Source: a virus. Taken from it: 64,000 bases of DNA. Location of the stretch: IMG/VR virus record IMGVR_UViG_3300009529_000001, positions 1 through 64,000 of that record, one strand, 5' to 3'. The position numbers and the translations under genes were made by a program. Under the pieces are notes generated by a model. It made no database searches. It saw only the letters and a program-made list of their open reading frames with translations, and had not been told where the DNA came from. Of the stretch, positions 1 to 64,000 are shown piece by piece. How positions within the stretch are numbered: the stretch's first letter is position 1; each line of letters starts with the position of its first letter.

Positions 1-527
1 AGAATGATGAGCGTTGGACTATTGTTCATGAATTTAATCAATACCTTGAAGAAATTAAAAAATCGCCAGATGAATATCCTCATATGTGCTTGATAGATGT
101 GCCTTTGCATGAAAGTGTTATGCCACATCTTCTTGCAAGATTTGATTGTCTCGTAGGATTTTCCATGGGGGAATCTACTTGGCTTCCAGGACTTCAAGCC
201 ATGGGAATGGGAATTCCTATAATCCAGTTGAACGCTGATTTGACAAATGGATTTCTTGAATATTTACATGATGTTGGATTTTTGTGTATGGAAAAGGAAT
301 ATATTTACGCCGATGAAGAACTTTATAAAGGAACTTCAGAATATTATGAAGGTCAGAAGTTTGCGGAAGGAAATGTTGATGAATTAGCTGGAAAGATGGA
401 AGAAGTATATGAGGATTATGACAATAAAGAAATGCGTGATAAAATTGAATTAGGGCTTAAGAAAGCAAAAGATTGGACTTGGGATAAAGCAATTGAAGAA
501 GTGGACATAAGACTTGGGATTTTTTAG
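1..527 (+). CDS. GT-B (GT4-like) glycosyltransferase, 5'-truncated by window edge
   Basis: Frame is open from nt 3. DCLVGFSMGESTWLPGLQAMGMGIPII resembles the GT4 D-x-x-V-x-x-S-x-x-E-x7-E-A-M-x-x-G-x-P motif (second E is Q here); C-terminal 'WTWDKA' helix. Confidence 0.8.
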   Translation, partial: NDERWTIVHEFNQYLEEIKKSPDEYPHMCLIDVPLHESVMPHLLARFDCLVGFSMGESTWLPGLQAMGMGIPIIQLNADLTNGFLEYLHDVGFLCMEKEYIYADEELYKGTSEYYEGQKFAEGNVDELAGKMEEVYEDYDNKEMRDKIELGLKKAKDWTWDKAIEEVDIRLGIF

Positions 528-540
528 TGTTCAAATTTAA

Positions 541-639
541 AAGAATCTATGTAGGATTGCTGATGAATTAGGTCGCTCAAGACAGACAGTTGCAAATAGA
601 GCTGAATGGTTTAAACAAAGATCAAGAAAGGAGTGTTAA
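541..639 (+). pseudogene. Start-less helix-turn-helix gene remnant
   Basis: Frame between TAA 538-540 and TAA 637-639 reads KNLCRIADELGRSRQTVANRAEWFKQRSRKEC (IA-x-x-LG-x-S-x-x-TV HTH pattern); no start codon. Confidence 0.4.
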
Positions 640-641
640 AC

Positions 642-1316
642 ATGGCCTTCCAGTTGAGGCCTTCAAAAATTAGCTGGCTCTTTTGGTGACAAAAGATGAA
701 AAATCGGGTGAATTCAGGGAACCCTGAGATGGGAATCCTGAGCCAAGCCAGGAAGGGTATAAGTTTCCTGGAAGGTGCAGAGACTAGGAAGGTGAGTCCC
801 AACAATAATCCTTCCCACGAGTGCCCGACAAGTCAAGAGACTTGAAGATATAGTCCGAGCTATAGGGAATTCAACCTATAGAAGTTAAGGATAAAGAGCC
901 TTAGCGATAACAAAACTGACCAATTTAGTGTAGGAACAATTAGTGTAGGTAGTAATGATCTTGGAATTGCTACTGAAGTTACTGTTTCGTATGATGGTGA
1001 TCCGCAGAGTTTCTATGGAGGTGACTATCGTCTGCCTCTTGCTGTAGAACTTGGAAACAGGACTGGTGAAATTACTGTCTCTACTGCAAGGTTTGATACT
1101 GCGGATGATCCGCTTGATAATGCATATGTAACTGTAACTCTTGCAACGGGGAAGAACAGTGGTGGTCTTACTGGAACAATTAACTATTGCAAAGTAACAA
1201 GTTATAATGTGAATTCTACGCAGAATGACTTTGTGACTTCAGATATGACATTGGCGATTAGTAGTCAGGATGCTGAAGGGGCTTCCAAGGGAGGTTCTTG
1301 GCCAAGTTGGGTATAG
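642..1316 (+). CDS. Putative major tail tube protein, spliced (exon 1 642-654, exon 2 919-1316; 136 aa MAFQYQFSVGTISVGSNDLG...)
   Basis: AAAGGAG RBS then ATG 642. Removing the intron restores a frame ending TAG 1314-1316. Beta-rich sequence directly upstream of terminator, chaperones and tape measure. Missing from the ORF track. Confidence 0.8.
655..918 (+). mobile_element. Group I self-splicing intron (264 nt, no homing endonuclease ORF)
   Basis: Core P AATTCAGGGAA (711-721), Q AATCCTGAGC, R GTGCAGAGACTAG, S AAGATATAGTCC. P3 TCGGGTG/TGCCCGA; P8 CAAGTC/GACTTG; P1 CCAGTTGA/TTAGCTGG with U654-G673 wobble; P9.0 AG/CT before terminal G918; P10 AAATT/AATTT. Confidence 0.92.
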
Positions 1317-1355
1317 TAAACGACTTACAGGTTTTTAGAATATTTTTAAATTTTT

Positions 1356-1390
1356 AATAACGGTTGATTTTTATCAACCGTTATTTTATT
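1356..1390 (+). terminator. Rho-independent terminator after tail tube gene
   Basis: AATAACGGTTGAT-TTTT-ATCAACCGTTATT 13-bp perfect hairpin followed by T-rich tract. Confidence 0.8.
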
Positions 1391-1428
1391 GAATAGATTA
1401 GAACGTTTATAAAACAAAGGAGGATAGT

Positions 1429-1944
1429 ATGAAATTTCTCAAATTATCATTATCTGATGAAAAAGTTTACACTTTTTCAACTCTTACGATTAAACAGAGA
1501 TTGGCGTTGAAAGATGTTTATAAGAAAGCATTAGATCTTCAGAAAGAAATAAATAGAATTCAATTTGATGTTGATGAGAAAGGAAAACCGAAGAAAGATG
1601 AAGAGGGTGCAATTACTGTTAAAGAATTAAGTCCAGATGATCAAAATGAATTAATTGGTATTCAGGATCAAATGGTAGCAATTCTTATCGACATTGTTAG
1701 AATGTCTATCGCCAGAAAACATCCAGAATTTAAGAGAGACAAAAAGAATGAAAAGGAAGATATAGAAATCAAAGATAAGATGTTAGAATTATTTGATTTT
1801 GATGATGCTACAGATGTAAGTAGATTTGCAATGAATGGAGAGATTCCTTATAGAGAAGCCACTGAATATGATTTTAGTGAATTGAAAACTGTAACTAGTA
1901 TGACTTTTAGTGATGATGAAAAATCAGAAGAGAAGTCTGAATGA
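1429..1944 (+). CDS. Putative tail assembly chaperone
   Basis: AGGAGG RBS; helical charged protein between tail tube and tape measure genes (synteny). Confidence 0.6.
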   Translation: MKFLKLSLSDEKVYTFSTLTIKQRLALKDVYKKALDLQKEINRIQFDVDEKGKPKKDEEGAITVKELSPDDQNELIGIQDQMVAILIDIVRMSIARKHPEFKRDKKNEKEDIEIKDKMLELFDFDDATDVSRFAMNGEIPYREATEYDFSELKTVTSMTFSDDEKSEEKSE

Positions 1945-2593
1945 ACAATTAGAAGATTTGAAAAAATCTATATTGGGAAGTTCAGACGCAGCAAATTATT
2001 TTGAAGAAATAGAATTCCCGGATGGAACTGTTATAAAAGCAGACGTCCGGGATTTTTATGATATAGTTGATATGTTTGCAAGCAATTATGGATTAGGAGG
2101 ATGTAAGACATTAAAGGAATTTATAGAACATATTGATGAAATTGATTTAAATATATTAATTGGATTACAAGGATCTATTATAAGACGCATAGAAGCAATG
2201 TATGGTAAAAAATCTTCTTGGAAAGATCATCAAATAGAAGGACGGAAGGAAATGAAAGTACCAGAACAATTTAGACCTAAACAAAAGAACAGAATTGTTG
2301 CTGGACCTCAAGAAAAAATATTTATAGGCAAAGAATCTTCAAAGGCCGAATTACAAAAAATGGGAATGTTTTTGAAATCATGGGGTGCTCCTTATGATAA
2401 AGTCAATGAGGCTATTAATCAGATAAAGAAAGGAAAGATAGCTATACCAGACGAAGATTTTAGTTGGATAACGCCTGAAGTACTATTACATCCGAATTTT
2501 GATACTAGGCTTGTTTTAAAAGCTATGAGAAAATCAAGAGAAAAATCAATTAATTTCAATGTGGGACGCGATACTTTGAATGCGAGAAGATAA
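1910..2593 (+). CDS. Second tail assembly chaperone-like ORF (possibly a frameshift extension)
   Basis: Overlaps previous ORF in +1 frame, no clear RBS; stop overlaps tape measure ATG (TAATG). Confidence 0.5.
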   Translation: MMMKNQKRSLNEQLEDLKKSILGSSDAANYFEEIEFPDGTVIKADVRDFYDIVDMFASNYGLGGCKTLKEFIEHIDEIDLNILIGLQGSIIRRIEAMYGKKSSWKDHQIEGRKEMKVPEQFRPKQKNRIVAGPQEKIFIGKESSKAELQKMGMFLKSWGAPYDKVNEAINQIKKGKIAIPDEDFSWITPEVLLHPNFDTRLVLKAMRKSREKSINFNVGRDTLNARR

Positions 2594-5500
2594 TGCCTGA
2601 CCAAGTAATCGCTCTTACTCTAAAATTAAAAGATCGTGGGATTGCTGGCACCACTTCTAAGATGGTAAAATTGAAGGGGACTGTCAAGCAATTAGATAAA
2701 GCTTTAGCATCTGCCGCAGGATCAGGATTGAAGGGCGCTACATGGATGCGCTCTGGATATAAGAAAGCACGAGAAGAATTAAAGAATGCGGCAAAGAATG
2801 CTAAAAATTTAGAAACTGGTCTTAAAGCTGTTAATGTAGAGCTTACTAATATAGGGCGTGGAAGAGCAGGATCAACGATAGGTAAGATATTAGGAGGAAA
2901 AGATTTTGCGGCTGAACGTCGTGCAAAACTTAATGCTATAAGACGTGCTATGCGTGAAGAAGAAAGATTACGTGAACGTATGCAGCGTCAGCAAATGCAA
3001 AGGATGGCAAAACAAAGAGCAAGATTTTCAAAAATGATGATCGGTACGATTCAAACTACAGGCTTTGTAGGAATTGCTGCTGCTAGTGCATTAAAAACCT
3101 TATTTGATCCTACTAAAATTCAAGGTATATTTGGTCCTGCTCTTGGACAATTGGGTTCAGTTATTGGAAATTTGTTTGGAGAAACCATTGGTTCAATTTT
3201 AGGAGATTTAGGAAAAGCTGGTGGTGAAATTGCTGAAGCTTTATTAAATGGAATAACTGCTACTCTAAGACTTGGCGCAAGATTTTTAGGTAGTTTTTTT
3301 GAAACGTTCTTTATTGGTGTGATTGCAGCACACGGAACGATGATGGTTTCTATTCTGGTAGGCATAGTTGCAGGACTTGTAAGAGCGGTAATGGAAACTT
3401 TTACAGCTTTTGTTAAAGAAATTGTAGATTTATTTAGGTCTTTAGTCAAAGCGATTGTGGCCATTATTTCAGCATTTGTTAAGACAGTAGTAGCAATTTT
3501 TAGAGGAATAGGAAAAATAATAGTAGGAGTCTGGAAAGGAGTTTGGGCAACTCTTAAGGCTATAACAAAATTATCTGTTCAAGCTATTCTTGGTATTGTG
3601 AAAAAACTTGTAGATCAAATTGCTGTTGGTTTTAAAGAATTTGTGGCAATTCAGGTAGAAGCTGCAAAAACATTTGGCCTTGTAACAGATGTTGCAGGAC
3701 AATCGACGAGGAAGTTTGCTACTCTTGCGATGAGATTAGCAAGTGAATTTGGATTTGCAATGGGGGATATTCAAAAGACTCTATTTGATGTTACTTCGGC
3801 AGGATTTAGAACTGCTGCTAAAGGTGCAAAAATTTTAGAAAAATCTTCTATATTAGCTGTAGCTGGTGCTGCAAGTCTTTCAGGAGCTACTAAGGCTGTT
3901 GTTTCAGTTCTTAGAGCATATAGTAAAGATGCTAGTGAAGCAGATCTGGTAACAAGACAATTATTTGCAGGACAGGTATTTGCAAGAGCAACGGTTGATG
4001 AATTTGCTTCTGCATTAACAAATATTATTCCTATTGCTTCTTCTGCTGGCGTGAGTTTTGAAGATGTAACGAAAGCACTTGCAACTATTACATTGTCAGG
4101 ATTTTCTGCAAGTAGAGCCTCACGTGGATTAAGTTTGTTATTGACAGGATTGATTGCTCCTAGCGGCCAAATTCGTAAGAAGTTTGAAGGTATTGGTATG
4201 AGTTTTACAGAAATGGGGAAAAATGGGCAAATTGTTCTTAAGCCTTTGGGAGATATTATCAAACAATTGCAGAAAGTTTCCATTGCTGAGATTAGGACTG
4301 TTGCATCTCGTATTCAGTCAAGAAATGCTGTATTAGCATTAAAATCAGGTTATGAAAAATATCTTGAAATTTCACGCGATTTTGTTAAGGTAACTAAACA
4401 GCTTGATGCAGCACACAAGGGCGTAACAAAAGAATTTGATAGACAGTTTAAAATTCTTTATGGGAATATTACTGTATTACGTTCTTTACTTGTTGGGGGA
4501 TTTGCAAGAGCAATTCAGGGTCCATTTAAAGATCTTGTAGATATGATTAAAGAGATTACACAATGGTTATTAAAATCAGAAGCCGTTGAAAGATTTTTTA
4601 AGGCTTTCCAAAAATTTGCACAGCCTGTGATTGATACAATAATTGAGCCTATGAAAAAAGGACTTGATGGTATTTTAACTGTATTAAAGACTGAAGATTT
4701 TGCTAAGATTTTTGAGACAGAAACGGCGGAAAAATTTAGAGAAGCTTTATTAAAGATTGTTGAACATATTAAAAATATTCCGACCTTTTTAGTAAAGATT
4801 TTTGATACTGTATTGGATACCATTGAAATAATAAAGATTGAAGCAAAATTTATTGCGGATGTAATCTCAGGAATGTTTAAAAAATTAGCTGATCCAGAAA
4901 CTTTTGTTAAATCTTTTGATGCGTTTGCTAATGCATTTATGGATGTAATTAGTATTATAGGAAAATTTTTGTATCAAACTTTGAAAGATGTATTTCTTAT
5001 GTTGGTTGATTTTTTCAATGCTACAATTGGACCAAAAATAGTAGATTTTATAGATAAGATGGTTGATAAAGTAATTGTTGAATTGGGAACATCTTTTATA
5101 GGGAATTTACCTTTTATTGGGATGGAAGATAAAACTTTTAAGGATGCTTTGCGTAGAAAAGGTGTAAGAGAACAGGTTGGTACTCTTGAAGAAGAAATAA
5201 GAACAGGGGGTAAAGAAAAAACTAGAGAGAGATTAGAAAAAGAATTAGGAGAAACAAGAAGAGCTTTAGTAAAACTTGAAAGATCAGTCTTAAAAGGAGG
5301 CTGGAGTGGTTTACAAGCACATAAAGAACGTAAAGAACGTGAAGCTGCTATTGAAGCTGCTAAATTAAGTGTTGAAGTAGCTGAAGATCAGCTTAAAGCT
5401 TTTGCGATAGCTCTTAAAAACGTAACTGATCCTTTAGGAAGAGAGACTGCTGCTGCAAAAAGTATGATGGCAAGAATTGCTGCATTAAGAGCAACTTTTG

Positions 5501-6000
5501 GTCCTAGATTTAGAGGAGCGGCTGCTGGAGTTGGAGCGGCTGCTAAGGCTGGCGCTGGTAAAATAGGAAAAATTGTAGGTGCAGGTGAAATAACTGGATC
5601 AGCACAAGCGGCAAGAGCTACTGCATTAGGACAATTAAAGGCTAATCAAGAAAAACGTACCCAAGAAAGACTTCAAGCTGAAGCAGCAAGAAAAGAAGAT
5701 TGGGCAAGACGTAAGGCACAAATTACTACTGCTGATTGGATAGGGGAAATGGGCGTTCCGACTGTTTATGAAAAAGGTTATAAAGAAAAGAAACCATATA
5801 CGACTAGAGGTGGATTAGTTGGTTCTGAAGCTGAAAGAGAGCTTAGAGCTTCAAATAAAGCAGAATTTGATCGTCTTGTTACTATATTTCAAAATATTGA
5901 AAAAAATACAAGACGATCTGCTGAAGGTGCAATAGTTCAAGAACGTGCTGCTGCTAATATGGTGGGAGAGATGGGCGTTCCGACTGTTTATAGTGAATAA
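2593..6000 (+). CDS. Tail tape measure protein
   Basis: 1135 aa, Ala/Gly-rich helical; TP901-type core (FGFAMGDIQKTLFDVTSAGF...ASSAGVSFEDVTKALATITLSG); hydrophobic segment; position in tail module. Confidence 0.93.
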   Translation: MPDQVIALTLKLKDRGIAGTTSKMVKLKGTVKQLDKALASAAGSGLKGATWMRSGYKKAREELKNAAKNAKNLETGLKAVNVELTNIGRGRAGSTIGKILGGKDFAAERRAKLNAIRRAMREEERLRERMQRQQMQRMAKQRARFSKMMIGTIQTTGFVGIAAASALKTLFDPTKIQGIFGPALGQLGSVIGNLFGETIGSILGDLGKAGGEIAEALLNGITATLRLGARFLGSFFETFFIGVIAAHGTMMVSILVGIVAGLVRAVMETFTAFVKEIVDLFRSLVKAIVAIISAFVKTVVAIFRGIGKIIVGVWKGVWATLKAITKLSVQAILGIVKKLVDQIAVGFKEFVAIQVEAAKTFGLVTDVAGQSTRKFATLAMRLASEFGFAMGDIQKTLFDVTSAGFRTAAKGAKILEKSSILAVAGAASLSGATKAVVSVLRAYSKDASEADLVTRQLFAGQVFARATVDEFASALTNIIPIASSAGVSFEDVTKALATITLSGFSASRASRGLSLLLTGLIAPSGQIRKKFEGIGMSFTEMGKNGQIVLKPLGDIIKQLQKVSIAEIRTVASRIQSRNAVLALKSGYEKYLEISRDFVKVTKQLDAAHKGVTKEFDRQFKILYGNITVLRSLLVGGFARAIQGPFKDLVDMIKEITQWLLKSEAVERFFKAFQKFAQPVIDTIIEPMKKGLDGILTVLKTEDFAKIFETETAEKFREALLKIVEHIKNIPTFLVKIFDTVLDTIEIIKIEAKFIADVISGMFKKLADPETFVKSFDAFANAFMDVISIIGKFLYQTLKDVFLMLVDFFNATIGPKIVDFIDKMVDKVIVELGTSFIGNLPFIGMEDKTFKDALRRKGVREQVGTLEEEIRTGGKEKTRERLEKELGETRRALVKLERSVLKGGWSGLQAHKERKEREAAIEAAKLSVEVAEDQLKAFAIALKNVTDPLGRETAAAKSMMARIAALRATFGPRFRGAAAGVGAAAKAGAGKIGKIVGAGEITGSAQAARATALGQLKANQEKRTQERLQAEAARKEDWARRKAQITTADWIGEMGVPTVYEKGYKEKKPYTTRGGLVGSEAERELRASNKAEFDRLVTIFQNIEKNTRRSAEGAIVQERAAANMVGEMGVPTVYSE
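5749..5991 (+). repeat. Perfect 21-bp direct repeat ATGGGCGTTCCGACTGTTTAT (5749-5769, 5971-5991)
   Basis: Read directly; both copies encode MGVPTVY in frame, 222 bp apart. Confidence 0.95.
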
Positions 6001-6812
6001 TGGTTTATCCTACTTTCGATGGTGATCAAGTTGCAACAGAGGGTTACGGCGTCTTGAGTGGACGTAGTAGTCCGTTTGTTGTATTATATCCTAGAACGGT
6101 TGGCGGAATTCTTCAGGAATCTGGTGTTGTAACAAAAAGATTAAATCTGCGTAGTTATCTTATTCCTCCTTCTACTGCTACTCGAAAAACTATAGAAGAA
6201 TATTGTAATTCTTTAAACGAACAAATAGGAACAAAAGAAGCAAATTTAATTCTTAATGGAAATACTTATTTAAATTGTAATGTAGAAAATATAGATTATG
6301 ATTTAGAAAAAGTAAAGAATTATATAAGATACACAATTGGTTTTATAATAGGAGATCAGAATACAGGAGGGTCAGTAAGACAATTGTCTGTGTCTGACCT
6401 TTTAGGATTTACACGCGGACGTGTAATGACATTTCAATCAACTTTAGATGATTTTACAAATAGAACTTTTACATTTTGGCATAATACCGATAAAGTAAGA
6501 AATTTTGAAACACAGATAACAGTAACTTATACTGACAGTTTTGGAGGAGGAAGCAGAATAATTCGTGTAGGTGGATTTGAAAGAATAAGGTGTGAATGTT
6601 GGATATTGGGATTGGATGAAGGTCAATTAAATAGAAAAAATCTTGAAGCTTATTTCTACAATATGATTAATGGACCATTGGGAAGATTAGGTACATTGGT
6701 TATAAATGGTGAAACACTGAAAAATTGTTTCTTCGAGTCTGCATCTATGTCTGACGAAACTGGAATAGGAATTAATTATAATCTATCATTCCTAAAATCT
6801 TTAGCATGTTGA
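6000..6812 (+). CDS. Distal tail/baseplate protein with internal duplication
   Basis: Follows tape measure; two similar halves (RKTIEEY...LILNGNTYLNC vs RKNLEAY...LVINGETLKNC). Confidence 0.6.
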   Translation: MVYPTFDGDQVATEGYGVLSGRSSPFVVLYPRTVGGILQESGVVTKRLNLRSYLIPPSTATRKTIEEYCNSLNEQIGTKEANLILNGNTYLNCNVENIDYDLEKVKNYIRYTIGFIIGDQNTGGSVRQLSVSDLLGFTRGRVMTFQSTLDDFTNRTFTFWHNTDKVRNFETQITVTYTDSFGGGSRIIRVGGFERIRCECWILGLDEGQLNRKNLEAYFYNMINGPLGRLGTLVINGETLKNCFFESASMSDETGIGINYNLSFLKSLAC

Positions 6813-6839
6813 GAGCTATGATAAACGTTATTGTTTTAT

Positions 6840-8735
6840 ATGAAAATATTGATATTAGATCCTGGTTTTGAATATTCCACTTTAGCAGTAGCAGAAAGCT
6901 ATTATAATGCGTTTGTGCGTCTTGGGTATGAAGTAGAAGAATATGATACGCACCATGCTTTTAGAGAAGCATCGAGATTAACGAAGTTTCAATGTCCTGC
7001 CTGTAAAGAAAATTTTAATTTTTCAGAAGAATATAATTGGAATAGACTTACTGAAATAGTAACTGCTCCTATTTTGAATATTGTCGTTCAAGATAGATTT
7101 GATGTAGTTATAGCAATTCATGGATACCATATTAATCCTGTTATTATTAATAGCATAAGAAAGATTGGATGCAAAACTGCTTTGGTTCTTACTGATGAAC
7201 CTCAACAAATGGATATAACTAAAGGTTGGAGTCAATTTTATGACTACAATTTTTCAAATGATAAAGGTACTGCTAATTATCATCACAATGGATATTATTT
7301 GCCAATGGCCGCAGACGAAAGAATATTCAAACCGCAAAAAGTATTGACAATGTATGAGTCGGATATTTTAGTTGGAGGAAGTTTTTATCGAGAACGTTTT
7401 AAATTTCTTATGGATCCTGATCTGACACAATGTATGTTCAGGCACAATACAAAATTTATTGGAGCTAGGAAAAGTAATTTTGGAAATAATGATATAAGAA
7501 ATAACTTATTTGTAGGGAATAAAATATCGTATGAAGAAATGGCAAAATATACGGCTGGTACAAAAATTAACGTCGATATACCTAGAGATGAGTTCCGTGA
7601 CGGTATATTCTTGTCTGGGAACACTAAAAAAATAAAAGCAACATGTTTAGCCCCGCGCATTTTTGAATCGCCTCTGGCAGGAGCATTAGTTCTTACGTCT
7701 GGGCAACGTCGAGATATATTTGATCTATTTCCTGAGGGAATGTTTCCAATATATGGAGATCAGAGTCACCTTACTCAATTGATTGAAGAATATCTAGGAG
7801 ATGAGGAAAAACGAAAGAAATTAGTAGAAGAACAAAGAAAATATTGTCTTGAAAATCACACTTATTATGAAAGAGCTAAAGAAATTGCAAAGGTTATGGA
7901 TTTAAGTTTAACAAGAAAAATAAGTAATACATTTGTTTGGAATAGAAAGGCAGTTAAACATTGGGAACTTATATGGCGAAAAAATTATGATTTTATGAAG
8001 AAAAAAGAATATTATAAAAATAGGAGTTTAGAAAGTCTTAAAAATCATTATAATAATGGATCAATAAATATTGTTAGTAATGGTCCTTCTTTAGAAAAAT
8101 ATGTAGAGGATTTAAATGGGAAACAAGTAATTAATATGACAGTTAATGACGCCTTCAGATATATTGATTGTCAATACTATGTAGTTATTCATCCTGACGA
8201 TGATGTATATGAAAGATGCGTAGAAGATCTAGATGATTTAAGGCATAAAGAAACAATGTTGTTAGCTTCTTCTGTAGTAAATTATAAAGTTGTGGAACAT
8301 TGGATAAAGAGAAATTTACCTGTTAAGTTTTTTGGAACATCATTAAATGAAGAAGATAGTATAAAGAGAGTAATACGTTTAGTATATAATTTTCCAATTC
8401 TTGATGCAGGATATTCAGTAGGGTATTCAGCTATAACATGTGCATTGTATATGGGGCTGACTAAGGAAATCAATGTATATGGATTAGATTTTTGTTATAA
8501 AAACATGAAACGTTATGCTTTTGAAGAGCCAATAAAGTTTAAGGATGCACTTGATAGAGAAACTATCCTACTTGAGGATGCCGAAGGAAATCCGGTTTTG
8601 ACTGATAGTGTTTTAATTAAGAGTAGAGACTTAGTTTTAGATTTAATAAGAAAAAATCCGAATACAAGATTTAATATATATGGTGGAGGATTATTGTATT
8701 CGGATAAGATAGAAAATTTAATAGTACATGTCTGA
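6840..8735 (+). CDS. Two-domain glycosyltransferase: CgeB/Glyco_trans_1_2-like N-terminal domain + Maf/DUF115-like C-terminal domain
   Basis: N-term LTDEP, LPMAAD, APRIFESPLAGA, ENHTYYERA; C-term IVSNGPSL, GYSVGYSAI...YMG...VYGLDFCY. Start taken as ATG 6840. Confidence 0.8.
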   Translation: MKILILDPGFEYSTLAVAESYYNAFVRLGYEVEEYDTHHAFREASRLTKFQCPACKENFNFSEEYNWNRLTEIVTAPILNIVVQDRFDVVIAIHGYHINPVIINSIRKIGCKTALVLTDEPQQMDITKGWSQFYDYNFSNDKGTANYHHNGYYLPMAADERIFKPQKVLTMYESDILVGGSFYRERFKFLMDPDLTQCMFRHNTKFIGARKSNFGNNDIRNNLFVGNKISYEEMAKYTAGTKINVDIPRDEFRDGIFLSGNTKKIKATCLAPRIFESPLAGALVLTSGQRRDIFDLFPEGMFPIYGDQSHLTQLIEEYLGDEEKRKKLVEEQRKYCLENHTYYERAKEIAKVMDLSLTRKISNTFVWNRKAVKHWELIWRKNYDFMKKKEYYKNRSLESLKNHYNNGSINIVSNGPSLEKYVEDLNGKQVINMTVNDAFRYIDCQYYVVIHPDDDVYERCVEDLDDLRHKETMLLASSVVNYKVVEHWIKRNLPVKFFGTSLNEEDSIKRVIRLVYNFPILDAGYSVGYSAITCALYMGLTKEINVYGLDFCYKNMKRYAFEEPIKFKDALDRETILLEDAEGNPVLTDSVLIKSRDLVLDLIRKNPNTRFNIYGGGLLYSDKIENLIVHV

Positions 8736-9783
8736 CATCAGTAAATTAATACTTGCTTTAGCCGAATATCATCCGATTGATATGAAAAGAAAAGTTGGAG
8801 GATATCATACTTTAGTACCGATTGACAGTGATGTAGATAGCGTATTTCAACCAGGATTTAAACCACCCTCAGATTTTCCAACTGATACTTTTGATCAATA
8901 TAGGAAAGTATTCTGGCGAAACCAAACAGGTAGATCTTTATCGGGAGTTCAGATATATGGATTCAATGTAAAAAGTTCTAATGTTGTTAAATTTGCTTTG
9001 GAACGTGGACCTGATGGAGTAATAACAAGAGATGGAAGTGATGCAATACGGAATTATCAGATTAGACCAACATTTTTATCCGACGGACATTTTACTGAAG
9101 TAACTACAGATAATGCTTTGTTAATCGGAGGTTCAGGAGTATTAGCACATGGATCAGGTCAAGGAGTATGGTTAAGGCAAAGAATAACAGGAACAACAGC
9201 GGAAGACGCAAGTGATAATTTTGCAATAGGAACAGTTGTTTCAGAAGTAGGATCAACTACCATTAAGGAAGAAAATATTTTCCATACAAGAATTCCTGGT
9301 CTAACTACAATATTACGAATAAGAATTGATCAGTATAATCCTATGACTATAATTGTGGATTTCAGCCATAGTCTTACGACTAACTATTACAAAACTGCGG
9401 CGGAAACACTTTATGCTTTGTATGTAGATAATAAATTTGTAAAGGAATTTACAGGAGAGATCGTAAAAGTTCAGATGCTAAGTATTGATACGATTAGTGA
9501 AGTCGATATTTATGCAATTCCACATTCAGGATTTAGACCTCATCAAGATCCTACTGATCCTGAAGAAGGAACAAGATTAGACCCTACTATTCCTGGAAAC
9601 AAAATAAGAATTAGATTTAGAGCAAAGGATTCTGGTGTATTTGATGTAGAAGCACACCATATACAGTGGGATGAAGGAACAGGAACTTTTGTAACTAAAG
9701 AAATAGGTGTAATAAATGCGGATGATGCTTCTATTAAGAGCGGATATAAGATTAAATCAAGTGAAATGATTGATCCTATTTAA
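8728..9783 (+). CDS. Virion/baseplate structural protein ending in a partial FN3-like domain
   Basis: YRKVFWRN and GVWLRQRI motifs typical of phage tail proteins; C-term GNKIRIRF...WDEGTG resembles the FN3 at the end of 12290-14341. Confidence 0.55.
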   Translation: MSDISKLILALAEYHPIDMKRKVGGYHTLVPIDSDVDSVFQPGFKPPSDFPTDTFDQYRKVFWRNQTGRSLSGVQIYGFNVKSSNVVKFALERGPDGVITRDGSDAIRNYQIRPTFLSDGHFTEVTTDNALLIGGSGVLAHGSGQGVWLRQRITGTTAEDASDNFAIGTVVSEVGSTTIKEENIFHTRIPGLTTILRIRIDQYNPMTIIVDFSHSLTTNYYKTAAETLYALYVDNKFVKEFTGEIVKVQMLSIDTISEVDIYAIPHSGFRPHQDPTDPEEGTRLDPTIPGNKIRIRFRAKDSGVFDVEAHHIQWDEGTGTFVTKEIGVINADDASIKSGYKIKSSEMIDPI

Positions 9784-9831
9784 AAATAGATGGATAAAGT
9801 TAAATATTAAATATTTGTTAGAGGAGACAAA

Positions 9832-11043
9832 ATGACTTTATCTAGAAGAGCTTTTGGCCTTGGGGGAACAGCTTTAGGATATTTAAAAGAAATAGGAGCA
9901 GGAATCGTAGGTAGAGCCGTAACTCACACCTTATATGTTTCACCGGAAGGTAGTGGAGCTGATGGATTGACTTGGGCAACTGCCTATAAGACAATTCAAG
10001 CCGCTTTAGATGCTGCTTCAACTGATGGAGATAATTTAACTTTAATAAATATTTCCCCACATACAACTAATTACGATATAAATACTACTGGCGATCCTAC
10101 ATGGACAGGAAATTATATTTTAAAAGGAAGTCACAGGAATTGGGCGAAAATTAAGAATGCGCATGGTAGTGCTACTTCTATTATGAAGTTCACTGGTAAG
10201 GTTTCATTAAAAGATTTGAATTTTAATTTAGGTTCAGGAAGTGGGAATGGCGTAATAATAACTCACGGCGGATTCAGGGTAAGAGATTGTCAATTTGTTG
10301 GAGAAGATTTAACTGGTGCGGCAACAGCGCTCCATACAGATGGCGCAACAGTATTGAAACATGGAATAATAGAAAATTGCCATTTTCTCGGAGAAGGAAT
10401 AACACATATGACGGCGCTCTTGTTGGATAAAACGGCAAGAAGCTTTATTGAAGGATGTAAAATCCACGAATGTAAAACTGGCATTCAGATAGTTGATGCA
10501 GATAGTGATGAAAATATGTTTCGTTTTATTGATATTGGTGATTCCGGTATCGGATTTGATATAGATGCCGGAAATGCTCAACATATAGAACATGTCTTAT
10601 TTCACAACAATACAACAAATATAGATGATGAAGTTGGAGATCATTTATATGATACCTTATTGGGAGAAAGTTCAGGGACAATATTATTGCCTGACGATTT
10701 TACAGGAGTAGATTTAGATACTCATGCTGATCCAGCTACTTGGGGAACTAATACGGAAATACTGGCCGCTGTGGGCAGAACCAAGCCGTTTCGAGTTATT
10801 GGAATCATAATGGAAGCAGATGCAAATGAAAAATTTAGAGTCAGACTTTCTGCGGATGGTGGGACTTCTCATTTCACAGATATTATGGTTGAAGGTGCAG
10901 CAAATGCAGCTAAAAGAGAATCAGTGCAATTGCCTCCTGGAGTTGAAGTAATTCTTAATCAGGGTATTCAAATATCTGGTTCTTCAAAGTCTGAATCAGG
11001 GAATAATACAGCTACAGTCTGGTTGGAAATACAAGAAATATAA
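9832..11043 (+). CDS. Right-handed beta-helix (pectin-lyase-like) tail spike / receptor-binding protein
   Basis: AGGAG RBS; LYVSPEGSGADGLTWATAYKTIQAALDAA cap followed by beta-helix repeats (VRDCQF, IENCHF, IEGCKI). Confidence 0.8.
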   Translation: MTLSRRAFGLGGTALGYLKEIGAGIVGRAVTHTLYVSPEGSGADGLTWATAYKTIQAALDAASTDGDNLTLINISPHTTNYDINTTGDPTWTGNYILKGSHRNWAKIKNAHGSATSIMKFTGKVSLKDLNFNLGSGSGNGVIITHGGFRVRDCQFVGEDLTGAATALHTDGATVLKHGIIENCHFLGEGITHMTALLLDKTARSFIEGCKIHECKTGIQIVDADSDENMFRFIDIGDSGIGFDIDAGNAQHIEHVLFHNNTTNIDDEVGDHLYDTLLGESSGTILLPDDFTGVDLDTHADPATWGTNTEILAAVGRTKPFRVIGIIMEADANEKFRVRLSADGGTSHFTDIMVEGAANAAKRESVQLPPGVEVILNQGIQISGSSKSESGNNTATVWLEIQEI

Positions 11044-11073
11044 GATTAAAGGAAAAACTTTGTAGGAGCAATA

Positions 11074-11634
11074 ATGGCTACTTTTACAGTCTATTTCAGT
11101 GATAGTGGTGTTGCTGCAACTGGTTTGACAGTGGCATTTGAATATCTTAAAAAGGCTAGCGATAATACCAATGTTTCAACGGCAGGAGCCACTATTGTCG
11201 AAATAGGAGGAGGTTGGTATAAAATCACAGGTTTAAATCCTGATGAGTTATGGGTAGGAGTAATGGATGGAAGTAATACTTTAGCTAATGCCGATAGATA
11301 TGTTCCAATTGCAATGGAACCTGAAGATTATAATTATGAAGCACATGGTATTCCTGTTTATAATGAAACTTCAGATCAATTGAAAATCGCAGCGTTTCTT
11401 TCAAAGAATGGACAAAGAGTTACAACAAATCTTACGAATTGTTCTATAATAGTTTACGATGAGAATCATGCAGCATTATTCACTATAACTTCTGCTTCTG
11501 CAACAAATGGCGTATTTTTTGTGACTAAGACGACTCCTAGGTTTGTCAAAAACAAGTTGTATTATGCAGCTATTACGATTACCCATGATGGCGTAGGTTA
11601 TGTTTCAACGGATGCGATTATTGCGATAGAATAA
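11074..11634 (+). CDS. Virion structural protein (Ig-like beta sandwich)
   Basis: AGGAG RBS; ATGLT...EIGGGWY motif; all-beta composition; tail context. Confidence 0.55.
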   Translation: MATFTVYFSDSGVAATGLTVAFEYLKKASDNTNVSTAGATIVEIGGGWYKITGLNPDELWVGVMDGSNTLANADRYVPIAMEPEDYNYEAHGIPVYNETSDQLKIAAFLSKNGQRVTTNLTNCSIIVYDENHAALFTITSASATNGVFFVTKTTPRFVKNKLYYAAITITHDGVGYVSTDAIIAIE

Positions 11635-12290
11635 TGAGTTTAAAGGTTTTCAATCCAAGAAAGAGGCAAGTATCTTTCTTCAGAATTAATTCAGATTATC
11701 CTTTTCGGGATAATTTGTTTGTTTCTGGAGGAAGAAGTGGAAGCATTGTTTTTTTAAATTCTGCATTAAATAATCCATATAGACATTACAAAGTAATTAC
11801 ACTTCCAGTAGCCAATGGAAGTTATAAAGTAAGAGTAGCTTCAGAAGATGCTTATGGTAATACTAATGTTCCTGGAACTGATCCTGAAGCCTATGGAGTA
11901 ATAGTTGTAGGAGTTTTTGTATTACCTCCTATAGATATAAAATTTACAGTATCTGGAAACAATGTTACATTTACGTGGGAACATCCTTCAAGTGGTGCTC
12001 CTGATGCTTATATTTTTTATGGTGGAAGAGATGGAGCAGCAATTGATAGAACTACGCCTATAGGAACCGCTGCTGGATCAGCAAAAACAAAGACTTTAAC
12101 GTTAGCAAGCGGAGTTTGGAAGATAGTTATAGAAGCTAAGATCAATTGTGATCAATGGGATATAGCACTTGGCGCTCCAAGTGCTATGAATAGAGTGGAT
12201 GTAGGAGATTCAAATCTTACAGGAGCACAAGCTACTGTAACAGATGGTGTTGATCGAGGAAATAACTCAGCTTTATGGGTATTTAGTTAA
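11634..12290 (+). CDS. FN3-containing tail protein N-part fused to the C-terminal cap of a beta-helix protein (chimeric ORF)
   Basis: FN3 motifs YKVRVASEDAYGN, VTFTWEHP, WKIVIEAK; last 45 aa (QWDI...VDVGDSN...VDRGNNSALWVFS) look like a beta-helix C-terminus. Confidence 0.75.
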   Translation: MSLKVFNPRKRQVSFFRINSDYPFRDNLFVSGGRSGSIVFLNSALNNPYRHYKVITLPVANGSYKVRVASEDAYGNTNVPGTDPEAYGVIVVGVFVLPPIDIKFTVSGNNVTFTWEHPSSGAPDAYIFYGGRDGAAIDRTTPIGTAAGSAKTKTLTLASGVWKIVIEAKINCDQWDIALGAPSAMNRVDVGDSNLTGAQATVTDGVDRGNNSALWVFS

Positions 12291-13873
12291 TGGCTAACAA
12301 TACTTGGACAAATGGAAACGGTACTAACGTTTGGAATGATGCCCTTAATTGGTCTTTAGGGCATGTTCCATTGGCTACAGAAGATGTGATATTTGATGGA
12401 ACAGATGTTGGTAACTGCACTATAGATACTTATCCAAATAATGTAGTTTCAATCGCCGTCGATGTTTTGTATACTGGACAGATCACTCAGACATGCGCGG
12501 TAGTGGTAAATGGTCCCTTCGCTTCAGCAGGCAAATGGGACTGCAACGCCAATTTTGATTGCACCAACTATACCCTAACAGCTGGCACTTTCCAAGCAGG
12601 AGCTGGAAATATCACGACAGCCGGTAATGTGGCAATGGCTACTGGTACGTTTAGTCGCCAAACTTCCACTTTTATTTTATCTGCTACTGGGACCATTAAT
12701 GCTGCGGGCATTATATTTCATAGCTTTACTCAAAATAACGGTGTAATAACAGATATATTAAGTAATGTAGTTTTTGCTACTGGCGGCATACTCACAACTG
12801 GTAATAATACTTCCACAATAAGAGCTTCTGGAGCTACTAGAACTCTTTACATTTATTCAACATTAATAAACAATGGATGTACTTGGGGCGGTGGTGGACA
12901 ATTAATGATTCTTTATATTCTTCGCCAAGACATGCCAGGTGGCAATTATGGCGATTGTCGTATTTGGTTTAGAGATACTCTAGGTGTTCCAAGAAATCTA
13001 CTTGGTAATCTTACCACTACAGAACGATTTTACATTGATAACTGGGTAGTAGGAACAGCTCAATTATCTTCAGCCGGATTTAATATTACCTGTGCGTGGT
13101 TGCGTCTTGGTCAGACCACCAATAATCTTTGTGGTAAATTAATTCTTAATCCTGGAACCACACTCCAAGTCAACGGTGATCTTACGATCTATGCCGATGA
13201 CGGAAGCTCTGAAAACGCTCTAGTCGTAGACACGGACGGCGCTAATTTGATTTATGTATCAGGCAACTGGGACATCCAAGATCCTAGTGCGGAATTTGAT
13301 GCCCAACAGTCCACTGTGATTTTCAATGGCGTAGGTGCTCAGACTATTAAGTCGAGTGGGAATGCTTTTTATGATATTCAATTAAATGATGGCGGTGCTG
13401 GTGGTTCATGGACGCTTCAAGATGCTTTAACATGTCATGATCTTACACAAACAGATGGAATACTTGATACCAAAAATGGAGTAAATAATCCTATAACTGC
13501 AAGTGGAGATATTGCATTTGATGGAGGGACACTTATTGCACGTGGAGCGACTATAACATGTCCTGGGAGTATAACTTTCGATGCGAGCTTTACATTTACT
13601 TACGGAACTTCAAAAATTTTATTGAATGGAACATCAACTCAAACCATTATGTCTAACGGAATTGCAGTTTATGATATGGAAGTAACTAATACTGAAGGAA
13701 AAATAGTTTTTGATGATGCTGTGGATATTGATAATCAATTAATAGCAAATGCTGCAACGGCTGATATTCTGATCGAATTTGATGAAAATGGCGGACATAC
13801 CATTGAAGATCTCAGTGGATTAACTGGAACAAGTCCTCACTATGTTAAACTGAGAAGTCAAGTAACTGGTGAT
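12153..13873 (+). other. Circularly permuted gene segment (1721 bp) bounded by GTGAT direct repeats (12148-12152, 13869-13873)
   Basis: In silico excision at GTGAT gives an intact 328-aa FN3 ORF plus a circle encoding a complete 573-aa beta-helix ORF closed by TAATG. Confidence 0.7.
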
Positions 13874-14341
13874 GAAAGTGAAAATTTTGATGTTCAGGAT
13901 GTGACTTTACCTTCTACTTCAGTAAAACCTCCTCAACCTGGATTACCAGCTACTTCTGATCCTAATAATACACTTGATGCAGATAATCCGTTTGTAGAAA
14001 CTGGACTTGAATTAACAAGGGTATCGGTTGGAAAAGCAAGGATTCGTTTTTATTGGTTATGGGGAAATTTAGCCACAAAATTTAGAATTTATCACAATAA
14101 TGGATCAGGAGATGTTGATTGGGTTACACATGCTTATGAATTTAATAGAGTAGATGGTATTATTCAATCCTATACGACTCTTCAGTTGAATGTAACAAGT
14201 GTAGTTCAAACATGGAAATTTGGAGTACGTGCGGTAAATTCTAATAACCAGACAGATACTAATACAGATGAGTATGAAATAGATATAGAGGGTCTTCCGC
14301 CAGATTTAATTGAAGATATTGTTTTGGATACGGTGTTATAA
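12290..14341 (+). CDS. Beta-helix adhesin-like tail protein N-part fused to an FN3 C-part (chimeric ORF)
   Basis: MANNTWTNGNGTNVWNDALNWSLGHVP start, G/T/N-rich repeats to YVKLRSQVTGD, then ESENF...GKARIRF...WKFGVRAVN FN3. Confidence 0.8.
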   Translation: MANNTWTNGNGTNVWNDALNWSLGHVPLATEDVIFDGTDVGNCTIDTYPNNVVSIAVDVLYTGQITQTCAVVVNGPFASAGKWDCNANFDCTNYTLTAGTFQAGAGNITTAGNVAMATGTFSRQTSTFILSATGTINAAGIIFHSFTQNNGVITDILSNVVFATGGILTTGNNTSTIRASGATRTLYIYSTLINNGCTWGGGGQLMILYILRQDMPGGNYGDCRIWFRDTLGVPRNLLGNLTTTERFYIDNWVVGTAQLSSAGFNITCAWLRLGQTTNNLCGKLILNPGTTLQVNGDLTIYADDGSSENALVVDTDGANLIYVSGNWDIQDPSAEFDAQQSTVIFNGVGAQTIKSSGNAFYDIQLNDGGAGGSWTLQDALTCHDLTQTDGILDTKNGVNNPITASGDIAFDGGTLIARGATITCPGSITFDASFTFTYGTSKILLNGTSTQTIMSNGIAVYDMEVTNTEGKIVFDDAVDIDNQLIANAATADILIEFDENGGHTIEDLSGLTGTSPHYVKLRSQVTGDESENFDVQDVTLPSTSVKPPQPGLPATSDPNNTLDADNPFVETGLELTRVSVGKARIRFYWLWGNLATKFRIYHNNGSGDVDWVTHAYEFNRVDGIIQSYTTLQLNVTSVVQTWKFGVRAVNSNNQTDTNTDEYEIDIEGLPPDLIEDIVLDTVL

Positions 14342-16854
14342 TGGTTCAAGCTGGTATACAATCTGGACAAAATGTGACTTCTTTCAGGAAGCATAAGGTT
14401 TTTCTATTAAGAAATAATACATTCAGTAATCTTACCAAAAGAACATCATTTCTAATGGATGGCAAAGTAAGAGAAATTAATAAAGGGATTAATGAACATA
14501 TAGACACATGTGAAATAGAATTTCCTGCGAAAGCTTTTGGAAATCACATAGGATTTAATACTCCTGTGATTGTAGCTATTGATAATGCAAGCAATATTGT
14601 GTTTAGAGGAAATCTCGTAATAGAAAAAGGAATTCTTTCAAGAACGAGCGACACACTGACTACAACTGCTTATGGATTAAAATGGTATCTTAATAAAATG
14701 TCTAAAATACGAGGGAAAATTTATACAGTTGATAATACTATTAAACCCATTTTAGGATATGACACAAATACGACGAATAGATTATTTGAAAAATTTAGAA
14801 ATCCTCCTCCAGGAGCAAATACAGCTTATGGATATTTGGGAAGTGAACGTACTGTATTTAATGTTGATGGAAAAGAAGATTCAGCAACATCTGGAGATAA
14901 TAAAGATCTTGCTATAGCGTTTAAATTTGATCCTACACAACAATATATAGAAGCTGCTGGTGCAGTAGCAATGGATGTGAAATATTTCTGGAATTATGCT
15001 ACAATTCTTATGTATATCGAAGAATGGTATATTAAACCATTTCTTAATACTTTTCTTTCTGGCGTAAAAGTGCGCATAAGTCAAAGATCTTTTGAAAAAA
15101 TATTTCGTTGGGGTGAAAAGATTGGGTTAGAAAAAATAAGACCAATCAATTTTGACATTAACGGTTTGGGTCCAGTTGAAGCAATTGATAAAGTTGTAAA
15201 AGCCATTCCTGGTCCTTGGTATTGGTATCTTAAACATAGTAAGAATGTAAGTGAAGTTGAACTTATAAACCATCTTATGAAAGACGATGTTCCAAAAGCT
15301 GTATATATTGGAAGAGATGGTAAAATATTAGATACCGATAGTGGAACAAATATAGCTGGAGCTGATGTAGAAAGAAGTATAGCCGATGCTATTGTTCATG
15401 CGGTTGTGGTAGGCGCTCCATTAAAACTTGAAACTACGCTCGAATTAATACCACGTTGGACTAGATATCTTAGACCTACTTCGGATCAAAATAAACAACC
15501 TTCTGATACTGATAATAATTATACAGAATATGAAGCTGGAGAAGTAACGAGTAGAAGATATATTTCACATTTTAAAAATCCTATTGATTATAAAAAATAT
15601 GTTGCCATGAATAAAGCTGGAGCTACTCCAGAAGTTTGGAATACTACTCAAACTGAAGATAAAGCTAAAATAACTGCTAGTGATGTTCAAAGATATGCTA
15701 GAATATTTAGAGAATTTACAGTTCCTGGATCTAAAGAAGAAATAACTAAAAATCTTGTAGATGATTTAGGATTGCATGATGATATTAGTGATGTATTTTC
15801 TGGATTTGCATCAGAAATAGAACAATTTATATTTGATAATGCTGAACGTATAAGAAAGATAGAACCTCCTGTAACTAAATACGAAACAAGTAAAGTTAAT
15901 AAGAATCTTGAACCTTCTAGACCTTTTATATTTTTATATGATGAATCTAAAACTATAGAAGCAGAAGATGAGAAACCTGCTGCCGCTGTAGGTGGTGCGG
16001 ATAAAAAAGAAGATATACTGAAAAAAATTCCTTTTATTATACCTGATGGAAGAGATAAAGACGCTTTTAAAGGTACTTATTCTTTTGAAAATGATTTTCA
16101 AGTTGTAAAATTTTCAAAACCACAATATTCAAGTGATTTACCTGATGTATTAAATGCTGATTTAGAAGGTTGGAAAAAATTTGCTAATGCAAAAACAAAA
16201 CGAGCGTTTATGACTTGTCGGATATCGTTAGATGTTCCTTTAATTGATGATTTGTTGAATGAAGAAAGAGAATTATTGTATGGCAATGGAAGATTTATAG
16301 CTTATTATATTGATGAAAAATTAGAATTTGTTTTAAGATCTTCTGCTATTTATCCTAAACCGAAAGCTTTAACTACAGGAGTTCCAGCAATAACTTATAC
16401 ATTGCCTTCAGGAACATCACAAATAGGAAGTCTTGTTATACCAACAAAAAATAGAAATTTGAATGATAAGTTTCCATTACTTGATTGGAATATGCTTAAT
16501 AGCACAGAAGATGGATTATTAGGCGAATTATTTTCACAGCAAGTTGTTAAGAGTGATCTAAAACAATTGAAACAAGCTTTGGAAGATATGCTTACAAGTG
16601 CTCCTGATTTTATAGAAAACATTTCTTTAGATCATGGAAGAGTCGATTTAAGTTTAGAAATAGGAGATCAGGTTGATAGGATTATAGGAAGTGAATTGTC
16701 AGATGGAGCGGATGGATATTATGGATTAGATTCAGTTGTAACAGGAATTAATATAACTTCTCGTGGCGATACGGAAGCATGGAAAACGCTTTCAGTATTA
16801 CGTAATCGAAGAGGATTTACTTTAGGTGATCTTAAAATAAAGGCTAGAGCATGA
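14341..16854 (+). CDS. Baseplate hub / tail-tip protein
   Basis: 837 aa; N-term DTCEIEF...VFRGNLV...TAYGLKWYL and C-term LEIGDQV...VVTGINI resemble hub proteins; synteny. Confidence 0.6.
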   Translation: MVQAGIQSGQNVTSFRKHKVFLLRNNTFSNLTKRTSFLMDGKVREINKGINEHIDTCEIEFPAKAFGNHIGFNTPVIVAIDNASNIVFRGNLVIEKGILSRTSDTLTTTAYGLKWYLNKMSKIRGKIYTVDNTIKPILGYDTNTTNRLFEKFRNPPPGANTAYGYLGSERTVFNVDGKEDSATSGDNKDLAIAFKFDPTQQYIEAAGAVAMDVKYFWNYATILMYIEEWYIKPFLNTFLSGVKVRISQRSFEKIFRWGEKIGLEKIRPINFDINGLGPVEAIDKVVKAIPGPWYWYLKHSKNVSEVELINHLMKDDVPKAVYIGRDGKILDTDSGTNIAGADVERSIADAIVHAVVVGAPLKLETTLELIPRWTRYLRPTSDQNKQPSDTDNNYTEYEAGEVTSRRYISHFKNPIDYKKYVAMNKAGATPEVWNTTQTEDKAKITASDVQRYARIFREFTVPGSKEEITKNLVDDLGLHDDISDVFSGFASEIEQFIFDNAERIRKIEPPVTKYETSKVNKNLEPSRPFIFLYDESKTIEAEDEKPAAAVGGADKKEDILKKIPFIIPDGRDKDAFKGTYSFENDFQVVKFSKPQYSSDLPDVLNADLEGWKKFANAKTKRAFMTCRISLDVPLIDDLLNEERELLYGNGRFIAYYIDEKLEFVLRSSAIYPKPKALTTGVPAITYTLPSGTSQIGSLVIPTKNRNLNDKFPLLDWNMLNSTEDGLLGELFSQQVVKSDLKQLKQALEDMLTSAPDFIENISLDHGRVDLSLEIGDQVDRIIGSELSDGADGYYGLDSVVTGINITSRGDTEAWKTLSVLRNRRGFTLGDLKIKARA

Positions 16855-18125
16855 GTGCTATAACAGCTAGACAACTTAGATCATTTCAAGAACGTATAGA
16901 TAGATTAGAAACTGCTTTATCTACAGGTTTTGGTGTAGCTTCTTTGGATGAATTATCTGCCCCCAAAGAAGGCAAAATAAAAATGGCGAAATGGACTGGA
17001 ACTGGAGTTCTTCCACGATATTCTCCAATGAAATTTGATTTAATCGCACATGATGGAGATGTATTAGTGGCGCAAAGAGTAGCAAAACTTCCTCTTCTTG
17101 AATATCCAGAAAAAGACGATGACGATAAATTAATTTGTGTAACACAAATGGAAGCAGAACAAGGAGATATTGTTCCTGTAATGATTGAAGGGGAAACACT
17201 GGTAAGATTTAAAAGTAGATCTGATTTAACTGACATTAATGATGATCCCAATCAAGTAGTAAAATTTGGTGATGCGTTATATATATATTATAAAGATGAT
17301 ACAGATGCAGGAAAATTGATTAATAAAACTACTGATCCTGATGATGCAAGTATATTACAATATATTTCAGATGGATCAGTGGCATTTGCTCTTGAAACTC
17401 AACAATCTAATGCCACATTGGTAAGGAGTTTACTTCGGCCCCGTGGTGTAACGGGATTGAATTATTTTGATAATGGAGTGATGGTAAAGTCCGATGATGC
17501 TGCATCAAACTTTTATCATGCAGTAAATTGGGATGTTGATCTTAAAGTAGATAATGGAACTAGATGGGAAGTTTATCTCAAATTTGCATCTCCGATTACT
17601 TCTTTCGATAGATTATTTATATGTCTTGAACATATACGTTCTTTTATTAATGAACCTTTTTATACAGAATCTTCTTTCTTTGGTATAGAACATCGTTTTG
17701 ATTATGATTTAATTAGGGTTGATTTAACTCCCGGTGAAACATGGGGATTGGATGCACTTACTTGGAATAATGCGAATAGAGCTACAGGGACATTATTTGA
17801 TACACCAGCTAATTTTCTTTCTGGAGCACAGATAAATTTTGTTCATGAATATTATGAAACTGTATTAAATTGGGAACCTTGTGAACCTCCTGGTATGCCA
17901 GCAACACAAGAAACAGAAGTAGGAGGAGCTGACGGTGAGTGTGATGGTATAGCTTTAGAAGCTCTTGCTCCAGAAACTTTAGCTGGCATATTTTTTGGAA
18001 TAATTCTTTATTTAGGAGCTGACAATAGTGCTGGTGATCATAGTCCGGATACAGTTCAATCTATTCTTCCAATACGAAATACTCGAACAGGTCAGTCTCA
18101 TAGAAGTTTTGCTGTTTCTGAATAA
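16851..18125 (+). CDS. Tail tip / fibre protein with possible C-terminal carbohydrate-binding domain
   Basis: Coiled N-terminus; C-term YLKF...LTWNN resembles DNRLRE-type domains; last gene of tail module. Confidence 0.5.
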   Translation: MSAITARQLRSFQERIDRLETALSTGFGVASLDELSAPKEGKIKMAKWTGTGVLPRYSPMKFDLIAHDGDVLVAQRVAKLPLLEYPEKDDDDKLICVTQMEAEQGDIVPVMIEGETLVRFKSRSDLTDINDDPNQVVKFGDALYIYYKDDTDAGKLINKTTDPDDASILQYISDGSVAFALETQQSNATLVRSLLRPRGVTGLNYFDNGVMVKSDDAASNFYHAVNWDVDLKVDNGTRWEVYLKFASPITSFDRLFICLEHIRSFINEPFYTESSFFGIEHRFDYDLIRVDLTPGETWGLDALTWNNANRATGTLFDTPANFLSGAQINFVHEYYETVLNWEPCEPPGMPATQETEVGGADGECDGIALEALAPETLAGIFFGIILYLGADNSAGDHSPDTVQSILPIRNTRTGQSHRSFAVSE

Positions 18126-18157
18126 TTATAAAGATATCTCAATACGTTATTAAGTAA

Positions 18158-19987
18158 ATGGCTAACGTTGGAATTTATACTGGATTACTTAAAGGTGGAA
18201 GATTACAAATATATGTAAGGTCTGAATCTAGAAAATTATTTGGACGAGCAGTAAGAACTCTTTCCCGTATTCCTGTTATTTCCTATAATAAAAAAAGAAA
18301 ATATCACGAATCAACAATTTATTACTATGACTTTATCAAAGAACTTGTTATAAATAATGGATGGAATTTCTTTTTTACTAAGAAACTTAAGAGATATTAT
18401 CGGAAATTTAAGGAGAAATTAGAACGTGTAAAAGAAGCAAGGAAGGATAAAACTTTTCAATCAAAATATTGGACAAAAGACCCTGAAAATCAGATACTTT
18501 CTTTTCAAGCACAAGCTGTAAACGTATGTTATGAAGCTAAGAAATATCTTATTGGTGATGATATGGGTTTGGGTAAAACTCCTGAAGCTTTAGGAGTAAT
18601 GTGTAAAGCTTTTGAAGATGGGTATAAAAGGACATTAATAGTTGTTCTAAATAGATTAAAATTCCAGTGGCGGAATGAAATAGAAAAGTTTACAACATTC
18701 AGAGAAAGCAATGGAGATATATCAATTGTAGATTCTACGGTTGGAATAAAATGTGAAAAAGGCATTAAACTTAATTTAAGAAGTAGAGAATGTAAAAATT
18801 GTAAATCAAAAAAGAAATGTAAACGATTAAGGGATGACCCTCGCAGAAGACGTAAGTACCAATTTAGTAAAGGGAAAATTGTAATATGTAATTATGAAAT
18901 TCTTGATAGATCGTTGGAAATTATTAAAAAAAGTGGATTTGATATTTTTATTTTAGATGAAGCATCTAAGATGAAAAATCGAAGTACAAAATTGACAAAG
19001 GCTTTATTGAAAATAAGGAGAGAATTAAGACATAACGCAATTTGTATACCTATGTCTGGGACTTTTATTGAAAATAGATTGGAAGAATTATGGGCACCTT
19101 TTTATTTTACTGATCCAAGAATATTAGGAGAATTTTATAATTTTAAAAACCATTATTTGATATTTGATTATTGGGGAAATACAGTAGGATATAAGAATGA
19201 AAAAAAATTGAAAAAAATAATAAAAGATCACATAATCAGAAGACCTATTGAAAAAGTTTGGAAAGATAGACCGCCGTTGATTTCTGTTGTGCGGACTTGT
19301 GAGATGACAATGATGCAAAGATCTATCTATGATGATGCAAGGGAAGGAATATTAAAACAGCTTAATGATTTAGCTTCTCAAAAGAAAATAAATAGAGCTG
19401 ATATATTACCATTGATGAATTATCTTATTCAGATTTGTGATACGACTGAAACACAGGATCCAAGTATTAGAGAAAGTGGGAAAATTGATGTGTTAAAAGA
19501 TATTATTGAAAATGAAATTCATCCAAGACACAAGGTTGTTATTTTCAGTTTTTATGCAAACAAAGTTATTCCTATATTGAAGCGAGAATTAAAATCTTTT
19601 GGAAAATCAGTGACAGTAGTCGGAGGCTTGAAGCCAAAAATATTTGAAAAAAGAAAAAGTAAATTTATTGAAAATGAAAATATACGTTTTGCTATCTGTT
19701 CAGATTCAATGGCGTATGGTCAGAATATGCAGGTTGCAAGCTATGTGATTAATTTTGATTTGTTATGGAATCCTGCCAAAATGGAACAAAGACTTAGGCG
19801 CGTTTATAGGATAGGACAAAAGAAACCTGTTACTGTTATTGATCTTGTAACAACTAATACTCTGGAAGATAAAATGTTAGAAGTGTTAGGAGAACGTAGG
19901 GAACTTTTTGATAAGATTTTAGGAGCTAAAGCTAAAAAGACCAAAAAACCTAGTGTAGACCAGCTTTTAGGTATTTTGCGCAATTAG
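18158..19987 (+). CDS. SNF2-family (SF2) helicase
   Basis: DDMGLGKT, ILDEAS, MSGTFIEN, SGKIDVL, GQNMQVASYVINFDLLWNPAKMEQRLRRVYRIGQ. Confidence 0.95.
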   Translation: MANVGIYTGLLKGGRLQIYVRSESRKLFGRAVRTLSRIPVISYNKKRKYHESTIYYYDFIKELVINNGWNFFFTKKLKRYYRKFKEKLERVKEARKDKTFQSKYWTKDPENQILSFQAQAVNVCYEAKKYLIGDDMGLGKTPEALGVMCKAFEDGYKRTLIVVLNRLKFQWRNEIEKFTTFRESNGDISIVDSTVGIKCEKGIKLNLRSRECKNCKSKKKCKRLRDDPRRRRKYQFSKGKIVICNYEILDRSLEIIKKSGFDIFILDEASKMKNRSTKLTKALLKIRRELRHNAICIPMSGTFIENRLEELWAPFYFTDPRILGEFYNFKNHYLIFDYWGNTVGYKNEKKLKKIIKDHIIRRPIEKVWKDRPPLISVVRTCEMTMMQRSIYDDAREGILKQLNDLASQKKINRADILPLMNYLIQICDTTETQDPSIRESGKIDVLKDIIENEIHPRHKVVIFSFYANKVIPILKRELKSFGKSVTVVGGLKPKIFEKRKSKFIENENIRFAICSDSMAYGQNMQVASYVINFDLLWNPAKMEQRLRRVYRIGQKKPVTVIDLVTTNTLEDKMLEVLGERRELFDKILGAKAKKTKKPSVDQLLGILRN

Positions 19988-19997
19988 GCCAAAATTT

Positions 19998-20066
19998 GGA
20001 TCGTTGTAATGGCTTGAGGACAATCAGTTTAGGTGAGGGTAGGTGTAAGGTAGGGGCTAAAATGGC
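19998..20066 (+). repeat. Dispersed intergenic element, copy A
   Basis: 23/30 ungapped identity to 53695-53724, then GGTA-N7-GGTAGGGG and TAAAATGGC in both copies. Confidence 0.75.
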
Positions 20067-20991
20067 GAATAACGAATCTTATTTCCAGTTGTTTACTTTC
20101 GACGAAAAGATTTTGAATAAATTGCAGACAATTGATAGCGTGAAATGTTTACGATTTGTGATTGCATTGATAAGAAATGGAATTACAGAAGAATCGAAAA
20201 TTATGGAGTTGTTGAAATGTTCAAAAGCTGATCTTTTCAGAGTTGTTAAAAAACTTATTGCAGCGGATATAATTATTAGATGGCGTGATAAAAATACCAG
20301 TGTTCCTTCTTATACTCTGAATTTTGAATTTTTTGATATTACTGAATCTTGTAAACAATGTAGATATAGAAAAACGGAAGTTAAAGATATTGGATCTTTA
20401 AAATTTAGATATTTGAATTGTTCTTTGAATGGAACTGTAAAGTGTATTCACAATTATCAAAGAGAAAATTATAATATTTGTAAACTTTTATCCGTAACAC
20501 ATGATAAAGTAAGTGCAGAAGTTTTGGATAGAAAAAATAGATATAAATATAATGAAGATAAAGATATAGAAGAATGGAATATAAGAGATTTTGTGGAATT
20601 TTATAGAGAAGAGTGTATCGAAAATTTTCCCACAATGATTATGGATAATAATAATATTATACGATCACATATGCGGAGTATCGTTGAGAGTTTTAAAAAG
20701 CATTTTAAAGGTAAGTGGCAGAGGTTTTTGAAGTTATATATGAATAAACAGATAGATGAAGCTAAGAAAGAAAGAAGGTATTTACCTTCTATTCAATTAG
20801 CAAGAGGAGTTGTAATAGCAAATTTTCTTAGAAGTGTAAAGAAAAAGGGATATACAGAAGTTGGATTTTGTAAACAGAAAAATTTGTATTGTTCCTATTG
20901 TGACACTGATAGCAATATTTGTAAATTGAAAAAAGATAAATTAAAATGCACAAGAAACATTAGAAAAAAGATGAAAAAGTTGTATAACTAA
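20062..20991 (+). CDS. Winged-HTH, Cys-rich protein; possible replication initiator or helicase loader
   Basis: IMELLKCSKADLFRVVKKLIAADII wHTH-like; several CxxC; coupled to DnaB. Start at ATG 20062. Confidence 0.5.
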   Translation: MANNESYFQLFTFDEKILNKLQTIDSVKCLRFVIALIRNGITEESKIMELLKCSKADLFRVVKKLIAADIIIRWRDKNTSVPSYTLNFEFFDITESCKQCRYRKTEVKDIGSLKFRYLNCSLNGTVKCIHNYQRENYNICKLLSVTHDKVSAEVLDRKNRYKYNEDKDIEEWNIRDFVEFYREECIENFPTMIMDNNNIIRSHMRSIVESFKKHFKGKWQRFLKLYMNKQIDEAKKERRYLPSIQLARGVVIANFLRSVKKKGYTEVGFCKQKNLYCSYCDTDSNICKLKKDKLKCTRNIRKKMKKLYN

Positions 20992-22415
20992 TGGCGAAGA
21001 AAAAATCTTTTAAAGATTCATACAAGCGTAAAAGGGCTTCAATGCGTGATAGTCCTTTTTCACGTATTTTAGATGAGAAGAAGTTCTTAGGTGGTCTTAT
21101 AAAATTTCCAAAAGTTGTGGGAGTTATAGTAAATCAATTTGATAGTAGATGTTTAAGTAGCGACAAATTGAAATGGCTTTATGAAGAAATAGAAGAATTT
21201 TTTAATAAGACGGGATATGTTTTAGATGATAAAGGCTTTAATGAATATGTCGGTTCTTTAAAAGTAAAGAAAAGAAAGATATATAAAAGACTTTGGAAGT
21301 CAATTAAGAAAATTTCTAAGAAAATTTCCGAAGCTTCTACATTGGTTATAAAAGATAATTTAGAAAAATTATATGATGCGCGATTAATGATTTATAATGC
21401 TAATCATGTTGCAGATATTTTAGATAAGGCTGATGTTGATGGAATAGATGTCGTTGAAAAAGCAAAGAAACAATATGAAAAAATAAACGATGAATTAAGT
21501 AGAGGTAGAACAGTTATAAAAGTTGTAGATGCCATTAATTCTTATGATGATTTTAAAGAGTATCATCAAAAGGCTCAAGCTAATCCTAAACGTTATAAAG
21601 GCGTTCCAACAGGGATGCGACCACTTGATAAAAAGATAGGTGGGTTAAGAGATTCAGAATCTGGCATGGTATTGACAAGAACAGGGGTAGGTAAATCAAT
21701 ACTATTAATGGAATTTGCTGCATATTGTTATCAATTTTATGGAGATGTTATATATGTTACGATAGAAATGCCTGAAATTCAGCTTAGACAGAGATTGTAT
21801 TGTCATCTTTCTAGAATAAAATATAAATATTTTAGGAATTTTGATTTAAATAAAAAGCATTGGAGAAGACTTAATAAGAAAATTAAATCAAGATTTGAAA
21901 ATCATCCTTTTAAATTTAATATCATTGACATTCCTGGTTCAGGGACAGTTGCCGATATTAAAAATAGGATTGAAACAATATTAAATCATAATCCTGGCGT
22001 AAGATTGATTTGTGTTGATTATTTAAATATCATGCGTTGTAGTACAGGAGCTATAGCTGTTGAATGGCCTAGACAGATTGAAATAGCTATTGATCTTAAA
22101 CAGATGTATAGATATTTCGATAAGCCTGGATGGTCTGCTGCACAGTTAAAAGCCGATACTGAGGGGAAGGAAACTAAAATACGTATAAGTGATATGGCTT
22201 TATCAAAAAATATTCCTGACCATATAGATATAGGTGTGACAGCACAAGATACTCCTGAAGAAAATATATTTAGAATAGGATTTATTAAAGCTAGAGATTT
22301 TAAGGGGGAAGAATTTTATGTTAAAGGTGATAGAGATAGGATGACTTTTAATACCGTTAGTAAAAAAGAATCCGAAAAATATTATGAACAAGAACAAGGA
22401 GGATTAAAGGTATGA
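20991..22415 (+). CDS. dnaB: DnaB-like replicative helicase
   Basis: GVPTG...LD, RTGVGKS Walker A, TIEM, VDYLNIM, AAQL, KAR. Confidence 0.92.
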   Translation: MAKKKSFKDSYKRKRASMRDSPFSRILDEKKFLGGLIKFPKVVGVIVNQFDSRCLSSDKLKWLYEEIEEFFNKTGYVLDDKGFNEYVGSLKVKKRKIYKRLWKSIKKISKKISEASTLVIKDNLEKLYDARLMIYNANHVADILDKADVDGIDVVEKAKKQYEKINDELSRGRTVIKVVDAINSYDDFKEYHQKAQANPKRYKGVPTGMRPLDKKIGGLRDSESGMVLTRTGVGKSILLMEFAAYCYQFYGDVIYVTIEMPEIQLRQRLYCHLSRIKYKYFRNFDLNKKHWRRLNKKIKSRFENHPFKFNIIDIPGSGTVADIKNRIETILNHNPGVRLICVDYLNIMRCSTGAIAVEWPRQIEIAIDLKQMYRYFDKPGWSAAQLKADTEGKETKIRISDMALSKNIPDHIDIGVTAQDTPEENIFRIGFIKARDFKGEEFYVKGDRDRMTFNTVSKKESEKYYEQEQGGLKV

Positions 22416-23530
22416 TATCTAATGTTACTATTTTAAAACCAACTGAAATGTTTGATATGGAAGTTATATATGATATTAAAAAATCTAATACTTTATTAAT
22501 TTCCAAAACAAATCCTAATTTTTATTGTCCCGTTATTTCTAAATATACAAATGTGGGATTTAGATATGCTTATTTTCTTTGGATAATGCGTGGTGCGAAT
22601 TTACTTGATCAATTAATGTATTATAGTGATCATTTGGAAGGAAATACTGACGATGGTATGATTTTAAGAGGAGCATATGGGACTAGATTAAAATTTTGGG
22701 TAGGCGTAGACCAAATAGCGGAAGCCAATAAATATAACGCAAATATTGATGATGGAGCATATGGAGATGAATTTATAAAACCTCAAGGTATTGATCAATT
22801 ATTTAATGTGTATAGAGATTTGAAAGAAGGAATGGATATATCTGTAGCGAATATATTTGATCCCGCTTTGGATTTTGATGAAACAAATGATATTCCTAAT
22901 TTACTTTCGATGGTTTTTAAATATAATTATGAAAGATTAGATTTATTTGCCACTTTTTCTGAAGTAGCAATCAATAGTCACTTTATTAATGATTATTTCT
23001 TTTTAAGTCTTTTACAGGTATGCATGGCGGGATGGTTAGAATGTGATATAGGAGAATTAAATGTATTGATTAATAAACCAATTTCTGAAGAAGAAAATTT
23101 AGAAGTTTGCAAGTTAGATATTTTTGAAAAAGAAAAATTTATACCAAGAACTGACGATATTACTTTTTGGGAAGATATTTGGGAATTATCAAATATAGAA
23201 CGACATTTAAGGATGATGATAAACGAGAAGACGATTGCAGATGAAAAAGTGTCTGTGACAATATTAAGTGAAACTATTATTAATGGAATTTCTCGAAGAA
23301 TAATTACAGCTTTTTGGCAAGAAGTAGGATATACTTTGACAATATATTCCATTATAAAACATGGAGGATTGATTGACGAATCTTTACAAGATTTTGTCAT
23401 AGAAGTATTAGAAACAAAATTTACAATTACTTCTGTGCTGATTGAACTTTGTTGGTGGATAACAATGTTTTGTTCTGAATATAATAATGTTGTTAAAAAA
23501 GCTGAGGAAATTATAAATGGCTCTTTATAA
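22412..23530 (+). CDS. Thymidylate synthase/hydroxymethylase-like protein, apparently catalytically inactive
   Basis: LWIMRG, DDG..LRGAYGTRL, IDQL, IFDP retained; catalytic PC is PN (DIPN); RSND is FSEV. Confidence 0.75.
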   Translation: MISNVTILKPTEMFDMEVIYDIKKSNTLLISKTNPNFYCPVISKYTNVGFRYAYFLWIMRGANLLDQLMYYSDHLEGNTDDGMILRGAYGTRLKFWVGVDQIAEANKYNANIDDGAYGDEFIKPQGIDQLFNVYRDLKEGMDISVANIFDPALDFDETNDIPNLLSMVFKYNYERLDLFATFSEVAINSHFINDYFFLSLLQVCMAGWLECDIGELNVLINKPISEEENLEVCKLDIFEKEKFIPRTDDITFWEDIWELSNIERHLRMMINEKTIADEKVSVTILSETIINGISRRIITAFWQEVGYTLTIYSIIKHGGLIDESLQDFVIEVLETKFTITSVLIELCWWITMFCSEYNNVVKKAEEIINGSL

Positions 23531-23837
23531 TACTGATTCAGAATTTATTAGTGAACTTGCTAGAGAAATGAAAGTAAGTTTACCAAAAGCAAAAAGGTTC
23601 ATTAAAATATTTTCTGAATGCATTAAACGAGTGCTTGTTGTAAATGGTACATTAAATATTAGGAAACTAGGTTTATTTTATTTAAAGAAAAGAAAAAATA
23701 GTATTGCTAGAAATATAAGAACAGGCGAAGTTTTTAAGATTCCGTTGACAATGAGAATAATTTTTAAACCTGCTCTTTCTTTGAAACGTTCCGCTAATGA
23801 AAGAGTTAGAAAAATTCGTGATGAAAAACTTATTTAA
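23517..23837 (+). CDS. HU/IHF-family DNA-binding protein
   Basis: LNIRKLGLF...ARNIRTGEVFKIP...IFKPALSLK. Confidence 0.93.
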   Translation: MALYNTDSEFISELAREMKVSLPKAKRFIKIFSECIKRVLVVNGTLNIRKLGLFYLKKRKNSIARNIRTGEVFKIPLTMRIIFKPALSLKRSANERVRKIRDEKLI

Positions 23838-26418
23838 TAATCTTCACGCACATAGTCACTATAGTATAGGAGATGCTACTCTTCACATTGATAAATATAT
23901 AGAAAAATGTAAAAAATTAGGAAGTAATGCTGTAGCTTTGACAGAGCATGGAAATTTAGCTTCTGCGTATGAATTACACAAAGAATGTAAAAAAAGAGAA
24001 ATAAAACCTATTCTTGGTATAGAAGTATATATGGTAGATAAATATGGTACAGAAGCTGCTGAAACTCCTTATAGTTATTATCATGTTGTTTTACTTTGTA
24101 AAAATGAAACAGGTTGGAAGAATCTAAAGAAACTTCACAGCGCATCGTGGCAACACGGTTACTTACGTCGGCCTAGAATAAGTCAGGGAACGCTACAGTC
24201 GTTCTCGGACGGCTTAATAGTGCTTACTGCATGTTTGGGCGGGGTTGTAGGCAAACTATTGTTAGGGATCGATCCTTACTACAAAGAATTATCTACAAAG
24301 AAGTGTTTAAAAGTATTAAAAAAAAGATTGAAATTTTTTATAAATACATTTGGAGATGATTTTTATTATGAAATGCAATTAAATGATCTTGATGGACAAA
24401 ATATTGTCAATAAATATATTTTGGGACAAAAAGGAAAGAAAGTAATAACGAATGATATACATTATCTTAGGAAGATGGACTGGGAAATACATGACATTGT
24501 TAGATGCCGTGCGTGGAGGAAAACTCTTAAAGATGAGAATAATGGTATTTACCCGACACATCAATTGTATGTTAAGGGAATTAAATCTCTCCGAAGAGCG
24601 AAAGAAAAATGGCATGATTATATATCGGACAAAGAATTTTTAAAAGCTATGAAAGCGACTGAAGAAATAGCAGAAAAAGTTGAAGAATATCCTTTAGTTC
24701 CTAAGAAAAGCACACTTCCAAAATACGGTAAGGGTGACAGCATGGAAACCCTTACTAAACTTTGCAAAAAGGGATATAAAAAAAGGTTGACCGTTGACCA
24801 ACAAAAATCTATTGTTTATAAAAAAAGATTGAAACGTGAATTAAAAGTTATTAAGAAGATTGGGTTTCCTGATTATTTTTTGTTTGTATGGAATGTAGTT
24901 AGAAAATGTAAGAAAAAAAATATAATAGTTGGACCTGGACGTGGATCAGTTTGTGGAAGTTTGGCGGCTTATCTTCTGAATATTACACAAATAGATCCTA
25001 TTAGATTTAATTTAATGTTTGAAAGATTTTTGAATGAAGACAGACTTTCTATGCCTGATATTGATATGGATTTTAGTAAGGCTAGACGTGACGATGTTAA
25101 GAAGATTATGGAACAAATGTATGGGGCAGATAAATTAGCTCACATAGCTGCATATGCAAAGTGGAAACCAAGGGGAGTTATAACAGATGTAGGACGAGTA
25201 TTGGGATATGATTATTTTAGTGTGCTTAAGAAACAAACCAAGTTGGTAGATAGTAAAGTAGAAAAATGGAAAGAATTACCTGATGAAATAAAACCTTTTT
25301 TGAAAAAGAATAAAACTTTAACGGATAGAGCTAAACGATTAATGGAAACTGTAAATCAACAAGGAGTTCATGCAAGTGGAATTATTGTAACACCATCTGA
25401 GTTAGAAGAATGGTTGCCTACTGCCTATACTGTTGATAAAAATGATGAAGAAAGACGAAGAGTAAAGGTATCAGAATGGGACATGTATGCTTTGGAAGAT
25501 TTGGATCTATTAAAATTTGATAGATTAGGGTTGACAACTCTTGATGTTATCCAACGGACTGTAGAATTAGTTAATAGAGATGGAGAGAAAATAAAAGATA
25601 TTGATGAAGTCTGTTTGAATGATTTAGAAAATAAAAAAGTGTATGAACTTATTAGAACTCAGGAGTTACAAGGATTATTTCAGATAGAGACTTCGCAGGG
25701 AATGGCAAGACTTATAAGCGACATGAAACCGAAGCGATTCAATGATATTGTGTTGATTATTAGTTTATTTAGAACTGCTGTGTTGAAAGCAGGGATGCAT
25801 ACGGAATACGTAAAACGGAGAAATTGGGTTAAGAAAAAAGAAGAGTTTAAAATTAAAATGATTCATCCTATGTTAAAGGATATATTGAAGGAAACATATG
25901 GTGTATTAATATTTCAAGAACAAGTGATGGCAATTGCAAATAAAATGGGAAATATGACGTTACGAGAAGCTGATAATTTTAGAAAAGCTATTAAGTTGAA
26001 AGATTCTGAAAAATTTGGTGTATGGAAAGAAAAGTTCTTAGAAGGTGCAAAGAAGAATAATGTAAAGGATAAAATAGCCAAAAAGGTTTGGGATTGGATG
26101 TATAAGTTTTCGGGCTACGGATTCAATGTGTGTTTAGCTCCCGACAATACTGTGTTAAAGGATTCTGGTGAGTATATGTTATTATCAGAAGTTAAAATAG
26201 GTGATAGAATTAAGGCATATAATGTTGATTCTGATTCTTTCTATTATGATGAAGTTATAGATGTAATAGATCAAGGAAAACAAGAAGTTTATGAAGTACA
26301 ATTGAATAATGGGAGTACAATTAAATGTACTATGGACCATAGGTTTTTATGTAAAGATAAACTGAAGCATCCGTTATGGGAAATTTTGAAAAAGAAACTA
26401 GACATTATTTGTGAATGA
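23821..26418 (+). CDS. dnaE: DNA polymerase III alpha N-terminal part + N-intein
   Basis: LHAHSHYS PHP domain, GPGRGS, MPDIDMDF, HASG, LLKFDRLGL; extein ends GYGFNV before intein Cys1. Confidence 0.96.
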   Translation: MKNLFNNLHAHSHYSIGDATLHIDKYIEKCKKLGSNAVALTEHGNLASAYELHKECKKREIKPILGIEVYMVDKYGTEAAETPYSYYHVVLLCKNETGWKNLKKLHSASWQHGYLRRPRISQGTLQSFSDGLIVLTACLGGVVGKLLLGIDPYYKELSTKKCLKVLKKRLKFFINTFGDDFYYEMQLNDLDGQNIVNKYILGQKGKKVITNDIHYLRKMDWEIHDIVRCRAWRKTLKDENNGIYPTHQLYVKGIKSLRRAKEKWHDYISDKEFLKAMKATEEIAEKVEEYPLVPKKSTLPKYGKGDSMETLTKLCKKGYKKRLTVDQQKSIVYKKRLKRELKVIKKIGFPDYFLFVWNVVRKCKKKNIIVGPGRGSVCGSLAAYLLNITQIDPIRFNLMFERFLNEDRLSMPDIDMDFSKARRDDVKKIMEQMYGADKLAHIAAYAKWKPRGVITDVGRVLGYDYFSVLKKQTKLVDSKVEKWKELPDEIKPFLKKNKTLTDRAKRLMETVNQQGVHASGIIVTPSELEEWLPTAYTVDKNDEERRRVKVSEWDMYALEDLDLLKFDRLGLTTLDVIQRTVELVNRDGEKIKDIDEVCLNDLENKKVYELIRTQELQGLFQIETSQGMARLISDMKPKRFNDIVLIISLFRTAVLKAGMHTEYVKRRNWVKKKEEFKIKMIHPMLKDILKETYGVLIFQEQVMAIANKMGNMTLREADNFRKAIKLKDSEKFGVWKEKFLEGAKKNNVKDKIAKKVWDWMYKFSGYGFNVCLAPDNTVLKDSGEYMLLSEVKIGDRIKAYNVDSDSFYYDEVIDVIDQGKQEVYEVQLNNGSTIKCTMDHRFLCKDKLKHPLWEILKKKLDIICE
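26131..26415 (+). mobile_element. Split intein, N-fragment (95 aa)
   Basis: CLAPDNTV block A; IKCTMDHRF block B; followed by stop. Confidence 0.92.
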
Positions 26419-26585
26419 TTACTTTATGGGAAGATAAAAATTTTAGATGGGAAATTTGGGAGACAGTTTTGGTTAAAACTGCAAAAATTGTTGGATTAAG
26501 AAGAATTGGTAAAGTAAAATGTTTGGATTTGAAAATGAAATCCAAGCATCACAATTTTATATGCGAAGGATTAGTAACTTCTAAT
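26415..26585 (+). mobile_element. Split intein, C-fragment
   Basis: Blocks F/G ending Ser-Asn, +1 residue Ser. Confidence 0.9.
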
Positions 26586-27584
26586 TCCCATGCCGTATCT
26601 TATGCATTTATTTGTTATCAAACAGCTTGGCTCAAATGTTTTTATCGACAAGAATTCATGTCATGTGTAATGTCCGAATGTCAAAAGGGAGATAAGGCAA
26701 AAATTAAACTTCCTAAATGTATCCATGAATGTAAAAAATATTTTGAAATAGAAACACCCGATGTAAATTATTCCACAGATAGATTTGAACTTCTTGACAA
26801 GAAGATAATATTTCCTTTTACTACAATTAAAGGAGTAGGAGATAAAGCTGTTGATATAATTTTATTTGAAAGAAAAAAGAAATTTAAATCGTTTGAAAAT
26901 TTTTTTGAAAGAATCAATAAACGAGTGGTGAATGTAGGAATTTTAAGTAATATTATTTTAGCTGACGCATTTAGAAAGTTTGGAAAGAGGGAAGAGATAT
27001 TCGATCAGTTTATGGAACTTCGTGGTAAAGATAAGGTAGCAAGACAATTGTACTGTAATGAATGTAATTACAGATATCCTTGTGTTGTTAAAGAAGATGA
27101 AACACCGTCTTGTCCGTCTTGCGGAAGTGCAAGTGTAACTATAGATATTGATGATTGTCAGGGACAAAAATTTAATCATACATTTTGTGAAAATAATTTT
27201 GTATTTGGATTTAATGTGAAAGAAAATCCGCTTAAAAAATATTTACCTTATATGTTGAAACATAATTATCTTTCTTTGGAAGATATATTAGAAGAATTAG
27301 TGGGGAATATTGTAAAGACAATTGTAATGATTAAAGAAATAAGAAAGCATGTTGATAAAAATAATAGGGAAATGGCTTTTATTAAAGTCGGTGATTTACA
27401 TGATGATGAAGCTGATCTAGTTATATTCGGAACAGATTGGGAATATTTGAAACACAAAGTACAAAAGGATGGCCACTATAAGATAAAAATAGTCAAAGAC
27501 CAGTCGAGATGGAACGAAAATATAAATAATTTGAAATTTGATGCTAGAAGGGGTTGTAGAATTAAAAAACTAAAAGTTAAGTGA
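26415..27584 (+). CDS. dnaE: C-intein + DNA polymerase III alpha C-terminal part
   Basis: CLDL...HNFICEGLVTSN then SHAVSYAFICYQTAWLK; PDVNYS, IKGVG, OB fold (MAFIKV). Start ATG 26415, or TTG 26469 with GGGAG RBS. Confidence 0.95.
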   Translation: MITLWEDKNFRWEIWETVLVKTAKIVGLRRIGKVKCLDLKMKSKHHNFICEGLVTSNSHAVSYAFICYQTAWLKCFYRQEFMSCVMSECQKGDKAKIKLPKCIHECKKYFEIETPDVNYSTDRFELLDKKIIFPFTTIKGVGDKAVDIILFERKKKFKSFENFFERINKRVVNVGILSNIILADAFRKFGKREEIFDQFMELRGKDKVARQLYCNECNYRYPCVVKEDETPSCPSCGSASVTIDIDDCQGQKFNHTFCENNFVFGFNVKENPLKKYLPYMLKHNYLSLEDILEELVGNIVKTIVMIKEIRKHVDKNNREMAFIKVGDLHDDEADLVIFGTDWEYLKHKVQKDGHYKIKIVKDQSRWNENINNLKFDARRGCRIKKLKVK

Positions 27585-27638
27585 TAATTCTTCAACACTA
27601 TTACTTTTAAGACATTAACAATTTTTAAGGAGGAAGTT

Positions 27639-28235
27639 ATGGCTAAAGATGATTGTTTAGAAGTTGCATATGGGCTGAATTTTAAGACAGGAGAAAAGGG
27701 CGTTTACAGTATTAATCTTCGGAGAATAGCAAGTGGCACAAAGAAAGGGTTTTCTAAACTAGCTGATGAAGCTGAAGAAATTTGGAAAACTCTTGAAGAA
27801 GAAGGTAAAACCATAAGTAAACCGGGCGAAAATGATAATGACGACGACGATGATGACGAGGATGATGACGAGGAAGAGAGTGAAGAAGAAAAGTCTGACG
27901 ATGAAGATGGCGATGGCGATGACGATGACGACGATGATGACGAAGATGAAGAAGATGAAGATGGCGATGACGACGATGACGACGATGATGACGAAGATGA
28001 AGAAGATGAAGATGGCGATGACGACGATGACGACGATGACGACGATGATGACGAAGATGAAGATGACGAAGAGGACGAAGAAAAGAATTACGATAAAATG
28101 GATGAAGATGAATTGCGTAAGCTTTGTAAAGAGAAGAAGATTAAAAAGACTCCAAATGGTAAGACCATTAAGAAAGCTAAAAAGGGTCAGTTGATTGCTG
28201 CATTAGAGGAAAAGGATGAAAAAGACGAAGATTAA
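27639..28235 (+). CDS. Extremely acidic protein with C-terminal Rho-N/SAP-like helical motif
   Basis: AGGAGG RBS; ~85-aa D/E tract; YDKMDEDELRKLCKEKKI...KKGQLIAALE. Confidence 0.8.
   Translation: MAKDDCLEVAYGLNFKTGEKGVYSINLRRIASGTKKGFSKLADEAEEIWKTLEEEGKTISKPGENDNDDDDDDEDDDEEESEEEKSDDEDGDGDDDDDDDDEDEEDEDGDDDDDDDDDEDEEDEDGDDDDDDDDDDDDEDEDDEEDEEKNYDKMDEDELRKLCKEKKIKKTPNGKTIKKAKKGQLIAALEEKDEKDED
27830..28085 (+). repeat. GAY/GAR low-complexity tandem repeat (~51-bp unit encoding DEDGDDDDDDDDDEDEE, about 3 copies)
   Basis: Read directly. Confidence 0.9.
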
Positions 28236-28821
28236 TTTACCCGAAAAAGAAAAAGTTGCTAAAAGGCAACTTAAATCTATGAAGGTAAAAGTTTGGGAAG
28301 ATAAAGGCAACTTTGTCTTTGAATTTAGACCAGAGATTATATCAGAAATAAGACAATTAGGATTTATTCTGGAAGTTCTGGAAGTGGGCGGGGGGGAACT
28401 TCCTTTACCAGCGTTAGCTGACCATATAGATAAACAAGCCGCATTAGAAGCTTATTGGTCAGCAGCAGCGGAACGAGCGAGATATAAATTACAGCTTCAA
28501 CAGGATAAATGGGATAGGTGGTATAATAAAGCTTACATGTGGGCTTTTGATGAATTGAAGCTTGTAGATGGTGTTCCTAAGCCTACTGCGAGGGAAATCG
28601 AAGCGAAGATATATAAAACTTTTAGTAAAAAATATGACAAGAAAAAAGAAAAATTAAGAGAATTTGAATATAATTATCGTTTATTATGTAATGTATGCCA
28701 TGCTTCTATTGTGACAAAAGGAAAAATGTTACAATCTTTAAGGAATATATTACAAGGAAGTAATGCTGATGGTATCGAAGTTAAGAGAACAGAAATTACA
28801 GATGTTGGAATTAAAGTTTAG
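28216..28821 (+). CDS. UvsY-like recombination mediator
   Basis: Helical; KPTAREIEAKI...KGKMLQSL pattern; near RecA. Confidence 0.5.
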   Translation: MKKTKINLPEKEKVAKRQLKSMKVKVWEDKGNFVFEFRPEIISEIRQLGFILEVLEVGGGELPLPALADHIDKQAALEAYWSAAAERARYKLQLQQDKWDRWYNKAYMWAFDELKLVDGVPKPTAREIEAKIYKTFSKKYDKKKEKLREFEYNYRLLCNVCHASIVTKGKMLQSLRNILQGSNADGIEVKRTEITDVGIKV

Positions 28822-28824
28822 GAG

Positions 28825-29277
28825 ATGATTATGGGAAAGAAAAAGAAGGGTAAGGTAAAAGTTTCTGCTATTCCTGTATCTGATAAAGCGGACGATATTG
28901 TACGAGTGGAACCTGATGAATGGTACAAAGTAGAATTTTTAGAAGCAACTTTAGGTGAAGGTTCATACGGTCCTTATATTATAATGAATTTTAAGTTACG
29001 GAGTGGACATTTTGAAAATTCAGAAAAATCGGCCAAAGGATGGAAGGTAAATAGATTAGTTAATGCTAAGATTCACGAAGATAGTGATCTTTATAAGAAT
29101 TTTGTAAAAATAATGATGGGTAAAAAACCTTTGAAAAAAGGTAAAAAAATTGATCTTACCGCATACTATGGTAATCGTTATTTAGGATTGGTACGTGATA
29201 GAAAACAAAAGAAAGGTGAGACTGGTCCTGTTCGACAGCATCTTGAAAAAATTAAATTACTTAAGAAAAAGAAGTAA
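28825..29277 (+). CDS. Putative OB-fold single-stranded DNA-binding protein (DUF669-like)
   Basis: VEPDEWYKVEFLEATLGEGSYGPYIIMNFKL pattern; directly upstream of RecA. Confidence 0.5.
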   Translation: MIMGKKKKGKVKVSAIPVSDKADDIVRVEPDEWYKVEFLEATLGEGSYGPYIIMNFKLRSGHFENSEKSAKGWKVNRLVNAKIHEDSDLYKNFVKIMMGKKPLKKGKKIDLTAYYGNRYLGLVRDRKQKKGETGPVRQHLEKIKLLKKKK

Positions 29278-30392
29278 TGTCTATAATCCAGGATATTGTT
29301 GATACTGTTGAGAAGAGTTTTGGCAAAGGATCAGCAATGATCCTTAGTTCAAAACCAAGGAAAGTTCCTATACTTTCTACAGGAGTTCCACAAGTAGATA
29401 AAGCATTAGGTGTAGGTGGACTTCCAAAGGGTAGGATAATAGAAATATATGGCCCTGAATCTTCTGGTAAAACCACATTAGCTCTTCACATCATAGCTCA
29501 AGCACAAAAGGAAGGCGGTATTGCTGCATTTGTGGATGTTGAACATGCTTTAGATCCAAAGTATGCAAAGGCATTAGGAGTTGATATAAATAGTTTGATA
29601 CTTAGTCAACCTGATAGTGGAGAAGAGGCTTTAGGAATTACACAGACTTATATTCAAACAGGAGAGTGTGCTGTAGTTGTGGTAGATACTGTTGCTGCGC
29701 TTGTTCCCTTGGCAGAAATAAAAGGCAACATAGGAGATGCTCATATAGGTCTTCAGGCTCGGCTAATGGGACAAGCTTTAAGAAAATTGACTGGTGTAGT
29801 TTCAAATACCCAGACAATTCTTATATTTATTAATCAAATTCGTGAAAAAATAGGTGTAAAATTTGGATCTCCTGAGACTACTCCTGGAGGACGTGCATTA
29901 AAATTTTATGCAAGTGTAAGAATTGATGTTAGACGAATAGGTAGTGAAAAAGAAGGATCAGATGATAATGCAGAAATTGTTGGAAACAAAACAAAAATTA
30001 CAATTAGAAAAAATAAGGTTGCTCCTCCTTTCAAAATTGCTGAAGCTGTGTTGATTTTTGGAAAAGGGTTTAGTGTTCCACATAATTTTTTCCCTGCCGC
30101 TTTGGCAGTAGGATTAATAACGAAAAAGAAAAATACTTTTTCTCTTAATGGGGAAAAATTAGCTGTTGGGAAAAGGAAAGTTGTCGAAGTTTTGGAATCT
30201 AGATATGAGAAAGATGAGTTAACAGAAATGCTGAAAACTTACATGACTAACAGTTCAAGAATCAATAAACTTAAAAGAAAAGTGGAAAAGTTTTCTGCAA
30301 AACTTGAAAAACTAGACGAAGAGTCTGATGAATATTCAAGGATAGAAAAAAAGCTTAATAAGGCTAAGAAGCAATTGGAGGAATTAGAATGA
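29277..30392 (+). CDS. recA: Recombinase RecA
   Basis: GPESSGKTT, DVEHALDP, QPDSGEEAL, GLQARLMGQALRK, FINQIREKIG, PGGRALKFYAS. Confidence 0.98.
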   Translation: MSIIQDIVDTVEKSFGKGSAMILSSKPRKVPILSTGVPQVDKALGVGGLPKGRIIEIYGPESSGKTTLALHIIAQAQKEGGIAAFVDVEHALDPKYAKALGVDINSLILSQPDSGEEALGITQTYIQTGECAVVVVDTVAALVPLAEIKGNIGDAHIGLQARLMGQALRKLTGVVSNTQTILIFINQIREKIGVKFGSPETTPGGRALKFYASVRIDVRRIGSEKEGSDDNAEIVGNKTKITIRKNKVAPPFKIAEAVLIFGKGFSVPHNFFPAALAVGLITKKKNTFSLNGEKLAVGKRKVVEVLESRYEKDELTEMLKTYMTNSSRINKLKRKVEKFSAKLEKLDEESDEYSRIEKKLNKAKKQLEELE

Positions 30393-30565
30393 ATATTGCT
30401 ATTCCAGAATGGTTAGCAATTTTTCTTTGTGTTAGTGGAGTTTTATTTTGGTTTGTAATTTTTATATTAGGATGTTCTGTTGTTTATAAATTTAAACCAA
30501 AGAAACCGTTTCCCGATCGTGTAGTTGATGCTTTAACAGGAGAATCTAAACATGGGAACAATTAA
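30389..30565 (+). CDS. Small membrane protein (58 aa)
   Basis: GGAGG RBS, ATGA overlap; MNIAIPEWLAIFLCVSGVLFWFVIFILG; not in ORF track. Confidence 0.6.
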   Translation: MNIAIPEWLAIFLCVSGVLFWFVIFILGCSVVYKFKPKKPFPDRVVDALTGESKHGNN

Positions 30566-30986
30566 GATTTATTGTGCTCCACATTATAAAGGCGATCCAC
30601 CTTCTATAAAGTCTGGAGATGCAGGAATTGATCTGAGATCTGCATATCCTGTTAGAATGTTTAGTAAGGAAGATGGACAAATTTCAGTTCCAACAGGAAT
30701 ACATGTAGAAATTCCTTCAGGAATGTGTGGTTTGATATGGGGGCGTAGCGGTAAGGCTAAAGATACTGGTCTGCACATACATGCAGGTGTCATTGATGAG
30801 ACATATAGAGGTGAGATACAATGCATTGTATCTGCTATTCATCCTATGTCGCTAGAGGAGGGTGAACGTTTTGCACAGATGGTAGTTGTTCCTTACTTTA
30901 ATGTAATTGAAATAGTTAGAGATCTTAATGATCTTTCGGAAACAGGTCGTGGAGAAAAAGGATTTGGAGCAAGTGGTAAACAATGA
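30552..30986 (+). CDS. dut: Trimeric dUTPase
   Basis: AGIDL, GRSG, GVIDETYRGE, RFAQ, RGEKGFGASG motifs I-V. Confidence 0.96.
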   Translation: MGTIKIYCAPHYKGDPPSIKSGDAGIDLRSAYPVRMFSKEDGQISVPTGIHVEIPSGMCGLIWGRSGKAKDTGLHIHAGVIDETYRGEIQCIVSAIHPMSLEEGERFAQMVVVPYFNVIEIVRDLNDLSETGRGEKGFGASGKQ

Positions 30987-31357
30987 AGCGCAAGATATCA
31001 AAAAAACGTGGTGGCAAAAGATTCCTTAAAAAGAAAAAGGTTAAAGGAAGTTATAGATTATTTCCTGTAATGTTTTGTCTTAGGGAAAAATTAGTAATTG
31101 GTTTATCAAAACTTCCCATGAAATTTAAGGCAAGTAAGTATGGGAAGATCACACCAAAATATAAAGTGAATTTCAAACATTGGCGTCCTTCAGTTTGTCA
31201 ATTTAGAAGTAAAGAATATATAGTTGATTTAAGTCAGTATGATGAGAATAGTTCTAAAATTAGATGTTCTAAATGTAATGGATATATAGATTTTAGGTTA
31301 TTTCCTTCAGCTAAAATCCCTCAATTGGTTGAAGTTTATGAAAAAACTGATTCTTAA
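30983..31357 (+). CDS. Basic hypothetical protein with CxxC
   Basis: Coupled ORF; CSKC. Confidence 0.6.
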   Translation: MKRKISKKRGGKRFLKKKKVKGSYRLFPVMFCLREKLVIGLSKLPMKFKASKYGKITPKYKVNFKHWRPSVCQFRSKEYIVDLSQYDENSSKIRCSKCNGYIDFRLFPSAKIPQLVEVYEKTDS

Positions 31358-32252
31358 AAATTTTCAAATCCATAAGAAATTAATCATAGATTTTGATGAA
31401 GGATTCAATGTAATTTTAGGTGATAATGATCGGGGTAAATCTTCCATAATCAGAGCTTTAAATTGGATTTTTTATAATACTCCTGCCGGTGATTGGATGC
31501 GGCGGTATGATGGGAAGAAATACCATACTACAACAGCAAAAATAATTTTTAAGAACGGAAATATAATTAAGAGAATTAAAGGAGAAAACGAAAATAAATA
31601 TGTTGTTAATGGTGAGGAATATGAAAATTTTGGTTTTGATGTTCCTGATCCTGTAAAAAAGATATTAAATATAAAGAAGATGAAGATAGGATCTGTCCAA
31701 ATTTTGCCACATATAGCAATGCAGGACGATCCTTTATTTTTGCTATATGAATCATCGACTGTAAAAGCCTCTGTTATAAATATGCTGACTGGAGCAGAAA
31801 TTTTACAAAAAGCAATCAAAGAATTTAATAAGGACAAAAGAAACAATGACAAAAGAATGAGATTAAACGAAGAAGATATTAAGAATTTTGAAAAAGAGAT
31901 AGAAAAACTTAAATTTTTAGATATTCTGGGTGAAAAAACTCAAAAAATTAAGAAAAAATTTGAAAAATTTCAAAAATTATCAAAGAAATATGATTTTTTA
32001 GTTATTTCTCTATCTTTATTGCAAGCACATCAAAAAACTATTGATAGAACAATACCAGATATTAAAAAAATCGAGAAAATTATATTGAATTTAATAGAAA
32101 AACGAGATTTAAAGCAAAATTTATTGAGAAATTTACAGATTTTAATAGAAAATGAAAAGATTGTAATGCAATCTAAAAAAGAAATAAAAAAACTTCAGGA
32201 TGAATTACAGAAATTTCCTGATATTTGTTCTGAATGTGGAAGACCAATATGA
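31338..32252 (+). CDS. SbcC/Rad50-like ATPase, N-terminal half
   Basis: LKNFQIH, GDNDRGKSS Walker A, Q-loop, coiled coil ending at zinc hook CSECG. Confidence 0.9.
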   Translation: MKKLILKNFQIHKKLIIDFDEGFNVILGDNDRGKSSIIRALNWIFYNTPAGDWMRRYDGKKYHTTTAKIIFKNGNIIKRIKGENENKYVVNGEEYENFGFDVPDPVKKILNIKKMKIGSVQILPHIAMQDDPLFLLYESSTVKASVINMLTGAEILQKAIKEFNKDKRNNDKRMRLNEEDIKNFEKEIEKLKFLDILGEKTQKIKKKFEKFQKLSKKYDFLVISLSLLQAHQKTIDRTIPDIKKIEKIILNLIEKRDLKQNLLRNLQILIENEKIVMQSKKEIKKLQDELQKFPDICSECGRPI

Positions 32253-33181
32253 AAATGATTTTTATGACAGATTCTCATTTTAGAGCAAAGACTCCCGTAA
32301 GTCGGACTGATAATTTTTTTGAATCTTTATTAAAAAAGTTTAAATGGGTATTGAAATTTGCTAAGAAGCAGAAAGCTTTTATTGTCCACGGTGGTGATTT
32401 TTTTGATAGTCCACGAGTAGCAGATTATGTAGCTGTAGCTGTGGCAGATTTGATCTATAAATATAAGGTCCATATCTATTGCATTTTAGGACAACATGAT
32501 TTGATTGGGAAAAATATTGATTCTTATGAGCAGACTAAGATGGGAATATTTAAACGATTAAAATATTTTCATCTTATAGGTAATAAAGTAGTCATAAAAG
32601 GAAGTATAGCTATACATGGATTAGACTTCGATAAGGAAAATCCAGTTCCCAATACAATTCATGTAGATAGGGTGAAAAAAAAGTTCAACATTGTGGTTGT
32701 TCATGGATTGATTGCGGATAGAGATTTGAATGTCAGAGGAAAAGATAAATTAATAGAATGGAACAGAGTTGTAACCAATGCCGATCTTCTATTGTCCGGG
32801 GATTATCATCCTGGATATGGATATCAGTTTCATACGTTGATCGGAGCATTTTGTAACCCCGGATCCTTTGCGCGTCTTAGTACATCAGACGGCAAGGAAG
32901 ATCGTAAGCCTTGTTTGGGTATATTTGAGTTTAGTAAGTCGTCTATGACAGACTGGAGCGTTCAAGAGATACCTTGTATAGAACAACCCTTTAACTTAAA
33001 AGCTTTAGCGAAGGAAGTAACTGCTCAAGAAGAAAAAGATAAATTTTTGAAAGCTTTGAATGAACTATCAAGAGTTGAAGTTGCTGGTGAAAACGTATTA
33101 AAAATGTTGGACACTGTGGATAAGTATCCTAAGGATATTGTGAAAAAATGTAAAGAAAAAGTGGAGAGTTTGAATGTCTGA
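32249..33181 (+). CDS. SbcD/Mre11-like metallophosphoesterase nuclease
   Basis: DSH, GGDFFD, GQHD, VHG, GDYH, NPGS. Confidence 0.92.
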   Translation: MKMIFMTDSHFRAKTPVSRTDNFFESLLKKFKWVLKFAKKQKAFIVHGGDFFDSPRVADYVAVAVADLIYKYKVHIYCILGQHDLIGKNIDSYEQTKMGIFKRLKYFHLIGNKVVIKGSIAIHGLDFDKENPVPNTIHVDRVKKKFNIVVVHGLIADRDLNVRGKDKLIEWNRVVTNADLLLSGDYHPGYGYQFHTLIGAFCNPGSFARLSTSDGKEDRKPCLGIFEFSKSSMTDWSVQEIPCIEQPFNLKALAKEVTAQEEKDKFLKALNELSRVEVAGENVLKMLDTVDKYPKDIVKKCKEKVESLNV

Positions 33182-33413
33182 CATTATTAAAAAAGTCAAG
33201 CGACTTAAAGATAAAATATCAGAGTTGGAAACTGGTAAGAAAATTGCTGAGCACGAGATTGAGAAAATCCATAAAGAATTAGAAGAGGCAGATATAAAGC
33301 CTGAAAATCTTAAGGAAGAAATAGAAAAATTTAGTAAAGATATTAAAAAAATATCTAAGAAATTAGAGAAAGCTGTTAAGAATGCTGAACAAATTATTGA
33401 ACAGAATAAATAG
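33174..33413 (+). CDS. Small coiled-coil protein
   Basis: Heptad-rich 79 aa between SbcD and the SbcC C-half. Confidence 0.7.
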   Translation: MSDIIKKVKRLKDKISELETGKKIAEHEIEKIHKELEEADIKPENLKEEIEKFSKDIKKISKKLEKAVKNAEQIIEQNK

Positions 33414-33978
33414 TATAGATAAATTTTATATTGCTGAGAACGGAAGACGTGATGAACTGTATCGTCAATTAAAATCAAAGAAGAAAACAAATAAAAAATT
33501 AAAAAAGGAAAATAAGGACATTGAAAAATGTATTATGTTGTTGGATTATATTACGGCGAATACCGAAGGAAAAATTATAGAATTGTTTCAATCAACAATC
33601 AGTGCAGCATTAAAAGATATTTTTGACGATAGTTATGATTTTAGATTTAATTTTAAGAAAAGAGGCAATGTATCTTCTTGTGATTATGAAATACGAAGTA
33701 GTGAATTTCCTGAATGGCATAATATTAAAATGTGTAATGGGAAATCTGTTCATCAAATTATTGCATTAGCATTGAGGACAATTATTGTGAAGCTTGATAA
33801 ATCTAGTCCGGATATTATAGGATTCGATGAACCTTTAGATGGTCTTAGACCTGAAAGGCAAAGAATAGCCGGGGAATTTATAAACAATCTTTGCAAAACT
33901 TATGGAATGCAATTTATAACGGTGACTCATTCAGACGAATTAGCTGATCAAGCTGATAAAAGAATGGAAGTGAAATAA
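33382..33978 (+). CDS. SbcC/Rad50-like ATPase, C-terminal half
   Basis: Coiled coil, atypical signature (CNGKS), Walker B IIGFDEP, H-loop VTH. Confidence 0.88.
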   Translation: MLNKLLNRINSIDKFYIAENGRRDELYRQLKSKKKTNKKLKKENKDIEKCIMLLDYITANTEGKIIELFQSTISAALKDIFDDSYDFRFNFKKRGNVSSCDYEIRSSEFPEWHNIKMCNGKSVHQIIALALRTIIVKLDKSSPDIIGFDEPLDGLRPERQRIAGEFINNLCKTYGMQFITVTHSDELADQADKRMEVK

Positions 33979-34712
33979 TGTTAAAAGATATCCTTGCTTG
34001 TATAGTTTGTGGAATGGAACATAGTGGCACAACAATTATGATGAGATTGTTGTGTCAGGATAAAAGGTTAGGAGGTGGGTTAGAGTGCCATGCATTAAGA
34101 CCTAATAAGTTTACAGATTTCAAATACAAAAAATATGCGAAGATATTTAAACAATGTTGGCAGGTAAGCGGAATAGATTTTAGACGATTGACAGATTCTA
34201 ATTCTAAATCTTATGAAGATTTTTTTCGAGATTTACGAGTATGTTCAGGGATTATTAAGGATAAAAGTGTAAGACTGGTAGACAAAACACCATTTTATTT
34301 TTATGATCTTGATAAGCTTTTTGATAGGGTAGGCGATGTTCCTGTAATTGTAATGAGAAAAGATCCACGAAATATGATATCGTCTTTGACAAGAAGAAGA
34401 GTTATGTTGAAAAGAGCTATCAAACTTTATAAAGAATATTATGAAGAAAAATTACCATCATTGATTGAAAAGTATAAAGGAAGATTACAGGTAATCCAGT
34501 GGGAATGGTTGCTTAAAAATCCTGAAAAAGTTTTAAGAAAAGTGTTTAAATTTATTGGATTAAAATTTGATTCTGAAACTTATAAAGAAGTATTATCTTG
34601 TGGAATGATAAAAACATTTTTGATCGACGTTTATAAAACAAGAATGTCTCCTGATAATTTAGAAAAAGTAATTGAACAGATTGATCCAAAATGTTTTTTG
34701 AAAGGTATTTAG
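33978..34712 (+). CDS. Sulfotransferase-family protein
   Basis: GMEHSGTT 5'-PSB loop, VDKTP, RKDPRNMISS 3'-PB, WEWLLKNPEKVLRKVFKFIGL. Confidence 0.85.
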   Translation: MLKDILACIVCGMEHSGTTIMMRLLCQDKRLGGGLECHALRPNKFTDFKYKKYAKIFKQCWQVSGIDFRRLTDSNSKSYEDFFRDLRVCSGIIKDKSVRLVDKTPFYFYDLDKLFDRVGDVPVIVMRKDPRNMISSLTRRRVMLKRAIKLYKEYYEEKLPSLIEKYKGRLQVIQWEWLLKNPEKVLRKVFKFIGLKFDSETYKEVLSCGMIKTFLIDVYKTRMSPDNLEKVIEQIDPKCFLKGI

Positions 34713-35174
34713 ATGAAGGAAGCTGTATTATCAAAACAATTGCGTGACGACATTAAAGAATACTTTGACGATGATGTGCATATAAATCTCTTACATGACA
34801 TGAAAAGAACAGGGAAAAAGTTTTATGATTTTTATTTCCTCAAAAATGAAATATTTGTAGCGATTGAATTGAAGGTAGAAGCCGGAATAAGTTTTACTAT
34901 AAATAAAGTTAAACCACATCAACCAGGATTTTTAGATGAGGTAATGTGCCAGGGTGGATTTGCATTTTTTATGATATGTTTCTTCAATAAGAAAAGAATT
35001 TTTATAGTTCCTCCAGGGATGTGGGATTTTTTAGTGATAAAGTCTTTCGGAAGAAAAAGTATTGAATACGGAATGTTCAAACATAATTGTAGGTCGATTA
35101 AACGGAAGAAGATAGATGGTAAAACAAAATGGGACATTAAAAAACTTTGGAAAATGGTGAAAAAATGGCCTTAA
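34713..35174 (+). CDS. PD-(D/E)XK Holliday junction resolvase-like nuclease
   Basis: KEAVL, YDF, AIELK, KPHQ...L motifs. Confidence 0.75.
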   Translation: MKEAVLSKQLRDDIKEYFDDDVHINLLHDMKRTGKKFYDFYFLKNEIFVAIELKVEAGISFTINKVKPHQPGFLDEVMCQGGFAFFMICFFNKKRIFIVPPGMWDFLVIKSFGRKSIEYGMFKHNCRSIKRKKIDGKTKWDIKKLWKMVKKWP

Positions 35175-35458
35175 TAGATATTGATCCCAATTTTAATTAC
35201 CCTAAAATTACGGAAGAAATATGGCATTATGTATTCGGTAGAGACTGTGGAATATGTCAAAGGTGTGGCGGGAAAGGAGAGGAAGTTCATCACATTATCT
35301 TTAGAAGTCACGGCGTGAACAATGCGCCTAATAATTTAATACTTTTATGTGAAAGATGTCACAAAGTTAGAATACATAGAGATTATGAAATAGACCAAAA
35401 TACTTTAATGGTCAGAACAATAGCAAATGAAAAAGCGTTTAGGGAGGCGTTGTTGTGA
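35165..35458 (+). CDS. HNH endonuclease
   Basis: RDCGICQRCG...EVHHIIFRSHG..N..NNLILLCERCH. Confidence 0.9.
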   Translation: MALIDIDPNFNYPKITEEIWHYVFGRDCGICQRCGGKGEEVHHIIFRSHGVNNAPNNLILLCERCHKVRIHRDYEIDQNTLMVRTIANEKAFREALL

Positions 35459-35565
35459 AAAATTACACTAATAAAGATTTTAAAAAAATTGATAAGAAAC
35501 GTCAAAAGGCAGTAACCAAAAAACGAAAGAAAAATCGTTTAGAAAAAAAGATTATTAAGAAATAA
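35455..35565 (+). CDS. Very basic 36-aa peptide
   Basis: GGAGG RBS, GTG start overlapping previous stop; K/R-rich; not in ORF track. Confidence 0.5.
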   Translation: MKNYTNKDFKKIDKKRQKAVTKKRKKNRLEKKIIKK

Positions 35566-35566
35566 T

Positions 35567-35857
35567 ATGCCTACTAAAAATTGTTATTTTTGTAATGTAG
35601 AATTTAATTCATCTGAAGGAGATGAATTAGTTACATGTGATATCTGTGCGGGAATAATTTGTAGAATTGTCAATAGAAGCAAAAAGGTTAGAAAAAAGAT
35701 TATAAAGTCTTTGATTACTGATAACGATTTTATAAAAGAAATAGGTAAAAAACTATTTGAAACACCAATTGTTGATATCGGATTAGGAGGACCGGGCACT
35801 CTTGCCCAATGGTTTTGCGAGAAAAGGAAGAAAAAAGTTAAAAAAGGAACTTCGTAA
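35567..35857 (+). CDS. Zinc-finger hypothetical protein
   Basis: CYFC...CDIC. Confidence 0.6.
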   Translation: MPTKNCYFCNVEFNSSEGDELVTCDICAGIICRIVNRSKKVRKKIIKSLITDNDFIKEIGKKLFETPIVDIGLGGPGTLAQWFCEKRKKKVKKGTS

Positions 35858-36470
35858 ATATATTGAAAAACATTTACCTTATATCCATTTTACAAATAAT
35901 AAAAGAGATGAATTAAATAATTATAGAGAAGATGCTGCTCAACATATAGTCCAAGAATTAATAAAATTATATCCTAAAAAATATAAATATACAGATTTTG
36001 ATTGGGTTACTCGTTCTGCAATCCGCCGTAAATCCATTGATATTACAAATAAATTCGGCAAAAAAGATAAAAGAGAAGTTAGCGAAAATACCAGATTTAA
36101 AATTAGAGATAAAAATACGGATAATTATGACGATAGTTTAGAATTACAAGATGATCTTTATTGTCATCGCGTTAATGAATCTATGAAAGATTGGGAAGAG
36201 AAAACAGTTAGAAAAAGAAAAATAGAATACATAGAAGATCTTGTTTACAAAATTACATATGGATTTTTAAAAGAGGAATTTAATGATTGGGATAGAGAAT
36301 ACCTTGATTCTTTGATATTTCTTTATAATTTAGGATATTCAAATTTTAGTAAAGATGACATATATGAATGTATGGGTTATGATGTTCAAGACAGGCTAAC
36401 ACTTAATAGTAAATTGGTTTTATTTAGGAATAGATTGAAGAAATGCTGGCCTGATAGGATTGTAATATGA
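35802..36470 (+). CDS. Divergent sigma-factor-like protein
   Basis: EDAAQ...IRRKSIDITNK region-2-like; C-terminal helical HTH-like segment. Confidence 0.4.
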   Translation: MPNGFARKGRKKLKKELRKYIEKHLPYIHFTNNKRDELNNYREDAAQHIVQELIKLYPKKYKYTDFDWVTRSAIRRKSIDITNKFGKKDKREVSENTRFKIRDKNTDNYDDSLELQDDLYCHRVNESMKDWEEKTVRKRKIEYIEDLVYKITYGFLKEEFNDWDREYLDSLIFLYNLGYSNFSKDDIYECMGYDVQDRLTLNSKLVLFRNRLKKCWPDRIVI

Positions 36471-37570
36471 ATATAGATTTTGATCCTGCCAAGATTTTAA
36501 TTTACAAAGAACAATTGGATAATATATACAAGGGAGATATTCCTTTACCTATTATGCTTGAAATAGATCCATGTAATTTTTGTAATTTTGGATGTGAATG
36601 GTGTAGTAGCGGACATTATGTTAGAAATGAAAAAGAAATTAAAAGCAAGATGATGATTGATGAAATTAGTTTTAGACACATTCTTGATTTTATGGATGCT
36701 ATAGATACAGTACAAGGAATTTATTGGTGTGGTGGTGGTGAACCTACATTAAATATTTACCTTAAAGAATTGATGACAATAACAAAGAAATTAGGGATTA
36801 AAAATTATATTACGACAAACGGATCTACATTGAAAGTGAAATATAAATATCTTGTCGATTTATGTGATTGGATTGCAGTAAGTGTAAATTCTGGATCAGA
36901 AGAACAATGGAAAAGAATTACAAAAACTAAAATAGAATATGGAAAATATTTGAATGGTCTTTATAATATGTGTCAATATAGAAAACATGGTGCTTTAAGA
37001 GATATGGAGATTAATTTTAAATTCTTTTTTGATCCTTTGTCGTATGTTGATATTGAAAATGCTTATGAACAAGCTATAGATCTTGGATTTACACATGTAA
37101 CTATTAAACCTGTAGATATGTTTGTTTATGAACGTGGAAAAGATAGAAAAAGGTTTGATGAAATTTGGCCTAATCACATTGTAGATAGTGTTAATGCGGC
37201 AATTAATAGAATCAAGGAAAGAAATAAAAGTAGTCCTAAAATCAAATTAGAATGTGGAAGTTTTTATGGAATGTTCAATGTAGATAAAAAAGAACATTTA
37301 AATTTTGATAAGTGTTGGACATCAATGATGGCTCCTGTATTTGGAGCGGATGGTTGGGTTCATCTTTGTTGTGTTAGAAGAGGAGAAAAAAAGTTAGTGA
37401 GATGGGATAATGGTGATCTTTTAGATTTTTGGAATTCAGATGAACATAAAAAAATGGTTTGGGGATTTGATCCTAAAGAAGAATGTCCTGTGCGTTGTAA
37501 GATGGGCATGTATAATCAGCTTTTCCAACAGATTTGGCTTGATAAAAAATTCAATGTAGGACATATCTAA
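36467..37570 (+). CDS. Radical SAM protein with SPASM/twitch domain
   Basis: CNFGCEWC, GGGEPT, TTNG; C-terminal CWT...DGWVHLCC...CPVRC. Confidence 0.93.
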   Translation: MNIDFDPAKILIYKEQLDNIYKGDIPLPIMLEIDPCNFCNFGCEWCSSGHYVRNEKEIKSKMMIDEISFRHILDFMDAIDTVQGIYWCGGGEPTLNIYLKELMTITKKLGIKNYITTNGSTLKVKYKYLVDLCDWIAVSVNSGSEEQWKRITKTKIEYGKYLNGLYNMCQYRKHGALRDMEINFKFFFDPLSYVDIENAYEQAIDLGFTHVTIKPVDMFVYERGKDRKRFDEIWPNHIVDSVNAAINRIKERNKSSPKIKLECGSFYGMFNVDKKEHLNFDKCWTSMMAPVFGADGWVHLCCVRRGEKKLVRWDNGDLLDFWNSDEHKKMVWGFDPKEECPVRCKMGMYNQLFQQIWLDKKFNVGHI

Positions 37571-38793
37571 TGAAAATTGGTTGGGTAAGATTAACGATGG
37601 CAACCGAATTGGATTATAATATTTCCAAGAACGGGCTAGGTGAAGAACGTCCTATGTTGTTTAAAGGATTTCTTGACAGAGGACACAAGGTTAAGCTTCT
37701 TACTCCAGTAAAGAAGAAAGATCAAAAAACATTACAAGCTGCAAAAAATGGAGATAGTTTTGAAAATTGTATTGTGGATAATTCTTGGTTAAAAAAATTA
37801 GAATATGATCCAAAGGGATTTGCAGATAATTGCGATGTATTAGTCATAGAAAATGGTCCTTTGAACTTTACCTTCATTGATCCTTTCTTTAAAATACCGC
37901 AAATTAGACGGGCGATTGAAATAATTAATAGATTTGAAGGATTAGTAATATTTTATCAGACTGATCCTTTATTACCGTTTCCATTTTGGCGGATGACAAT
38001 GGCGAAATATCCATGGAGTCATCCCAAAAATACTCCAAGAAAAACAGGAAAGGGATTAGAAACACACGGATGGGGTGATTTTGATGAGATATTTAAGAAT
38101 AAGAAAATTCTTGTAATAGGAAAGTCACCTAAACCTAACGAATTTGCTCGGGCAAATAATGGACCTAGATTTAGTTACAATCGTTTTCGTAAGAAAGGAT
38201 TAATGAAGTTTGATTATCTTCATACAGGATACAATAAATATTTTATGCCACATATCAAACCTGTATTTGAAAAAAAGAAAAAGGATTTAATATATGTAGG
38301 TTTTCCGAGAAGTAGAACTAATGCTTTTAAGAGATATTATGGAAATTATTTAGATAGAACACATGTTTATGGTCCTTGGGATTTAACATCAAGAATTGAT
38401 TTTCTTGAAAGATGTAGATTAGAGGGGATGAAATGGTATGGATTTATAGATGGTTTTCCAAATATAACCAAGGCTTATAGTAGATCAAAAATTAGTATAA
38501 ATCTCATGCCTGAAAAAGCACAAGAATTGGGATGGATCACAAGTAGAGTTTATGAAAGCGTATTTTCAGGATGTATAACATTAGGGGAAGAGAGAACATT
38601 TGGGATAGAAAAATGTGAACCAGCAGAGTTAATGATTGATACATTTAATTCTGATGTAATAATAGGAAAAATTTTAGATTATAGTAAACAAGAATATACT
38701 GATAAAATTAGTGAACAATATGGTATGGTTAGACATTTAAATTATAATTATATTGTCAAGAAATTTGAAAAATTGGTGAAAAAATATGGCTGA
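37570..38793 (+). CDS. T4 DNA beta-glucosyltransferase (BGT)-like glycosyltransferase
   Basis: Compared with T4 BGT from memory: DVLVIENGPLNF~DRLIVVNSSINF; YQTDPLLPF~LFTDIRLPF; DLIYVGFPRS~DVIYGGSFRS; WITSRVYES~FITLRVWET. Confidence 0.8.
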   Translation: MKIGWVRLTMATELDYNISKNGLGEERPMLFKGFLDRGHKVKLLTPVKKKDQKTLQAAKNGDSFENCIVDNSWLKKLEYDPKGFADNCDVLVIENGPLNFTFIDPFFKIPQIRRAIEIINRFEGLVIFYQTDPLLPFPFWRMTMAKYPWSHPKNTPRKTGKGLETHGWGDFDEIFKNKKILVIGKSPKPNEFARANNGPRFSYNRFRKKGLMKFDYLHTGYNKYFMPHIKPVFEKKKKDLIYVGFPRSRTNAFKRYYGNYLDRTHVYGPWDLTSRIDFLERCRLEGMKWYGFIDGFPNITKAYSRSKISINLMPEKAQELGWITSRVYESVFSGCITLGEERTFGIEKCEPAELMIDTFNSDVIIGKILDYSKQEYTDKISEQYGMVRHLNYNYIVKKFEKLVKKYG

Positions 38794-39706
38794 GAAAAAG
38801 ATTCTTTGTATAGCGGATGGCGGCATAGGCAATGTTGTACTAGCTACGCCGCTTGTAATAGCAATCAAAGAACTTTTTAAACGATCCCAGATTACTTTTG
38901 GTACTCGTCCCCCATGTTTACCTATTGTGAGTGGTTTAGTTGATCATATACTTGATGTGACAAAAGATGAATTTGAAAAATATTACGATATGGTTCTTTG
39001 TACTATATGGCATAGTTATTTTTTGAAAAGAAAAGATGAGATCAAATTTGATTATTTTGACAGTATAGAATATAAAGCTCCTCCTGTTACTCATGAAGTT
39101 GATTTAAATATGAGATTATTGGATTCTTTTGGATTTAAAAATAGACGTAATCCTAAACCATACTGTAATGAAAAATATTGTGATATGTATATTAATAAAA
39201 ATATTATCAATATTGGAATAGCAAATGGAAAAGCTGATGATGATAATTGGGAAAGAAAAAAATGGCCTCATTTGTATGAGTTTTTAAAATATTTAAGGAA
39301 GAATTTCAAAAAAGAATATTGTGTTTATTTGTTTGGCGGAGAGAGAGAAAAGAAAATTTTTAAGAAATTAGATCTAGAATACAATGAATATAATATAGCA
39401 GGAAAACTAGAGATTGATGAAATTGCATATCTCATGAAACAAATGGATATTAATATAGTCAATGATACAGGATTAGGACATGTTGCTGGAGCAGTAGGAG
39501 CAAAGACTTTAGTTCTTTGGGGTCCAACAAGTTTTAAAAAGAATAGGCACATTGGAGATGAAGTATATACTGTTGTTAGTGATGCGAATTGTATAGAGTG
39601 TCAAGGATCGGATAGATGGCATAAATGTAAAGAGTGGAGATGTATGGATAGATTTGTTCCTGAATTTGTATTCAAAAAAATGTATGAGTTAGTAGATATT
39701 CAATAA
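38786..39706 (+). CDS. GT9 (heptosyltransferase-like) glycosyltransferase
   Basis: GGIGNVVLATP, HEVDLN, KKWP, NDTGLGHVAGAVGAKTLVLWGPT, C-x2-C...C...CM. Confidence 0.92.
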   Translation: MAEKKILCIADGGIGNVVLATPLVIAIKELFKRSQITFGTRPPCLPIVSGLVDHILDVTKDEFEKYYDMVLCTIWHSYFLKRKDEIKFDYFDSIEYKAPPVTHEVDLNMRLLDSFGFKNRRNPKPYCNEKYCDMYINKNIINIGIANGKADDDNWERKKWPHLYEFLKYLRKNFKKEYCVYLFGGEREKKIFKKLDLEYNEYNIAGKLEIDEIAYLMKQMDINIVNDTGLGHVAGAVGAKTLVLWGPTSFKKNRHIGDEVYTVVSDANCIECQGSDRWHKCKEWRCMDRFVPEFVFKKMYELVDIQ

Positions 39707-39731
39707 ACTTTTTAAAGATAATCAATTATAC

Positions 39732-39760
39732 TTGCAAAATGATTTTCCTACCTTTATATT
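39732..39760 (+). promoter_or_regulatory. Sigma70-like promoter TTGCAA-17-TATATT
   Basis: Intergenic; shares TGATTTTC spacer motif with 57106 and 59046. Confidence 0.7.
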
Positions 39761-39808
39761 ATAACTATGGATTAAGTTATGTAATAACAAATTAGAAGGG
39801 AGATAGGA

Positions 39809-40054
39809 ATGGCGAAACGCAAAAAAGATTCTAAAAAAATAGCTAGAAAAAAAGCTATAGAAAAAGCTTTATCTGACGGGCGCGAAACGGTAATTATCAA
39901 TGAAAGACCGTGCAGCGTGGAAATTATTAAAAACAGCAAGGGGTATACGTATGCGATGAAAGTTTATGTAGAAGATATTGCGGAGATGAAGAAGAGTGTT
40001 AAAGATCTTAATAGTCTCGATAAATCCATAAGGAAAACATTTGCAATTGACTAA
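39809..40054 (+). CDS. Hypothetical protein
   Basis: RBS, downstream of promoter. Confidence 0.7.
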   Translation: MAKRKKDSKKIARKKAIEKALSDGRETVIINERPCSVEIIKNSKGYTYAMKVYVEDIAEMKKSVKDLNSLDKSIRKTFAID

Positions 40055-40103
40055 TTGTTAGTCAGTTTTTTAATGTATCGTTTTTTTAAAAGAGGAGGAA
40101 TTT

Positions 40104-40691
40104 ATGTCGAAGAAGAGTAAGAAGGAAAAGAAAGAAGCAAAGGAAAAGGAAAAAGAAGAGAAGACAAAGAAGAAGACAAAGAAGGAGCCAGAAGAGCGCA
40201 AGGAAGTCATTGTTAAGTGTACAAAAGCTGAACCGATTAGAAAACAGAATCTTGTTCCTCATACTGGTACAAGATTTAAGAAGGGTTCTGCTCGTCAGCT
40301 TGCGTTCGATATTATTGCAAAGGGCGCAAGAAAAGGGAAGGCTATTAGTGCAATTCGTGAGGAATTGAAGAATACACGTAAACCAGATGCTAAGTTCAAT
40401 CTTGATGCTGCTTATCTAAATTTTATAGTTGCATCACATCCGGAATTTTTTAAGGCTTATAACGATGATACGCTTGAGCTAGTAAAAGAGCCTCAAATTG
40501 ATGAGGAAGCTGCAAAGAAGGCTGATGAGGCTGCAAAGGAAAAGAAGAAGAAGGCTGCCGAAGCACGTGAAAAGCGTGAAAAAGCCGTTAAGGGTGAAAA
40601 GAAGAAGAAGGCCGCAAAGCCTGATAACGATGAAGATGAAGACGACGAAGACGACGAAGACGACGAAGACGACGAAGATGAAGATGATTAA
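40104..40691 (+). CDS. Lys/Glu-rich protein with acidic tail (possible nucleoid protein)
   Basis: GAGGAGG RBS; K/E/A-rich arms, (DDE)n C-terminus; followed by terminator. Confidence 0.75.
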   Translation: MSKKSKKEKKEAKEKEKEEKTKKKTKKEPEERKEVIVKCTKAEPIRKQNLVPHTGTRFKKGSARQLAFDIIAKGARKGKAISAIREELKNTRKPDAKFNLDAAYLNFIVASHPEFFKAYNDDTLELVKEPQIDEEAAKKADEAAKEKKKKAAEAREKREKAVKGEKKKKAAKPDNDEDEDDEDDEDDEDDEDEDD

Positions 40692-40720
40692 TGCAGCATA
40701 AAAATTGGTTAAGTTGTTTT

Positions 40721-40753
40721 AAATAAGGGGATTAAAAATCCCCTTATTTTTTT
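40721..40753 (+). terminator. Rho-independent terminator
   Basis: AAATAAGGGGAT-TAAAA-ATCCCCTTATTT then T run. Confidence 0.85.
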
Positions 40754-40764
40754 ATAAAAAGGTG

Positions 40765-40792
40765 TTGCAAAAAAATAAGGGGATGTTATTAT
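40765..40792 (+). promoter_or_regulatory. Sigma70-like promoter TTGCAA-16-(TG)TATTAT
   Basis: Upstream of the sigma-like gene. Confidence 0.55.
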
Positions 40793-40846
40793 TATAAGCC
40801 GTTAAAATTCAAAGGTTTATGGATTATTTTTTTTGAAGGGAAAAGT

Positions 40847-41515
40847 ATGTCACCCCTCTCGAAAGAACTTCGAGAAACAAAGAAGACGTGGTACAAAGTA
40901 TGGATCAGAAATAAACAAAAGATATTGAATATAGTAAGAAAATTGAAAAATAAGTATAAATTCTATATAATGTCTGAAGAAGAAATATTAACGACTGTAG
41001 AATTTAAATTTTTTGAATTATTTTATAAAACATATGAAAATGATAATCAATATCTTCGATTCATGTTTATAATCACTAAGAATATTATAAATGATTTACA
41101 AAGACGTGAATATCGTTTTGTGAACAAACACAGATATGATGCTGCTAAAATATGTGCTCGATTTAGGATAGTAACAAACGATATAATTGATGATAATTAC
41201 GTAAGAATAACAAATGAGATGGCCGTCGATAATAAGTTTGAAAATAATTGTGAAGAAAAATATATTTATCAAGAACTTTTAAAACAAGTTGAAAATATAT
41301 TAGAAAGACCAGTTTATATAGAAATTTTCCATTTAATTTTAAATGATTATAAAGCTAAAGAAATTAGTAAAATTGTAGGAATGTCAACAGGATTCATAGG
41401 ACAAGTAAAACGACAAGTAATTTTTCCTGCCATCAAAGAAGTTCTCAATATTCCAGATAAAAGGTATGAATGGTTATCTGCAAGCGGACGTATTTATAGC
41501 CCAAGGAGGAAATAG
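40847..41515 (+). CDS. ECF-like RNA polymerase sigma factor
   Basis: FMFIITKNIINDLQRR (region 2); IFHLILNDYKAKEISKIVGMSTGFI (region 4 HTH). Confidence 0.7.
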   Translation: MSPLSKELRETKKTWYKVWIRNKQKILNIVRKLKNKYKFYIMSEEEILTTVEFKFFELFYKTYENDNQYLRFMFIITKNIINDLQRREYRFVNKHRYDAAKICARFRIVTNDIIDDNYVRITNEMAVDNKFENNCEEKYIYQELLKQVENILERPVYIEIFHLILNDYKAKEISKIVGMSTGFIGQVKRQVIFPAIKEVLNIPDKRYEWLSASGRIYSPRRK

Positions 41516-41516
41516 T

Positions 41517-41924
41517 ATGGAAGAGAAATTTGGATGTTATGCAAAGGAATTGTTGAGTGATGTAGATGATGAAGAAGGTGGAGGTGAGATTCCAACATTA
41601 AGATTCCACGATATATTAGCATTAGCAGTAGAACTTCAAAAAGCTAAGAACAAAACTTATAAAGATTCATGGAAAAAGAATGGAGAATTCTTGTCGGCAT
41701 TTGAAAATGTTTCTAGAAAATATGATAGAATACATAACGTTGTTATAGATTATGTAGAAAATAGTGCACCTTTACCAAAGGGTGACGCTTCTATAGCTCA
41801 AGGATTAATGGATCTTCTTGTATATGCTGGTTTATGGCTTACATTAGTTGCAGAAAAAAGACCGAATGAATTTATAGAACTTTTGGAAAGTATTGTTAAA
41901 AGTATTGAAGAAACATCAAAGTAA
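41517..41924 (+). CDS. DUF1599 / nucleotide-modification-associated domain protein
   Basis: KNKTYKDSWKKNG...RKYDRI...LMDLLVY; AGGAGG RBS before ATG 41517. Confidence 0.75.
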   Translation: MEEKFGCYAKELLSDVDDEEGGGEIPTLRFHDILALAVELQKAKNKTYKDSWKKNGEFLSAFENVSRKYDRIHNVVIDYVENSAPLPKGDASIAQGLMDLLVYAGLWLTLVAEKRPNEFIELLESIVKSIEETSK

Positions 41925-42003
41925 TTTATAATTGATTTTACATTTGATGTAACACAAGGCATTATAAAGGGTAGTAAATGTTTAACTTTTTAGGAGGAAT
42001 TTA

Positions 42004-42288
42004 ATGGCTTTTCTAAGAAAACCTTGTATTATTAAGTATAGACCTGATCCAGCTAAAACGATTGAAGATAATTTGAAAACTGTATTTGGTTCTATAGCTG
42101 GCTGTGTTGATGATAATGATTTTGAGATAACTTTAGAAATGACGAATGTTGAAGAATTTGATGCTGAAGAAATAGAAAATCTTATAAATGATTCAATGGA
42201 ACTTGCCGAACAAGTAGAAAAATTAGATCTCAAAACGCCTCATAGTGTTACTCCTGACGGTAAACCACTTTTTACAGAAAAGGGATAA
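42004..42288 (+). CDS. Hypothetical acidic protein
   Basis: AGGAGG RBS. Confidence 0.7.
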   Translation: MAFLRKPCIIKYRPDPAKTIEDNLKTVFGSIAGCVDDNDFEITLEMTNVEEFDAEEIENLINDSMELAEQVEKLDLKTPHSVTPDGKPLFTEKG

Positions 42289-42291
42289 ATC

Positions 42292-42462
42292 ATGGCCGAC
42301 AAAAAGGAAGTTGTTAAAGGTTTCTGCATGAAATGCAAGCAGAAGAGGAAGATGGTCGAAACAGAAGAAGTGACCATGAAAAATGGTCGTCCTGCTCTTA
42401 AAGGTAAGTGCAAGTTTTGTGGAACAAAGATGTTCAAGATACTTTCGATTAAGAAGGACTAA
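42292..42462 (+). CDS. DUF5679-like zinc-ribbon protein (56 aa)
   Basis: GFCMKCK...MKNGRPALKGKCKFCGTKMFKI; not in ORF track. Confidence 0.85.
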   Translation: MADKKEVVKGFCMKCKQKRKMVETEEVTMKNGRPALKGKCKFCGTKMFKILSIKKD

Positions 42463-42464
42463 TA

Positions 42465-43412
42465 ATGAAGGTAGCGATCATTGACGGAAATGGTTTGTCA
42501 TTCCGCATTTTCGCTCAATTTAAAGACTCCCCGACAGGTTTGTTAAAAAACAATGTTGGACTTCCGACTACAGTAATTTTTGGATTTTTAAGGTCACTTT
42601 TAAAACTTGCAGAACGTATAAAATTTGATAGTTCTATTGTTACTTGGGATGTGACAGGAAGTAAGTTTAGAAAGAAAGTATATCCTAAATACAAAGCACA
42701 TCGCAAACATAAAGACATGAAAGATTATTATGAGGAGCTTGATGCTTGTCGAGACTATATGAAAGTGTTTGGTTTCAACCAAGCTGTAGCAAGAGGAATA
42801 GAAGCGGATGACGTTATAGCTTGGTTATCTAGGAAATTAAAGAAAGATGGACATAGTCCCATAATTGTTTCGGACGATAAGGATTTTTATCAATGCGCAC
42901 GTGGTGTAAGAATTTTTAGACCGATTAAAAACGAATTTGTAAATACAGAATGGGTTAAAAATGAATTTGGAATCCATCCTAAACATATGGCATTACTTCA
43001 AGCTTTAACAGGTGATAAGGTCGATAATATACCAGGGATCAGAGGGATTGGTCCTAAAACTGCGTCAAAACTTATTAACGAATTCGGAACAACAGTTGAT
43101 AAGTTGGTTGATAATTGTAATCATAAGCGTTGGGGTTCGATTTTAAAAGAAGAACGTGAAAATTTAAAAACTTATCTTCAACTCACTACACTAAGAAGAC
43201 AGTTGAAGGAATATAAAAAATGGGAAAGGAAAAGATTAAGGAAATGTTTGAAGGAAGCTTTTGTAAGAAAACATCCGAAGTTGAAGAAAGTTATTCAGTT
43301 GAAGGAAGATTTGGAACTGGAAACTATTGATATAGTTTTTTTGCTTAGGAGAATAGGTATCCAGGTTTTAGGCAAAAATGGAAAACAAAAAAGACCGGAG
43401 ATAATAGTATGA
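42465..43412 (+). CDS. 5'-3' exonuclease / flap endonuclease (Pol I N-terminal-like)
   Basis: IIDGN, YKAHR, EADDVI, SDDKDF, ALTGDKVDNIPGIRGIGPKTA. Confidence 0.95.
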   Translation: MKVAIIDGNGLSFRIFAQFKDSPTGLLKNNVGLPTTVIFGFLRSLLKLAERIKFDSSIVTWDVTGSKFRKKVYPKYKAHRKHKDMKDYYEELDACRDYMKVFGFNQAVARGIEADDVIAWLSRKLKKDGHSPIIVSDDKDFYQCARGVRIFRPIKNEFVNTEWVKNEFGIHPKHMALLQALTGDKVDNIPGIRGIGPKTASKLINEFGTTVDKLVDNCNHKRWGSILKEERENLKTYLQLTTLRRQLKEYKKWERKRLRKCLKEAFVRKHPKLKKVIQLKEDLELETIDIVFLLRRIGIQVLGKNGKQKRPEIIV

Positions 43413-44134
43413 GTATTGATCTATATGATACAAAAATTCTTGTGACGGGTGGAACAGGTACTTTAGGAAATGAGCTCAAGAACTATATTCCTAATGCTAT
43501 GTATCCTTCAAGAGAAGAGTTTGATATTCTATGGCCTACAATGAGATTAAGAGATTTTTTATGGAAAGAAAAAGTTGCAATGATTATTCATTGCGCTGCG
43601 ATAATTAATGACAAAATTGATAAAGAAGATCCTGAGAGTATGACTCTTGCTTTTAATACAAATGCAGGAGCAGTAGCCAGTCTATGTCATGCTTGTCGTA
43701 AAACGGATACACATTTATTCTATATCTCGACAGACTATGTATTTGATGGGAAGGGATCGAAGTATAAAGAAACTGATTGTCCTAATCCTCAGAATTTTTA
43801 TGCAATGACAAAATTACTTGGAGAAGCATATGTGAGATTTGTAGGCGGTCATGTGATAAGAACATCGTTTTGCCATAAAGACAAATGGCTATTCGATGGA
43901 GCATATACAAACGTATATTCCAGTAGAGATACGGTAGATGTGATCGCTCCGTTAATTGCAAAGGTAATAGCAAGAACTGATAAATGGGGACAAATCCATG
44001 TAGGAACAGAACGTAAAAGTTTTTATGATCTTGCTGTTAAAATTAAACCAGACGTAAAACGTATTAGAAATAAAGCAAATAAGGATACTTCTTTTGATTT
44101 ATCGTTGATGTACAAAGTATTGGAGGAAGAATAA
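43409..44134 (+). CDS. rmlD: dTDP-4-dehydrorhamnose reductase-like SDR
   Basis: VTGGTGTLG, HCAA, ISTDYVFDG, YAMTK. Confidence 0.88.
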   Translation: MSIDLYDTKILVTGGTGTLGNELKNYIPNAMYPSREEFDILWPTMRLRDFLWKEKVAMIIHCAAIINDKIDKEDPESMTLAFNTNAGAVASLCHACRKTDTHLFYISTDYVFDGKGSKYKETDCPNPQNFYAMTKLLGEAYVRFVGGHVIRTSFCHKDKWLFDGAYTNVYSSRDTVDVIAPLIAKVIARTDKWGQIHVGTERKSFYDLAVKIKPDVKRIRNKANKDTSFDLSLMYKVLEEE

Positions 44135-44745
44135 TGGAATTTGAGTATTTAAAGCACTTGAAAGAACGGGGAGAAGATCCCAAAGGATATGGTAAAACAA
44201 ATTATGAAGATTTTTTAAAGCAGGGTAACTATGTATTTAAAGGAAAAATTGAAGGTGTAGAAATAAGAAAACTTGAAAAGTTTGTTGATGATCGTGGATT
44301 TCTTAGCGAAATTTGTAGATCAGATTGGGAAGAAATAATTAAACTTGCTCCTGGAGGAAGAGATGATATTTTAGGTAACCTTAATCAAGTTTACATCGTA
44401 GGTAATTGGAGCAAAGGAACTGTAAGAGCATTTCATAAACATGAAAAACTTGTAGACTTTTTTGTGATTGTTAGAGGAGTAGCAAAATTTATATTATTTG
44501 ATGATCGTCCTGATTCCCCAACATTTGGGATATTACAACAAATTATTTCAGAAGCAGGTGATCTTAAAATGATTACCGTTCCTTCTGGAGTTTTTCATGG
44601 TTGGCAAAGTCTTTGTGTTGAAACTCTTTTAGTCAGCGTAGCAAATGATCTTTATATGGGATATAATAAAAAAGAATACCTTGATGAACATCGTATTCCG
44701 TATGATATATTTGGGAAAAATATTTGGGAAGTGGAATATAAATGA
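44134..44745 (+). CDS. rmlC: dTDP-4-dehydrorhamnose 3,5-epimerase-like cupin
   Basis: DDRGFLSE, GTVRAFHKH, DDRPDSPTFG, VPSGVFHGW. Confidence 0.88.
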   Translation: MEFEYLKHLKERGEDPKGYGKTNYEDFLKQGNYVFKGKIEGVEIRKLEKFVDDRGFLSEICRSDWEEIIKLAPGGRDDILGNLNQVYIVGNWSKGTVRAFHKHEKLVDFFVIVRGVAKFILFDDRPDSPTFGILQQIISEAGDLKMITVPSGVFHGWQSLCVETLLVSVANDLYMGYNKKEYLDEHRIPYDIFGKNIWEVEYK

Positions 44746-44909
44746 AAATGACTTTATTAAATTTTGTGATTTTGATAGTTGTTCTATTTTTATGGTGGGC
44801 TAGTTTCAATGCAGCTAATTGGATAGCAGGACGTTTAGGAGTATATATAACTTTTGGACTTTGGATAGTTGGCGGCATTCTTATTGTTGTATATAAAAAG
44901 GATGAATAA
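44742..44909 (+). CDS. Small two-TM membrane protein (55 aa)
   Basis: ATGA overlap; hydrophobic; not in ORF track. Confidence 0.55.
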   Translation: MKMTLLNFVILIVVLFLWWASFNAANWIAGRLGVYITFGLWIVGGILIVVYKKDE

Positions 44910-44910
44910 A

Positions 44911-45234
44911 ATGAGTAAATTGACGGCATTTATGCTTATTCTTTTTGTATCTGGATTGCTTCTGTTTTTTGTTGGTCTTGGCGTTTCTCGTCCAACAGCT
45001 AAATTTAAACGTGGGGATTTAGTAAGAATAAAAATAAGTGAAGACCAAAAAATTGGGATGATAATAGCACCTGCTTGGTATTTTTCTTCTGGTGTGATTT
45101 ATGATGTAAGAATAACTGTTAAAAGAACAGAAATTCCTTATAATGAATTAGGTAGTGGTGGACCATTAAATGAAACAGAATATCAGATAGTACAATTTGT
45201 AGAATACGAATTAGAAAAGGTAGAATACAAATGA
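44911..45234 (+). CDS. Membrane-anchored hypothetical protein
   Basis: N-terminal TM then KFKRGDLV SH3-like strand. Confidence 0.6.
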   Translation: MSKLTAFMLILFVSGLLLFFVGLGVSRPTAKFKRGDLVRIKISEDQKIGMIIAPAWYFSSGVIYDVRITVKRTEIPYNELGSGGPLNETEYQIVQFVEYELEKVEYK

Positions 45235-46268
45235 ATTGGCTATTAATTTCCGGAGGAGCAGGATATGTGGGGACTTTGCTCCTAAAACGTATTGTTAATA
45301 AATACGATAGAGTCGCTGTATTGGATCCTTGCATATTTGGAACAAATGGCATAGAAAAATATACCAATGTTGTGATATTCAAACGTGGATTTAAGGATTT
45401 TCAAAAAAGAATAAGTGGTTCAAAAACTTGTGCAGGCATAATTCACTTAGGTGGGTTAAGCAATGACCCTATGGTAGACAATAATCCTGAAGCCAATATG
45501 CGAATCAATGTAGAGCTAACTAAGCTGCTTACAAAATGGGCCGTTAAAAATAAAATAAAGAAGTTTTTGTATGCAAGTAGTGCTTCTGTATATGGATTCA
45601 ATGATACTAAAGTTTTGACAGAAGAAGATGAACTTAATCCACAAAGTGCATATGGTAGAAGTAAAGTTGAATGCGAAAAATTTTTAGAAGATTGGGAAGA
45701 AATCAATCCTGTTATGGTTCGTAAAGGAACTTTGATGGGCGTAAGTGATAGAATGCGTTTTGATCTTGTAGTAAATACCTTATGTTGGTACGCTTATTTT
45801 GAAGGGAAAATTAGTTTATTTTCAGGAGGAGAAACATGGCGTCCCATGGTAAATGTTAAAGACGCTGCAAAATTATATGATTGGCTATTTCATCATAAAG
45901 AATATGAAAAATTTTCTGGACAAAAAATAAATTTAGTTCATAAAAATTATAGAGTAAGTGAATTAGGTTTATTTATGAAATCTTTAATAGAAAATGACAA
46001 TAAGTATCCAAAACAAATAGAAATTCATTCTGCTTATGCTATTGAAGAACCACGGAGTTATCAGATCAGTAAGGATAAACTCACTAAATTAGGATTTTTG
46101 ACTTATTTTGGTTTAAGAGAAACTGTAAAAGAAATATGGCATAATCTCAATGATGGAAAGTATAAGATTAATGATCCAATCTATTGGAGTGCAAGGTGGT
46201 TGGATCATTGTAAAAAAGTTTGTAATATTATTGGAAGGAAGTTTGATCCATTAGAAACTTATGTTTAA
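45231..46268 (+). CDS. NAD-dependent nucleotide-sugar epimerase/dehydratase (extended SDR)
   Basis: SGGAGYVG, HLGGLSNDP, ASSASVYG, YGRSK, RMRFDLVVN. Confidence 0.92.
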   Translation: MNWLLISGGAGYVGTLLLKRIVNKYDRVAVLDPCIFGTNGIEKYTNVVIFKRGFKDFQKRISGSKTCAGIIHLGGLSNDPMVDNNPEANMRINVELTKLLTKWAVKNKIKKFLYASSASVYGFNDTKVLTEEDELNPQSAYGRSKVECEKFLEDWEEINPVMVRKGTLMGVSDRMRFDLVVNTLCWYAYFEGKISLFSGGETWRPMVNVKDAAKLYDWLFHHKEYEKFSGQKINLVHKNYRVSELGLFMKSLIENDNKYPKQIEIHSAYAIEEPRSYQISKDKLTKLGFLTYFGLRETVKEIWHNLNDGKYKINDPIYWSARWLDHCKKVCNIIGRKFDPLETYV

Positions 46269-46584
46269 AACAAAGACAAGATTAATTAATACTCTTGGAA
46301 GAGTTTATTACGCTTTTTATTTGAAAGGTGGTAGAAAAAATCCTAAAAGAAAAGATATAGAAGAAAATATATATAAAACAAAATATCCTGATTCTTTGAA
46401 ATCATATCAAAAACTTTTTTCTCGATTATTTATACATATTAATGAAAAATTGACACAAAAATCTTATAAGAAAATAATAAAAATATTAAAAGAAGAAGAT
46501 AAATTAACCGAGAAAAAAAGGCGCGGTTATATTAAGTGCTGGCGTTTAATGGAGAAATATTATGGAGGTTATTCAAGCGAATAG
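46261..46584 (+). CDS. Basic hypothetical protein
   Basis: Coupled ORF. Confidence 0.55.
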   Translation: MFKTKTRLINTLGRVYYAFYLKGGRKNPKRKDIEENIYKTKYPDSLKSYQKLFSRLFIHINEKLTQKSYKKIIKILKEEDKLTEKKRRGYIKCWRLMEKYYGGYSSE

Positions 46585-48847
46585 TATTAATGATGGATTA
46601 GCAAAAGTTCTTGAAGGTATAGTAGGTAGAGGGAATAAAGTTGATATAAAAGGTAAAGAAACTCTAGAACTTCATCCTTGTTTAATAGAATTTGATAAAC
46701 CTCTTAAACGTACATTGCTTTATCCAGGAAGGGGTAATAATCCTTTCGCTAGTCTTGCTGAAACTTTATGGATTTTAGCAGGACGAAATGACGTTGATTG
46801 GCTAAAATTCTTTTTGCCAAGAGCGCCTGATTGGAGCGATGATGGTGAAGTTTGGAGAGCAGGTTATGGACCTCGATTGAGGCAATGGAAAGCAGAGGGT
46901 GAATGTTCTAGTGAATGGACGTTCATTGATCAAATTAAATATGTCTACGATACACTTAAAAATGATCTAATGAGCAGACAAGCAATAATATCTTTATGGG
47001 ATCCTGGTGAAGAATGTACTGTGGGAAAAACATTAGATTGTCCTTGTTCCAATTGGCTACATTTTATGGTAAGGAGAAAATATAGGCCAGAATTAGCAGA
47101 TATAAAAGACAAACCTGAAACTTGGACTTTCCATCTAGATTGTGAATTTGTGATCAGATCAAATGATGCAATTTGGGGATTCTGTCTTTCCGGTGCTACT
47201 AAAATAAAATTATTGGATGGAACTGTTAAACCTATAAAAGATCTTGTTGATAAACAGTTTTGGGTTTATTCAAAAAATAATGATAAAGAAATAGTACCCG
47301 GAAAAGTTATAAAATGTAAAAAAACAGGAAAGAAAAAAATATTAAAAATAACTTTTAGTGATGGAAGCTTCGTAAGATGTTCTAAAAACCATAAGTTTTT
47401 ATTAAGAGATTGGAAATATAGAAAAGCAAAAAATCTAAAAGTAGGTGATTCAATTGATAGTGTATATTTTAGATTGAATAAAAAAGGTTATGAACAATAT
47501 AACAACGGTGATGGCTGGTTTAATACGCATATAATGGCAAATATTCTGTCGGAAAAGGGAGAATTAGATAGTAATAATAATTTTCATATAACTCACCATA
47601 AAGATTTTGTTAAACGAAATAATAATCCTGAAAATCTTTTATGGCTGGGGAATTATGATCATCATAGTTTTCATGCTGAATTATTGCGTAAAATGTGGCG
47701 GGATCCTAAATATAGAAAATCAAGAAAGAAAGTTATAAAAAAACTTTTAGCTTTTAATAGAAAACAATGGAAAAATCCTGAATATAGAAGAGAAAGACGT
47801 AAAATCTTAAGTGAAAGAATGATCCAATGGTGGGAAGAAGAAAGATTTGATACTGAATTACATAAAGAAGCTGCTAAAAATAATTTAATCAATTACAATA
47901 AATCTTTTAAAGGGCGTAATAAATCTAGAGAGATTGGACAAACATTTGGAACAGATAATTTTAAGAAATATCACAAAACGGGCGGACATTTAAAAACTTT
48001 AGCAAAAATTCATAGAGAAAAATTAAACAATACTCCAAAAATTAAATTTAAACGCACTAGAACTAGAATCCTTAATGTTTTTAATGAATTGAAAAAAAGA
48101 TTCTTAGAATTTAATGAAGAAAATTATTTTAATTATAAACCAATGGGTAATCCTGGATGGAAAAAAGTTTTTGAATATTTTAAAGATTTGGATGAAATAA
48201 ATGAATGCTTAGAAAATTATAATCACATAGTTACTTCTATAAAATCTGACGGTTATGAAGATACTTATGATTTGGAAGTAGAAGATTATCACAATTTTGT
48301 ATTGGAAAATGGTGTTATCGTTCACAATTCTAATATTAATTTTTATGAATGGAGTGTATTACAAGAAATATTAGCAAGTGTATTAGGTATAGAAATTGGG
48401 ACATTTTATTATTATGTATCAAGTATACATGTTTACAAACATCATTGGAAACGTGTTAAAAAATTATTGGAAAATAAAGAAAAATTTGTAGACAATCTTC
48501 CTGAATTTAGATTTTGTAGAGGGCAAATTAATCTTGATAAATATTTGGAAGACTGTGAAATGTTATGTAAATATGTAGAAGAAATAATAATAAATGATAA
48601 GAAAAAACTTAAATATTTTATACCTTTTCATGGGGAGAGAGGATCTACTTTAAACGATATTGCTTGTTTATTGTCAGTTTTTGTAAAAATGAAACAAAAC
48701 GATAATGCTTGGAGAAAAACTTTGCATTGTATTCCATTTTCTGATTTAAAAGTATCTTGTTATTACTATGCAATGAAAAATATTTTTAAATACAAAGATT
48801 ATACAATTCAAGAAGCAATAGAAAAGGTGCAAAAAAATGAGTATTAA
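46562..48847 (+). CDS. Thymidylate-synthase-family deoxynucleotide hydroxymethylase with intein (mature ~379 aa)
   Basis: NNPFASLAETLWILAGRND, YGPRL, SRQAIISLWDP, DCPC, RSNDAIWGF|SNINFYEW, SIHVY. Confidence 0.9.
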   Translation: MEVIQANSINDGLAKVLEGIVGRGNKVDIKGKETLELHPCLIEFDKPLKRTLLYPGRGNNPFASLAETLWILAGRNDVDWLKFFLPRAPDWSDDGEVWRAGYGPRLRQWKAEGECSSEWTFIDQIKYVYDTLKNDLMSRQAIISLWDPGEECTVGKTLDCPCSNWLHFMVRRKYRPELADIKDKPETWTFHLDCEFVIRSNDAIWGFCLSGATKIKLLDGTVKPIKDLVDKQFWVYSKNNDKEIVPGKVIKCKKTGKKKILKITFSDGSFVRCSKNHKFLLRDWKYRKAKNLKVGDSIDSVYFRLNKKGYEQYNNGDGWFNTHIMANILSEKGELDSNNNFHITHHKDFVKRNNNPENLLWLGNYDHHSFHAELLRKMWRDPKYRKSRKKVIKKLLAFNRKQWKNPEYRRERRKILSERMIQWWEEERFDTELHKEAAKNNLINYNKSFKGRNKSREIGQTFGTDNFKKYHKTGGHLKTLAKIHREKLNNTPKIKFKRTRTRILNVFNELKKRFLEFNEENYFNYKPMGNPGWKKVFEYFKDLDEINECLENYNHIVTSIKSDGYEDTYDLEVEDYHNFVLENGVIVHNSNINFYEWSVLQEILASVLGIEIGTFYYYVSSIHVYKHHWKRVKKLLENKEKFVDNLPEFRFCRGQINLDKYLEDCEMLCKYVEEIIINDKKKLKYFIPFHGERGSTLNDIACLLSVFVKMKQNDNAWRKTLHCIPFSDLKVSCYYYAMKNIFKYKDYTIQEAIEKVQKNEY
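47183..48328 (+). mobile_element. Intein (382 aa) with HNH-type homing endonuclease
   Basis: CLSGAT, CSKNHKF, HHKDFVKRNNNPENL (HNH), TYDLEVEDYHNFVLENGVIVHN|S. Confidence 0.95.
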
Positions 48848-50891
48848 TATTGATCATGGAAAAGATGTTAGAGATACATGGACGCATACTGCTCCTCCTG
48901 TAAAAAGAAACCATGTTGAAGAGCGATTTTGTCTTAATGCTGATATTAAAAAACTTCTGTATTCTAATCCTCAAGAATTTGGGTATGATTATTTTGGAGA
49001 ATTTATTTTCTATAGAACTTATAGTAGGTCGAAAGAAGATGGAACAAATGAATCTTGGGCTGATGTTGTAATCAGAGTGACAGAAGGTACATTTTCTATT
49101 AGAAAAGACTGGTATAAGAAATGCGGTATAAGATGGAATGAAAACGCGGCTCAAAGTTATGCTCGGAAATTTGCACTATCACTTTTCAATATAAAATGGA
49201 CTCCACCTGGACGTGGTCTTTGGGCAATGGGCACAGATTATGTATACAAACGTGGATCCGCTGCTTTGTATAATTGCGCCTACGTAACAATTAAAGACCT
49301 TCCTGGAGATGCTCATTGGTTAATGGATATGTTGATGAATGGAGTAGGTGTAGGATTTGGAATCGGTGATAATTTTAATCAATGCTTACAATTTCCTAAT
49401 CCTGATAAACATTTGGAAGTAGTTATTGGAGATGACAGAGAAGGATGGTGTGAATCTGTTAGATTATTATTACAATCTTATATTATACCTGGATTTTCTA
49501 CAGTAAAATTTAATTATAGTAAAATAAGAAAAGCTGGTCTTCTTATAAAAGGATTTGGTGGATTAAGTTCTGGACCTGAACCTTTAATACAATTACATGA
49601 GAGAATAAGAAAATATTGTTCAGATTATATTGGAATGAAAAATAGCGAAACAAGATTGATCACAGATATTATAAATGCAATAGGATGCTGTGTTGTTGCA
49701 GGAAATGTCAGACGATCAGCGGAAATTGCTGTAGGTTCTATATATGATGAAGTATTTTTAAATCTTAAAAATTATGATAAATATCCCGAAAGAAAAGATA
49801 TTGGATGGATGTCAAATAATTCTGTATGGTTAAAGAAAACAGAGGATTTTGCGTATCTTCCTCAGATAGCAAAACGCATTATTGAAAATGGAGAACCTGG
49901 ATTTGTGAATGGAATCAACGTAAAAGAATATGGAAGAGTTGGTAAAAAAGATGTTGTGCGAGAAGATGAAGCAGAAGGAATAAATCCTTGTGGTGAAGTT
50001 CCGTTGGAAAGCTGTGAGGTATGTAACCTTTCGGAGACCTATCCAACAAGATGTAATAGTTGGGAAGATTGGTTAGATGCTTGTGAACATGCAACGTTTT
50101 ATTGTTCTACTGTAGCTTTACTTCCTACACATAGATCAGAAACAAATGCTGTGGTAGCAAGAAATAGAAGGATTGGTGTAGGATTAGTTGATTTTAGTGG
50201 ATGGAAAGAACAAACAAATCTTACTGAGATTACTACGCTGCTGCGTAAGGGCTACAAACATATAAGGTCGGTTAATAAGCGTCTAGCGGCCGAAGCTGGC
50301 GTCCCAGAAAGCATTAGAGTAACGGTTGTAAAACCGGGCGGTACTGTGCCAAAGCTTGCAGGCAGAACAAGCGGTATAGGACATCCTACATTTATTTATA
50401 CTATTAGAAGGGTGAGAATTCAAAACAATAGTCCTATAGCAAAATTTCTTGCAGACCATAATGTGCCTTATGAAAAAGATAAATATAGTGATAATACTTT
50501 GGTGTTTGAATTTCCTATTAAACAGGGTCCAGCAAAACCTGCGAGTGAAGTAAGATTATGGGAACAGGCAATGAACGTTGTACTAATACAGAGGGAGTGG
50601 GCTGATAATGCTGTATCAAATACCATTATGTTCAATCCTGAAACAGAGGCAAAAGAAGTAGAATCTGTAATTGCATGTATAGCTCCTTTGGTCAAGTCAA
50701 TTTCAATGTGTCCACACAGTACAAGAGGAGCCTATGAACAGATGCCCGAGGAAGGATGTAGTAAAGAAGAATACGAAAAAAGGTTAAGCGATATTAAAAA
50801 GATGGATTGGTCCAAATATTCTGGAACAGATGGAATGGATACAAAATTTTGTGATGGGGAGGCTTGTGAATTAGATGTTCAAAATTCTTAA
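48837..50891 (+). CDS. nrdJ: Class II (B12-dependent) ribonucleotide reductase
   Basis: RTYSR, PPGRGLW, LYNC, VRRSAEI, NPCGE, CNL, VKPGGT, WADNAVSNT. Confidence 0.95.
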   Translation: MSINIDHGKDVRDTWTHTAPPVKRNHVEERFCLNADIKKLLYSNPQEFGYDYFGEFIFYRTYSRSKEDGTNESWADVVIRVTEGTFSIRKDWYKKCGIRWNENAAQSYARKFALSLFNIKWTPPGRGLWAMGTDYVYKRGSAALYNCAYVTIKDLPGDAHWLMDMLMNGVGVGFGIGDNFNQCLQFPNPDKHLEVVIGDDREGWCESVRLLLQSYIIPGFSTVKFNYSKIRKAGLLIKGFGGLSSGPEPLIQLHERIRKYCSDYIGMKNSETRLITDIINAIGCCVVAGNVRRSAEIAVGSIYDEVFLNLKNYDKYPERKDIGWMSNNSVWLKKTEDFAYLPQIAKRIIENGEPGFVNGINVKEYGRVGKKDVVREDEAEGINPCGEVPLESCEVCNLSETYPTRCNSWEDWLDACEHATFYCSTVALLPTHRSETNAVVARNRRIGVGLVDFSGWKEQTNLTEITTLLRKGYKHIRSVNKRLAAEAGVPESIRVTVVKPGGTVPKLAGRTSGIGHPTFIYTIRRVRIQNNSPIAKFLADHNVPYEKDKYSDNTLVFEFPIKQGPAKPASEVRLWEQAMNVVLIQREWADNAVSNTIMFNPETEAKEVESVIACIAPLVKSISMCPHSTRGAYEQMPEEGCSKEEYEKRLSDIKKMDWSKYSGTDGMDTKFCDGEACELDVQNS

Positions 50892-50902
50892 AGGAGAAGA
50901 TC

Positions 50903-51142
50903 ATGGCTGATGAAGAGAAAGTTGAAAAAAAGAAGAAGAGTTGGAAGACTACGATTTGTGGTATTGTGGTAGGATTGGGACTCATTATTAAAGCATTTAC
51001 GCCAATGTTGGATGGAATTGAAGAGACTGTGTTTTCTTTGAAAGAAGCATGGCCGATCATTATTACTGGACTCGGAGCAATGGGAATCGGTTGGTTTGCG
51101 CGTGATAACAAGGTAAGTTCTGAAGATGCAGGAGTTAAGTAA
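50903..51142 (+). CDS. Putative holin (2 TM)
   Basis: AAGGAG RBS; SWKTT..G TM1, TM2 ending FARDNKVSSE. Confidence 0.65.
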   Translation: MADEEKVEKKKKSWKTTICGIVVGLGLIIKAFTPMLDGIEETVFSLKEAWPIIITGLGAMGIGWFARDNKVSSEDAGVK

Positions 51143-51324
51143 TGGGTTGGATCAGCGAAATTATAAAAGGCATTGCCCATCTACTGAAAGTCTTTTTTGG
51201 TATGGATAAACCTGAAGAAAAGGAAATAAAAGATGCTCCTACGCCGGATGCTCTTAAGCCTACTGATGATGAGCTTGATGCTGGTCTCGGGATGCATAAC
51301 AATCGGTCCGAGAATAAAAACTGA
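51142..51324 (+). CDS. Putative i-spanin-like small protein
   Basis: N-terminal amphipathic/hydrophobic helix; overlapped by the lipoprotein ORF. Confidence 0.45.
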   Translation: MGWISEIIKGIAHLLKVFFGMDKPEEKEIKDAPTPDALKPTDDELDAGLGMHNNRSENKN

Positions 51325-51538
51325 ATTCGTCATTGTTCGTCTTGGCAATCCAGTTCAAGTTCTTGATAATAAAGTTGTAAGATGCAGACGAGTAGGTGAT
51401 AAGTCCATAGGTGAACAAGACATAGGCGGTTGGTATGCGATGCCTGAAGATTCCTTTAATAGAATGATGAAGTTAGCTACGATAGGGAAAAAATATGAAA
51501 AAGAAGAAAAGCGAGAAAAAGAAGAGGGTAATCCGTAG
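51233..51538 (+). CDS. Lipoprotein, putative o-spanin
   Basis: Signal peptide with lipobox LVSGC; starts inside previous ORF in another frame. Confidence 0.6.
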   Translation: MLLRRMLLSLLMMSLMLVSGCITIGPRIKTEFVIVRLGNPVQVLDNKVVRCRRVGDKSIGEQDIGGWYAMPEDSFNRMMKLATIGKKYEKEEKREKEEGNP

Positions 51539-51878
51539 AATTCAAAGATATGTTGATGAAGCGAATGGAACAGAAGTTAGATGTTATACCCGTGTTGGAG
51601 CAAAAAAAGATATCTTTTTTACAACTCCTGTTAAAGCTATAACAGGACAAATAGTAGAAGTGAAAATTGAGGATGCGCATACTGTAGATGGCGCATACGA
51701 TAAATTAGAAGCTAGTGTGGAAAAGTTTGGAAAAGAAATGGAAGAAAAATTTAAGAAAAAACTTCAAGAAAAACAGAAGAAAATAATTAAAGCTGGTATG
51801 TCTCCTGATGAACTTATGGATATTGTCCAAAAACAAGGCATGGATGAAGAAGATATTAAAGGTATTATAATCCCATGA
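51495..51878 (+). CDS. Hypothetical protein
   Basis: Coupled ORF. Confidence 0.6.
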   Translation: MKKKKSEKKKRVIRRIQRYVDEANGTEVRCYTRVGAKKDIFFTTPVKAITGQIVEVKIEDAHTVDGAYDKLEASVEKFGKEMEEKFKKKLQEKQKKIIKAGMSPDELMDIVQKQGMDEEDIKGIIIP

Positions 51879-52414
51879 ATAGAAATATTGATTTAGACGG
51901 AAATATTGGTCATAGAATAGCTATACTTATAGATGTAGAAAATGTTTATAAGATAGCAAAAAGGTTCCGAGATTCACGACTTAATTATGAAAAATTTTTG
52001 AAATGGGTTGCTGGAGAATATAGTGTCACTATTGCTACAGCTTATGTGTTAATGGATCCTGGTAATATAGAAAATGAAAAAAAGTTTTTAAGCGCATTAA
52101 GATTATCAGGTTATGATATCAGAACAAAACCTGCTTGGTTTAAAAAATCTAATTTAGATGAAGAGAAGGTTCCTAGGAATGATTGGGTTTTAGGAATTTC
52201 TTTGGACGCTATAACATTATCTCATAAGGTAGATACTATAGCTATAGTCAGTAGTAATAGAAACTTTGTTGAAACTTGTTATTATTTGAAAAATAAAGTA
52301 AGAATAGAAATAATATCTATTAAAGACGCTATAGATCCAGTTTTGTTAAAAGCGTGTACTGAGTTTAATGAAATCAACGAAGAATGTTTTGATCCTTTTA
52401 ATAGAGAAGATTAA
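51875..52414 (+). CDS. NYN/LabA (DUF88) domain protein with degenerate active site
   Basis: AILIDVENV, DW..GISLDA; VSSNRNF in place of VSGDxDF. Confidence 0.82.
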   Translation: MNRNIDLDGNIGHRIAILIDVENVYKIAKRFRDSRLNYEKFLKWVAGEYSVTIATAYVLMDPGNIENEKKFLSALRLSGYDIRTKPAWFKKSNLDEEKVPRNDWVLGISLDAITLSHKVDTIAIVSSNRNFVETCYYLKNKVRIEIISIKDAIDPVLLKACTEFNEINEECFDPFNRED

Positions 52415-52698
52415 TGATTACAGTAAAATATCAATGCCAAAACTGTGAATATATTGAAAAGCATTATCTTAAAAATAAAAATTGGGATGATGCTGCAAAA
52501 TTTATAGATTGTCCAAAGTGTGGATTTTTATCCGAAAAACTATTTCCATGTCCACGGCATGAAATAAAAGAAACCAATGAACCTTTCAGTGCAAAGCCCG
52601 GAAGTTATTGGAGGAATGCAGAAAAAAATCGTCAAAAAGTTGCAAGAAAAAAAGCTGAAGCCGAAGCAGAAAAGAAACGTTATGGCAAAAAAGATTGA
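52414..52698 (+). CDS. FmdB-like zinc-ribbon protein
   Basis: YQCQNC...CPKCG. Confidence 0.7.
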   Translation: MITVKYQCQNCEYIEKHYLKNKNWDDAAKFIDCPKCGFLSEKLFPCPRHEIKETNEPFSAKPGSYWRNAEKNRQKVARKKAEAEAEKKRYGKKD

Positions 52699-53686
52699 TG
52701 CGAAGGAATTTATTTTACAACTTTTAGAAGAAGCAAATTGTCGTGGAATTCATCCAGTAGGTAAAGAAAATTTTAATTGTCAATGTCCATTTCATAGACC
52801 TAAGAAAAATACAACAGCTTTTGGAATATCTTTTGTTAATGAAGAATTTGGTTATCCTTTCAGATGTTTTAGTTGTGGAATAACTGGAACAATAATATCT
52901 TTAATTGTTTTTTTGAAAAAATGCTCTTATAAGCAAGCTGAAAATATATTTTATAAAAGAGTTTTAATAACTCCTGCTGATACGAAAACACTTAAAAGAA
53001 AATTGAAAAATATTAAATATAGAATGGATGAATCTATAGATCATAAACTTAAACTTGAATTACCGAAAAGATCTAATAAAAATAAAAAAATGTGGAATTA
53101 TCTAAAGGAACGCAATGAAGAAAAACACCATACTTTGTTGTTTCCTGAGTATCTGGTGGGTAAGTACCTTCTCTATTACTGCAATACTGGATTCTATTCT
53201 CGTCGGATCATTATGCCTATCCGTGACATGGATGGGACTGTTATATACCTTACCAACAGAGCTATTGACGACAACGAGACAAGAAAAACTTTGCATCCAC
53301 CAGGATTTAACAATGAAGAATATGTCCATGGATTGTATGAAGCAAGAGAAAAGAAAAAGGTAATAGTAGTTGAAGGTCCATTTGATATGTTCCAATTAGT
53401 TTGCGGATCATTAAGAATAAAAAGGAAGGATATTGGTATAATATCTATTTTAGGCACAGAGATGAATGAAGAACGTGCAAGCATTATTTCTGATACATTT
53501 GAAGAAGCTTATTTATTATTTGATCAGGATGAAGCGGGTTGGATAGCTGATAAAAAAGGTAAAAATATTCTTGGTGACTATATGAAGGTAACATCTTTGC
53601 ATGGATCAATAAATCGTGGAAAAGACCCCGGTTCATGCAATATGAGGCTGTTAAGACGAGTTTTTAATCAAATAGCCGAAAACTAA
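52682..53686 (+). CDS. dnaG: DNA primase (CHC2 zinc finger + TOPRIM)
   Basis: CPFH...CFSCG, RIIMPI, VVEGPFD, FDQDEAG, KDPG. Start ATG 52682. Confidence 0.93.
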   Translation: MAKKIDAKEFILQLLEEANCRGIHPVGKENFNCQCPFHRPKKNTTAFGISFVNEEFGYPFRCFSCGITGTIISLIVFLKKCSYKQAENIFYKRVLITPADTKTLKRKLKNIKYRMDESIDHKLKLELPKRSNKNKKMWNYLKERNEEKHHTLLFPEYLVGKYLLYYCNTGFYSRRIIMPIRDMDGTVIYLTNRAIDDNETRKTLHPPGFNNEEYVHGLYEAREKKKVIVVEGPFDMFQLVCGSLRIKRKDIGIISILGTEMNEERASIISDTFEEAYLLFDQDEAGWIADKKGKNILGDYMKVTSLHGSINRGKDPGSCNMRLLRRVFNQIAEN

Positions 53687-53694
53687 GCAAAACT

Positions 53695-53764
53695 GGAACG
53701 TTGTAGTGCCCATAGGACGATCAGAAATAAGTAAGGTATACCAAGGGTAGGGGGTTAAAATGGC
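53695..53764 (+). repeat. Dispersed intergenic element, copy B
   Basis: See copy A at 19998-20066. Confidence 0.75.
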
Positions 53765-53766
53765 CT

Positions 53767-53886
53767 ATGAACAACGACGAATCAAGAGATATCTTCTTAG
53801 GGATTTTGATTATAACGGTGATATTATCTGTCTTCATAGGGTTGACATGTATAGTAGTATATGGATTAAAATGGTTATTTTTTTAG
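53767..53886 (+). CDS. Small single-TM protein (39 aa)
   Basis: MNNDESRDIFLGILIITVILSVFIGLTCIVVYGLKWLFF; not in ORF track. Confidence 0.45.
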   Translation: MNNDESRDIFLGILIITVILSVFIGLTCIVVYGLKWLFF

Positions 53887-53895
53887 GATTATATT

Positions 53896-54118
53896 ATGGC
53901 AAAAGAAGATTTTGAAAAAGAAGAATTTATAAGGAAGTTGGCAAAGAAAAAAAGGATTTAATGTACATAAAGAAGTTGTGCATACTTATCATCTTCATGA
54001 AGATGTTAAGCGTAATGGAGAATTTTCTGTAATAGCTAATCAAGATAGGAAAAAAGCTCAAAAATCAGTAATAAGATTTTTAAGGACAAAAGAAGATAAG
54101 GGGGAATTAAATGATTAG
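53896..54118 (+). pseudogene. ORF interrupted by a +1 frameshift in an A7 run
   Basis: Removing one A at 53947-53953 gives a 73-aa ORF overlapping the next start. Confidence 0.5.
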
Positions 54119-54389
54119 AAAAACTCTTCAGGATGATTTAAATAATATAGCTGGAGATCTTAAGACCCTTATCAAAAGACAAAAGAAGAAAAAGCCTAAG
54201 AAAAAACCCAAAAAGAAACCTAAGAAAAAACCCAAAAAGAAACCTAAGAAAAAACCAGCACAAGACGGAAGTGGTGGTGGTGAAGGTCAACCCGGAGGAG
54301 GGAGAAGAAATCGTAATCCTAAACCTTGTCCAACTGATGGACCTGGACAAGGACGTGGTGGTGGAAGAGGAGGAGGGAGAAATAGATAA
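54111..54389 (+). CDS. Basic (KKKP)n, Gly/Arg-rich protein
   Basis: Six KKKP units (12-bp tandem repeat ~54186-54257); GRGGGRGGGR tail. Confidence 0.7.
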   Translation: MIRKTLQDDLNNIAGDLKTLIKRQKKKKPKKKPKKKPKKKPKKKPKKKPAQDGSGGGEGQPGGGRRNRNPKPCPTDGPGQGRGGGRGGGRNR

Positions 54390-54610
54390 TGCCATTTTCT
54401 ATTAGAAAACAACGTTGTAAAAAAGCTGATGGTTCTAAAGGGAATTATGTAGTATATCGGACAGACACTGGGAAAAAAGTATCTTGTCATTCAACAAGAG
54501 CGAAAGCTGAAGCTGCCATGCGAGCAAGAATAGCAGGATCTGAAGATCTTAGTTTAGATATTCGGGAAGAAATTAAAAAAGATATGGACAATATTGAGGA
54601 GAAATTATGA
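54389..54610 (+). CDS. Small conserved phage protein
   Basis: TAATG-coupled; VVYRTDTGKKVSCHSTRAKAEA pattern. Confidence 0.65.
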   Translation: MPFSIRKQRCKKADGSKGNYVVYRTDTGKKVSCHSTRAKAEAAMRARIAGSEDLSLDIREEIKKDMDNIEEKL

Positions 54611-55044
54611 AAAAAGAAAAAAAGTCTGGTAAAAAGAAGAAACGTGTTAATTTTCCTTGGTTGAAAAAAAAACAAACGAAAACTTTGAAGTATTTCCTTG
54701 CTTATTATCTTGACAAAATAGGTTTTGCTAAGGTCATAAGAGGAAAACTAAGTTTCGGAAGTTATGTGCAAAAAAAAGTTATTCCTGTTGTGCGTCGAAA
54801 ATTTCCTTCAGCTTACAGGATTGTCAAGAAACATTATAAGGAACATGGAAGGAAATTGAGTCGGAAGGAATTTAATAACTTGATTTTCCTTAGAATCTCT
54901 GCTATGTTTAAGTATCGGAAGGGAGATAAAAAAATCGAGAAAACTTCCGAACATCCTTTGAAATCTAAGAAAAAAAATATGAAGTGTTCTGGACTTGCCA
55001 AGTTATTAATAGAAATGGATAAAACTTATGAAGAAGTTAAGTAA
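54607..55044 (+). CDS. Basic hypothetical protein
   Basis: Coupled ORF with GAGG RBS. Confidence 0.6.
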   Translation: MKKEKKSGKKKKRVNFPWLKKKQTKTLKYFLAYYLDKIGFAKVIRGKLSFGSYVQKKVIPVVRRKFPSAYRIVKKHYKEHGRKLSRKEFNNLIFLRISAMFKYRKGDKKIEKTSEHPLKSKKKNMKCSGLAKLLIEMDKTYEEVK

Positions 55045-55555
55045 GATATTGATAGACCTTGACGGTGTGCTTGCTGAAAACGGAGCGTTTCCTGAAGTTG
55101 GTGAACCGACTAAAGGAATGCGTGATTTTGTTGAAAAATGTATAACGAAAGGAATTAAAGTAATATTATGGTCAGCGCGGTTTAATGGTGGTGAAGAAGG
55201 ACATAATCAATTTGGAACAACTTGTAGAGATCAACTTTTAAAAGTTAATGATTGGATTTTTAATGAATTTAAGTCTGCGGTTAATGATTTTTGTGTTCAC
55301 GAAAAAGCTTGGAGTGAAGCAGATCATCATGCTGATGTATTAATTGATGATAGATGTATAGAATTTTTAAATGCTGATTATTTAGAAAAAAGATTGTTTG
55401 AAAGCAGAGATGAAATATTAGCTAAAGCTATGTATGAAGAAACAAAAGATGAAGATTTTAATATCGTGTGTGACGTTGAAGTAGCAGATGGTGAAGGCTT
55501 TGATAAAGAATACATTTTAATGCGTGTTTTGGAAATGAGAGCAAAGGATAAATAA
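55028..55555 (+). CDS. HAD-superfamily phosphatase
   Basis: IDLDGVL, WSAR, LIDDR. Confidence 0.85.
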   Translation: MKKLSKILIDLDGVLAENGAFPEVGEPTKGMRDFVEKCITKGIKVILWSARFNGGEEGHNQFGTTCRDQLLKVNDWIFNEFKSAVNDFCVHEKAWSEADHHADVLIDDRCIEFLNADYLEKRLFESRDEILAKAMYEETKDEDFNIVCDVEVADGEGFDKEYILMRVLEMRAKDK

Positions 55556-55896
55556 TGTCAATATATTTTACAGATTTTAAAGTTCAAATTAAGAAAGAAA
55601 ATCTTCCCGATGGATGGGATGTACAAAAAAAATATAAAGTTCTTGCAATTGAAGAAGAAGAGACCACTGTTACCATAGATAAAAATGCGAGTATTAGAAA
55701 AAGAATAAAAAATCTTAAACCTTCTGAAATTGATGAAGACGATGAAGATGCCATTGAAGAAAGGTTTGAAGTACCTATGAATGAAAGCAATGAAAGAAAA
55801 GAAGTACAAACAATTCTTTATTTTTTACTTGGTAATCTAAAAACTGGAGAGTTAAGATTTTTTGCGGATGAAGAAGTAAAGTATGCTGAAGACTAA
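55555..55896 (+). CDS. Hypothetical acidic protein
   Basis: TAATG-coupled ORF. Confidence 0.65.
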   Translation: MSIYFTDFKVQIKKENLPDGWDVQKKYKVLAIEEEETTVTIDKNASIRKRIKNLKPSEIDEDDEDAIEERFEVPMNESNERKEVQTILYFLLGNLKTGELRFFADEEVKYAED

Positions 55897-55944
55897 AGAA
55901 TGATATTAACATATAGACTTTAAGACTTATAAGAGGAGAAGTAA

Positions 55945-56322
55945 ATGCCGTTGGCAGAAATGATAAATGTAACTGATATTCCACTTGACCCTTATGGATT
56001 AAAATATGTTGTAATCGCAGTAGTTGTCATTTTGACTTTAGTATTTGGATTTGTTCTAAAACTTCGGAATGGGAAAAATAAATCAAATTCTACTTCAAAT
56101 CCAACAGACAAAGAAACTTGTGCCAGTGCCCGGACAAGATTAGAACTTGCAGAAAAAACACAGCAAGATCAATGGAAAACTATTAATGATACTAAAGACA
56201 CTGTTATAAGGACTGAAGAAAAAGTAAAGAATATAGAAGGAAAAATAAACGTTGTAGAACAAAAAGTAAGTGGAATGGAACAGGACGTAACTCGTATAGC
56301 ACAAAAAATTCTTGAGGAGTAG
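55945..56322 (+). CDS. Single-TM coiled-coil protein
   Basis: GAGGAG RBS; TM then heptads. Confidence 0.7.
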   Translation: MPLAEMINVTDIPLDPYGLKYVVIAVVVILTLVFGFVLKLRNGKNKSNSTSNPTDKETCASARTRLELAEKTQQDQWKTINDTKDTVIRTEEKVKNIEGKINVVEQKVSGMEQDVTRIAQKILEE

Positions 56323-56325
56323 AAA

Positions 56326-56658
56326 ATGGCTTCTTATACTTTACGTGAAAACAAATGTAGATTAATGTCAATTGCCACTACAACAATTGACGAATTATTA
56401 TTTAGAAAAAACGGTCTTTTAAGAAATTTAGATAGTACAAATTCTCTTGTTCTTGTAGATGAATCTGTTGGAAATGCTGCCGATGATGCAGATGTAATAA
56501 CTGCTTTAAATGATGCTACAACTCCATTAGAGAGTAAAATTGTTATTCCAGCCGGAAATGATTTACCTGTGAGACATTTTAGAAGAATGTTTGTAAAAGC
56601 TATTGGCGGTGATATTCTTCTTCAGTGGATTCCGTTAAGGCCAGTTTCTGGTGCTTAA
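56326..56658 (+). CDS. Hypothetical protein (possible virion protein)
   Basis: GAGGAG RBS; beta-rich. Confidence 0.65.
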   Translation: MASYTLRENKCRLMSIATTTIDELLFRKNGLLRNLDSTNSLVLVDESVGNAADDADVITALNDATTPLESKIVIPAGNDLPVRHFRRMFVKAIGGDILLQWIPLRPVSGA

Positions 56659-56664
56659 AAACAG

Positions 56665-56754
56665 AATATTAGCTCTCTTTTCCTCTCTTTGTTTGCCAAA
56701 TTTCATTCAAATCTTCTTTAATCTATCTTCAAATCCTCAAAGAGAGCTAATATT
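56665..56754. repeat. Perfect 16-bp inverted repeat with 58-bp spacer between convergent genes
   Basis: AATATTAGCTCTCTTT (56665-56680) / AAAGAGAGCTAATATT (56739-56754). Confidence 0.9.
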
Positions 56755-56756
56755 GT

Positions 56757-56969
56757 CTAATCTTTAAATCCCCAAAATTTATTAGGGAGAGGTGGTAAGT
56801 TCATTGGTGAATCGTTATCGTCAGAATTCCACCATACAATGATTGTTAATATCATTGTAAAAATTATACTGAAAACAATACATCCTAATATTAGTAAAAT
56901 CAAAGGCCAAAGCCAAGACAATATCCACATTATTATACAGAAAAAAAGTTTTCCAAGTGCATCTAACAT
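56757..56969 (-). CDS. Small membrane protein; the only well-supported minus-strand gene
   Basis: GGAG RBS and own promoter on minus strand; very hydrophobic. Confidence 0.65.
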   Translation of the reverse strand: MLDALGKLFFCIIMWILSWLWPLILLILGCIVFSIIFTMILTIIVWWNSDDNDSPMNLPPLPNKFWGFKD

Positions 56970-57005
56970 TATAATCTCCAGATAACTGCCCTAACCTTTG
57001 TGCAT

Positions 57006-57034
57006 ATAATAACTACTGGAATTTCTCATTACAA
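57006..57034 (-). promoter_or_regulatory. Leftward promoter TTGTAA-17-TATTAT
   Basis: Minus strand; same family as the rightward promoters. Confidence 0.65.
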
Positions 57035-57105
57035 CTCTTTTTTGTAAATCCTCTGATTAGGTTTTACGAAATCAAACAATTTTATTCTTTAATATTAAAA
57101 ACTAC

Positions 57106-57136
57106 TTGTAAAATGATTTTCAAAGTGTTATACCAT
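57106..57136 (+). promoter_or_regulatory. Rightward promoter TTGTAA...TATACCAT with upstream A-tract
   Basis: AATATTAAAAAC...TTGTAAAATGATTTTC, near-identical to 59031-59061. Confidence 0.6.
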
Positions 57137-57175
57137 TAATAAGGCAACACAAACACTTTTGAAAGGAAAAATGTT

Positions 57176-57532
57176 ATGGCAAAGCGAAAGAGAAAAGTCA
57201 ACAAGTTGAGTAAATGGCAGTTTGGAAGATTGAAGGGTTGGTTGAACAAGTTGGATTTTGATAGACGAACTGATATTGATACGGCAAAGGGAGCAAAAAA
57301 GGCTTTAGGCTTTAAAGTAACAAAAAATAATGTTAAAGGGGCGAGAGAAAAGATTGGTGTTTTCCGAAACAAAGGTGGTAGAATTATTGAAGACAAAAGA
57401 GATTCTGATTCTAAAGCTGCTGCTGTGCCAAAATCTCCTGTAAAAGGTATTGCGTCTCGCCTTCGGAACCTTGAAGAAAAGATTAACATTCTCGATGGGA
57501 AAATAGATAAACTTTTTGCAGTTTGGAGTTAA
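57176..57532 (+). CDS. Basic hypothetical protein (early region)
   Basis: GAAAGGA RBS; first gene after promoter. Confidence 0.7.
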   Translation: MAKRKRKVNKLSKWQFGRLKGWLNKLDFDRRTDIDTAKGAKKALGFKVTKNNVKGAREKIGVFRNKGGRIIEDKRDSDSKAAAVPKSPVKGIASRLRNLEEKINILDGKIDKLFAVWS

Positions 57533-57534
57533 AA

Positions 57535-57870
57535 ATGGCAAGACCAAAGTCAATAATCCCATACGTTTGTATTAGCATAAAAATTCATAGCTATTTTAAT
57601 TCAACTGCTATTACAAAATGTAAGATTGGAAAGAATACTTCTGTAATCATTAAGATTAATAAGAAGAAGACTAGGCTTTATTTTAAGTTCAACAAAAAAG
57701 GAAAAGGAATAAATGTTGGTGCTCCCACAAAAGTTAATCAAGCTATATTTGGCTTAAGAAGAGTTTTCGAGAAATTTGGTTGTAAAATTGAAGGGAAGTT
57801 TCGATTGAAGCGAGATAAAAAGAAGAAAATATGGTTTGCAAAGTTGAACAAACCTATGGGAGAAAAATAA
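57535..57870 (+). CDS. Basic hypothetical protein
   Basis: GGAG RBS, ATG 57535. Confidence 0.65.
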   Translation: MARPKSIIPYVCISIKIHSYFNSTAITKCKIGKNTSVIIKINKKKTRLYFKFNKKGKGINVGAPTKVNQAIFGLRRVFEKFGCKIEGKFRLKRDKKKKIWFAKLNKPMGEK

Positions 57871-58061
57871 TGGATAACTACTGTATTTATCACTTTACAA
57901 ATTCTAGCGGAAGTAAAGAGTTTGTTGTAATTTCGGCAGAAAGAATAGATCTTATTGAAAAAGAATATGAAGAAAATGACATTTTATTAGATTCGCATTG
58001 TGAAATTGATGGAGATGCTATAACTTTTCCTTGTGATCGACCTTTAAGAACAGGATTTTAA
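57870..58061 (+). CDS. Hypothetical protein
   Basis: TAATG-coupled, GGAG RBS. Confidence 0.6.
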   Translation: MDNYCIYHFTNSSGSKEFVVISAERIDLIEKEYEENDILLDSHCEIDGDAITFPCDRPLRTGF

Positions 58062-58079
58062 CATGTCAAGGATTAAGTA

Positions 58080-58802
58080 ATGGATAGAAATCGCGCTATT
58101 GATTTAATTGGAAAAATCCAACGTCTGTTGGAACCCGGTAGTGGTGCTACTGAAGGAGAAATGCAAGCTGCTGCTAGTGCAGTTCAACGATTGTTAAAAA
58201 ATCACAATTTGTCTATGATCGATGTAGAAGATTCCAAAACGAAAGAAAAAGCTGGTAAAAAAGGTCATGATATTGGACAACGTGAAGGGATGGTCAGAAA
58301 AAGAAGCAGTTTGCCAAAGTTTGAAAAGATTTTGATTAATATAGTTGCAAAAGCTTGTGAATGTCAATGTTATTTGCAGCAAGAATGGTCTGGTAAAGGA
58401 CATGGAAAAGTTTGGCGAATATTCTTTATTGGAGATCAATTTGATATAATTGTTGCAGGAGAATTATATACTTACTTGAACAAAGCCATCAATAAAATGG
58501 CCAGTAAAAGTTATCCTAAACAATACTCAAAACAAAATTCATTCTGGTATGGATGTATTGACAGATTAGGAAAGCGTTTTGAAAAAGAAGCTGAAAAATT
58601 TGAAGAAGAACATGGCGAATACGCTATGGTTCTTTTTGATAAAAAAGGCGTTATTGAAAAATGGGTTGATGATAATTTGAAATTAGTTAGTGGCAAAAGT
58701 AAAAAAGGCGGAACAAACGATTTTGATCCTCTTGCCTATGCACATGGACATCATTACGGAAGTAAGCTTGATATATCAAGCGGAAAACATTTGGAGAATT
58801 AG
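58080..58802 (+). CDS. DUF2786-containing protein
   Basis: KIQRLL...ATEGEMQAAASAVQRLLKNHNLS N-terminus; NSFWYG; AYAHG..YG..LDI C-terminus. Confidence 0.8.
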   Translation: MDRNRAIDLIGKIQRLLEPGSGATEGEMQAAASAVQRLLKNHNLSMIDVEDSKTKEKAGKKGHDIGQREGMVRKRSSLPKFEKILINIVAKACECQCYLQQEWSGKGHGKVWRIFFIGDQFDIIVAGELYTYLNKAINKMASKSYPKQYSKQNSFWYGCIDRLGKRFEKEAEKFEEEHGEYAMVLFDKKGVIEKWVDDNLKLVSGKSKKGGTNDFDPLAYAHGHHYGSKLDISSGKHLEN

Positions 58803-58804
58803 TC

Positions 58805-59023
58805 ATGGCGAGTACAATAGATGAAGATTTAAAAGAACAGGTGGAATTTTTTGCTAAAGCTTCGAGGATTCCTTTGATTCTAAACCATGCCTATGGAAAA
58901 GTCAGAATATATTGTAAAAAAGAAAAAGGAATGATGGAAGTTTCACCGCGTCTTTCCAAAGGAAACTTGCGTATGTGGCTTGATGGATTTGAAAAAGCTT
59001 TGGAACTAACATCAAACGATTAA
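58805..59023 (+). CDS. Hypothetical protein
   Basis: GGAG RBS. Confidence 0.65.
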   Translation: MASTIDEDLKEQVEFFAKASRIPLILNHAYGKVRIYCKKEKGMMEVSPRLSKGNLRMWLDGFEKALELTSND

Positions 59024-59045
59024 TTCAAACAATATTAAAAACCAT

Positions 59046-59077
59046 TTGCAAATTGATTTTCCTGCGTTTACTATAAT
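59046..59077 (+). promoter_or_regulatory. Promoter TTGCAA-17-TACTAT (overlapping TATAAT)
   Basis: Intergenic, followed by AAAGGAG RBS. Confidence 0.75.
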
Positions 59078-59103
59078 ATAAGGTAAAGCGAAAGGAGACT
59101 ACT

Positions 59104-59400
59104 ATGGATATTAACACACGTGTCAGTATTAGTTTGTCACCCGGTATTCTAAAAGAAGAAATAGCAAGGGAAGTAGGTAGAGGGATTCAGGTTGTTGCTA
59201 AGGATATCCTTAGCAATATGGATACTGCTGAAATTATCCATGAAGTTATTTCGGAAGAGGAAGGGCTTAACCAATTCATCGAAAATGAGATAAGGGGACA
59301 GGTAGGTCCAATTGTAAAACGTATCCTAAACAAGGTTATCGAATCCGAGATAGGTGCTCACATTCATGCTAAGGCTAGGGAGGTTGACAATGCGAGATGA
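59104..59400 (+). CDS. Hypothetical protein
   Basis: AAAGGAG RBS. Confidence 0.7.
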   Translation: MDINTRVSISLSPGILKEEIAREVGRGIQVVAKDILSNMDTAEIIHEVISEEEGLNQFIENEIRGQVGPIVKRILNKVIESEIGAHIHAKAREVDNAR

Positions 59401-59716
59401 AATGTATATTGGTTCTTCGCCTATTGACGAAAAATGTGCGCAGTTAGGAACAGATGGGTATTGGGAAAAAGCACAAAAGGAATGCAGAGCTTTTATCAAT
59501 CAATTAAGACGAGTGTTTGGTAAAGAACCCGGAAGTGCTCGGTTGATAATTAAACGGAATCCTCACGATTTTGGTACGTATTTATCTGTCAATTGTTATT
59601 ATAACGATGGAGACGAGGAAGCATTGGATTATGCTTTAAGATGTGAAGGCGAAACACCTGAAAACTGGGATGACGAAGCAAGGGAAGAACTCGGTTTGGA
59701 AAAGGAGAAAGTATAA
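59390..59716 (+). CDS. Conserved phage hypothetical protein
   Basis: GGGAGG RBS; IGSSP.DE.CAQLG...NPHDFGTY...PENWD. Confidence 0.75.
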   Translation: MRDEMYIGSSPIDEKCAQLGTDGYWEKAQKECRAFINQLRRVFGKEPGSARLIIKRNPHDFGTYLSVNCYYNDGDEEALDYALRCEGETPENWDDEAREELGLEKEKV

Positions 59717-59831
59717 TGGTAGATTTATCTCAAAGTATTGCTATTTGTTTGATAGGAATTGCACATATTCTTCATTGTTTGTCCCATCTTCGAAAACAAT
59801 AGGAAACTTAAGACTAACGGAGGGCTTAACA

Positions 59832-60155
59832 ATGCGTATGAATCAACACATGGGCTTTACCGCTGAAGCCGATGTGTTTCTTGAAGAATACGCTAAGAAA
59901 GTTGGAACGCATCCATGTCCGCATTGTGGTGAAATGACTGATAAAACATTTGAAAAATTGTCGTATAGTTCATACACGGGAATGTTTCAACAGGAATATC
60001 CTCTTCACATATATCTTTTAAAAGACGGATCAACTGTAAAAGAAATTGTGCAGGCTGAACCTTGGTCTTCGGGACCATGTTTCTTTATGTGTCTTGAAAG
60101 GGATAATGGTAAAAGAATTGGTAAATGGTCACAAGAAGAAATTAACAATGCTTAG
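59832..60155 (+). CDS. Hypothetical protein with CPHC
   Basis: GGAGG RBS before ATG 59832; VQAEPWSSGPCFF. Confidence 0.7.
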   Translation: MRMNQHMGFTAEADVFLEEYAKKVGTHPCPHCGEMTDKTFEKLSYSSYTGMFQQEYPLHIYLLKDGSTVKEIVQAEPWSSGPCFFMCLERDNGKRIGKWSQEEINNA

Positions 60156-60164
60156 AACATAATC

Positions 60165-60515
60165 ATGAACTGTATACCTCCAGCACAAGCAAATTTTCCA
60201 AACAACATAAGTATCATTGTTTTGAATGGACATTGGTTTCGTGTCACAAAATTTTTCACACTTGAAGTTGCGCGAAAGATTTATGAAAAACTATTTGAAA
60301 ATCAGCCAATCACAATTAAATCTCGAACAAACGTTAAAGTCTACAAAGTCAAAAGCAGTAAGGGGGACAAATATTATAAGATTGTCAATAACGGTAATAA
60401 TAATTGGACCTGTAACTGTTTAGGCTTTACGTATAGACGAAGATGCCGTCACATTGAAGAATGTAAACAACAGGAAAAAGGATACAAGGAGTTTAAGAGA
60501 AAATGCAAGGAATAA
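60165..60515 (+). CDS. SWIM zinc-finger protein
   Basis: WTCNCLGFTYRRRCRHI. Confidence 0.8.
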   Translation: MNCIPPAQANFPNNISIIVLNGHWFRVTKFFTLEVARKIYEKLFENQPITIKSRTNVKVYKVKSSKGDKYYKIVNNGNNNWTCNCLGFTYRRRCRHIEECKQQEKGYKEFKRKCKE

Positions 60516-60901
60516 AAATACTTTGTTCTGATTGTAGGAAACGTCCTCCTTCAAAAGGAATGAAAACTTGTGCAAAATGCAGGAAACGAAAACGTGATTA
60601 TCACATCAGACAAAGAGACAAAAAAATATGTCCTTGTGGAAAACCTATCACGAAATATACATGGCATTGTAATGATTGTATGTTGAAGATTAAAGAAAAT
60701 ATGCGTAAACTTCATCAAGAAAGACGCGATAATGGATTTTGTCCTCGATGTGGTAAAGAACTTAACTTGGAAGAAGAAATAACTATTCTTCATTTATCTG
60801 TATTTACTTGTTTAAAATGTAGAACGAAAAACAAAAAGGCCCGTTTAAAAAGACTGGAGACAAGCAATGTCCAAAAGAACTTGCAGGAGAACACAAATTG
60901 A
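60503..60901 (+). CDS. Cys-rich multi-zinc-finger protein
   Basis: Repeated CxxC/CxC-G motifs. Confidence 0.65.
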   Translation: MQGIKILCSDCRKRPPSKGMKTCAKCRKRKRDYHIRQRDKKICPCGKPITKYTWHCNDCMLKIKENMRKLHQERRDNGFCPRCGKELNLEEEITILHLSVFTCLKCRTKNKKARLKRLETSNVQKNLQENTN

Positions 60902-61055
60902 AAACATAATCTGTGAACCATTTATGGATTCACGAGATTCTTTTGGACATTGGGCTTATTGGTGTGGTTCTAAACAGGATGGATGGAGAGCTACTCCTTG
61001 CGAACACATTAAAGAAGGAAATTATAGTAAAACCAAAAGGAGAAAATTAAAATAG
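60867..61055 (+). CDS. Small hypothetical protein
   Basis: GGAG RBS. Confidence 0.5.
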   Translation: MSKRTCRRTQIENIICEPFMDSRDSFGHWAYWCGSKQDGWRATPCEHIKEGNYSKTKRRKLK

Positions 61056-61079
61056 GATTCAATAAACATTAAAAAGGAG

Positions 61080-61108
61080 TTGCAATAGGAAGTTCATGCT
61101 GTTATAAA
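61080..61108 (+). promoter_or_regulatory. Promoter TTGCAA-17-(TG)TATAAA
   Basis: Intergenic, upstream of helicase gene. Confidence 0.65.
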
Positions 61109-61144
61109 CAGTGTATAAGGCCAGTAGGCTAAAAGGAAATTGTT

Positions 61145-62746
61145 ATGCCCATCCCGAATTGTCCTCAATGCGAAGCACCTATGAAAAAACGTATTCGGAA
61201 GAGTGATAATTCATTCTTCTGGGGATGTCCCAATTATTTTGATAAGGGATGCAAGGGTTTTCGTCTCTACAGAGATGAAGATAGAGCCGAAAGAAAAAAG
61301 ATCATACCTTCTAAATACCAGGAAGCTATTTTTGATTGGATTAAGGAAAGTAAAGGTCATGCTTTTGTAGAAGCTGTTGCTGGTTCGGGGAAGACCAGCA
61401 CTATCGAAATGTCCTTAGATTACCTATCGAAGAAGGATCAACGACAGACGATCTTCTGTGCTTTTAATAGGCACATAGCCAATGAGCTACAATCACGTGT
61501 CCCTGCGGGAGTGAGAGCGTCAACAATACATTCCCTAGGCTTTAACGCCATAAATAAATCATTCGACGAAAAACCTATGGTAGATAGTAAAAAGTTAATC
61601 AATATCATTAACGAAGTACTTGAACCCATACAATTTGATAAGTTGCAGACGAGAAAAGTTGTATTTGATATTCTTCAAAGATTGATTCCATTAGTCAAAG
61701 CTACACTGAAAAATCCTTCTAAAAGAAAAACAATGGAAAAGTTGTGTGAGCGTTATAGTATTGAGACTAACGGCGGATTCAATATAGCTTTTCCGCTAAT
61801 CGAAGAAGTATTAACAAAATGCAGAGAATACAAGTCTGTCATTGACTTCGATGATATGATTTGGTTGCCAGTGATTGAAAAAATTCCTGTTGAAAAATTC
61901 AAATGGATATTTGTCGATGAAGCGCAAGACTTAAATGCTTGCCAAATGGAATTTATCATGAAAATGCGCAAACGAGGAACGAGAATTGTTTGCGTAGGGG
62001 ATCGTCATCAGTCCATCTACGGCTTTAGAGGGGCTGACTTCCAAGCTGTACCAAAACTCATAAAGAAGTTAAAAGCCAAATGTCTACCTCTTAGTATTTG
62101 CTATCGTTGTGGAAAAACGATAGTTGAATATGCGAAGAGGATTGTTCCGCATATTGAAGCGTGGGATGAACAGGAAGACGGTGTTGTAGAAAGTTTACCA
62201 TCAATGCAAACTACTCAAGAAATGGAATATGGAAATATGGTTATGTGTAGAATCAACGCACCATTGATTCCGCTGGCTTATAGATTGATCAAAATGGATA
62301 AGAAGGTCGTAATTCGTGGAAGAGATATCGGTAAAGGATTAATAAATTTAATAGAAAAACTTGGCGGAACAACAGTTGAAGAATTGATTGTGCGTATCCA
62401 GGAATACCGAGCAAAGGAAATGAGAAAATTAGCATTAGCAAAGAAAGAAAACCAGCTTCAGACTCTTGAAGATAAATGTGATACGCTTATTGCTTTAACA
62501 GAAGGTATGAATAGTATTGCGGAGATCAAAAGCCGTATCGAATCAATCTTTAGCGATGATGTAACTGGCATTATTTTGAGCTCAATCCACAGAGCAAAAG
62601 GATTGGAAGCTGATACTACATTTATTCTTGAGCCCGGATTGTTACCGTTTCCAAAAGCTAAGGGCGAGAATCAAATGCAGCAAGAAAAAAACCTTGAGTA
62701 TGTCTGCTACACTAGGGCGAAAAAAAGAATGGTATTTATAAGATAG
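61145..62746 (+). CDS. UvrD/Rep-like SF1 helicase with N-terminal topoisomerase-type Zn ribbon
   Basis: CPQC...FWGCPNY..C; AVAGSGKT, VDEAQD, VGDRHQSIYGFRGA, SIHRAKGLE, YVCYTRAK. Confidence 0.94.
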   Translation: MPIPNCPQCEAPMKKRIRKSDNSFFWGCPNYFDKGCKGFRLYRDEDRAERKKIIPSKYQEAIFDWIKESKGHAFVEAVAGSGKTSTIEMSLDYLSKKDQRQTIFCAFNRHIANELQSRVPAGVRASTIHSLGFNAINKSFDEKPMVDSKKLINIINEVLEPIQFDKLQTRKVVFDILQRLIPLVKATLKNPSKRKTMEKLCERYSIETNGGFNIAFPLIEEVLTKCREYKSVIDFDDMIWLPVIEKIPVEKFKWIFVDEAQDLNACQMEFIMKMRKRGTRIVCVGDRHQSIYGFRGADFQAVPKLIKKLKAKCLPLSICYRCGKTIVEYAKRIVPHIEAWDEQEDGVVESLPSMQTTQEMEYGNMVMCRINAPLIPLAYRLIKMDKKVVIRGRDIGKGLINLIEKLGGTTVEELIVRIQEYRAKEMRKLALAKKENQLQTLEDKCDTLIALTEGMNSIAEIKSRIESIFSDDVTGIILSSIHRAKGLEADTTFILEPGLLPFPKAKGENQMQQEKNLEYVCYTRAKKRMVFIR

Positions 62747-62755
62747 GAGATTGTT

Positions 62756-63313
62756 ATGATTGAATGGGAAAATATTATAGATGGAGACGACTACTCTGCA
62801 TTTGGACCCGAAGAAGATACGGGCGAAATGAAGTTTAGAGTCCAAATTAAAGTAGATAATCTTGATTCTGCTGCTGGTGAATTAGCATGGTATGGACAAG
62901 TTAATGTTGTAAAAAATCCTTTTCAAATACCAAAAGAAGAATTTGAAAAAGCATTAAGATTAATGGGTTTTGATTCTGAAGGGCCAGAGATTACTGGTTT
63001 AAATGAACTAGCACTATATGAAATATTATCGTCATACGGAATACATGCTACGGTCTTTCAGTGTCTTGCATGGTATGGGAAGCCAAAAGATCTTAGTTGG
63101 GGTCAAGGAATGATTACTATGGATTTTATCAACGAAGACGAGGATTGGGAACCCGCTTTTGAGTGGGTAAAGAAAAAAGTAGAAGAAGAAGCACAAGGTG
63201 TTTATATCATGTTAGGTATGTATCTTGATCGTGTTTTGAATAAAATAGGTTCCACAGGTTGGGACTTTATCAACGGCGATGTTCTTAGGCCGATAAGGGA
63301 GATGAAAAAATGA
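62756..63313 (+). CDS. Hypothetical protein
   Basis: AGGAG RBS. Confidence 0.7.
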   Translation: MIEWENIIDGDDYSAFGPEEDTGEMKFRVQIKVDNLDSAAGELAWYGQVNVVKNPFQIPKEEFEKALRLMGFDSEGPEITGLNELALYEILSSYGIHATVFQCLAWYGKPKDLSWGQGMITMDFINEDEDWEPAFEWVKKKVEEEAQGVYIMLGMYLDRVLNKIGSTGWDFINGDVLRPIREMKK

Positions 63314-63645
63314 AAGATGATGAAGTGAAGCGGCCGGAAGATCCGTTTACTCAAATAACTAAAGAGGCAGAAATACAACCGTATCCGATTCAGAGAGAAG
63401 GGAATAAGCTTGTTTGTACCGCTTGTGGTGAAAGAATGTGGATGGGAGTTTTTCCAGGATATCGTCCTATCGTTTGGAGTTTTCAATCTGAGGATGGTAC
63501 CACTACCCTAAAGTGCATTTGCGGGAATGTAAGTTCCATCGAAGGACCTCCGAAACAGTTTCTTCTCTTGTTAAAAATTGGAGAAAAGATTTTATTCACA
63601 AATGTAACAAAAATCATTGGTGTATTACTAACCCAGAATTTTTAA
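63310..63645 (+). CDS. Zinc-ribbon hypothetical protein
   Basis: CTACG...CICG. Confidence 0.6.
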   Translation: MKDDEVKRPEDPFTQITKEAEIQPYPIQREGNKLVCTACGERMWMGVFPGYRPIVWSFQSEDGTTTLKCICGNVSSIEGPPKQFLLLLKIGEKILFTNVTKIIGVLLTQNF

Positions 63646-63655
63646 AGGATTAATT

Positions 63656-63847
63656 ATGTCTAATTTTAAAAAGGAAAAAAAAATGGTTAAATTCAGTAGA
63701 TGGTGGTATCGTTTTCGTGGAAATTTTTACGCTTATGGTCCTACTACTAAAAAATTTAGTTCTGAAAGAAAAGTACGAGCACATCTACGTGAAGTTTGGG
63801 AATGCAAACGTCTCCCTTATGGTACGGAAATTTGGAGAGCTGATTAA
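63656..63847 (+). CDS. Small basic hypothetical protein
   Basis: ORF with RBS; coupled to next gene. Confidence 0.55.
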   Translation: MSNFKKEKKMVKFSRWWYRFRGNFYAYGPTTKKFSSERKVRAHLREVWECKRLPYGTEIWRAD

Positions 63848-64000
63848 TGGTTAAAAGAACAAAAACTCAGGCTATGAGGGAAGAACGACTACATAAACTT
63901 CCTATGGATGAAAGAATGAAAAGAGTATTGGAAACTATTTGGCAAATAATTGCTTGTGATTGTTTACAGTCGACAGATAACGGTATAATGTCACAAGATG
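63847..64000 (+). CDS. Hypothetical protein, 3'-truncated by window edge
   Basis: TAATG-coupled start, open to the end. Confidence 0.5.
   Translation, partial: MVKRTKTQAMREERLHKLPMDERMKRVLETIWQIIACDCLQSTDNGIMSQD

What the first reader, a model, noticed from the sequence alone, without database searches (positions are those of the whole stretch)
11634..14341. Two tail genes with swapped C-termini: a circularly permuted beta-helix gene inside an FN3 gene
Seen: ORF 11634-12290 runs as FN3 to ...WKIVIEAKINCD, then continues QWDIALG...VDVGDSN...VDRGNNSALWVFS*. ORF 12290-14341 runs as a beta-helix to ...GTSPHYVKLRSQVTGD, then continues ESENFDVQDVTLP... plus another FN3. Both switch points fall on the same in-frame 5-mer GTGAT (12148-12152, 13869-13873). 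Exchanging there gives (a) a 328-aa FN3 protein (11634-12152 + 13874-14341) with the usual F-strand-'ES'-G-strand ending, and (b) a 573-aa beta-helix protein (12290-13873 + 12153-12290) ending LRS...G.QW.I...VDV.DSN...VD.GNN..W.F, which I recognise as a common contiguous C-terminus of this protein type. The 1721-bp segment, closed into a circle, is exactly one ORF whose TAA overlaps its own ATG (TAATG 12288-12292). Inference: either (1) a gene minicircle (DNA, or excised circular RNA) that integrates or excises at a microhomology, i.e. a receptor-binding-protein shuffling/unscrambling system, or (2) a fixed insertion giving two chains that complement each other in trans and graft a spike onto an FN3 loop. 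A 5-bp repeat is too short to explain this as an ordinary assembly-graph permutation. No recombinase is visible in the window.
Basis: partly seen in the sequence, partly recalled or inferred. Interest (0 to 1): 0.9.

Follow-up and report, generated by a model that had tools for sequence, protein, structure and literature searches.

The report
Spike gene inserted back-to-front inside tail gene
In a 110-kb phage from a metagenome, a complete beta-helix spike gene, written in circularly permuted order, sits inside a fibronectin-type tail gene, so the two resulting genes have exchanged their tail ends and probably make two chains that must lock together; no relative shows this arrangement.

Summary
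ORF1 (11634-12290) and ORF2 (12290-14341) are reciprocal chimeras. Exchanging them at the in-frame GTGAT copies (12148-12152, 13869-13873) rebuilds two proteins. One is a 328-aa tandem-FN3 protein, collinear without a gap with 22 of 23 aligned intact homologs. The other is a 573-aa right-handed beta-helix, collinear without a gap with 10 of 10 homologs.

All seven related contigs checked carry the FN3 gene intact. In the three with enough flanking DNA it lies at the same place in the tail module, and none of those three holds the helix gene. The window state is therefore derived.

The simplest origin is one reciprocal crossover at a 5-bp microhomology between the FN3 gene and a one-gene circle closed at TAATG, the phage's usual gene junction.

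Both break points fall in loops: the FN3 F-G loop, and a loop before the last rungs of the helix. Conserved residues are kept and the split FN3 gene shows no faster decay. I therefore favour a fixed insertion giving two chains that complete each other's folds and graft the spike onto the scaffold.

The dynamic minicircle reading is unsupported. The genome encodes no tyrosine or serine recombinase or Y1 transposase, and no second instance was found. The scan has not noted this elsewhere.

The parts
11634..12152 (+). 5' part of the interrupted FN3-type tail gene (aa 1-173: N-terminal region plus strands A-F of the first FN3 domain)
   Evidence: 52% identity, ungapped, to aa 1-168 of the intact homolog P0002. 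The F strand and F-G loop were mapped on the AF2 model of P0002.
12148..12152 (+). Left copy of the GTGAT microhomology (crossover site)
   Evidence: Read directly in the sequence.
12153..13873 (+). Inserted 1721-bp segment: one beta-helix gene in circularly permuted order (3' end, TAATG, 5' part)
   Evidence: Absent from the syntenic site in L005, L006 and L007. It closes into one 573-codon ORF that is collinear with its homologs.
12153..12290 (+). Helix gene 3' end: 45 codons (the last rungs of the solenoid) plus TAA, now fused to the FN3 5' part as the end of ORF1
   Evidence: Matches the near-C-terminal module of P0005, P0039, P0025, P0017, P0011, P0014 and others. It corresponds to strands 430-452 and onward in the P0039 model.
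12162..12187 (+). Perfect 11-bp hairpin with a 4-nt loop, 10 nt inside the left junction; role unknown
   Evidence: Found. It is one of three perfect hairpins of 11 bp or more in 110 kb and is absent from the homologous DNA of L008 and L009.
12217..12240 (+). Second hairpin (10-nt arms, 90% complementary); role unknown
12288..12292 (+). TAATG stop/start overlap between ORF1 and ORF2; it is also the closure point of the one-gene circle
   Evidence: TAATG is the junction of 16 same-strand gene pairs in this genome.
12290..13873 (+). Helix gene 5' part (aa 1-528 of a right-handed beta-helix)
   Evidence: phmmer hits P0005 (E 6e-70), P0008, P0011, P0014, P0017 and others. The fold was modelled on the contiguous homolog P0039 (pLDDT 90) and matches pertactin, tailspikes and adhesins at Z 13-16.
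13869..13873 (+). Right copy of the GTGAT microhomology
   Evidence: Read directly in the sequence.
13874..14341 (+). 3' part of the interrupted FN3 gene (G strand of the first FN3, Pro-rich linker, second FN3 domain), now the end of ORF2
   Evidence: 52% identity to P0002 aa 164-327. About 30 proteins of 285-352 aa match it at their own C-termini.

Best explanation
A fixed rearrangement in a tail-module gene.

Origin (inferred). An ordinary one-gene cassette encoding a 573-aa right-handed beta-helix spike or adhesin was bounded by the phage's usual TAATG stop/start overlaps. It was closed into a circle, or copied as one unit from a tandem or rolling source. It then recombined once, Campbell-fashion, with the FN3 gene at a shared GTGAT.

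Result (shown). There are two translationally coupled chimeric genes:
- ORF1 = FN3 N-part (strands A-F of the first FN3 domain) + the last 45 aa of the helix.
- ORF2 = helix aa 1-528 + the FN3 G strand, a linker and the second FN3 domain.

Function (inferred). The two chains assemble into an obligate heterodimer by reciprocal complementation.
- The ORF1 tail stacks on and caps the open end of the ORF2 helix.
- The ORF2 segment supplies the missing G strand of the ORF1 FN3 domain, much as a donor strand completes a pilin fold.
- This rivets a foreign spike to a conserved tail scaffold protein that relatives carry without it.
For: - Both parental families are contiguous everywhere else. That covers 23 aligned FN3 homologs, 7 FN3 loci, and 10 helix homologs with no indel at the junction.
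- Three related phage contigs keep the order 186-aa gene, intact FN3 gene (307-311 aa), about-830-aa gene. None holds a helix gene anywhere.
- Five base pairs are identical at both junctions. Each parent needs its own copy to stay in frame.
- TAATG is a standard junction in this genome.
- The break points map to the F-G loop of FN3 (P0002 I173|Q174, pLDDT about 92). On the helix side they map to loop 424-429 between two strands of the solenoid (P0039, pLDDT 92-94).
- Structural alignments of the helix model to solved beta-helices extend to residues 470-483. The tail is therefore part of the solenoid.
- All the residues invariant in the helix-homolog alignment that fall in the tail are kept.
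- The split FN3 halves are only about 2 points less identical to 8 outgroups than the intact sister P0002 is.
- GC3 next to both junctions is host-like, 0.13-0.16.
- ORF1 and ORF2 were each recovered identically by two sources, JGI/IMG and Logan.
- In relative L005 the neighbouring scaffold gene is also split by an insertion, and a lectin-like domain is fused to its C-terminal half.
Against: - Complementation was not tested. No multimer prediction was possible and there are no expression or virion data.
- Only one genome shows the arrangement. Conservation of the halves could therefore simply mean the event is recent.
- The circular intermediate is inferred from topology alone.
- No donor copy of the helix gene was found in relatives.
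- The helix here lacks the 15-25-aa disordered C-terminal extension of its homologs.
- The hairpins just inside the left junction are unexplained.
Confidence: 0.62

Rival explanations
1. A recent accidental insertion that is neutral or harmful. One or both chimeric products are non-functional, and the phage tolerates the loss of the FN3 protein or of the spike.
For: Only one genome carries the arrangement. With no close relative, intact frames and conserved residues could reflect recency rather than selection.
Against: - The FN3 gene is kept intact and syntenic in every relative seen, which suggests it matters.
- Both breaks fall in loops and both frames are preserved.
- Junction-proximal GC3 is host-like, while other parts of the helix gene are not. 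This argues for residence time.
- The genome assembled as a complete record with direct terminal repeats.
Confidence: 0.2
2. A dynamic system. The 1721-bp unit excises and re-integrates as a DNA minicircle, or leaves as a circular RNA. This switches the phage between spike-grafted and intact-FN3 states or shuffles receptor-binding genes.
For: The topology is exactly that of an integrated circle with a 5-bp core. A strong hairpin lies 10 nt inside one end. The genome is rich in other mobile elements such as an intein (earlier notes).
Against: - No Phage_integrase, Resolvase or Y1_Tnp match was found in the whole genome.
- Five base pairs is too short for known site-specific systems.
- No Rfam intron or other RNA family matches 11000-15000.
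- No second insertion was found at this or any other site in about 30 family members and 7 loci.
- There are no terminal inverted repeats.
Confidence: 0.05
3. Same end state but a different origin, with no free circle. One route is copying of one unit length (helix 3' end, TAATG, helix 5' part) from two tandem helix genes by template switching or a double crossover at GTGAT. Another is two separate patch exchanges between neighbouring FN3 and helix genes, using GTGAT and TAATG as microhomologies.
For: Helix modules occur as tandem repeats in giant homologs, with up to 19 matched stretches per protein. Tail-like modules recur inside P0007. GTGAT and TAATG flank both exchanged segments.
Against: This needs a tandem donor with a stop/start between the copies, or four crossovers at 5-bp repeats where the circle route needs two. 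No tandem helix genes were seen in this genome.
Confidence: 0.1
4. An artefact of metagenome assembly or amplification.
For: The genome is a metagenome-assembled contig, and no reads could be inspected.
Against: - A 5-bp repeat cannot join assembly graphs.
- The result is a perfectly reciprocal, in-frame pair of junctions rather than a single chimera.
- Both chimeric proteins were recovered identically by JGI/IMG and by the Logan re-assembly.
Confidence: 0.02
5. Restoration at the RNA or ribosome level: splicing out of the 1721 nt, or translational bypass from GAT (12150-12152) to GAT (13871-13873).
For: The take-off and landing codons match, and a hairpin lies just downstream of the first, superficially like T4 gene 60.
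Against: The gap is 1721 nt, against about 50 nt in the gene 60 case (abstract of bioRxiv 10.1101/2022.08.31.505936, seen). No stop codon follows the take-off codon. No group I or group II intron was found by Rfam. The insert is itself a conserved coding sequence.
Confidence: 0.01

Closest known systems
Genes-in-pieces created by gene insertion in phages (Aeh1 nrdA split by mobE; T4 gene 39/60; phage 25 gene 43), reviewed in PMC2988022
   Same: A contiguous phage gene is cut into two ORFs by an inserted gene. According to the review, the fragments must reassemble and do so functionally in Aeh1 NrdA. TAATG-type coupling is also described there.
   Different: In those cases the insert is a self-contained homing endonuclease gene, and the host fragments simply end and restart. 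Here the insert is a structural gene with no endonuclease. It is itself cut and permuted, so each host fragment is fused in frame to a piece of it.
Fractured genes: split intein plus free-standing endonuclease (Dassa et al. 2009, PMC2677866)
   Same: Each half of the host gene is fused to one half of an inserted protein module, and association of those halves brings the host halves together. The arrangement is found mainly in phage.
   Different: Intein halves keep their order (N-part with the N-extein), and they splice and leave. Here the order is swapped (the helix C-piece sits on the host N-part). There are no intein motifs, and no splicing is expected. The association would be permanent and structural.
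Campbell integration with attP inside a gene (integration-dependent immunity of mycobacteriophage BPs, PMC4557955)
   Same: A reciprocal crossover of a circle inside a coding sequence changes the C-terminus of the encoded protein.
   Different: That system uses an integrase and a defined attP/attB pair, and it is reversible and regulatory. Here there is no recombinase, only 5 bp of identity, both partners are structural genes, and both fusions stay in frame.
Donor-strand complementation of Ig-like pilins (chaperone-usher pili; from general knowledge)
   Same: An Ig/FN3-like fold that lacks its G strand is completed by a strand from another chain.
   Different: This resemblance is inferred here, not shown. 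The donor is a spike protein and the exchange is reciprocal, because the acceptor chain also caps the donor's helix.
Branched tailspike assemblies (for example CBA120 TSP1-4; from general knowledge, structures hit)
   Same: Extra beta-helix spikes are hung on a virion scaffold.
   Different: Those spikes use dedicated N-terminal docking domains rather than a swap of chain ends between the spike and the scaffold.

Membership tests
Unnamed tandem-FN3 tail-module protein family (about 300-350 aa; alignment A1) | Collinear sequence match over the whole length | tested here: met
   The rebuilt 328-aa sequence aligns with no junction indel in 22 of 23 members. It is 50-54% identical to P0002 in both halves.
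Unnamed tandem-FN3 tail-module protein family (about 300-350 aa; alignment A1) | Same place in the tail module (after the 186-aa gene, before the about-830-aa gene) | tested here: met
   L005, L006 and L007 share the synteny.
Unnamed tandem-FN3 tail-module protein family (about 300-350 aa; alignment A1) | Two FN3 domains | tested here: met
   The P0002 model matches tandem FN3 pairs in the PDB at probability 1.0, E 4e-9. Pfam itself gives no FN3 hit for the window ORFs.
Unnamed tandem-FN3 tail-module protein family (about 300-350 aa; alignment A1) | Encoded as one uninterrupted ORF | tested here: not met
   The gene is split at aa 173|174 by 1721 bp.
Right-handed beta-helix spike/adhesin family with the QW.../VDV.DSNL/VD.GNN..W.F end (no Pfam model) | Beta-solenoid fold | tested here: met
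   The contiguous homolog P0039 was modelled at pLDDT 90.1. VIA-align gives Z 15.6 to pertactin and 13-15 to phage tailspikes. Foldseek alone was not significant.
Right-handed beta-helix spike/adhesin family with the QW.../VDV.DSNL/VD.GNN..W.F end (no Pfam model) | Conserved terminal module directly after ...LRS-x5 | tested here: met
   It is present, but on ORF1. The junction is ungapped in 10 of 10 homologs, and the invariant residues are kept.
Right-handed beta-helix spike/adhesin family with the QW.../VDV.DSNL/VD.GNN..W.F end (no Pfam model) | N-to-C order on one chain | tested here: not met
   The gene is permuted and sits on two chains.
Genes-in-pieces by homing-endonuclease insertion | Host gene cut into two ORFs relative to its relatives | tested here: met
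Genes-in-pieces by homing-endonuclease insertion | The insert encodes a homing endonuclease | tested here: not met
   Pfam and PHROGs give no nuclease hit. The whole insert is accounted for by the helix gene.
Split intein / fractured gene | Intein N and C splicing motifs flanking the break | tested here: not met
   No Intein or Hint hit at E<=1 in ORF1 or ORF2. The same library does find the intein in this phage's DnaE.
Site-specific integrative element | Recombinase (tyrosine, serine or Y1) in the element or the genome | tested here: not met
   PF00589, PF00239 and PF01797 give no match in 109,578 bp, and the control genomes respond. A host-encoded enzyme cannot be excluded.
Transposon with a 5-bp target-site duplication | The direct repeat is a duplicated target, and the element has terminal inverted repeats or a transposase | tested here: not met
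   The helix ORF needs its own GTGAT copy to keep frame and length (1719 nt = 573 codons; no gap against 10 homologs). No terminal inverted repeats were found.
Self-splicing intron | Group I or group II core structure | tested here: inconclusive
   No Rfam match at E<=1 in 11000-15000 apart from a chance-level cis-regulatory hit.
Programmed translational bypass (T4 gene 60 type) | Short coding gap (about 50 nt) with a stop after the take-off codon | tested here: not met
   The gap is 1721 nt, and CAA follows the take-off GAT.

The most novel reading that the evidence does not exclude
The 1721-bp unit is a live one-gene cassette. It leaves and enters genes as a circle at a short core sequence, helped by its subterminal hairpin and a host or unrecognised enzyme. 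This would give phages a recombinase-free way to move receptor-binding genes into scaffold loops and to switch them on and off.
Probability: 0.05. Interest if true: 0.9.

Novelty: new variant of a known kind. Interest (0 to 1): 0.62.

Why it matters
This is a clean natural record of how a phage can gain a new spike. A single illegitimate crossover places a whole gene, back to front, inside a scaffold gene. The stop/start inside the insert turns what would be an impossible single-chain permutation of a long beta-helix into two chains that can interlock.

If the interlock is real, it is a new way to attach receptor-binding proteins to a virion, by reciprocal strand and rung complementation instead of a docking domain. 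It would also be a natural template for engineering split, self-assembling spike-scaffold pairs.

It is also a caution for annotation. Both ORFs look like ordinary multidomain proteins, and their true parentage is invisible without comparison to relatives.

Tried and rejected
Searches that gave nothing:
- Pfam and PHROGs on ORF1, ORF2 and neighbours gave no family for either ORF.
- tblastn against GenBank phages found no match.
- Single-protein scans of IMG/VR with ORF1, ORF2 and P0002 found no relatives.
- Rfam on 11000-15000 found nothing.
- The ESM Atlas search returned only unnamed viral clusters.
- The scan's earlier notes, searched by words and by sequence, hold no similar case.

Tools that failed:
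The DNA and context of P0002, the closest intact FN3 homolog on a 57-kb Logan contig, could not be fetched. Nor could the second contig that holds ORF1 and ORF2.
- Foldseek of the helix model against the PDB was not significant. VIA-align was needed instead.

Readings considered and rejected:
- P0144, whose phmmer stretch seemed to span the junction, is only a low-identity repeat alignment and not a helix-FN3 fusion.
- A 5-bp target-site duplication does not fit (see the membership test).
- A -1 frameshift fusing ORF1 to ORF2 is unlikely. No slippery heptamer lies before TAATG, and a single chain would have to join the two distant ends of a solenoid.
- Intron, intein and bypass readings were rejected as set out under the rivals.
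Full report
**What is in the sequence**

ORF1 (11634-12290, 218 aa) and ORF2 (12290-14341, 683 aa) are adjacent on the + strand and share a TAATG stop/start overlap at 12288-12292. GTGAT occurs in frame at 12148-12152 and at 13869-13873, and the segment between the crossover points is 1721 bp. The window is the first 64 kb of a 109,578-bp IMG/VR virus record with direct terminal repeats, rated complete. The region lies in the tail module, downstream of a tape-measure gene (PhageMin_Tail, 2593-6000) and upstream of the replication genes.

**Is ORF1/ORF2 really a pair of swapped chimeras?**

Yes.

- A word-index search with ORF1 found P0002, an intact 327-aa protein on a 57-kb contig.
- P0002 aligns at 52% identity to ORF1 aa 1-168 (E 6e-64) and at 52% to the last about 165 aa of ORF2 (E 2e-53).
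- An exhaustive phmmer search with ORF2 against 1.84 billion representatives separated two unrelated sets of hits.
  - About 30 proteins of 285-352 aa match only ORF2 aa about 520-683, at their own C-termini.
  - Many beta-helix proteins, from 466 aa up to giant multi-repeat proteins, match only aa 1-528.
- The 45 aa that end ORF1 (12153-12287) match those same helix proteins near their C-termini. Examples are P0005 at 726-769 (54% identity, E 7e-13), P0039 at 429-475, P0025 at 435-478 and P0017 at 401-446.
- The rebuilt helix aligns without a gap through position 528|529. For example, P0039 reads VQLRSQVGANQWDCALT where the rebuilt sequence reads VKLRSQVTGD|QWDIALG.
- In multiple alignments the junction has no indel in 22 of 23 FN3 homologs and in 10 of 10 helix homologs.

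**Which state is ancestral?**

The intact state is ancestral.

- Three related phage contigs (L005, L006, L007; one of 110 kb) keep the same order: tape measure, 270-aa gene, w8728 homolog, 186-aa gene, intact FN3 gene (307-311 aa), about-830-aa gene, SNF2 helicase.
- None of the three has a helix or tail homolog anywhere on the contig.
- Five JGI metagenome loci were returned. One is the same contig as L005, so four are new, and all carry the FN3 gene intact.
- The helix module occurs contiguously in other phages, for example inside large proteins of L008 and of a 264-kb phage, L009.

The window state is therefore derived and so far unique.

**Artefact?**

Unlikely. A 5-bp repeat cannot mislead an assembler. 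The arrangement is perfectly reciprocal and in frame. The exact ORF1 and ORF2 sequences are each held by two sources, JGI/IMG and the Logan re-assembly. Reads could not be inspected.

**Origin**

The topology A-g-D-t-C-g-B, where g is GTGAT and t is TAATG, is what one reciprocal crossover gives between a circle (C-g-D-t) and a linear gene (A-g-B).

- TAATG is not special to this unit. It joins 16 of about 98 same-strand gene pairs in this genome, including both flanks of the FN3 gene.
- A normal cassette bounded by two TAATGs could therefore loop out at those 5-bp repeats and re-enter at GTGAT.
- That route needs two microhomology crossovers. Patch-exchange routes need four.
- Copying one unit from tandem helix genes is a possible alternative.
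- A transposon-style 5-bp target duplication is excluded. The helix ORF needs its own GTGAT to keep frame and length (1719 nt = 573 codons, with no gap against its homologs). There are also no terminal inverted repeats.
- No tyrosine integrase, serine recombinase or Y1 transposase is encoded in the genome, although the searches respond in control genomes.
- Rfam finds no intron in the region.

**Where the cuts fall in the folds**

- AF2 of the intact FN3 homolog P0002 has mean pLDDT 75.8, and the FN3 domains score above 90. It shows the first FN3 domain at about 100-186, a Pro-rich linker, and the second FN3 domain at 219-311. The model matches tandem FN3 pairs in the PDB at probability 1.0.
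- The window's break corresponds to I173|Q174 of P0002. That position lies in the F-G loop, between the F strand (160-170) and the G strand (181-185).
- AF2 of the contiguous helix homolog P0039 (pLDDT 90.1, pTM 0.88) is an all-beta solenoid.
- VIA-align gives Z 15.6 to pertactin and 13-15 to phage tailspikes and adhesins. The aligned ranges run to residues 470-483.
- The break corresponds to N428|Q429 of P0039, in the loop between strands 419-423 and 430-434. The 45-aa tail therefore forms the last rungs of the helix.

So ORF1 is an FN3 domain that lacks its G strand and carries the helix end-cap. ORF2 is a helix with an open end that carries the missing G strand and the second FN3 domain. 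A long solenoid has distant ends, so a single-chain permutant could not fold. The stop/start inside the insert is what makes the arrangement structurally possible. This last point is an inference.

**Signs of maintained function**

- All residues that are invariant in the helix alignment and fall in the tail are kept.
- The two FN3 halves are on average only about 2 points less identical to eight outgroups than the intact sister P0002 is.
- GC3 is host-like in the FN3 parts, in the tail and in the last 530 nt of the helix part (0.13-0.16). It is raised to 0.30-0.38 in 12290-12740 and 13040-13340. This looks like a mosaic with later exchange in the distal part of the spike.
- In relative L005 the neighbouring scaffold gene (the w8728 homolog) is also split by an insertion, with a lectin-like domain fused in front of its C-terminal half. 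That case shows no sign of permutation.

None of this proves complementation. With no close relative, recency cannot be excluded.

**Comparison with known cases**

- Phage genes-in-pieces (Aeh1 nrdA/mobE, T4 39/60, gene 43; PMC2988022) share the split host gene and fragments that must reassemble. There the insert is an intact endonuclease gene.
- Fractured genes (PMC2677866) share host halves fused to halves of an inserted module. They keep the order of the halves and they splice.
- Integration-dependent immunity (PMC4557955) shares a C-terminus changed by integration. It relies on an integrase and att sites.

I found no description of a permuted structural gene inside another gene that gives two in-frame reciprocal chimeras. 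The full-text searches made here are not exhaustive.

**Verdict**

The fixed-insertion, trans-complementation reading is the best supported (about 0.6). A non-functional accident comes next (about 0.2). A dynamic minicircle system is not supported (about 0.05). I class it as a new variant of phage split-gene arrangements, of moderate to high interest.

Noticed in passing
window 12162-12187 and 12217-12240: There are two hairpins inside the 135-nt helix-tail coding stretch. The first has a perfect 11-bp stem and is one of three such hairpins in 110 kb; the other two look like intergenic terminators. Four hairpins of 10 bp or more lie in 11692-12364, against about 0.6 per kb genome-wide. Homologous tail-coding DNA in L008 and L009 has none. 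The RNA fold of 12141-12300 gives z = -2.1. The role is unknown: a coupling or pausing signal, or a DNA structure that favoured the break.
   Followed up: partly
window 12290-13873: GC3 is mosaic within the helix gene: 0.36-0.38 at 12290-12740, 0.30-0.38 at 13040-13340, and 0.15-0.16 from 13340 onward. Neighbouring genes are at 0.13-0.22. This suggests later exchange of the distal parts of the spike.
   Followed up: partly
L005 3708-6240: In a related phage the homolog of window gene 8728-9783 is split. A 179-aa ORF holds its aa 4-168. A 181-aa ORF follows. Then a 480-aa ORF carries a lectin-like (LamG-looking, judged by eye) N-domain, acidic EEESEFDI repeats, and the homolog's aa 183-348. In L007 the same gene sits inside a 1632-aa protein with an in-frame insertion of about 180 aa.
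   Followed up: partly
window 9832-11043: A second beta-helix gene (Pfam Beta_helix, E 3e-6) lies between 8728-9783 and 11074-11634. It has no counterpart in L005, L006 or L007, so it is another spike specific to the window.
   Followed up: partly
helix homologs P0039, P0017, P0005, P0011, P0014 and others (C-termini): The homologs carry a further 15-25 aa after the W.F motif. This stretch is variable and is predicted to be disordered in P0039 (aa 478-491). The window's helix stops right after WVFS.
   Followed up: no
window 23797-27584: The DnaE-type polymerase is in two ORFs. The first ends in an intein N-part (Pfam Intein_splicing and Hint at aa 778-855).
   Followed up: partly
window 6831-8735: A fusion of Glyco_trans_1_2 and MptE-like (Maf-type) domains lies inside the tail module. 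It is conserved in L005 (41% identity).
   Followed up: no
P0002 aa 1-99 (corresponding to window 11634-11930): The N-terminal region of the FN3 family is poorly modelled (pLDDT below 50 for aa 1-47). By sequence it looks like only the last strands of an Ig-like domain. It may be completed by another tail protein.
   Followed up: no

What the first reader, a model, noticed from the sequence alone, without database searches (positions are those of the whole stretch)
36467..48847. Candidate novel DNA hypermodification pathway: glycosylated hydroxymethyl-pyrimidine, possibly base-J-like
Seen: a TS-family enzyme with intact catalytic PC and, after intein removal, RSNDAIWGFSNIN; a T4 BGT homolog; GT9; radical SAM; DUF1599; RmlD/RmlC/SDR; dUTPase at 30552. 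Established: in the TS family the residue equivalent to E. coli Asn177 is Asn in dUMP enzymes and Asp in dCMP hydroxymethylases (T4 gp42), and T4 BGT glycosylates hydroxymethylcytosine in DNA. Inference: this enzyme has Asn and no Asp there (allowing a one-residue offset), pointing to 5-hmdU. A BGT-fold enzyme alongside it suggests glycosyl-hmU, like trypanosome base J, possibly with a deoxy-sugar and further extension.
Basis: partly seen in the sequence, partly recalled or inferred. Interest (0 to 1): 0.8.

Follow-up and report, generated by a model that had tools for sequence, protein, structure and literature searches.

The report
Phage thymine sugar-modification gene set
A complete 110-kb uncultured phage carries genes that most likely replace thymine with 5-hydroxymethyluracil and then attach tailored sugars to it in the DNA. 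This kind of DNA protection has been predicted from metagenomes, but I found no chemical demonstration of it for a virus.

Summary
The stretch encodes a radical SAM enzyme, a 407-aa glycosyltransferase, a GT9 glycosyltransferase, RmlD-like, RmlC-like and SDR sugar enzymes, and a thymidylate-synthase-family enzyme split by a 382-aa intein. Pfam's T4 BGT and DUF1599 models do not match anything in the genome.

The 407-aa protein is still a distant BGT relative. T4 BGT is its best structural match (Z 25.5), profile comparison through intermediate sequences gives E 1.8e-44, and the residues aligned to BGT's catalytic Asp100 and UDP-binding residues are invariant in its family.

The spliced enzyme aligns end to end with SPO1 gp29, a dUMP hydroxymethylase. 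It carries the full published signature: the catalytic Cys, Asp at the Leu143 position, Asp169 retained, and Asn at the Asn177 position.

The radical SAM gene and the BGT-like gene travel together in unrelated phages. The radical SAM fold is closest to the sugar-acting enzymes DesII and BlsE. Elsewhere the genome has an aGPT-Pplase1 homologue inside a glycosyltransferase operon, but no 5-hmU kinase and no Pplase2.

Best reading (0.6): glycosylated 5-hydroxymethyluracil DNA, a new variant of a known kind. All evidence is computational. This scan has flagged similar clusters in several other phage genomes.

The parts
30552..30986 (+). dUTPase. It would supply dUMP and keep dUTP out of the DNA.
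   Evidence: TIGR00576 dut, E 4e-28, 98 bits. PF00692, E 1.2e-23, in the whole-genome census.
36467..37570 (+). Radical SAM enzyme with a CX3CX2C cluster and a C-terminal auxiliary Cys cluster. Proposed to tailor a sugar.
   Evidence: PF04055, E 3.8e-14. C39/C43/C46 and C283/C301/C340/C344 are invariant in 14 homologues. The AF2 model has pLDDT 83. Top structural matches are DesII (Z 22.9), BlsE (21.6) and SkfB (21.5). It sits next to the BGT-like gene in G001 and is on the same contig in L029.
37570..38793 (+). BGT-family GT-B glycosyltransferase. Proposed DNA 5-hydroxymethyluracil glycosyltransferase.
   Evidence: No Pfam hit. AF2 pLDDT 86. T4 BGT is the top hit by Foldseek and by VIA (Z 25.5). 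hhalign through intermediates gives E 1.8e-44 and places D132, R247/R249 and R326/E329 on BGT D100, R191/R195 and R269/E272. Those five residues are invariant in the 12-member family.
38786..39706 (+). GT9 (heptosyltransferase-family) glycosyltransferase. It overlaps the BGT-like gene by 8 bases. Proposed to add a second sugar.
   Evidence: PF01075, E 3.4e-20. TIGR02195 heptosyltransferase II, E 2.2e-15, below its cut-off. No homologue found in the related phages G001 and G002.
40721..40749 (+). Strong terminator-like hairpin. It ends the radical SAM / BGT-like / GT9 transcription unit.
   Evidence: 13-pair stem followed by a T run; the best site in 35000-51500.
41466..41924 (+). Possible MazG/DUF1599-like all-alpha nucleotide pyrophosphatase (a lead only).
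   Evidence: No Pfam hit. The Atlas look-up gives DUF1599- and MazG-bearing clusters, TM 0.52/0.68.
43409..44134 (+). RmlD-like NDP-4-keto-6-deoxyhexose reductase. Short form, 241 aa.
   Evidence: PF04321, E 2.2e-31. TIGR01214, E 3.7e-30, below its cut-off. STDYVFDG and YxxxK motifs are visible in the translation.
44134..44745 (+). RmlC-like cupin (NDP-sugar 3,5-epimerase type).
   Evidence: PF00908, E 9e-11. TIGR01221, E 2.4e-6.
45231..46268 (+). SDR nucleotide-sugar epimerase-like enzyme.
   Evidence: PF01370, E 1.3e-25. Best NCBIfam hits are GalE (77 bits) and ADP-heptose 6-epimerase (66 bits). The motif is SSASVYG, not the TDE of 4,6-dehydratases.
46562..47182 (+). N-extein of the gp29-type dUMP hydroxymethylase. 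Holds the catalytic Cys and the Asp at the Leu143 position.
   Evidence: PF00303. tblastn to SPO1 gp29, 34%, E 2e-27. phrog_5131, E 4.7e-45. Alignment.
47183..48328 (+). 382-aa intein inserted in the active-site loop. Starts with Cys and ends with His-Asn. Has a weak HNH match.
   Evidence: PF14890, E 8.5e-20; HNH_3, E 0.006. Boundaries.
48329..48847 (+). C-extein of the hydroxymethylase. Begins SNIN, which includes the Asn177-equivalent residue, and carries a gp29-like C-terminal extension.
   Evidence: phmmer aligns I-N-F-Y with the F-N-V-F of B. subtilis ThyA. The spliced protein aligns with gp29 over residues 16-378, E 2.5e-42.

Best explanation
The phage makes 5-hydroxymethyl-dUMP and builds 5-hydroxymethyluracil into its DNA in place of some or all thymine. 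It then glycosylates that base on the DNA.

Proposed steps:
1. The dUTPase supplies dUMP.
2. After the intein splices out, the TS-family enzyme acts as a SPO1 gp29-type dUMP hydroxymethylase.
3. Host kinases and the phage DnaE polymerase put 5-hmdU into the DNA.
4. The 407-aa BGT-family GT-B enzyme transfers a sugar from an NDP-sugar to the 5-CH2OH group, by an inverting mechanism with Asp132 as the base.
5. The co-transcribed radical SAM enzyme (DesII/BlsE-like fold) reworks the sugar, either as the nucleotide sugar or once it is on the DNA.
6. GT9 may add a second sugar. The RmlC-like, RmlD-like and SDR enzymes would supply an unusual NDP-sugar.

Shown here: gene identities, active-site signatures, homology to BGT and to gp29, and conserved gene linkage.

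Inferred: the acceptor base, the sugar identity, the order of steps, and whether the GT9 and Rml-like genes and the distant sugar operons (genome 78-93 kb) feed the same product.
For: Hydroxymethylase.
- The spliced protein matches SPO1 gp29 end to end (E 2.5e-42), against E. coli ThyA at 2e-14 and T4 gp42 at 9e-5.
- The signature is C146 = Cys, L143 -> Asp, D169 kept and N177 = Asn. The criteria come from PMC13326640.
- There is no ThyX and no Tet/JBP dioxygenase in the genome.

Glycosyltransferase.
- T4 BGT gives the top six Foldseek hits and the top four VIA hits (Z 24.4-25.5, against 22.6 for the best generic GT-B).
- hhalign through intermediates gives E 1.8e-44.
- The residues aligned with BGT's catalytic and UDP-binding residues are invariant.

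Linkage.
- The BGT-like gene lies within about 5 kb of a gp29-type gene in two other phages. Those phages share fewer than 12 proteins with this one.
- The radical SAM and BGT-like proteins are 52% identical between this phage and G001, while DnaE is only 29% identical.
- The radical SAM and BGT-like genes are also on one contig in L029. Five further contigs are inferred to hold both, from matching contig lengths.
- In Maribacter phage Molly a related BGT-like gene (hhalign E 5e-7) sits next to its TS-like gene, a UDP-glucose dehydrogenase and an epimerase.

5-hmU context.
- An aGPT-Pplase1 homologue (PF18723, E 1.9e-60) lies inside a GT4-GT4-sugar dehydrogenase operon.
- Brevibacterium phage LuckyBarnes has a TS-like gene, two glycosyltransferases and a Pplase1-like gene side by side.

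Precedent.
- Phage BGT-like GT-B enzymes put hexose, HexNAc and heptose on 5hmC, and GT-B clusters associate with ThyS in about 28% of contigs.
Against: - Nothing was measured. The phage is uncultured.
- Pfam's BGT model does not match this protein or 89 of 90 of its relatives. Generic GT4 enzymes score only about 3 Z units lower, so a non-DNA acceptor is not excluded.
- The small tree of TS homologues was unresolved because of long branches. Clade placement therefore rests on pairwise scores and signatures.
- The GT9, Rml-like and SDR genes are absent from the related clusters. They sit in a different transcription unit from the BGT-like gene.
- No dCMP deaminase was found and no dTTPase was identified. 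Full replacement of thymine is therefore unsupported.
- The contig assembled from ordinary metagenome reads. That argues against a very bulky, polymerase-blocking modification of the YerA41 type.
Confidence: 0.6

Rival explanations
1. The sugars are not attached directly to the hydroxymethyl group. They form part of a larger linker-plus-oligosaccharide thymine hypermodification of the SP-15 / YerA41 type. In this reading the radical SAM enzyme builds or rearranges a carbon side chain at C5. The many other glycosyltransferases, methyltransferases and sulfotransferases of the genome, and the Pplase1 homologue, complete the structure.
For: - The genome holds at least nine glycosyltransferase-type genes, two sulfotransferases, several methyltransferases, and a nucleotidyltransferase-kinase fusion next to a HAD phosphatase.
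- Pplase1 without a kinase is reported for RP13-type phages, which are grouped with YerA41. YerA41 thymidine carries about 1 kDa of probable sugars.
- Two SP-15 glycosyltransferases are among the nearest viral structural matches of the BGT-like protein.
- A radical SAM enzyme acting on a thymine adduct in DNA is known: M6 gp53.
Against: - The radical SAM fold is closest to the sugar-acting DesII and BlsE, not to spore photoproduct lyase or M6 gp53. No homologue of M6 gp53 was found.
- YerA41-type DNA resists standard sequencing, yet this genome assembled complete with terminal repeats.
- The polymerase is DnaE-type, not the SP15-like family A polymerase.
Confidence: 0.15
2. The TS-family enzyme serves only nucleotide supply (dTMP, or unglycosylated 5-hmdU). 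The glycosyltransferases and sugar enzymes decorate something other than DNA, such as virion proteins or the host envelope.
For: - GT9, GT2, GT4, Rml-type and sulfotransferase families normally act on envelope glycans.
- Generic GT4 enzymes score close to BGT in the fold search.
- 19 of 90 relatives of the BGT-like protein match the general Glyco_trans_1_2 model.
Against: - The Asp at the Leu143 position, together with gp29-type similarity that includes the C-terminal extension, argues against a plain TS.
- BGT's catalytic and UDP-binding residues are conserved.
- The BGT-like gene is repeatedly linked with gp29-type genes and replication genes in unrelated phages.
- The genes sit among FEN, RNR and DnaE, not among structural genes.
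Confidence: 0.12
3. The modified base is a cytosine derivative, either glycosyl-5-hydroxymethylcytosine as in T-even phages or glycosyl-5-hydroxycytosine as in RB69.
For: - The closest solved structure by sequence is MilA, a CMP hydroxymethylase (E 2.7e-12).
- BGT itself acts on hmC.
- TS homologues that make 5-hydroxy-dCMP exist.
Against: - The specificity loop has Asn and no Asp, whereas T4 gp42 and MilA have Asp.
- Asp169 is retained, while every tested 5-hydroxy-dCMP synthase has Asn there.
- The match to T4 gp42 is only E 9e-5.
- The Pplase1 homologue points to hmU phages.
Confidence: 0.05
4. This is a canonical amino-acid or polyamine thymine hypermodification of the M6, ViI or PhiW-14 type: 5-hmU kinase, then aGPT-Pplase2 transfer.
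For: A gp29-type hydroxymethylase, a Pplase1 homologue and a radical SAM gene are all present.
Against: - No homologue of the M6 gp54 kinase, the gp51 Pplase2, the gp52 PLP enzyme or the gp53 radical SAM enzyme.
- No AAA_33-type kinase.
- Pplase1 (M6 gp55) was dispensable for the reconstituted reaction.
Confidence: 0.03

Closest known systems
T-even phage glucosyl-hmC pathway (T4 gp42 dCMP hydroxymethylase and beta-glucosyltransferase, adjacent genes in T4)
   Same: A TS-family hydroxymethylase makes the hydroxymethyl base before replication. A BGT-family GT-B enzyme, with the same catalytic Asp and UDP-binding Arg and Glu residues, would glycosylate it on the DNA.
   Different: - The base specificity signature is uracil (Asn), not cytosine (Asp).
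- The glycosyltransferase lies outside Pfam's BGT model.
- A radical SAM enzyme, a GT9 and Rml-type enzymes are added.
- No dCTPase-type exclusion enzyme was identified.
SPO1 gp29 dUMP hydroxymethylase and the hmU phages
   Same: End-to-end homology including the C-terminal extension, the same one-residue-longer Asn loop, and Asp at the Leu143 position.
   Different: To my knowledge SPO1 leaves hmU unglycosylated. Here the gene is interrupted by an intein and travels with a BGT-like glycosyltransferase.
Metavirome DNA sugar-hypermodification clusters (Pyle, Lund, O'Toole, Saleh; bioRxiv 10.1101/2023.12.21.572611, Cell Rep 2024)
   Same: Phage BGT-like GT-B enzymes and further glycosyltransferases build mono- to trisaccharides, including heptose, on a hydroxymethylpyrimidine in DNA. 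GT-B clusters often neighbour ThyS, epimerases and APH-type kinases.
   Different: Their demonstrated products are on 5hmC made after replication by a methyltransferase plus TET. Neither 5hmU products nor radical SAM partners are reported in that text (0 occurrences of 'radical SAM').
Base J of kinetoplastids (JBP1/2 thymidine hydroxylase plus JGT glucosyltransferase)
   Same: The predicted product class is the same: a sugar O-linked to 5-hydroxymethyluracil in DNA.
   Different: hmU would be made before replication by a TS-family enzyme, not by a dioxygenase; no Tet_JBP domain is present. The transferase is BGT-like. From my own knowledge, JGT has a GT-A-like fold.
Thymidine hypermodification of M6, ViI, PhiW-14 and SP10 (Lee et al. 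2018, 2021)
   Same: A dUMP hydroxymethylase and an aGPT-Pplase clade 1 homologue (M6 gp55-like) are present.
   Different: The kinase, the Pplase2 transferase and the PLP enzyme are absent. Glycosyltransferases take the place of those partners around Pplase1.
DesII / BlsE radical SAM enzymes of deoxysugar and blasticidin S biosynthesis; mildiomycin MilA
   Same: The radical SAM enzyme's best structural matches are DesII and BlsE. DesII acts on a TDP-sugar and BlsE on cytosyl-glucuronic acid; that is my own knowledge plus the entry titles. MilA, a TS-family hydroxymethylase of a related nucleoside pathway, is the closest solved relative of the hydroxymethylase.
   Different: Sequence similarity is far below family cut-offs: rSAM_desII scores 18 bits against a cut-off of 450. 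SkfB scores within 1.5 Z units. The context is a phage replication module, not an antibiotic gene cluster.

Membership tests
gp29-type dUMP hydroxymethylase (TS family) | Catalytic Cys (E. coli C146), preceded by Pro | tested here: met
   The motif ...LDCPCSNW... aligns with ...LAPCHAF... of E. coli ThyA.
gp29-type dUMP hydroxymethylase (TS family) | Asn at the N177 position (uracil), not Asp (cytosine) | tested here: met
   The spliced loop is RSNDAIWGFSNINFYEW, against gp29 RSNDLHWGTFGANLCQF. T4 gp42 has ...FRNDYAW and MilA has ...AVSDVF. phmmer pairs this Asn with the Asn of B. subtilis ThyA. The loop is one residue longer than in E. coli, so exact equivalence is inferred. No Asp is present at any offset.
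gp29-type dUMP hydroxymethylase (TS family) | Acidic residue at the L143 position, which admits water and gives hydroxymethyl rather than methyl | tested here: met
   Asp, three residues before the catalytic Cys, as in gp29, T4 gp42 and all close relatives. Criterion from PMC13326640.
gp29-type dUMP hydroxymethylase (TS family) | Full-length similarity to gp29, including its C-terminal extension | tested here: met
   blastp residues 16-378 against 16-382 of gp29, E 2.5e-42. ThyA gives 2e-14 and gp42 gives 9e-5. The 11-sequence tree was unresolved.
gp29-type dUMP hydroxymethylase (TS family) | Makes 5-hmdUMP from dUMP and methylene-THF | not testable with these tools
   Needs an enzyme assay.
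5-hydroxy-dCMP synthase (RB69 gp48 type) | D169N substitution together with N177D | tested here: not met
   RSND keeps Asp169, and the N177 position is Asn. Criterion.
T4 beta-glucosyltransferase family (Pfam PF09198; CAZy GT63) | Match to the Pfam model T4-Gluco-transf | tested here: not met
   No match in the genome at E<=1. Only 1 of 90 relatives matches, at E 3.3e-4.
T4 beta-glucosyltransferase family (Pfam PF09198; CAZy GT63) | GT-B fold closest to BGT over the whole chain | tested here: met
   VIA Z 25.5, rmsd 3.4, 329 of 344 residues, 16-18% identity. The next unrelated GT-B scores Z 22.6. Foldseek ranks 1-6 are all BGT.
T4 beta-glucosyltransferase family (Pfam PF09198; CAZy GT63) | Sequence homology to BGT | tested here: met
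   The direct profile-to-sequence comparison is weak (probability 7%). About 20 family representatives match T4 BGT directly. Profile against [BGT plus 11 of them] gives probability 100%, E 1.8e-44. The intermediates were chosen from hits of the query profile, so this is a transitive link.
T4 beta-glucosyltransferase family (Pfam PF09198; CAZy GT63) | Catalytic Asp100 and UDP-binding Arg191, Arg195, Arg269 and Glu272 | tested here: met
   These align with D132, R247, R249, R326 and E329, which are all invariant in the 12-member family. The roles of the BGT residues come from my own knowledge of the BGT structure papers; the PDB entry for the D100A mutant is listed.
T4 beta-glucosyltransferase family (Pfam PF09198; CAZy GT63) | Glycosylates a hydroxymethylpyrimidine in duplex DNA | not testable with these tools
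   Needs an assay on 5hmU- and 5hmC-DNA.
Kinase-dependent thymidine hypermodification (5-HMUDK plus aGPT-Pplase2) | 5-hmU DNA kinase (P-loop) | tested here: not met
   No blastp or phmmer match to M6 gp54 at E<=0.01. No AAA_33 domain. A very divergent kinase cannot be excluded.
Kinase-dependent thymidine hypermodification (5-HMUDK plus aGPT-Pplase2) | Clade 2 aGPT-Pplase (amino-acid:DNA transferase) | tested here: not met
   No match to M6 gp51.
Kinase-dependent thymidine hypermodification (5-HMUDK plus aGPT-Pplase2) | Clade 1 aGPT-Pplase (M6 gp55-like) | tested here: met
   Genome 90999-91937 (-): PF18723, E 1.9e-60. M6 gp55, E 2.8e-19.
DesII/BlsE-type sugar radical SAM enzymes | Family-level sequence match | tested here: not met
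   TIGR04426 rSAM_desII scores 18 bits against a cut-off of 450.
DesII/BlsE-type sugar radical SAM enzymes | Closest fold | tested here: inconclusive
   DesII Z 22.9 (343 aligned) and BlsE 21.6, but SkfB 21.5 is nearly tied.
Base J pathway | Tet/JBP thymidine dioxygenase | tested here: not met
   PF12851 is absent at E<=0.1.

The most novel reading that the evidence does not exclude
The phage DNA carries a base not yet described chemically: 5-(glycosyloxymethyl)uracil, a viral counterpart of base J made by a TS-family route. Its sugar would be remodelled by a DesII/BlsE-like radical SAM enzyme, for example by deoxygenation or decarboxylation. It might then be extended by GT9 and other transferases, with methyl or sulfate groups added, in a pathway that lacks the kinase and uses an aGPT-Pplase1 homologue in an unknown role.
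Probability: 0.3. Interest if true: 0.8.

Novelty: new variant of a known kind. Interest (0 to 1): 0.62.

Why it matters
Glycosylated hydroxymethylcytosine is the classic phage shield against restriction enzymes and CRISPR nucleases. The thymine counterpart is known from trypanosomes (base J), and in phages only as poorly defined bulky modifications (SP-15, YerA41).

A defined gene set of dUMP hydroxymethylase, BGT-family transferase and sugar-type radical SAM enzyme would give a testable route to sugar-modified thymine in viruses. It would also add a new class of DNA glycosyltransferase and a possible first radical SAM enzyme acting on a DNA-linked sugar. Both are of interest for epigenetic labelling tools and for understanding phage resistance to host defences.

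It also offers a context in which to study aGPT-Pplase clade 1, which was dispensable in the reconstituted M6 reaction.

Tried and rejected
- Pfam models for T4 BGT (PF09198) and DUF1599 (PF07659) found nothing in the genome.
- Megablast of the region and tblastn of the BGT-like protein against 50,697 phage records found nothing. The radical SAM and GT9 proteins had only weak phage hits.
- An 11-sequence maximum-likelihood tree of TS homologues was unresolved, with long branches for ThyA, gp42 and the dead paralogue. I do not use it.
- The metagenome contigs were too short to show the TS gene.
- No dCMP deaminase, AAA_33 kinase, ThyX or Tet/JBP domain was found.
- I rejected a 4,6-dehydratase role for the SDR, because its motif is SSASVYG rather than TDE.
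- I rejected viperin, MoaA and W-cofactor maturase assignments for the radical SAM enzyme. All score far below their cut-offs.
- Literature searches for 'dUMP hydroxymethylase' with 'glycosyltransferase', and for HTVC023P with 'glucosyltransferase', returned nothing.
- The Molly phage paper does not mention its cluster.

Full report
**Setting.**
The window is the first 64 kb of a complete 109,578-bp virus record with direct terminal repeats. G+C is about 30-36% and almost all genes in the window are on the + strand. The replication genes include DnaE-type polymerase III alpha, RecA, a DnaB-like helicase, a FEN-type exonuclease and a class II ribonucleotide reductase.

**Observation.**
The stated stretch holds the following genes, in order:
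- a radical SAM gene (36467-37570)
- a 407-aa ORF with no Pfam match (37570-38793)
- GT9 (38786-39706)
- small ORFs, then a FEN exonuclease (42465-43412)
- an RmlD-like reductase (43409-44134)
- an RmlC-like cupin (44134-44745)
- an SDR (45231-46268)
- a 761-aa TS-family ORF (46562-48847), followed directly by the ribonucleotide reductase.

Most neighbouring genes overlap by a few bases. The one strong terminator-like hairpin is at 40721-40749. It separates a radical SAM / 407-aa / GT9 unit from a FEN / Rml-like / SDR / TS / RNR unit.

The TS ORF contains a 382-aa intein (47183-48328). It begins with Cys, ends with His-Asn, is followed by Ser, and has a weak HNH match. The dUTPase at 30552-30986 is real.

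Two items of the observation did not pass the direct test. Pfam's T4 BGT and DUF1599 models find nothing in the genome at E<=1.

**The hydroxymethylase.**
- The N-extein's best phage matches are TS homologues of Maribacter phage Molly, Brevibacterium phage LuckyBarnes and the SPO1 group (33-38% identity, E down to 8e-35). The 609 matching records are dominated by ViI-like, M6-like and SPO1-like phages.
- The spliced protein aligns with SPO1 gp29, annotated as dUMP hydroxymethylase, over residues 16-378 including the C-terminal extension, at E 2.5e-42. E. coli ThyA gives 2e-14 and T4 gp42 gives 9e-5.
- Lee et al. 2026 (PMC13326640) list the diagnostic residues. N177 is Asn for dUMP and Asp for dCMP. 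L143 is a bulky hydrophobic residue in methylating enzymes and is acidic in hydroxymethylases. D169N marks the newly found 5-hydroxy-dCMP synthases.
- In my alignment this enzyme has the catalytic Cys, Asp at the L143 position, Asp169 retained, and Asn in the N177 loop.
- That loop is one residue longer than in E. coli and T4, exactly as in gp29. No Asp occurs at any offset, whereas T4 gp42 and MilA have Asp. phmmer independently pairs the Asn with the Asn of B. subtilis ThyA.
- The intein sits three residues before this Asn.
- A small tree was unresolved and is not used.
- There is no ThyX and no Tet/JBP enzyme.
- A second TS-like ORF (22412-23530) lacks the Cys and the RSND motif and is presumably inactive.

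**The glycosyltransferase.**
- The 407-aa protein has only 12 close homologues among 5.8 billion clusters.
- Its AlphaFold model (pLDDT 86, pTM 0.88) matches T4 BGT best. Foldseek ranks 1-6 are BGT, at E 9e-12. VIA gives Z 25.5, rmsd 3.4 and 329 of 344 residues, against Z 22.6 for the best generic GT-B.
- A family profile finds 281 representative clusters. T4 BGT matches about twenty of them directly.
- The close family compared with BGT plus eleven of these intermediates gives probability 100%, E 1.8e-44 over 322 columns.
- Both this alignment and the weak direct one place D132 on BGT Asp100, within the motif T-D-x-x-L-P-F. They place R247 and R249 on Arg191 and Arg195, and R326 and E329 on Arg269 and Glu272. 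All five residues are invariant in the family.
- Pfam's BGT model hits only 1 of 90 relatives. This is therefore a distinct, unannotated branch of the BGT lineage.
- Molly gp102, annotated as 'beta glucosyl transferase', is related (hhalign E 5e-7).

**Linkage.**
- Two viral contigs hold a homologue of the BGT-like gene: G001 (140 kb, complete) and G002 (96 kb). In both, a gp29-type gene with the same Asn/Asp signature lies within about 5 kb and runs into dnaE.
- These phages share fewer than a dozen proteins with ours. DnaE is 29% identical between ours and G001, but the radical SAM and BGT-like proteins are each 52% identical.
- An 8-kb metagenome contig (L029) repeats the local order: radical SAM, a second B12-binding radical SAM, BGT-like, a homologue of ORF 40104-40691, then FEN.
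- Cultured phages show the same theme. Molly has UDP-glucose dehydrogenase, an epimerase, a BGT-like gene and a TS-like gene side by side. LuckyBarnes has a TS-like gene, two glycosyltransferases and a Pplase1-like gene side by side.

**The radical SAM enzyme.**
It has the CX3CX2C motif and a conserved C-terminal Cys cluster. Sequence models give only sub-threshold hits. Its model (pLDDT 83) is closest to DesII (Z 22.9, 343 residues aligned) and BlsE (Z 21.6), with SkfB nearly tied at 21.5. DesII and BlsE act on a nucleotide sugar and on a base-linked glucuronic acid respectively. I therefore propose sugar tailoring, as a moderately supported inference.

**Other sugar genes.**
- The RmlD-like and RmlC-like proteins match their families below the curated cut-offs.
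- The SDR looks like an epimerase (GalE or ADP-heptose epimerase type) and lacks the dehydratase motif.
- GT9, the Rml-like genes and the SDR have no counterparts in G001 or G002. Their role in the same product rests on position alone.
- Outside the window the genome has many more sugar genes at 78-93 kb: GT2, several GT4, FkbM and TylF-type methyltransferases, a HAD phosphatase, a cupin, a nucleotidyltransferase-kinase fusion, sulfotransferases and a short NDP-sugar dehydrogenase.
- Inside a GT4-GT4-dehydrogenase operon lies a 312-aa protein matching PF18723 at E 1.9e-60. It is a homologue of M6 gp55, LuckyBarnes gp38 and a YungSlug protein, that is, aGPT-Pplase clade 1. Its tblastn distribution across phages mirrors that of the hydroxymethylase.
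- There is no homologue of the 5-hmU DNA kinase, Pplase2, the PLP enzyme or M6's radical SAM enzyme. The canonical amino-acid pathway is therefore not present.
- Pplase1 without a kinase is also reported for RP13-type phages, which are grouped with the heavily glycosylated YerA41.

**Comparison with what is known.**
- Glucosyl-hmC in T-even phages is the closest mechanistic model. T4 gene 42 and beta-gt are adjacent.
- Pyle et al. showed that phage BGT-like GT-B enzymes and others install hexose, HexNAc and heptose glycans on 5hmC. They noted that GT-B clusters neighbour ThyS in about 28% of contigs.
- The T-dioxygenase paper notes a frequent association of dioxygenases with glycosyltransferases, which suggests glycosylated 5hmU.
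- YerA41, SP-15 and Carin-5 carry glycosylated thymine derivatives whose biosynthesis is unresolved.
- I found no paper reporting a measured sugar directly on 5-hmU in a virus, nor a radical SAM partner of a DNA glycosyltransferase. The library is incomplete, so this is not proof of absence.
- This scan has already flagged similar clusters in several other phage genomes.

**Verdict.**
It remains unmeasured. It is best filed as a new variant of the known hydroxymethylpyrimidine glycosylation systems, with a rare radical SAM / BGT-like core.

Noticed in passing
window 22412-23530 (+): A second, divergent TS-fold ORF (372 aa) just upstream of dnaE. It lacks the catalytic Cys (Pro-Asn instead of Pro-Cys) and the RSND motif, so it is probably a dead paralogue. 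In G001 and G002 the active gp29-type gene occupies this position next to dnaE.
   Followed up: partly
Genome 88257-92863 (-), outside the window (L004:8257-12863): An operon of GT4, GT4, a short (279 aa) NDP-sugar dehydrogenase, an aGPT-Pplase clade 1 homologue (PF18723, E 1.9e-60) and a 308-aa unknown protein. No 5-hmU kinase or Pplase2 is present anywhere in the genome.
   Followed up: partly
window 33978-34712 (+) and genome 86963-88267 (+): Two sulfotransferase-family genes. The second is fused to a methyltransferase-like domain. They raise the possibility of a sulfated glycan.
   Followed up: no
window 40104-40691 (+): A Lys/Glu-rich 195-aa protein ending in a long Asp/Glu run, followed by the strongest terminator of the region. 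A 42%-identical homologue follows the BGT-like gene in metagenome contig L029. It may be a DNA-binding helper.
   Followed up: no
L029:1896-3284 (+): In a related metagenome contig, a second radical SAM enzyme with a B12-binding domain lies between the radical SAM homologue and the BGT-like gene.
   Followed up: no
L006:4084-4605, L007:3717-4343, L028, L031: In another branch of the family the BGT-like gene is followed by a DUF2284 metal-binding protein and two conserved unknown proteins. In G002 a SAM methyltransferase replaces the radical SAM gene upstream.
   Followed up: partly
window 47183-48328 (+): The intein interrupts the hydroxymethylase three residues before the base-specificity Asn. 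The extein also has a 17-residue insertion (RKYRPELADIKDKPETW) that is absent from all compared homologues.
   Followed up: partly
L008 (Brevibacterium phage LuckyBarnes, NC_047851) 6989-11004: A cultured phage with a 517-aa TS-like protein carrying a long C-terminal extension, two glycosyltransferases annotated as HMC glucosyltransferases, and a Pplase1-like protein side by side. It is a ready experimental model.
   Followed up: partly
window 35802-36470 (+) and 40847-41515 (+): Two 222-aa ORFs with no family match, one opening each of the two transcription units. The first has a 35%-identical homologue at the start of L029. They may be phage transcription factors.
   Followed up: no
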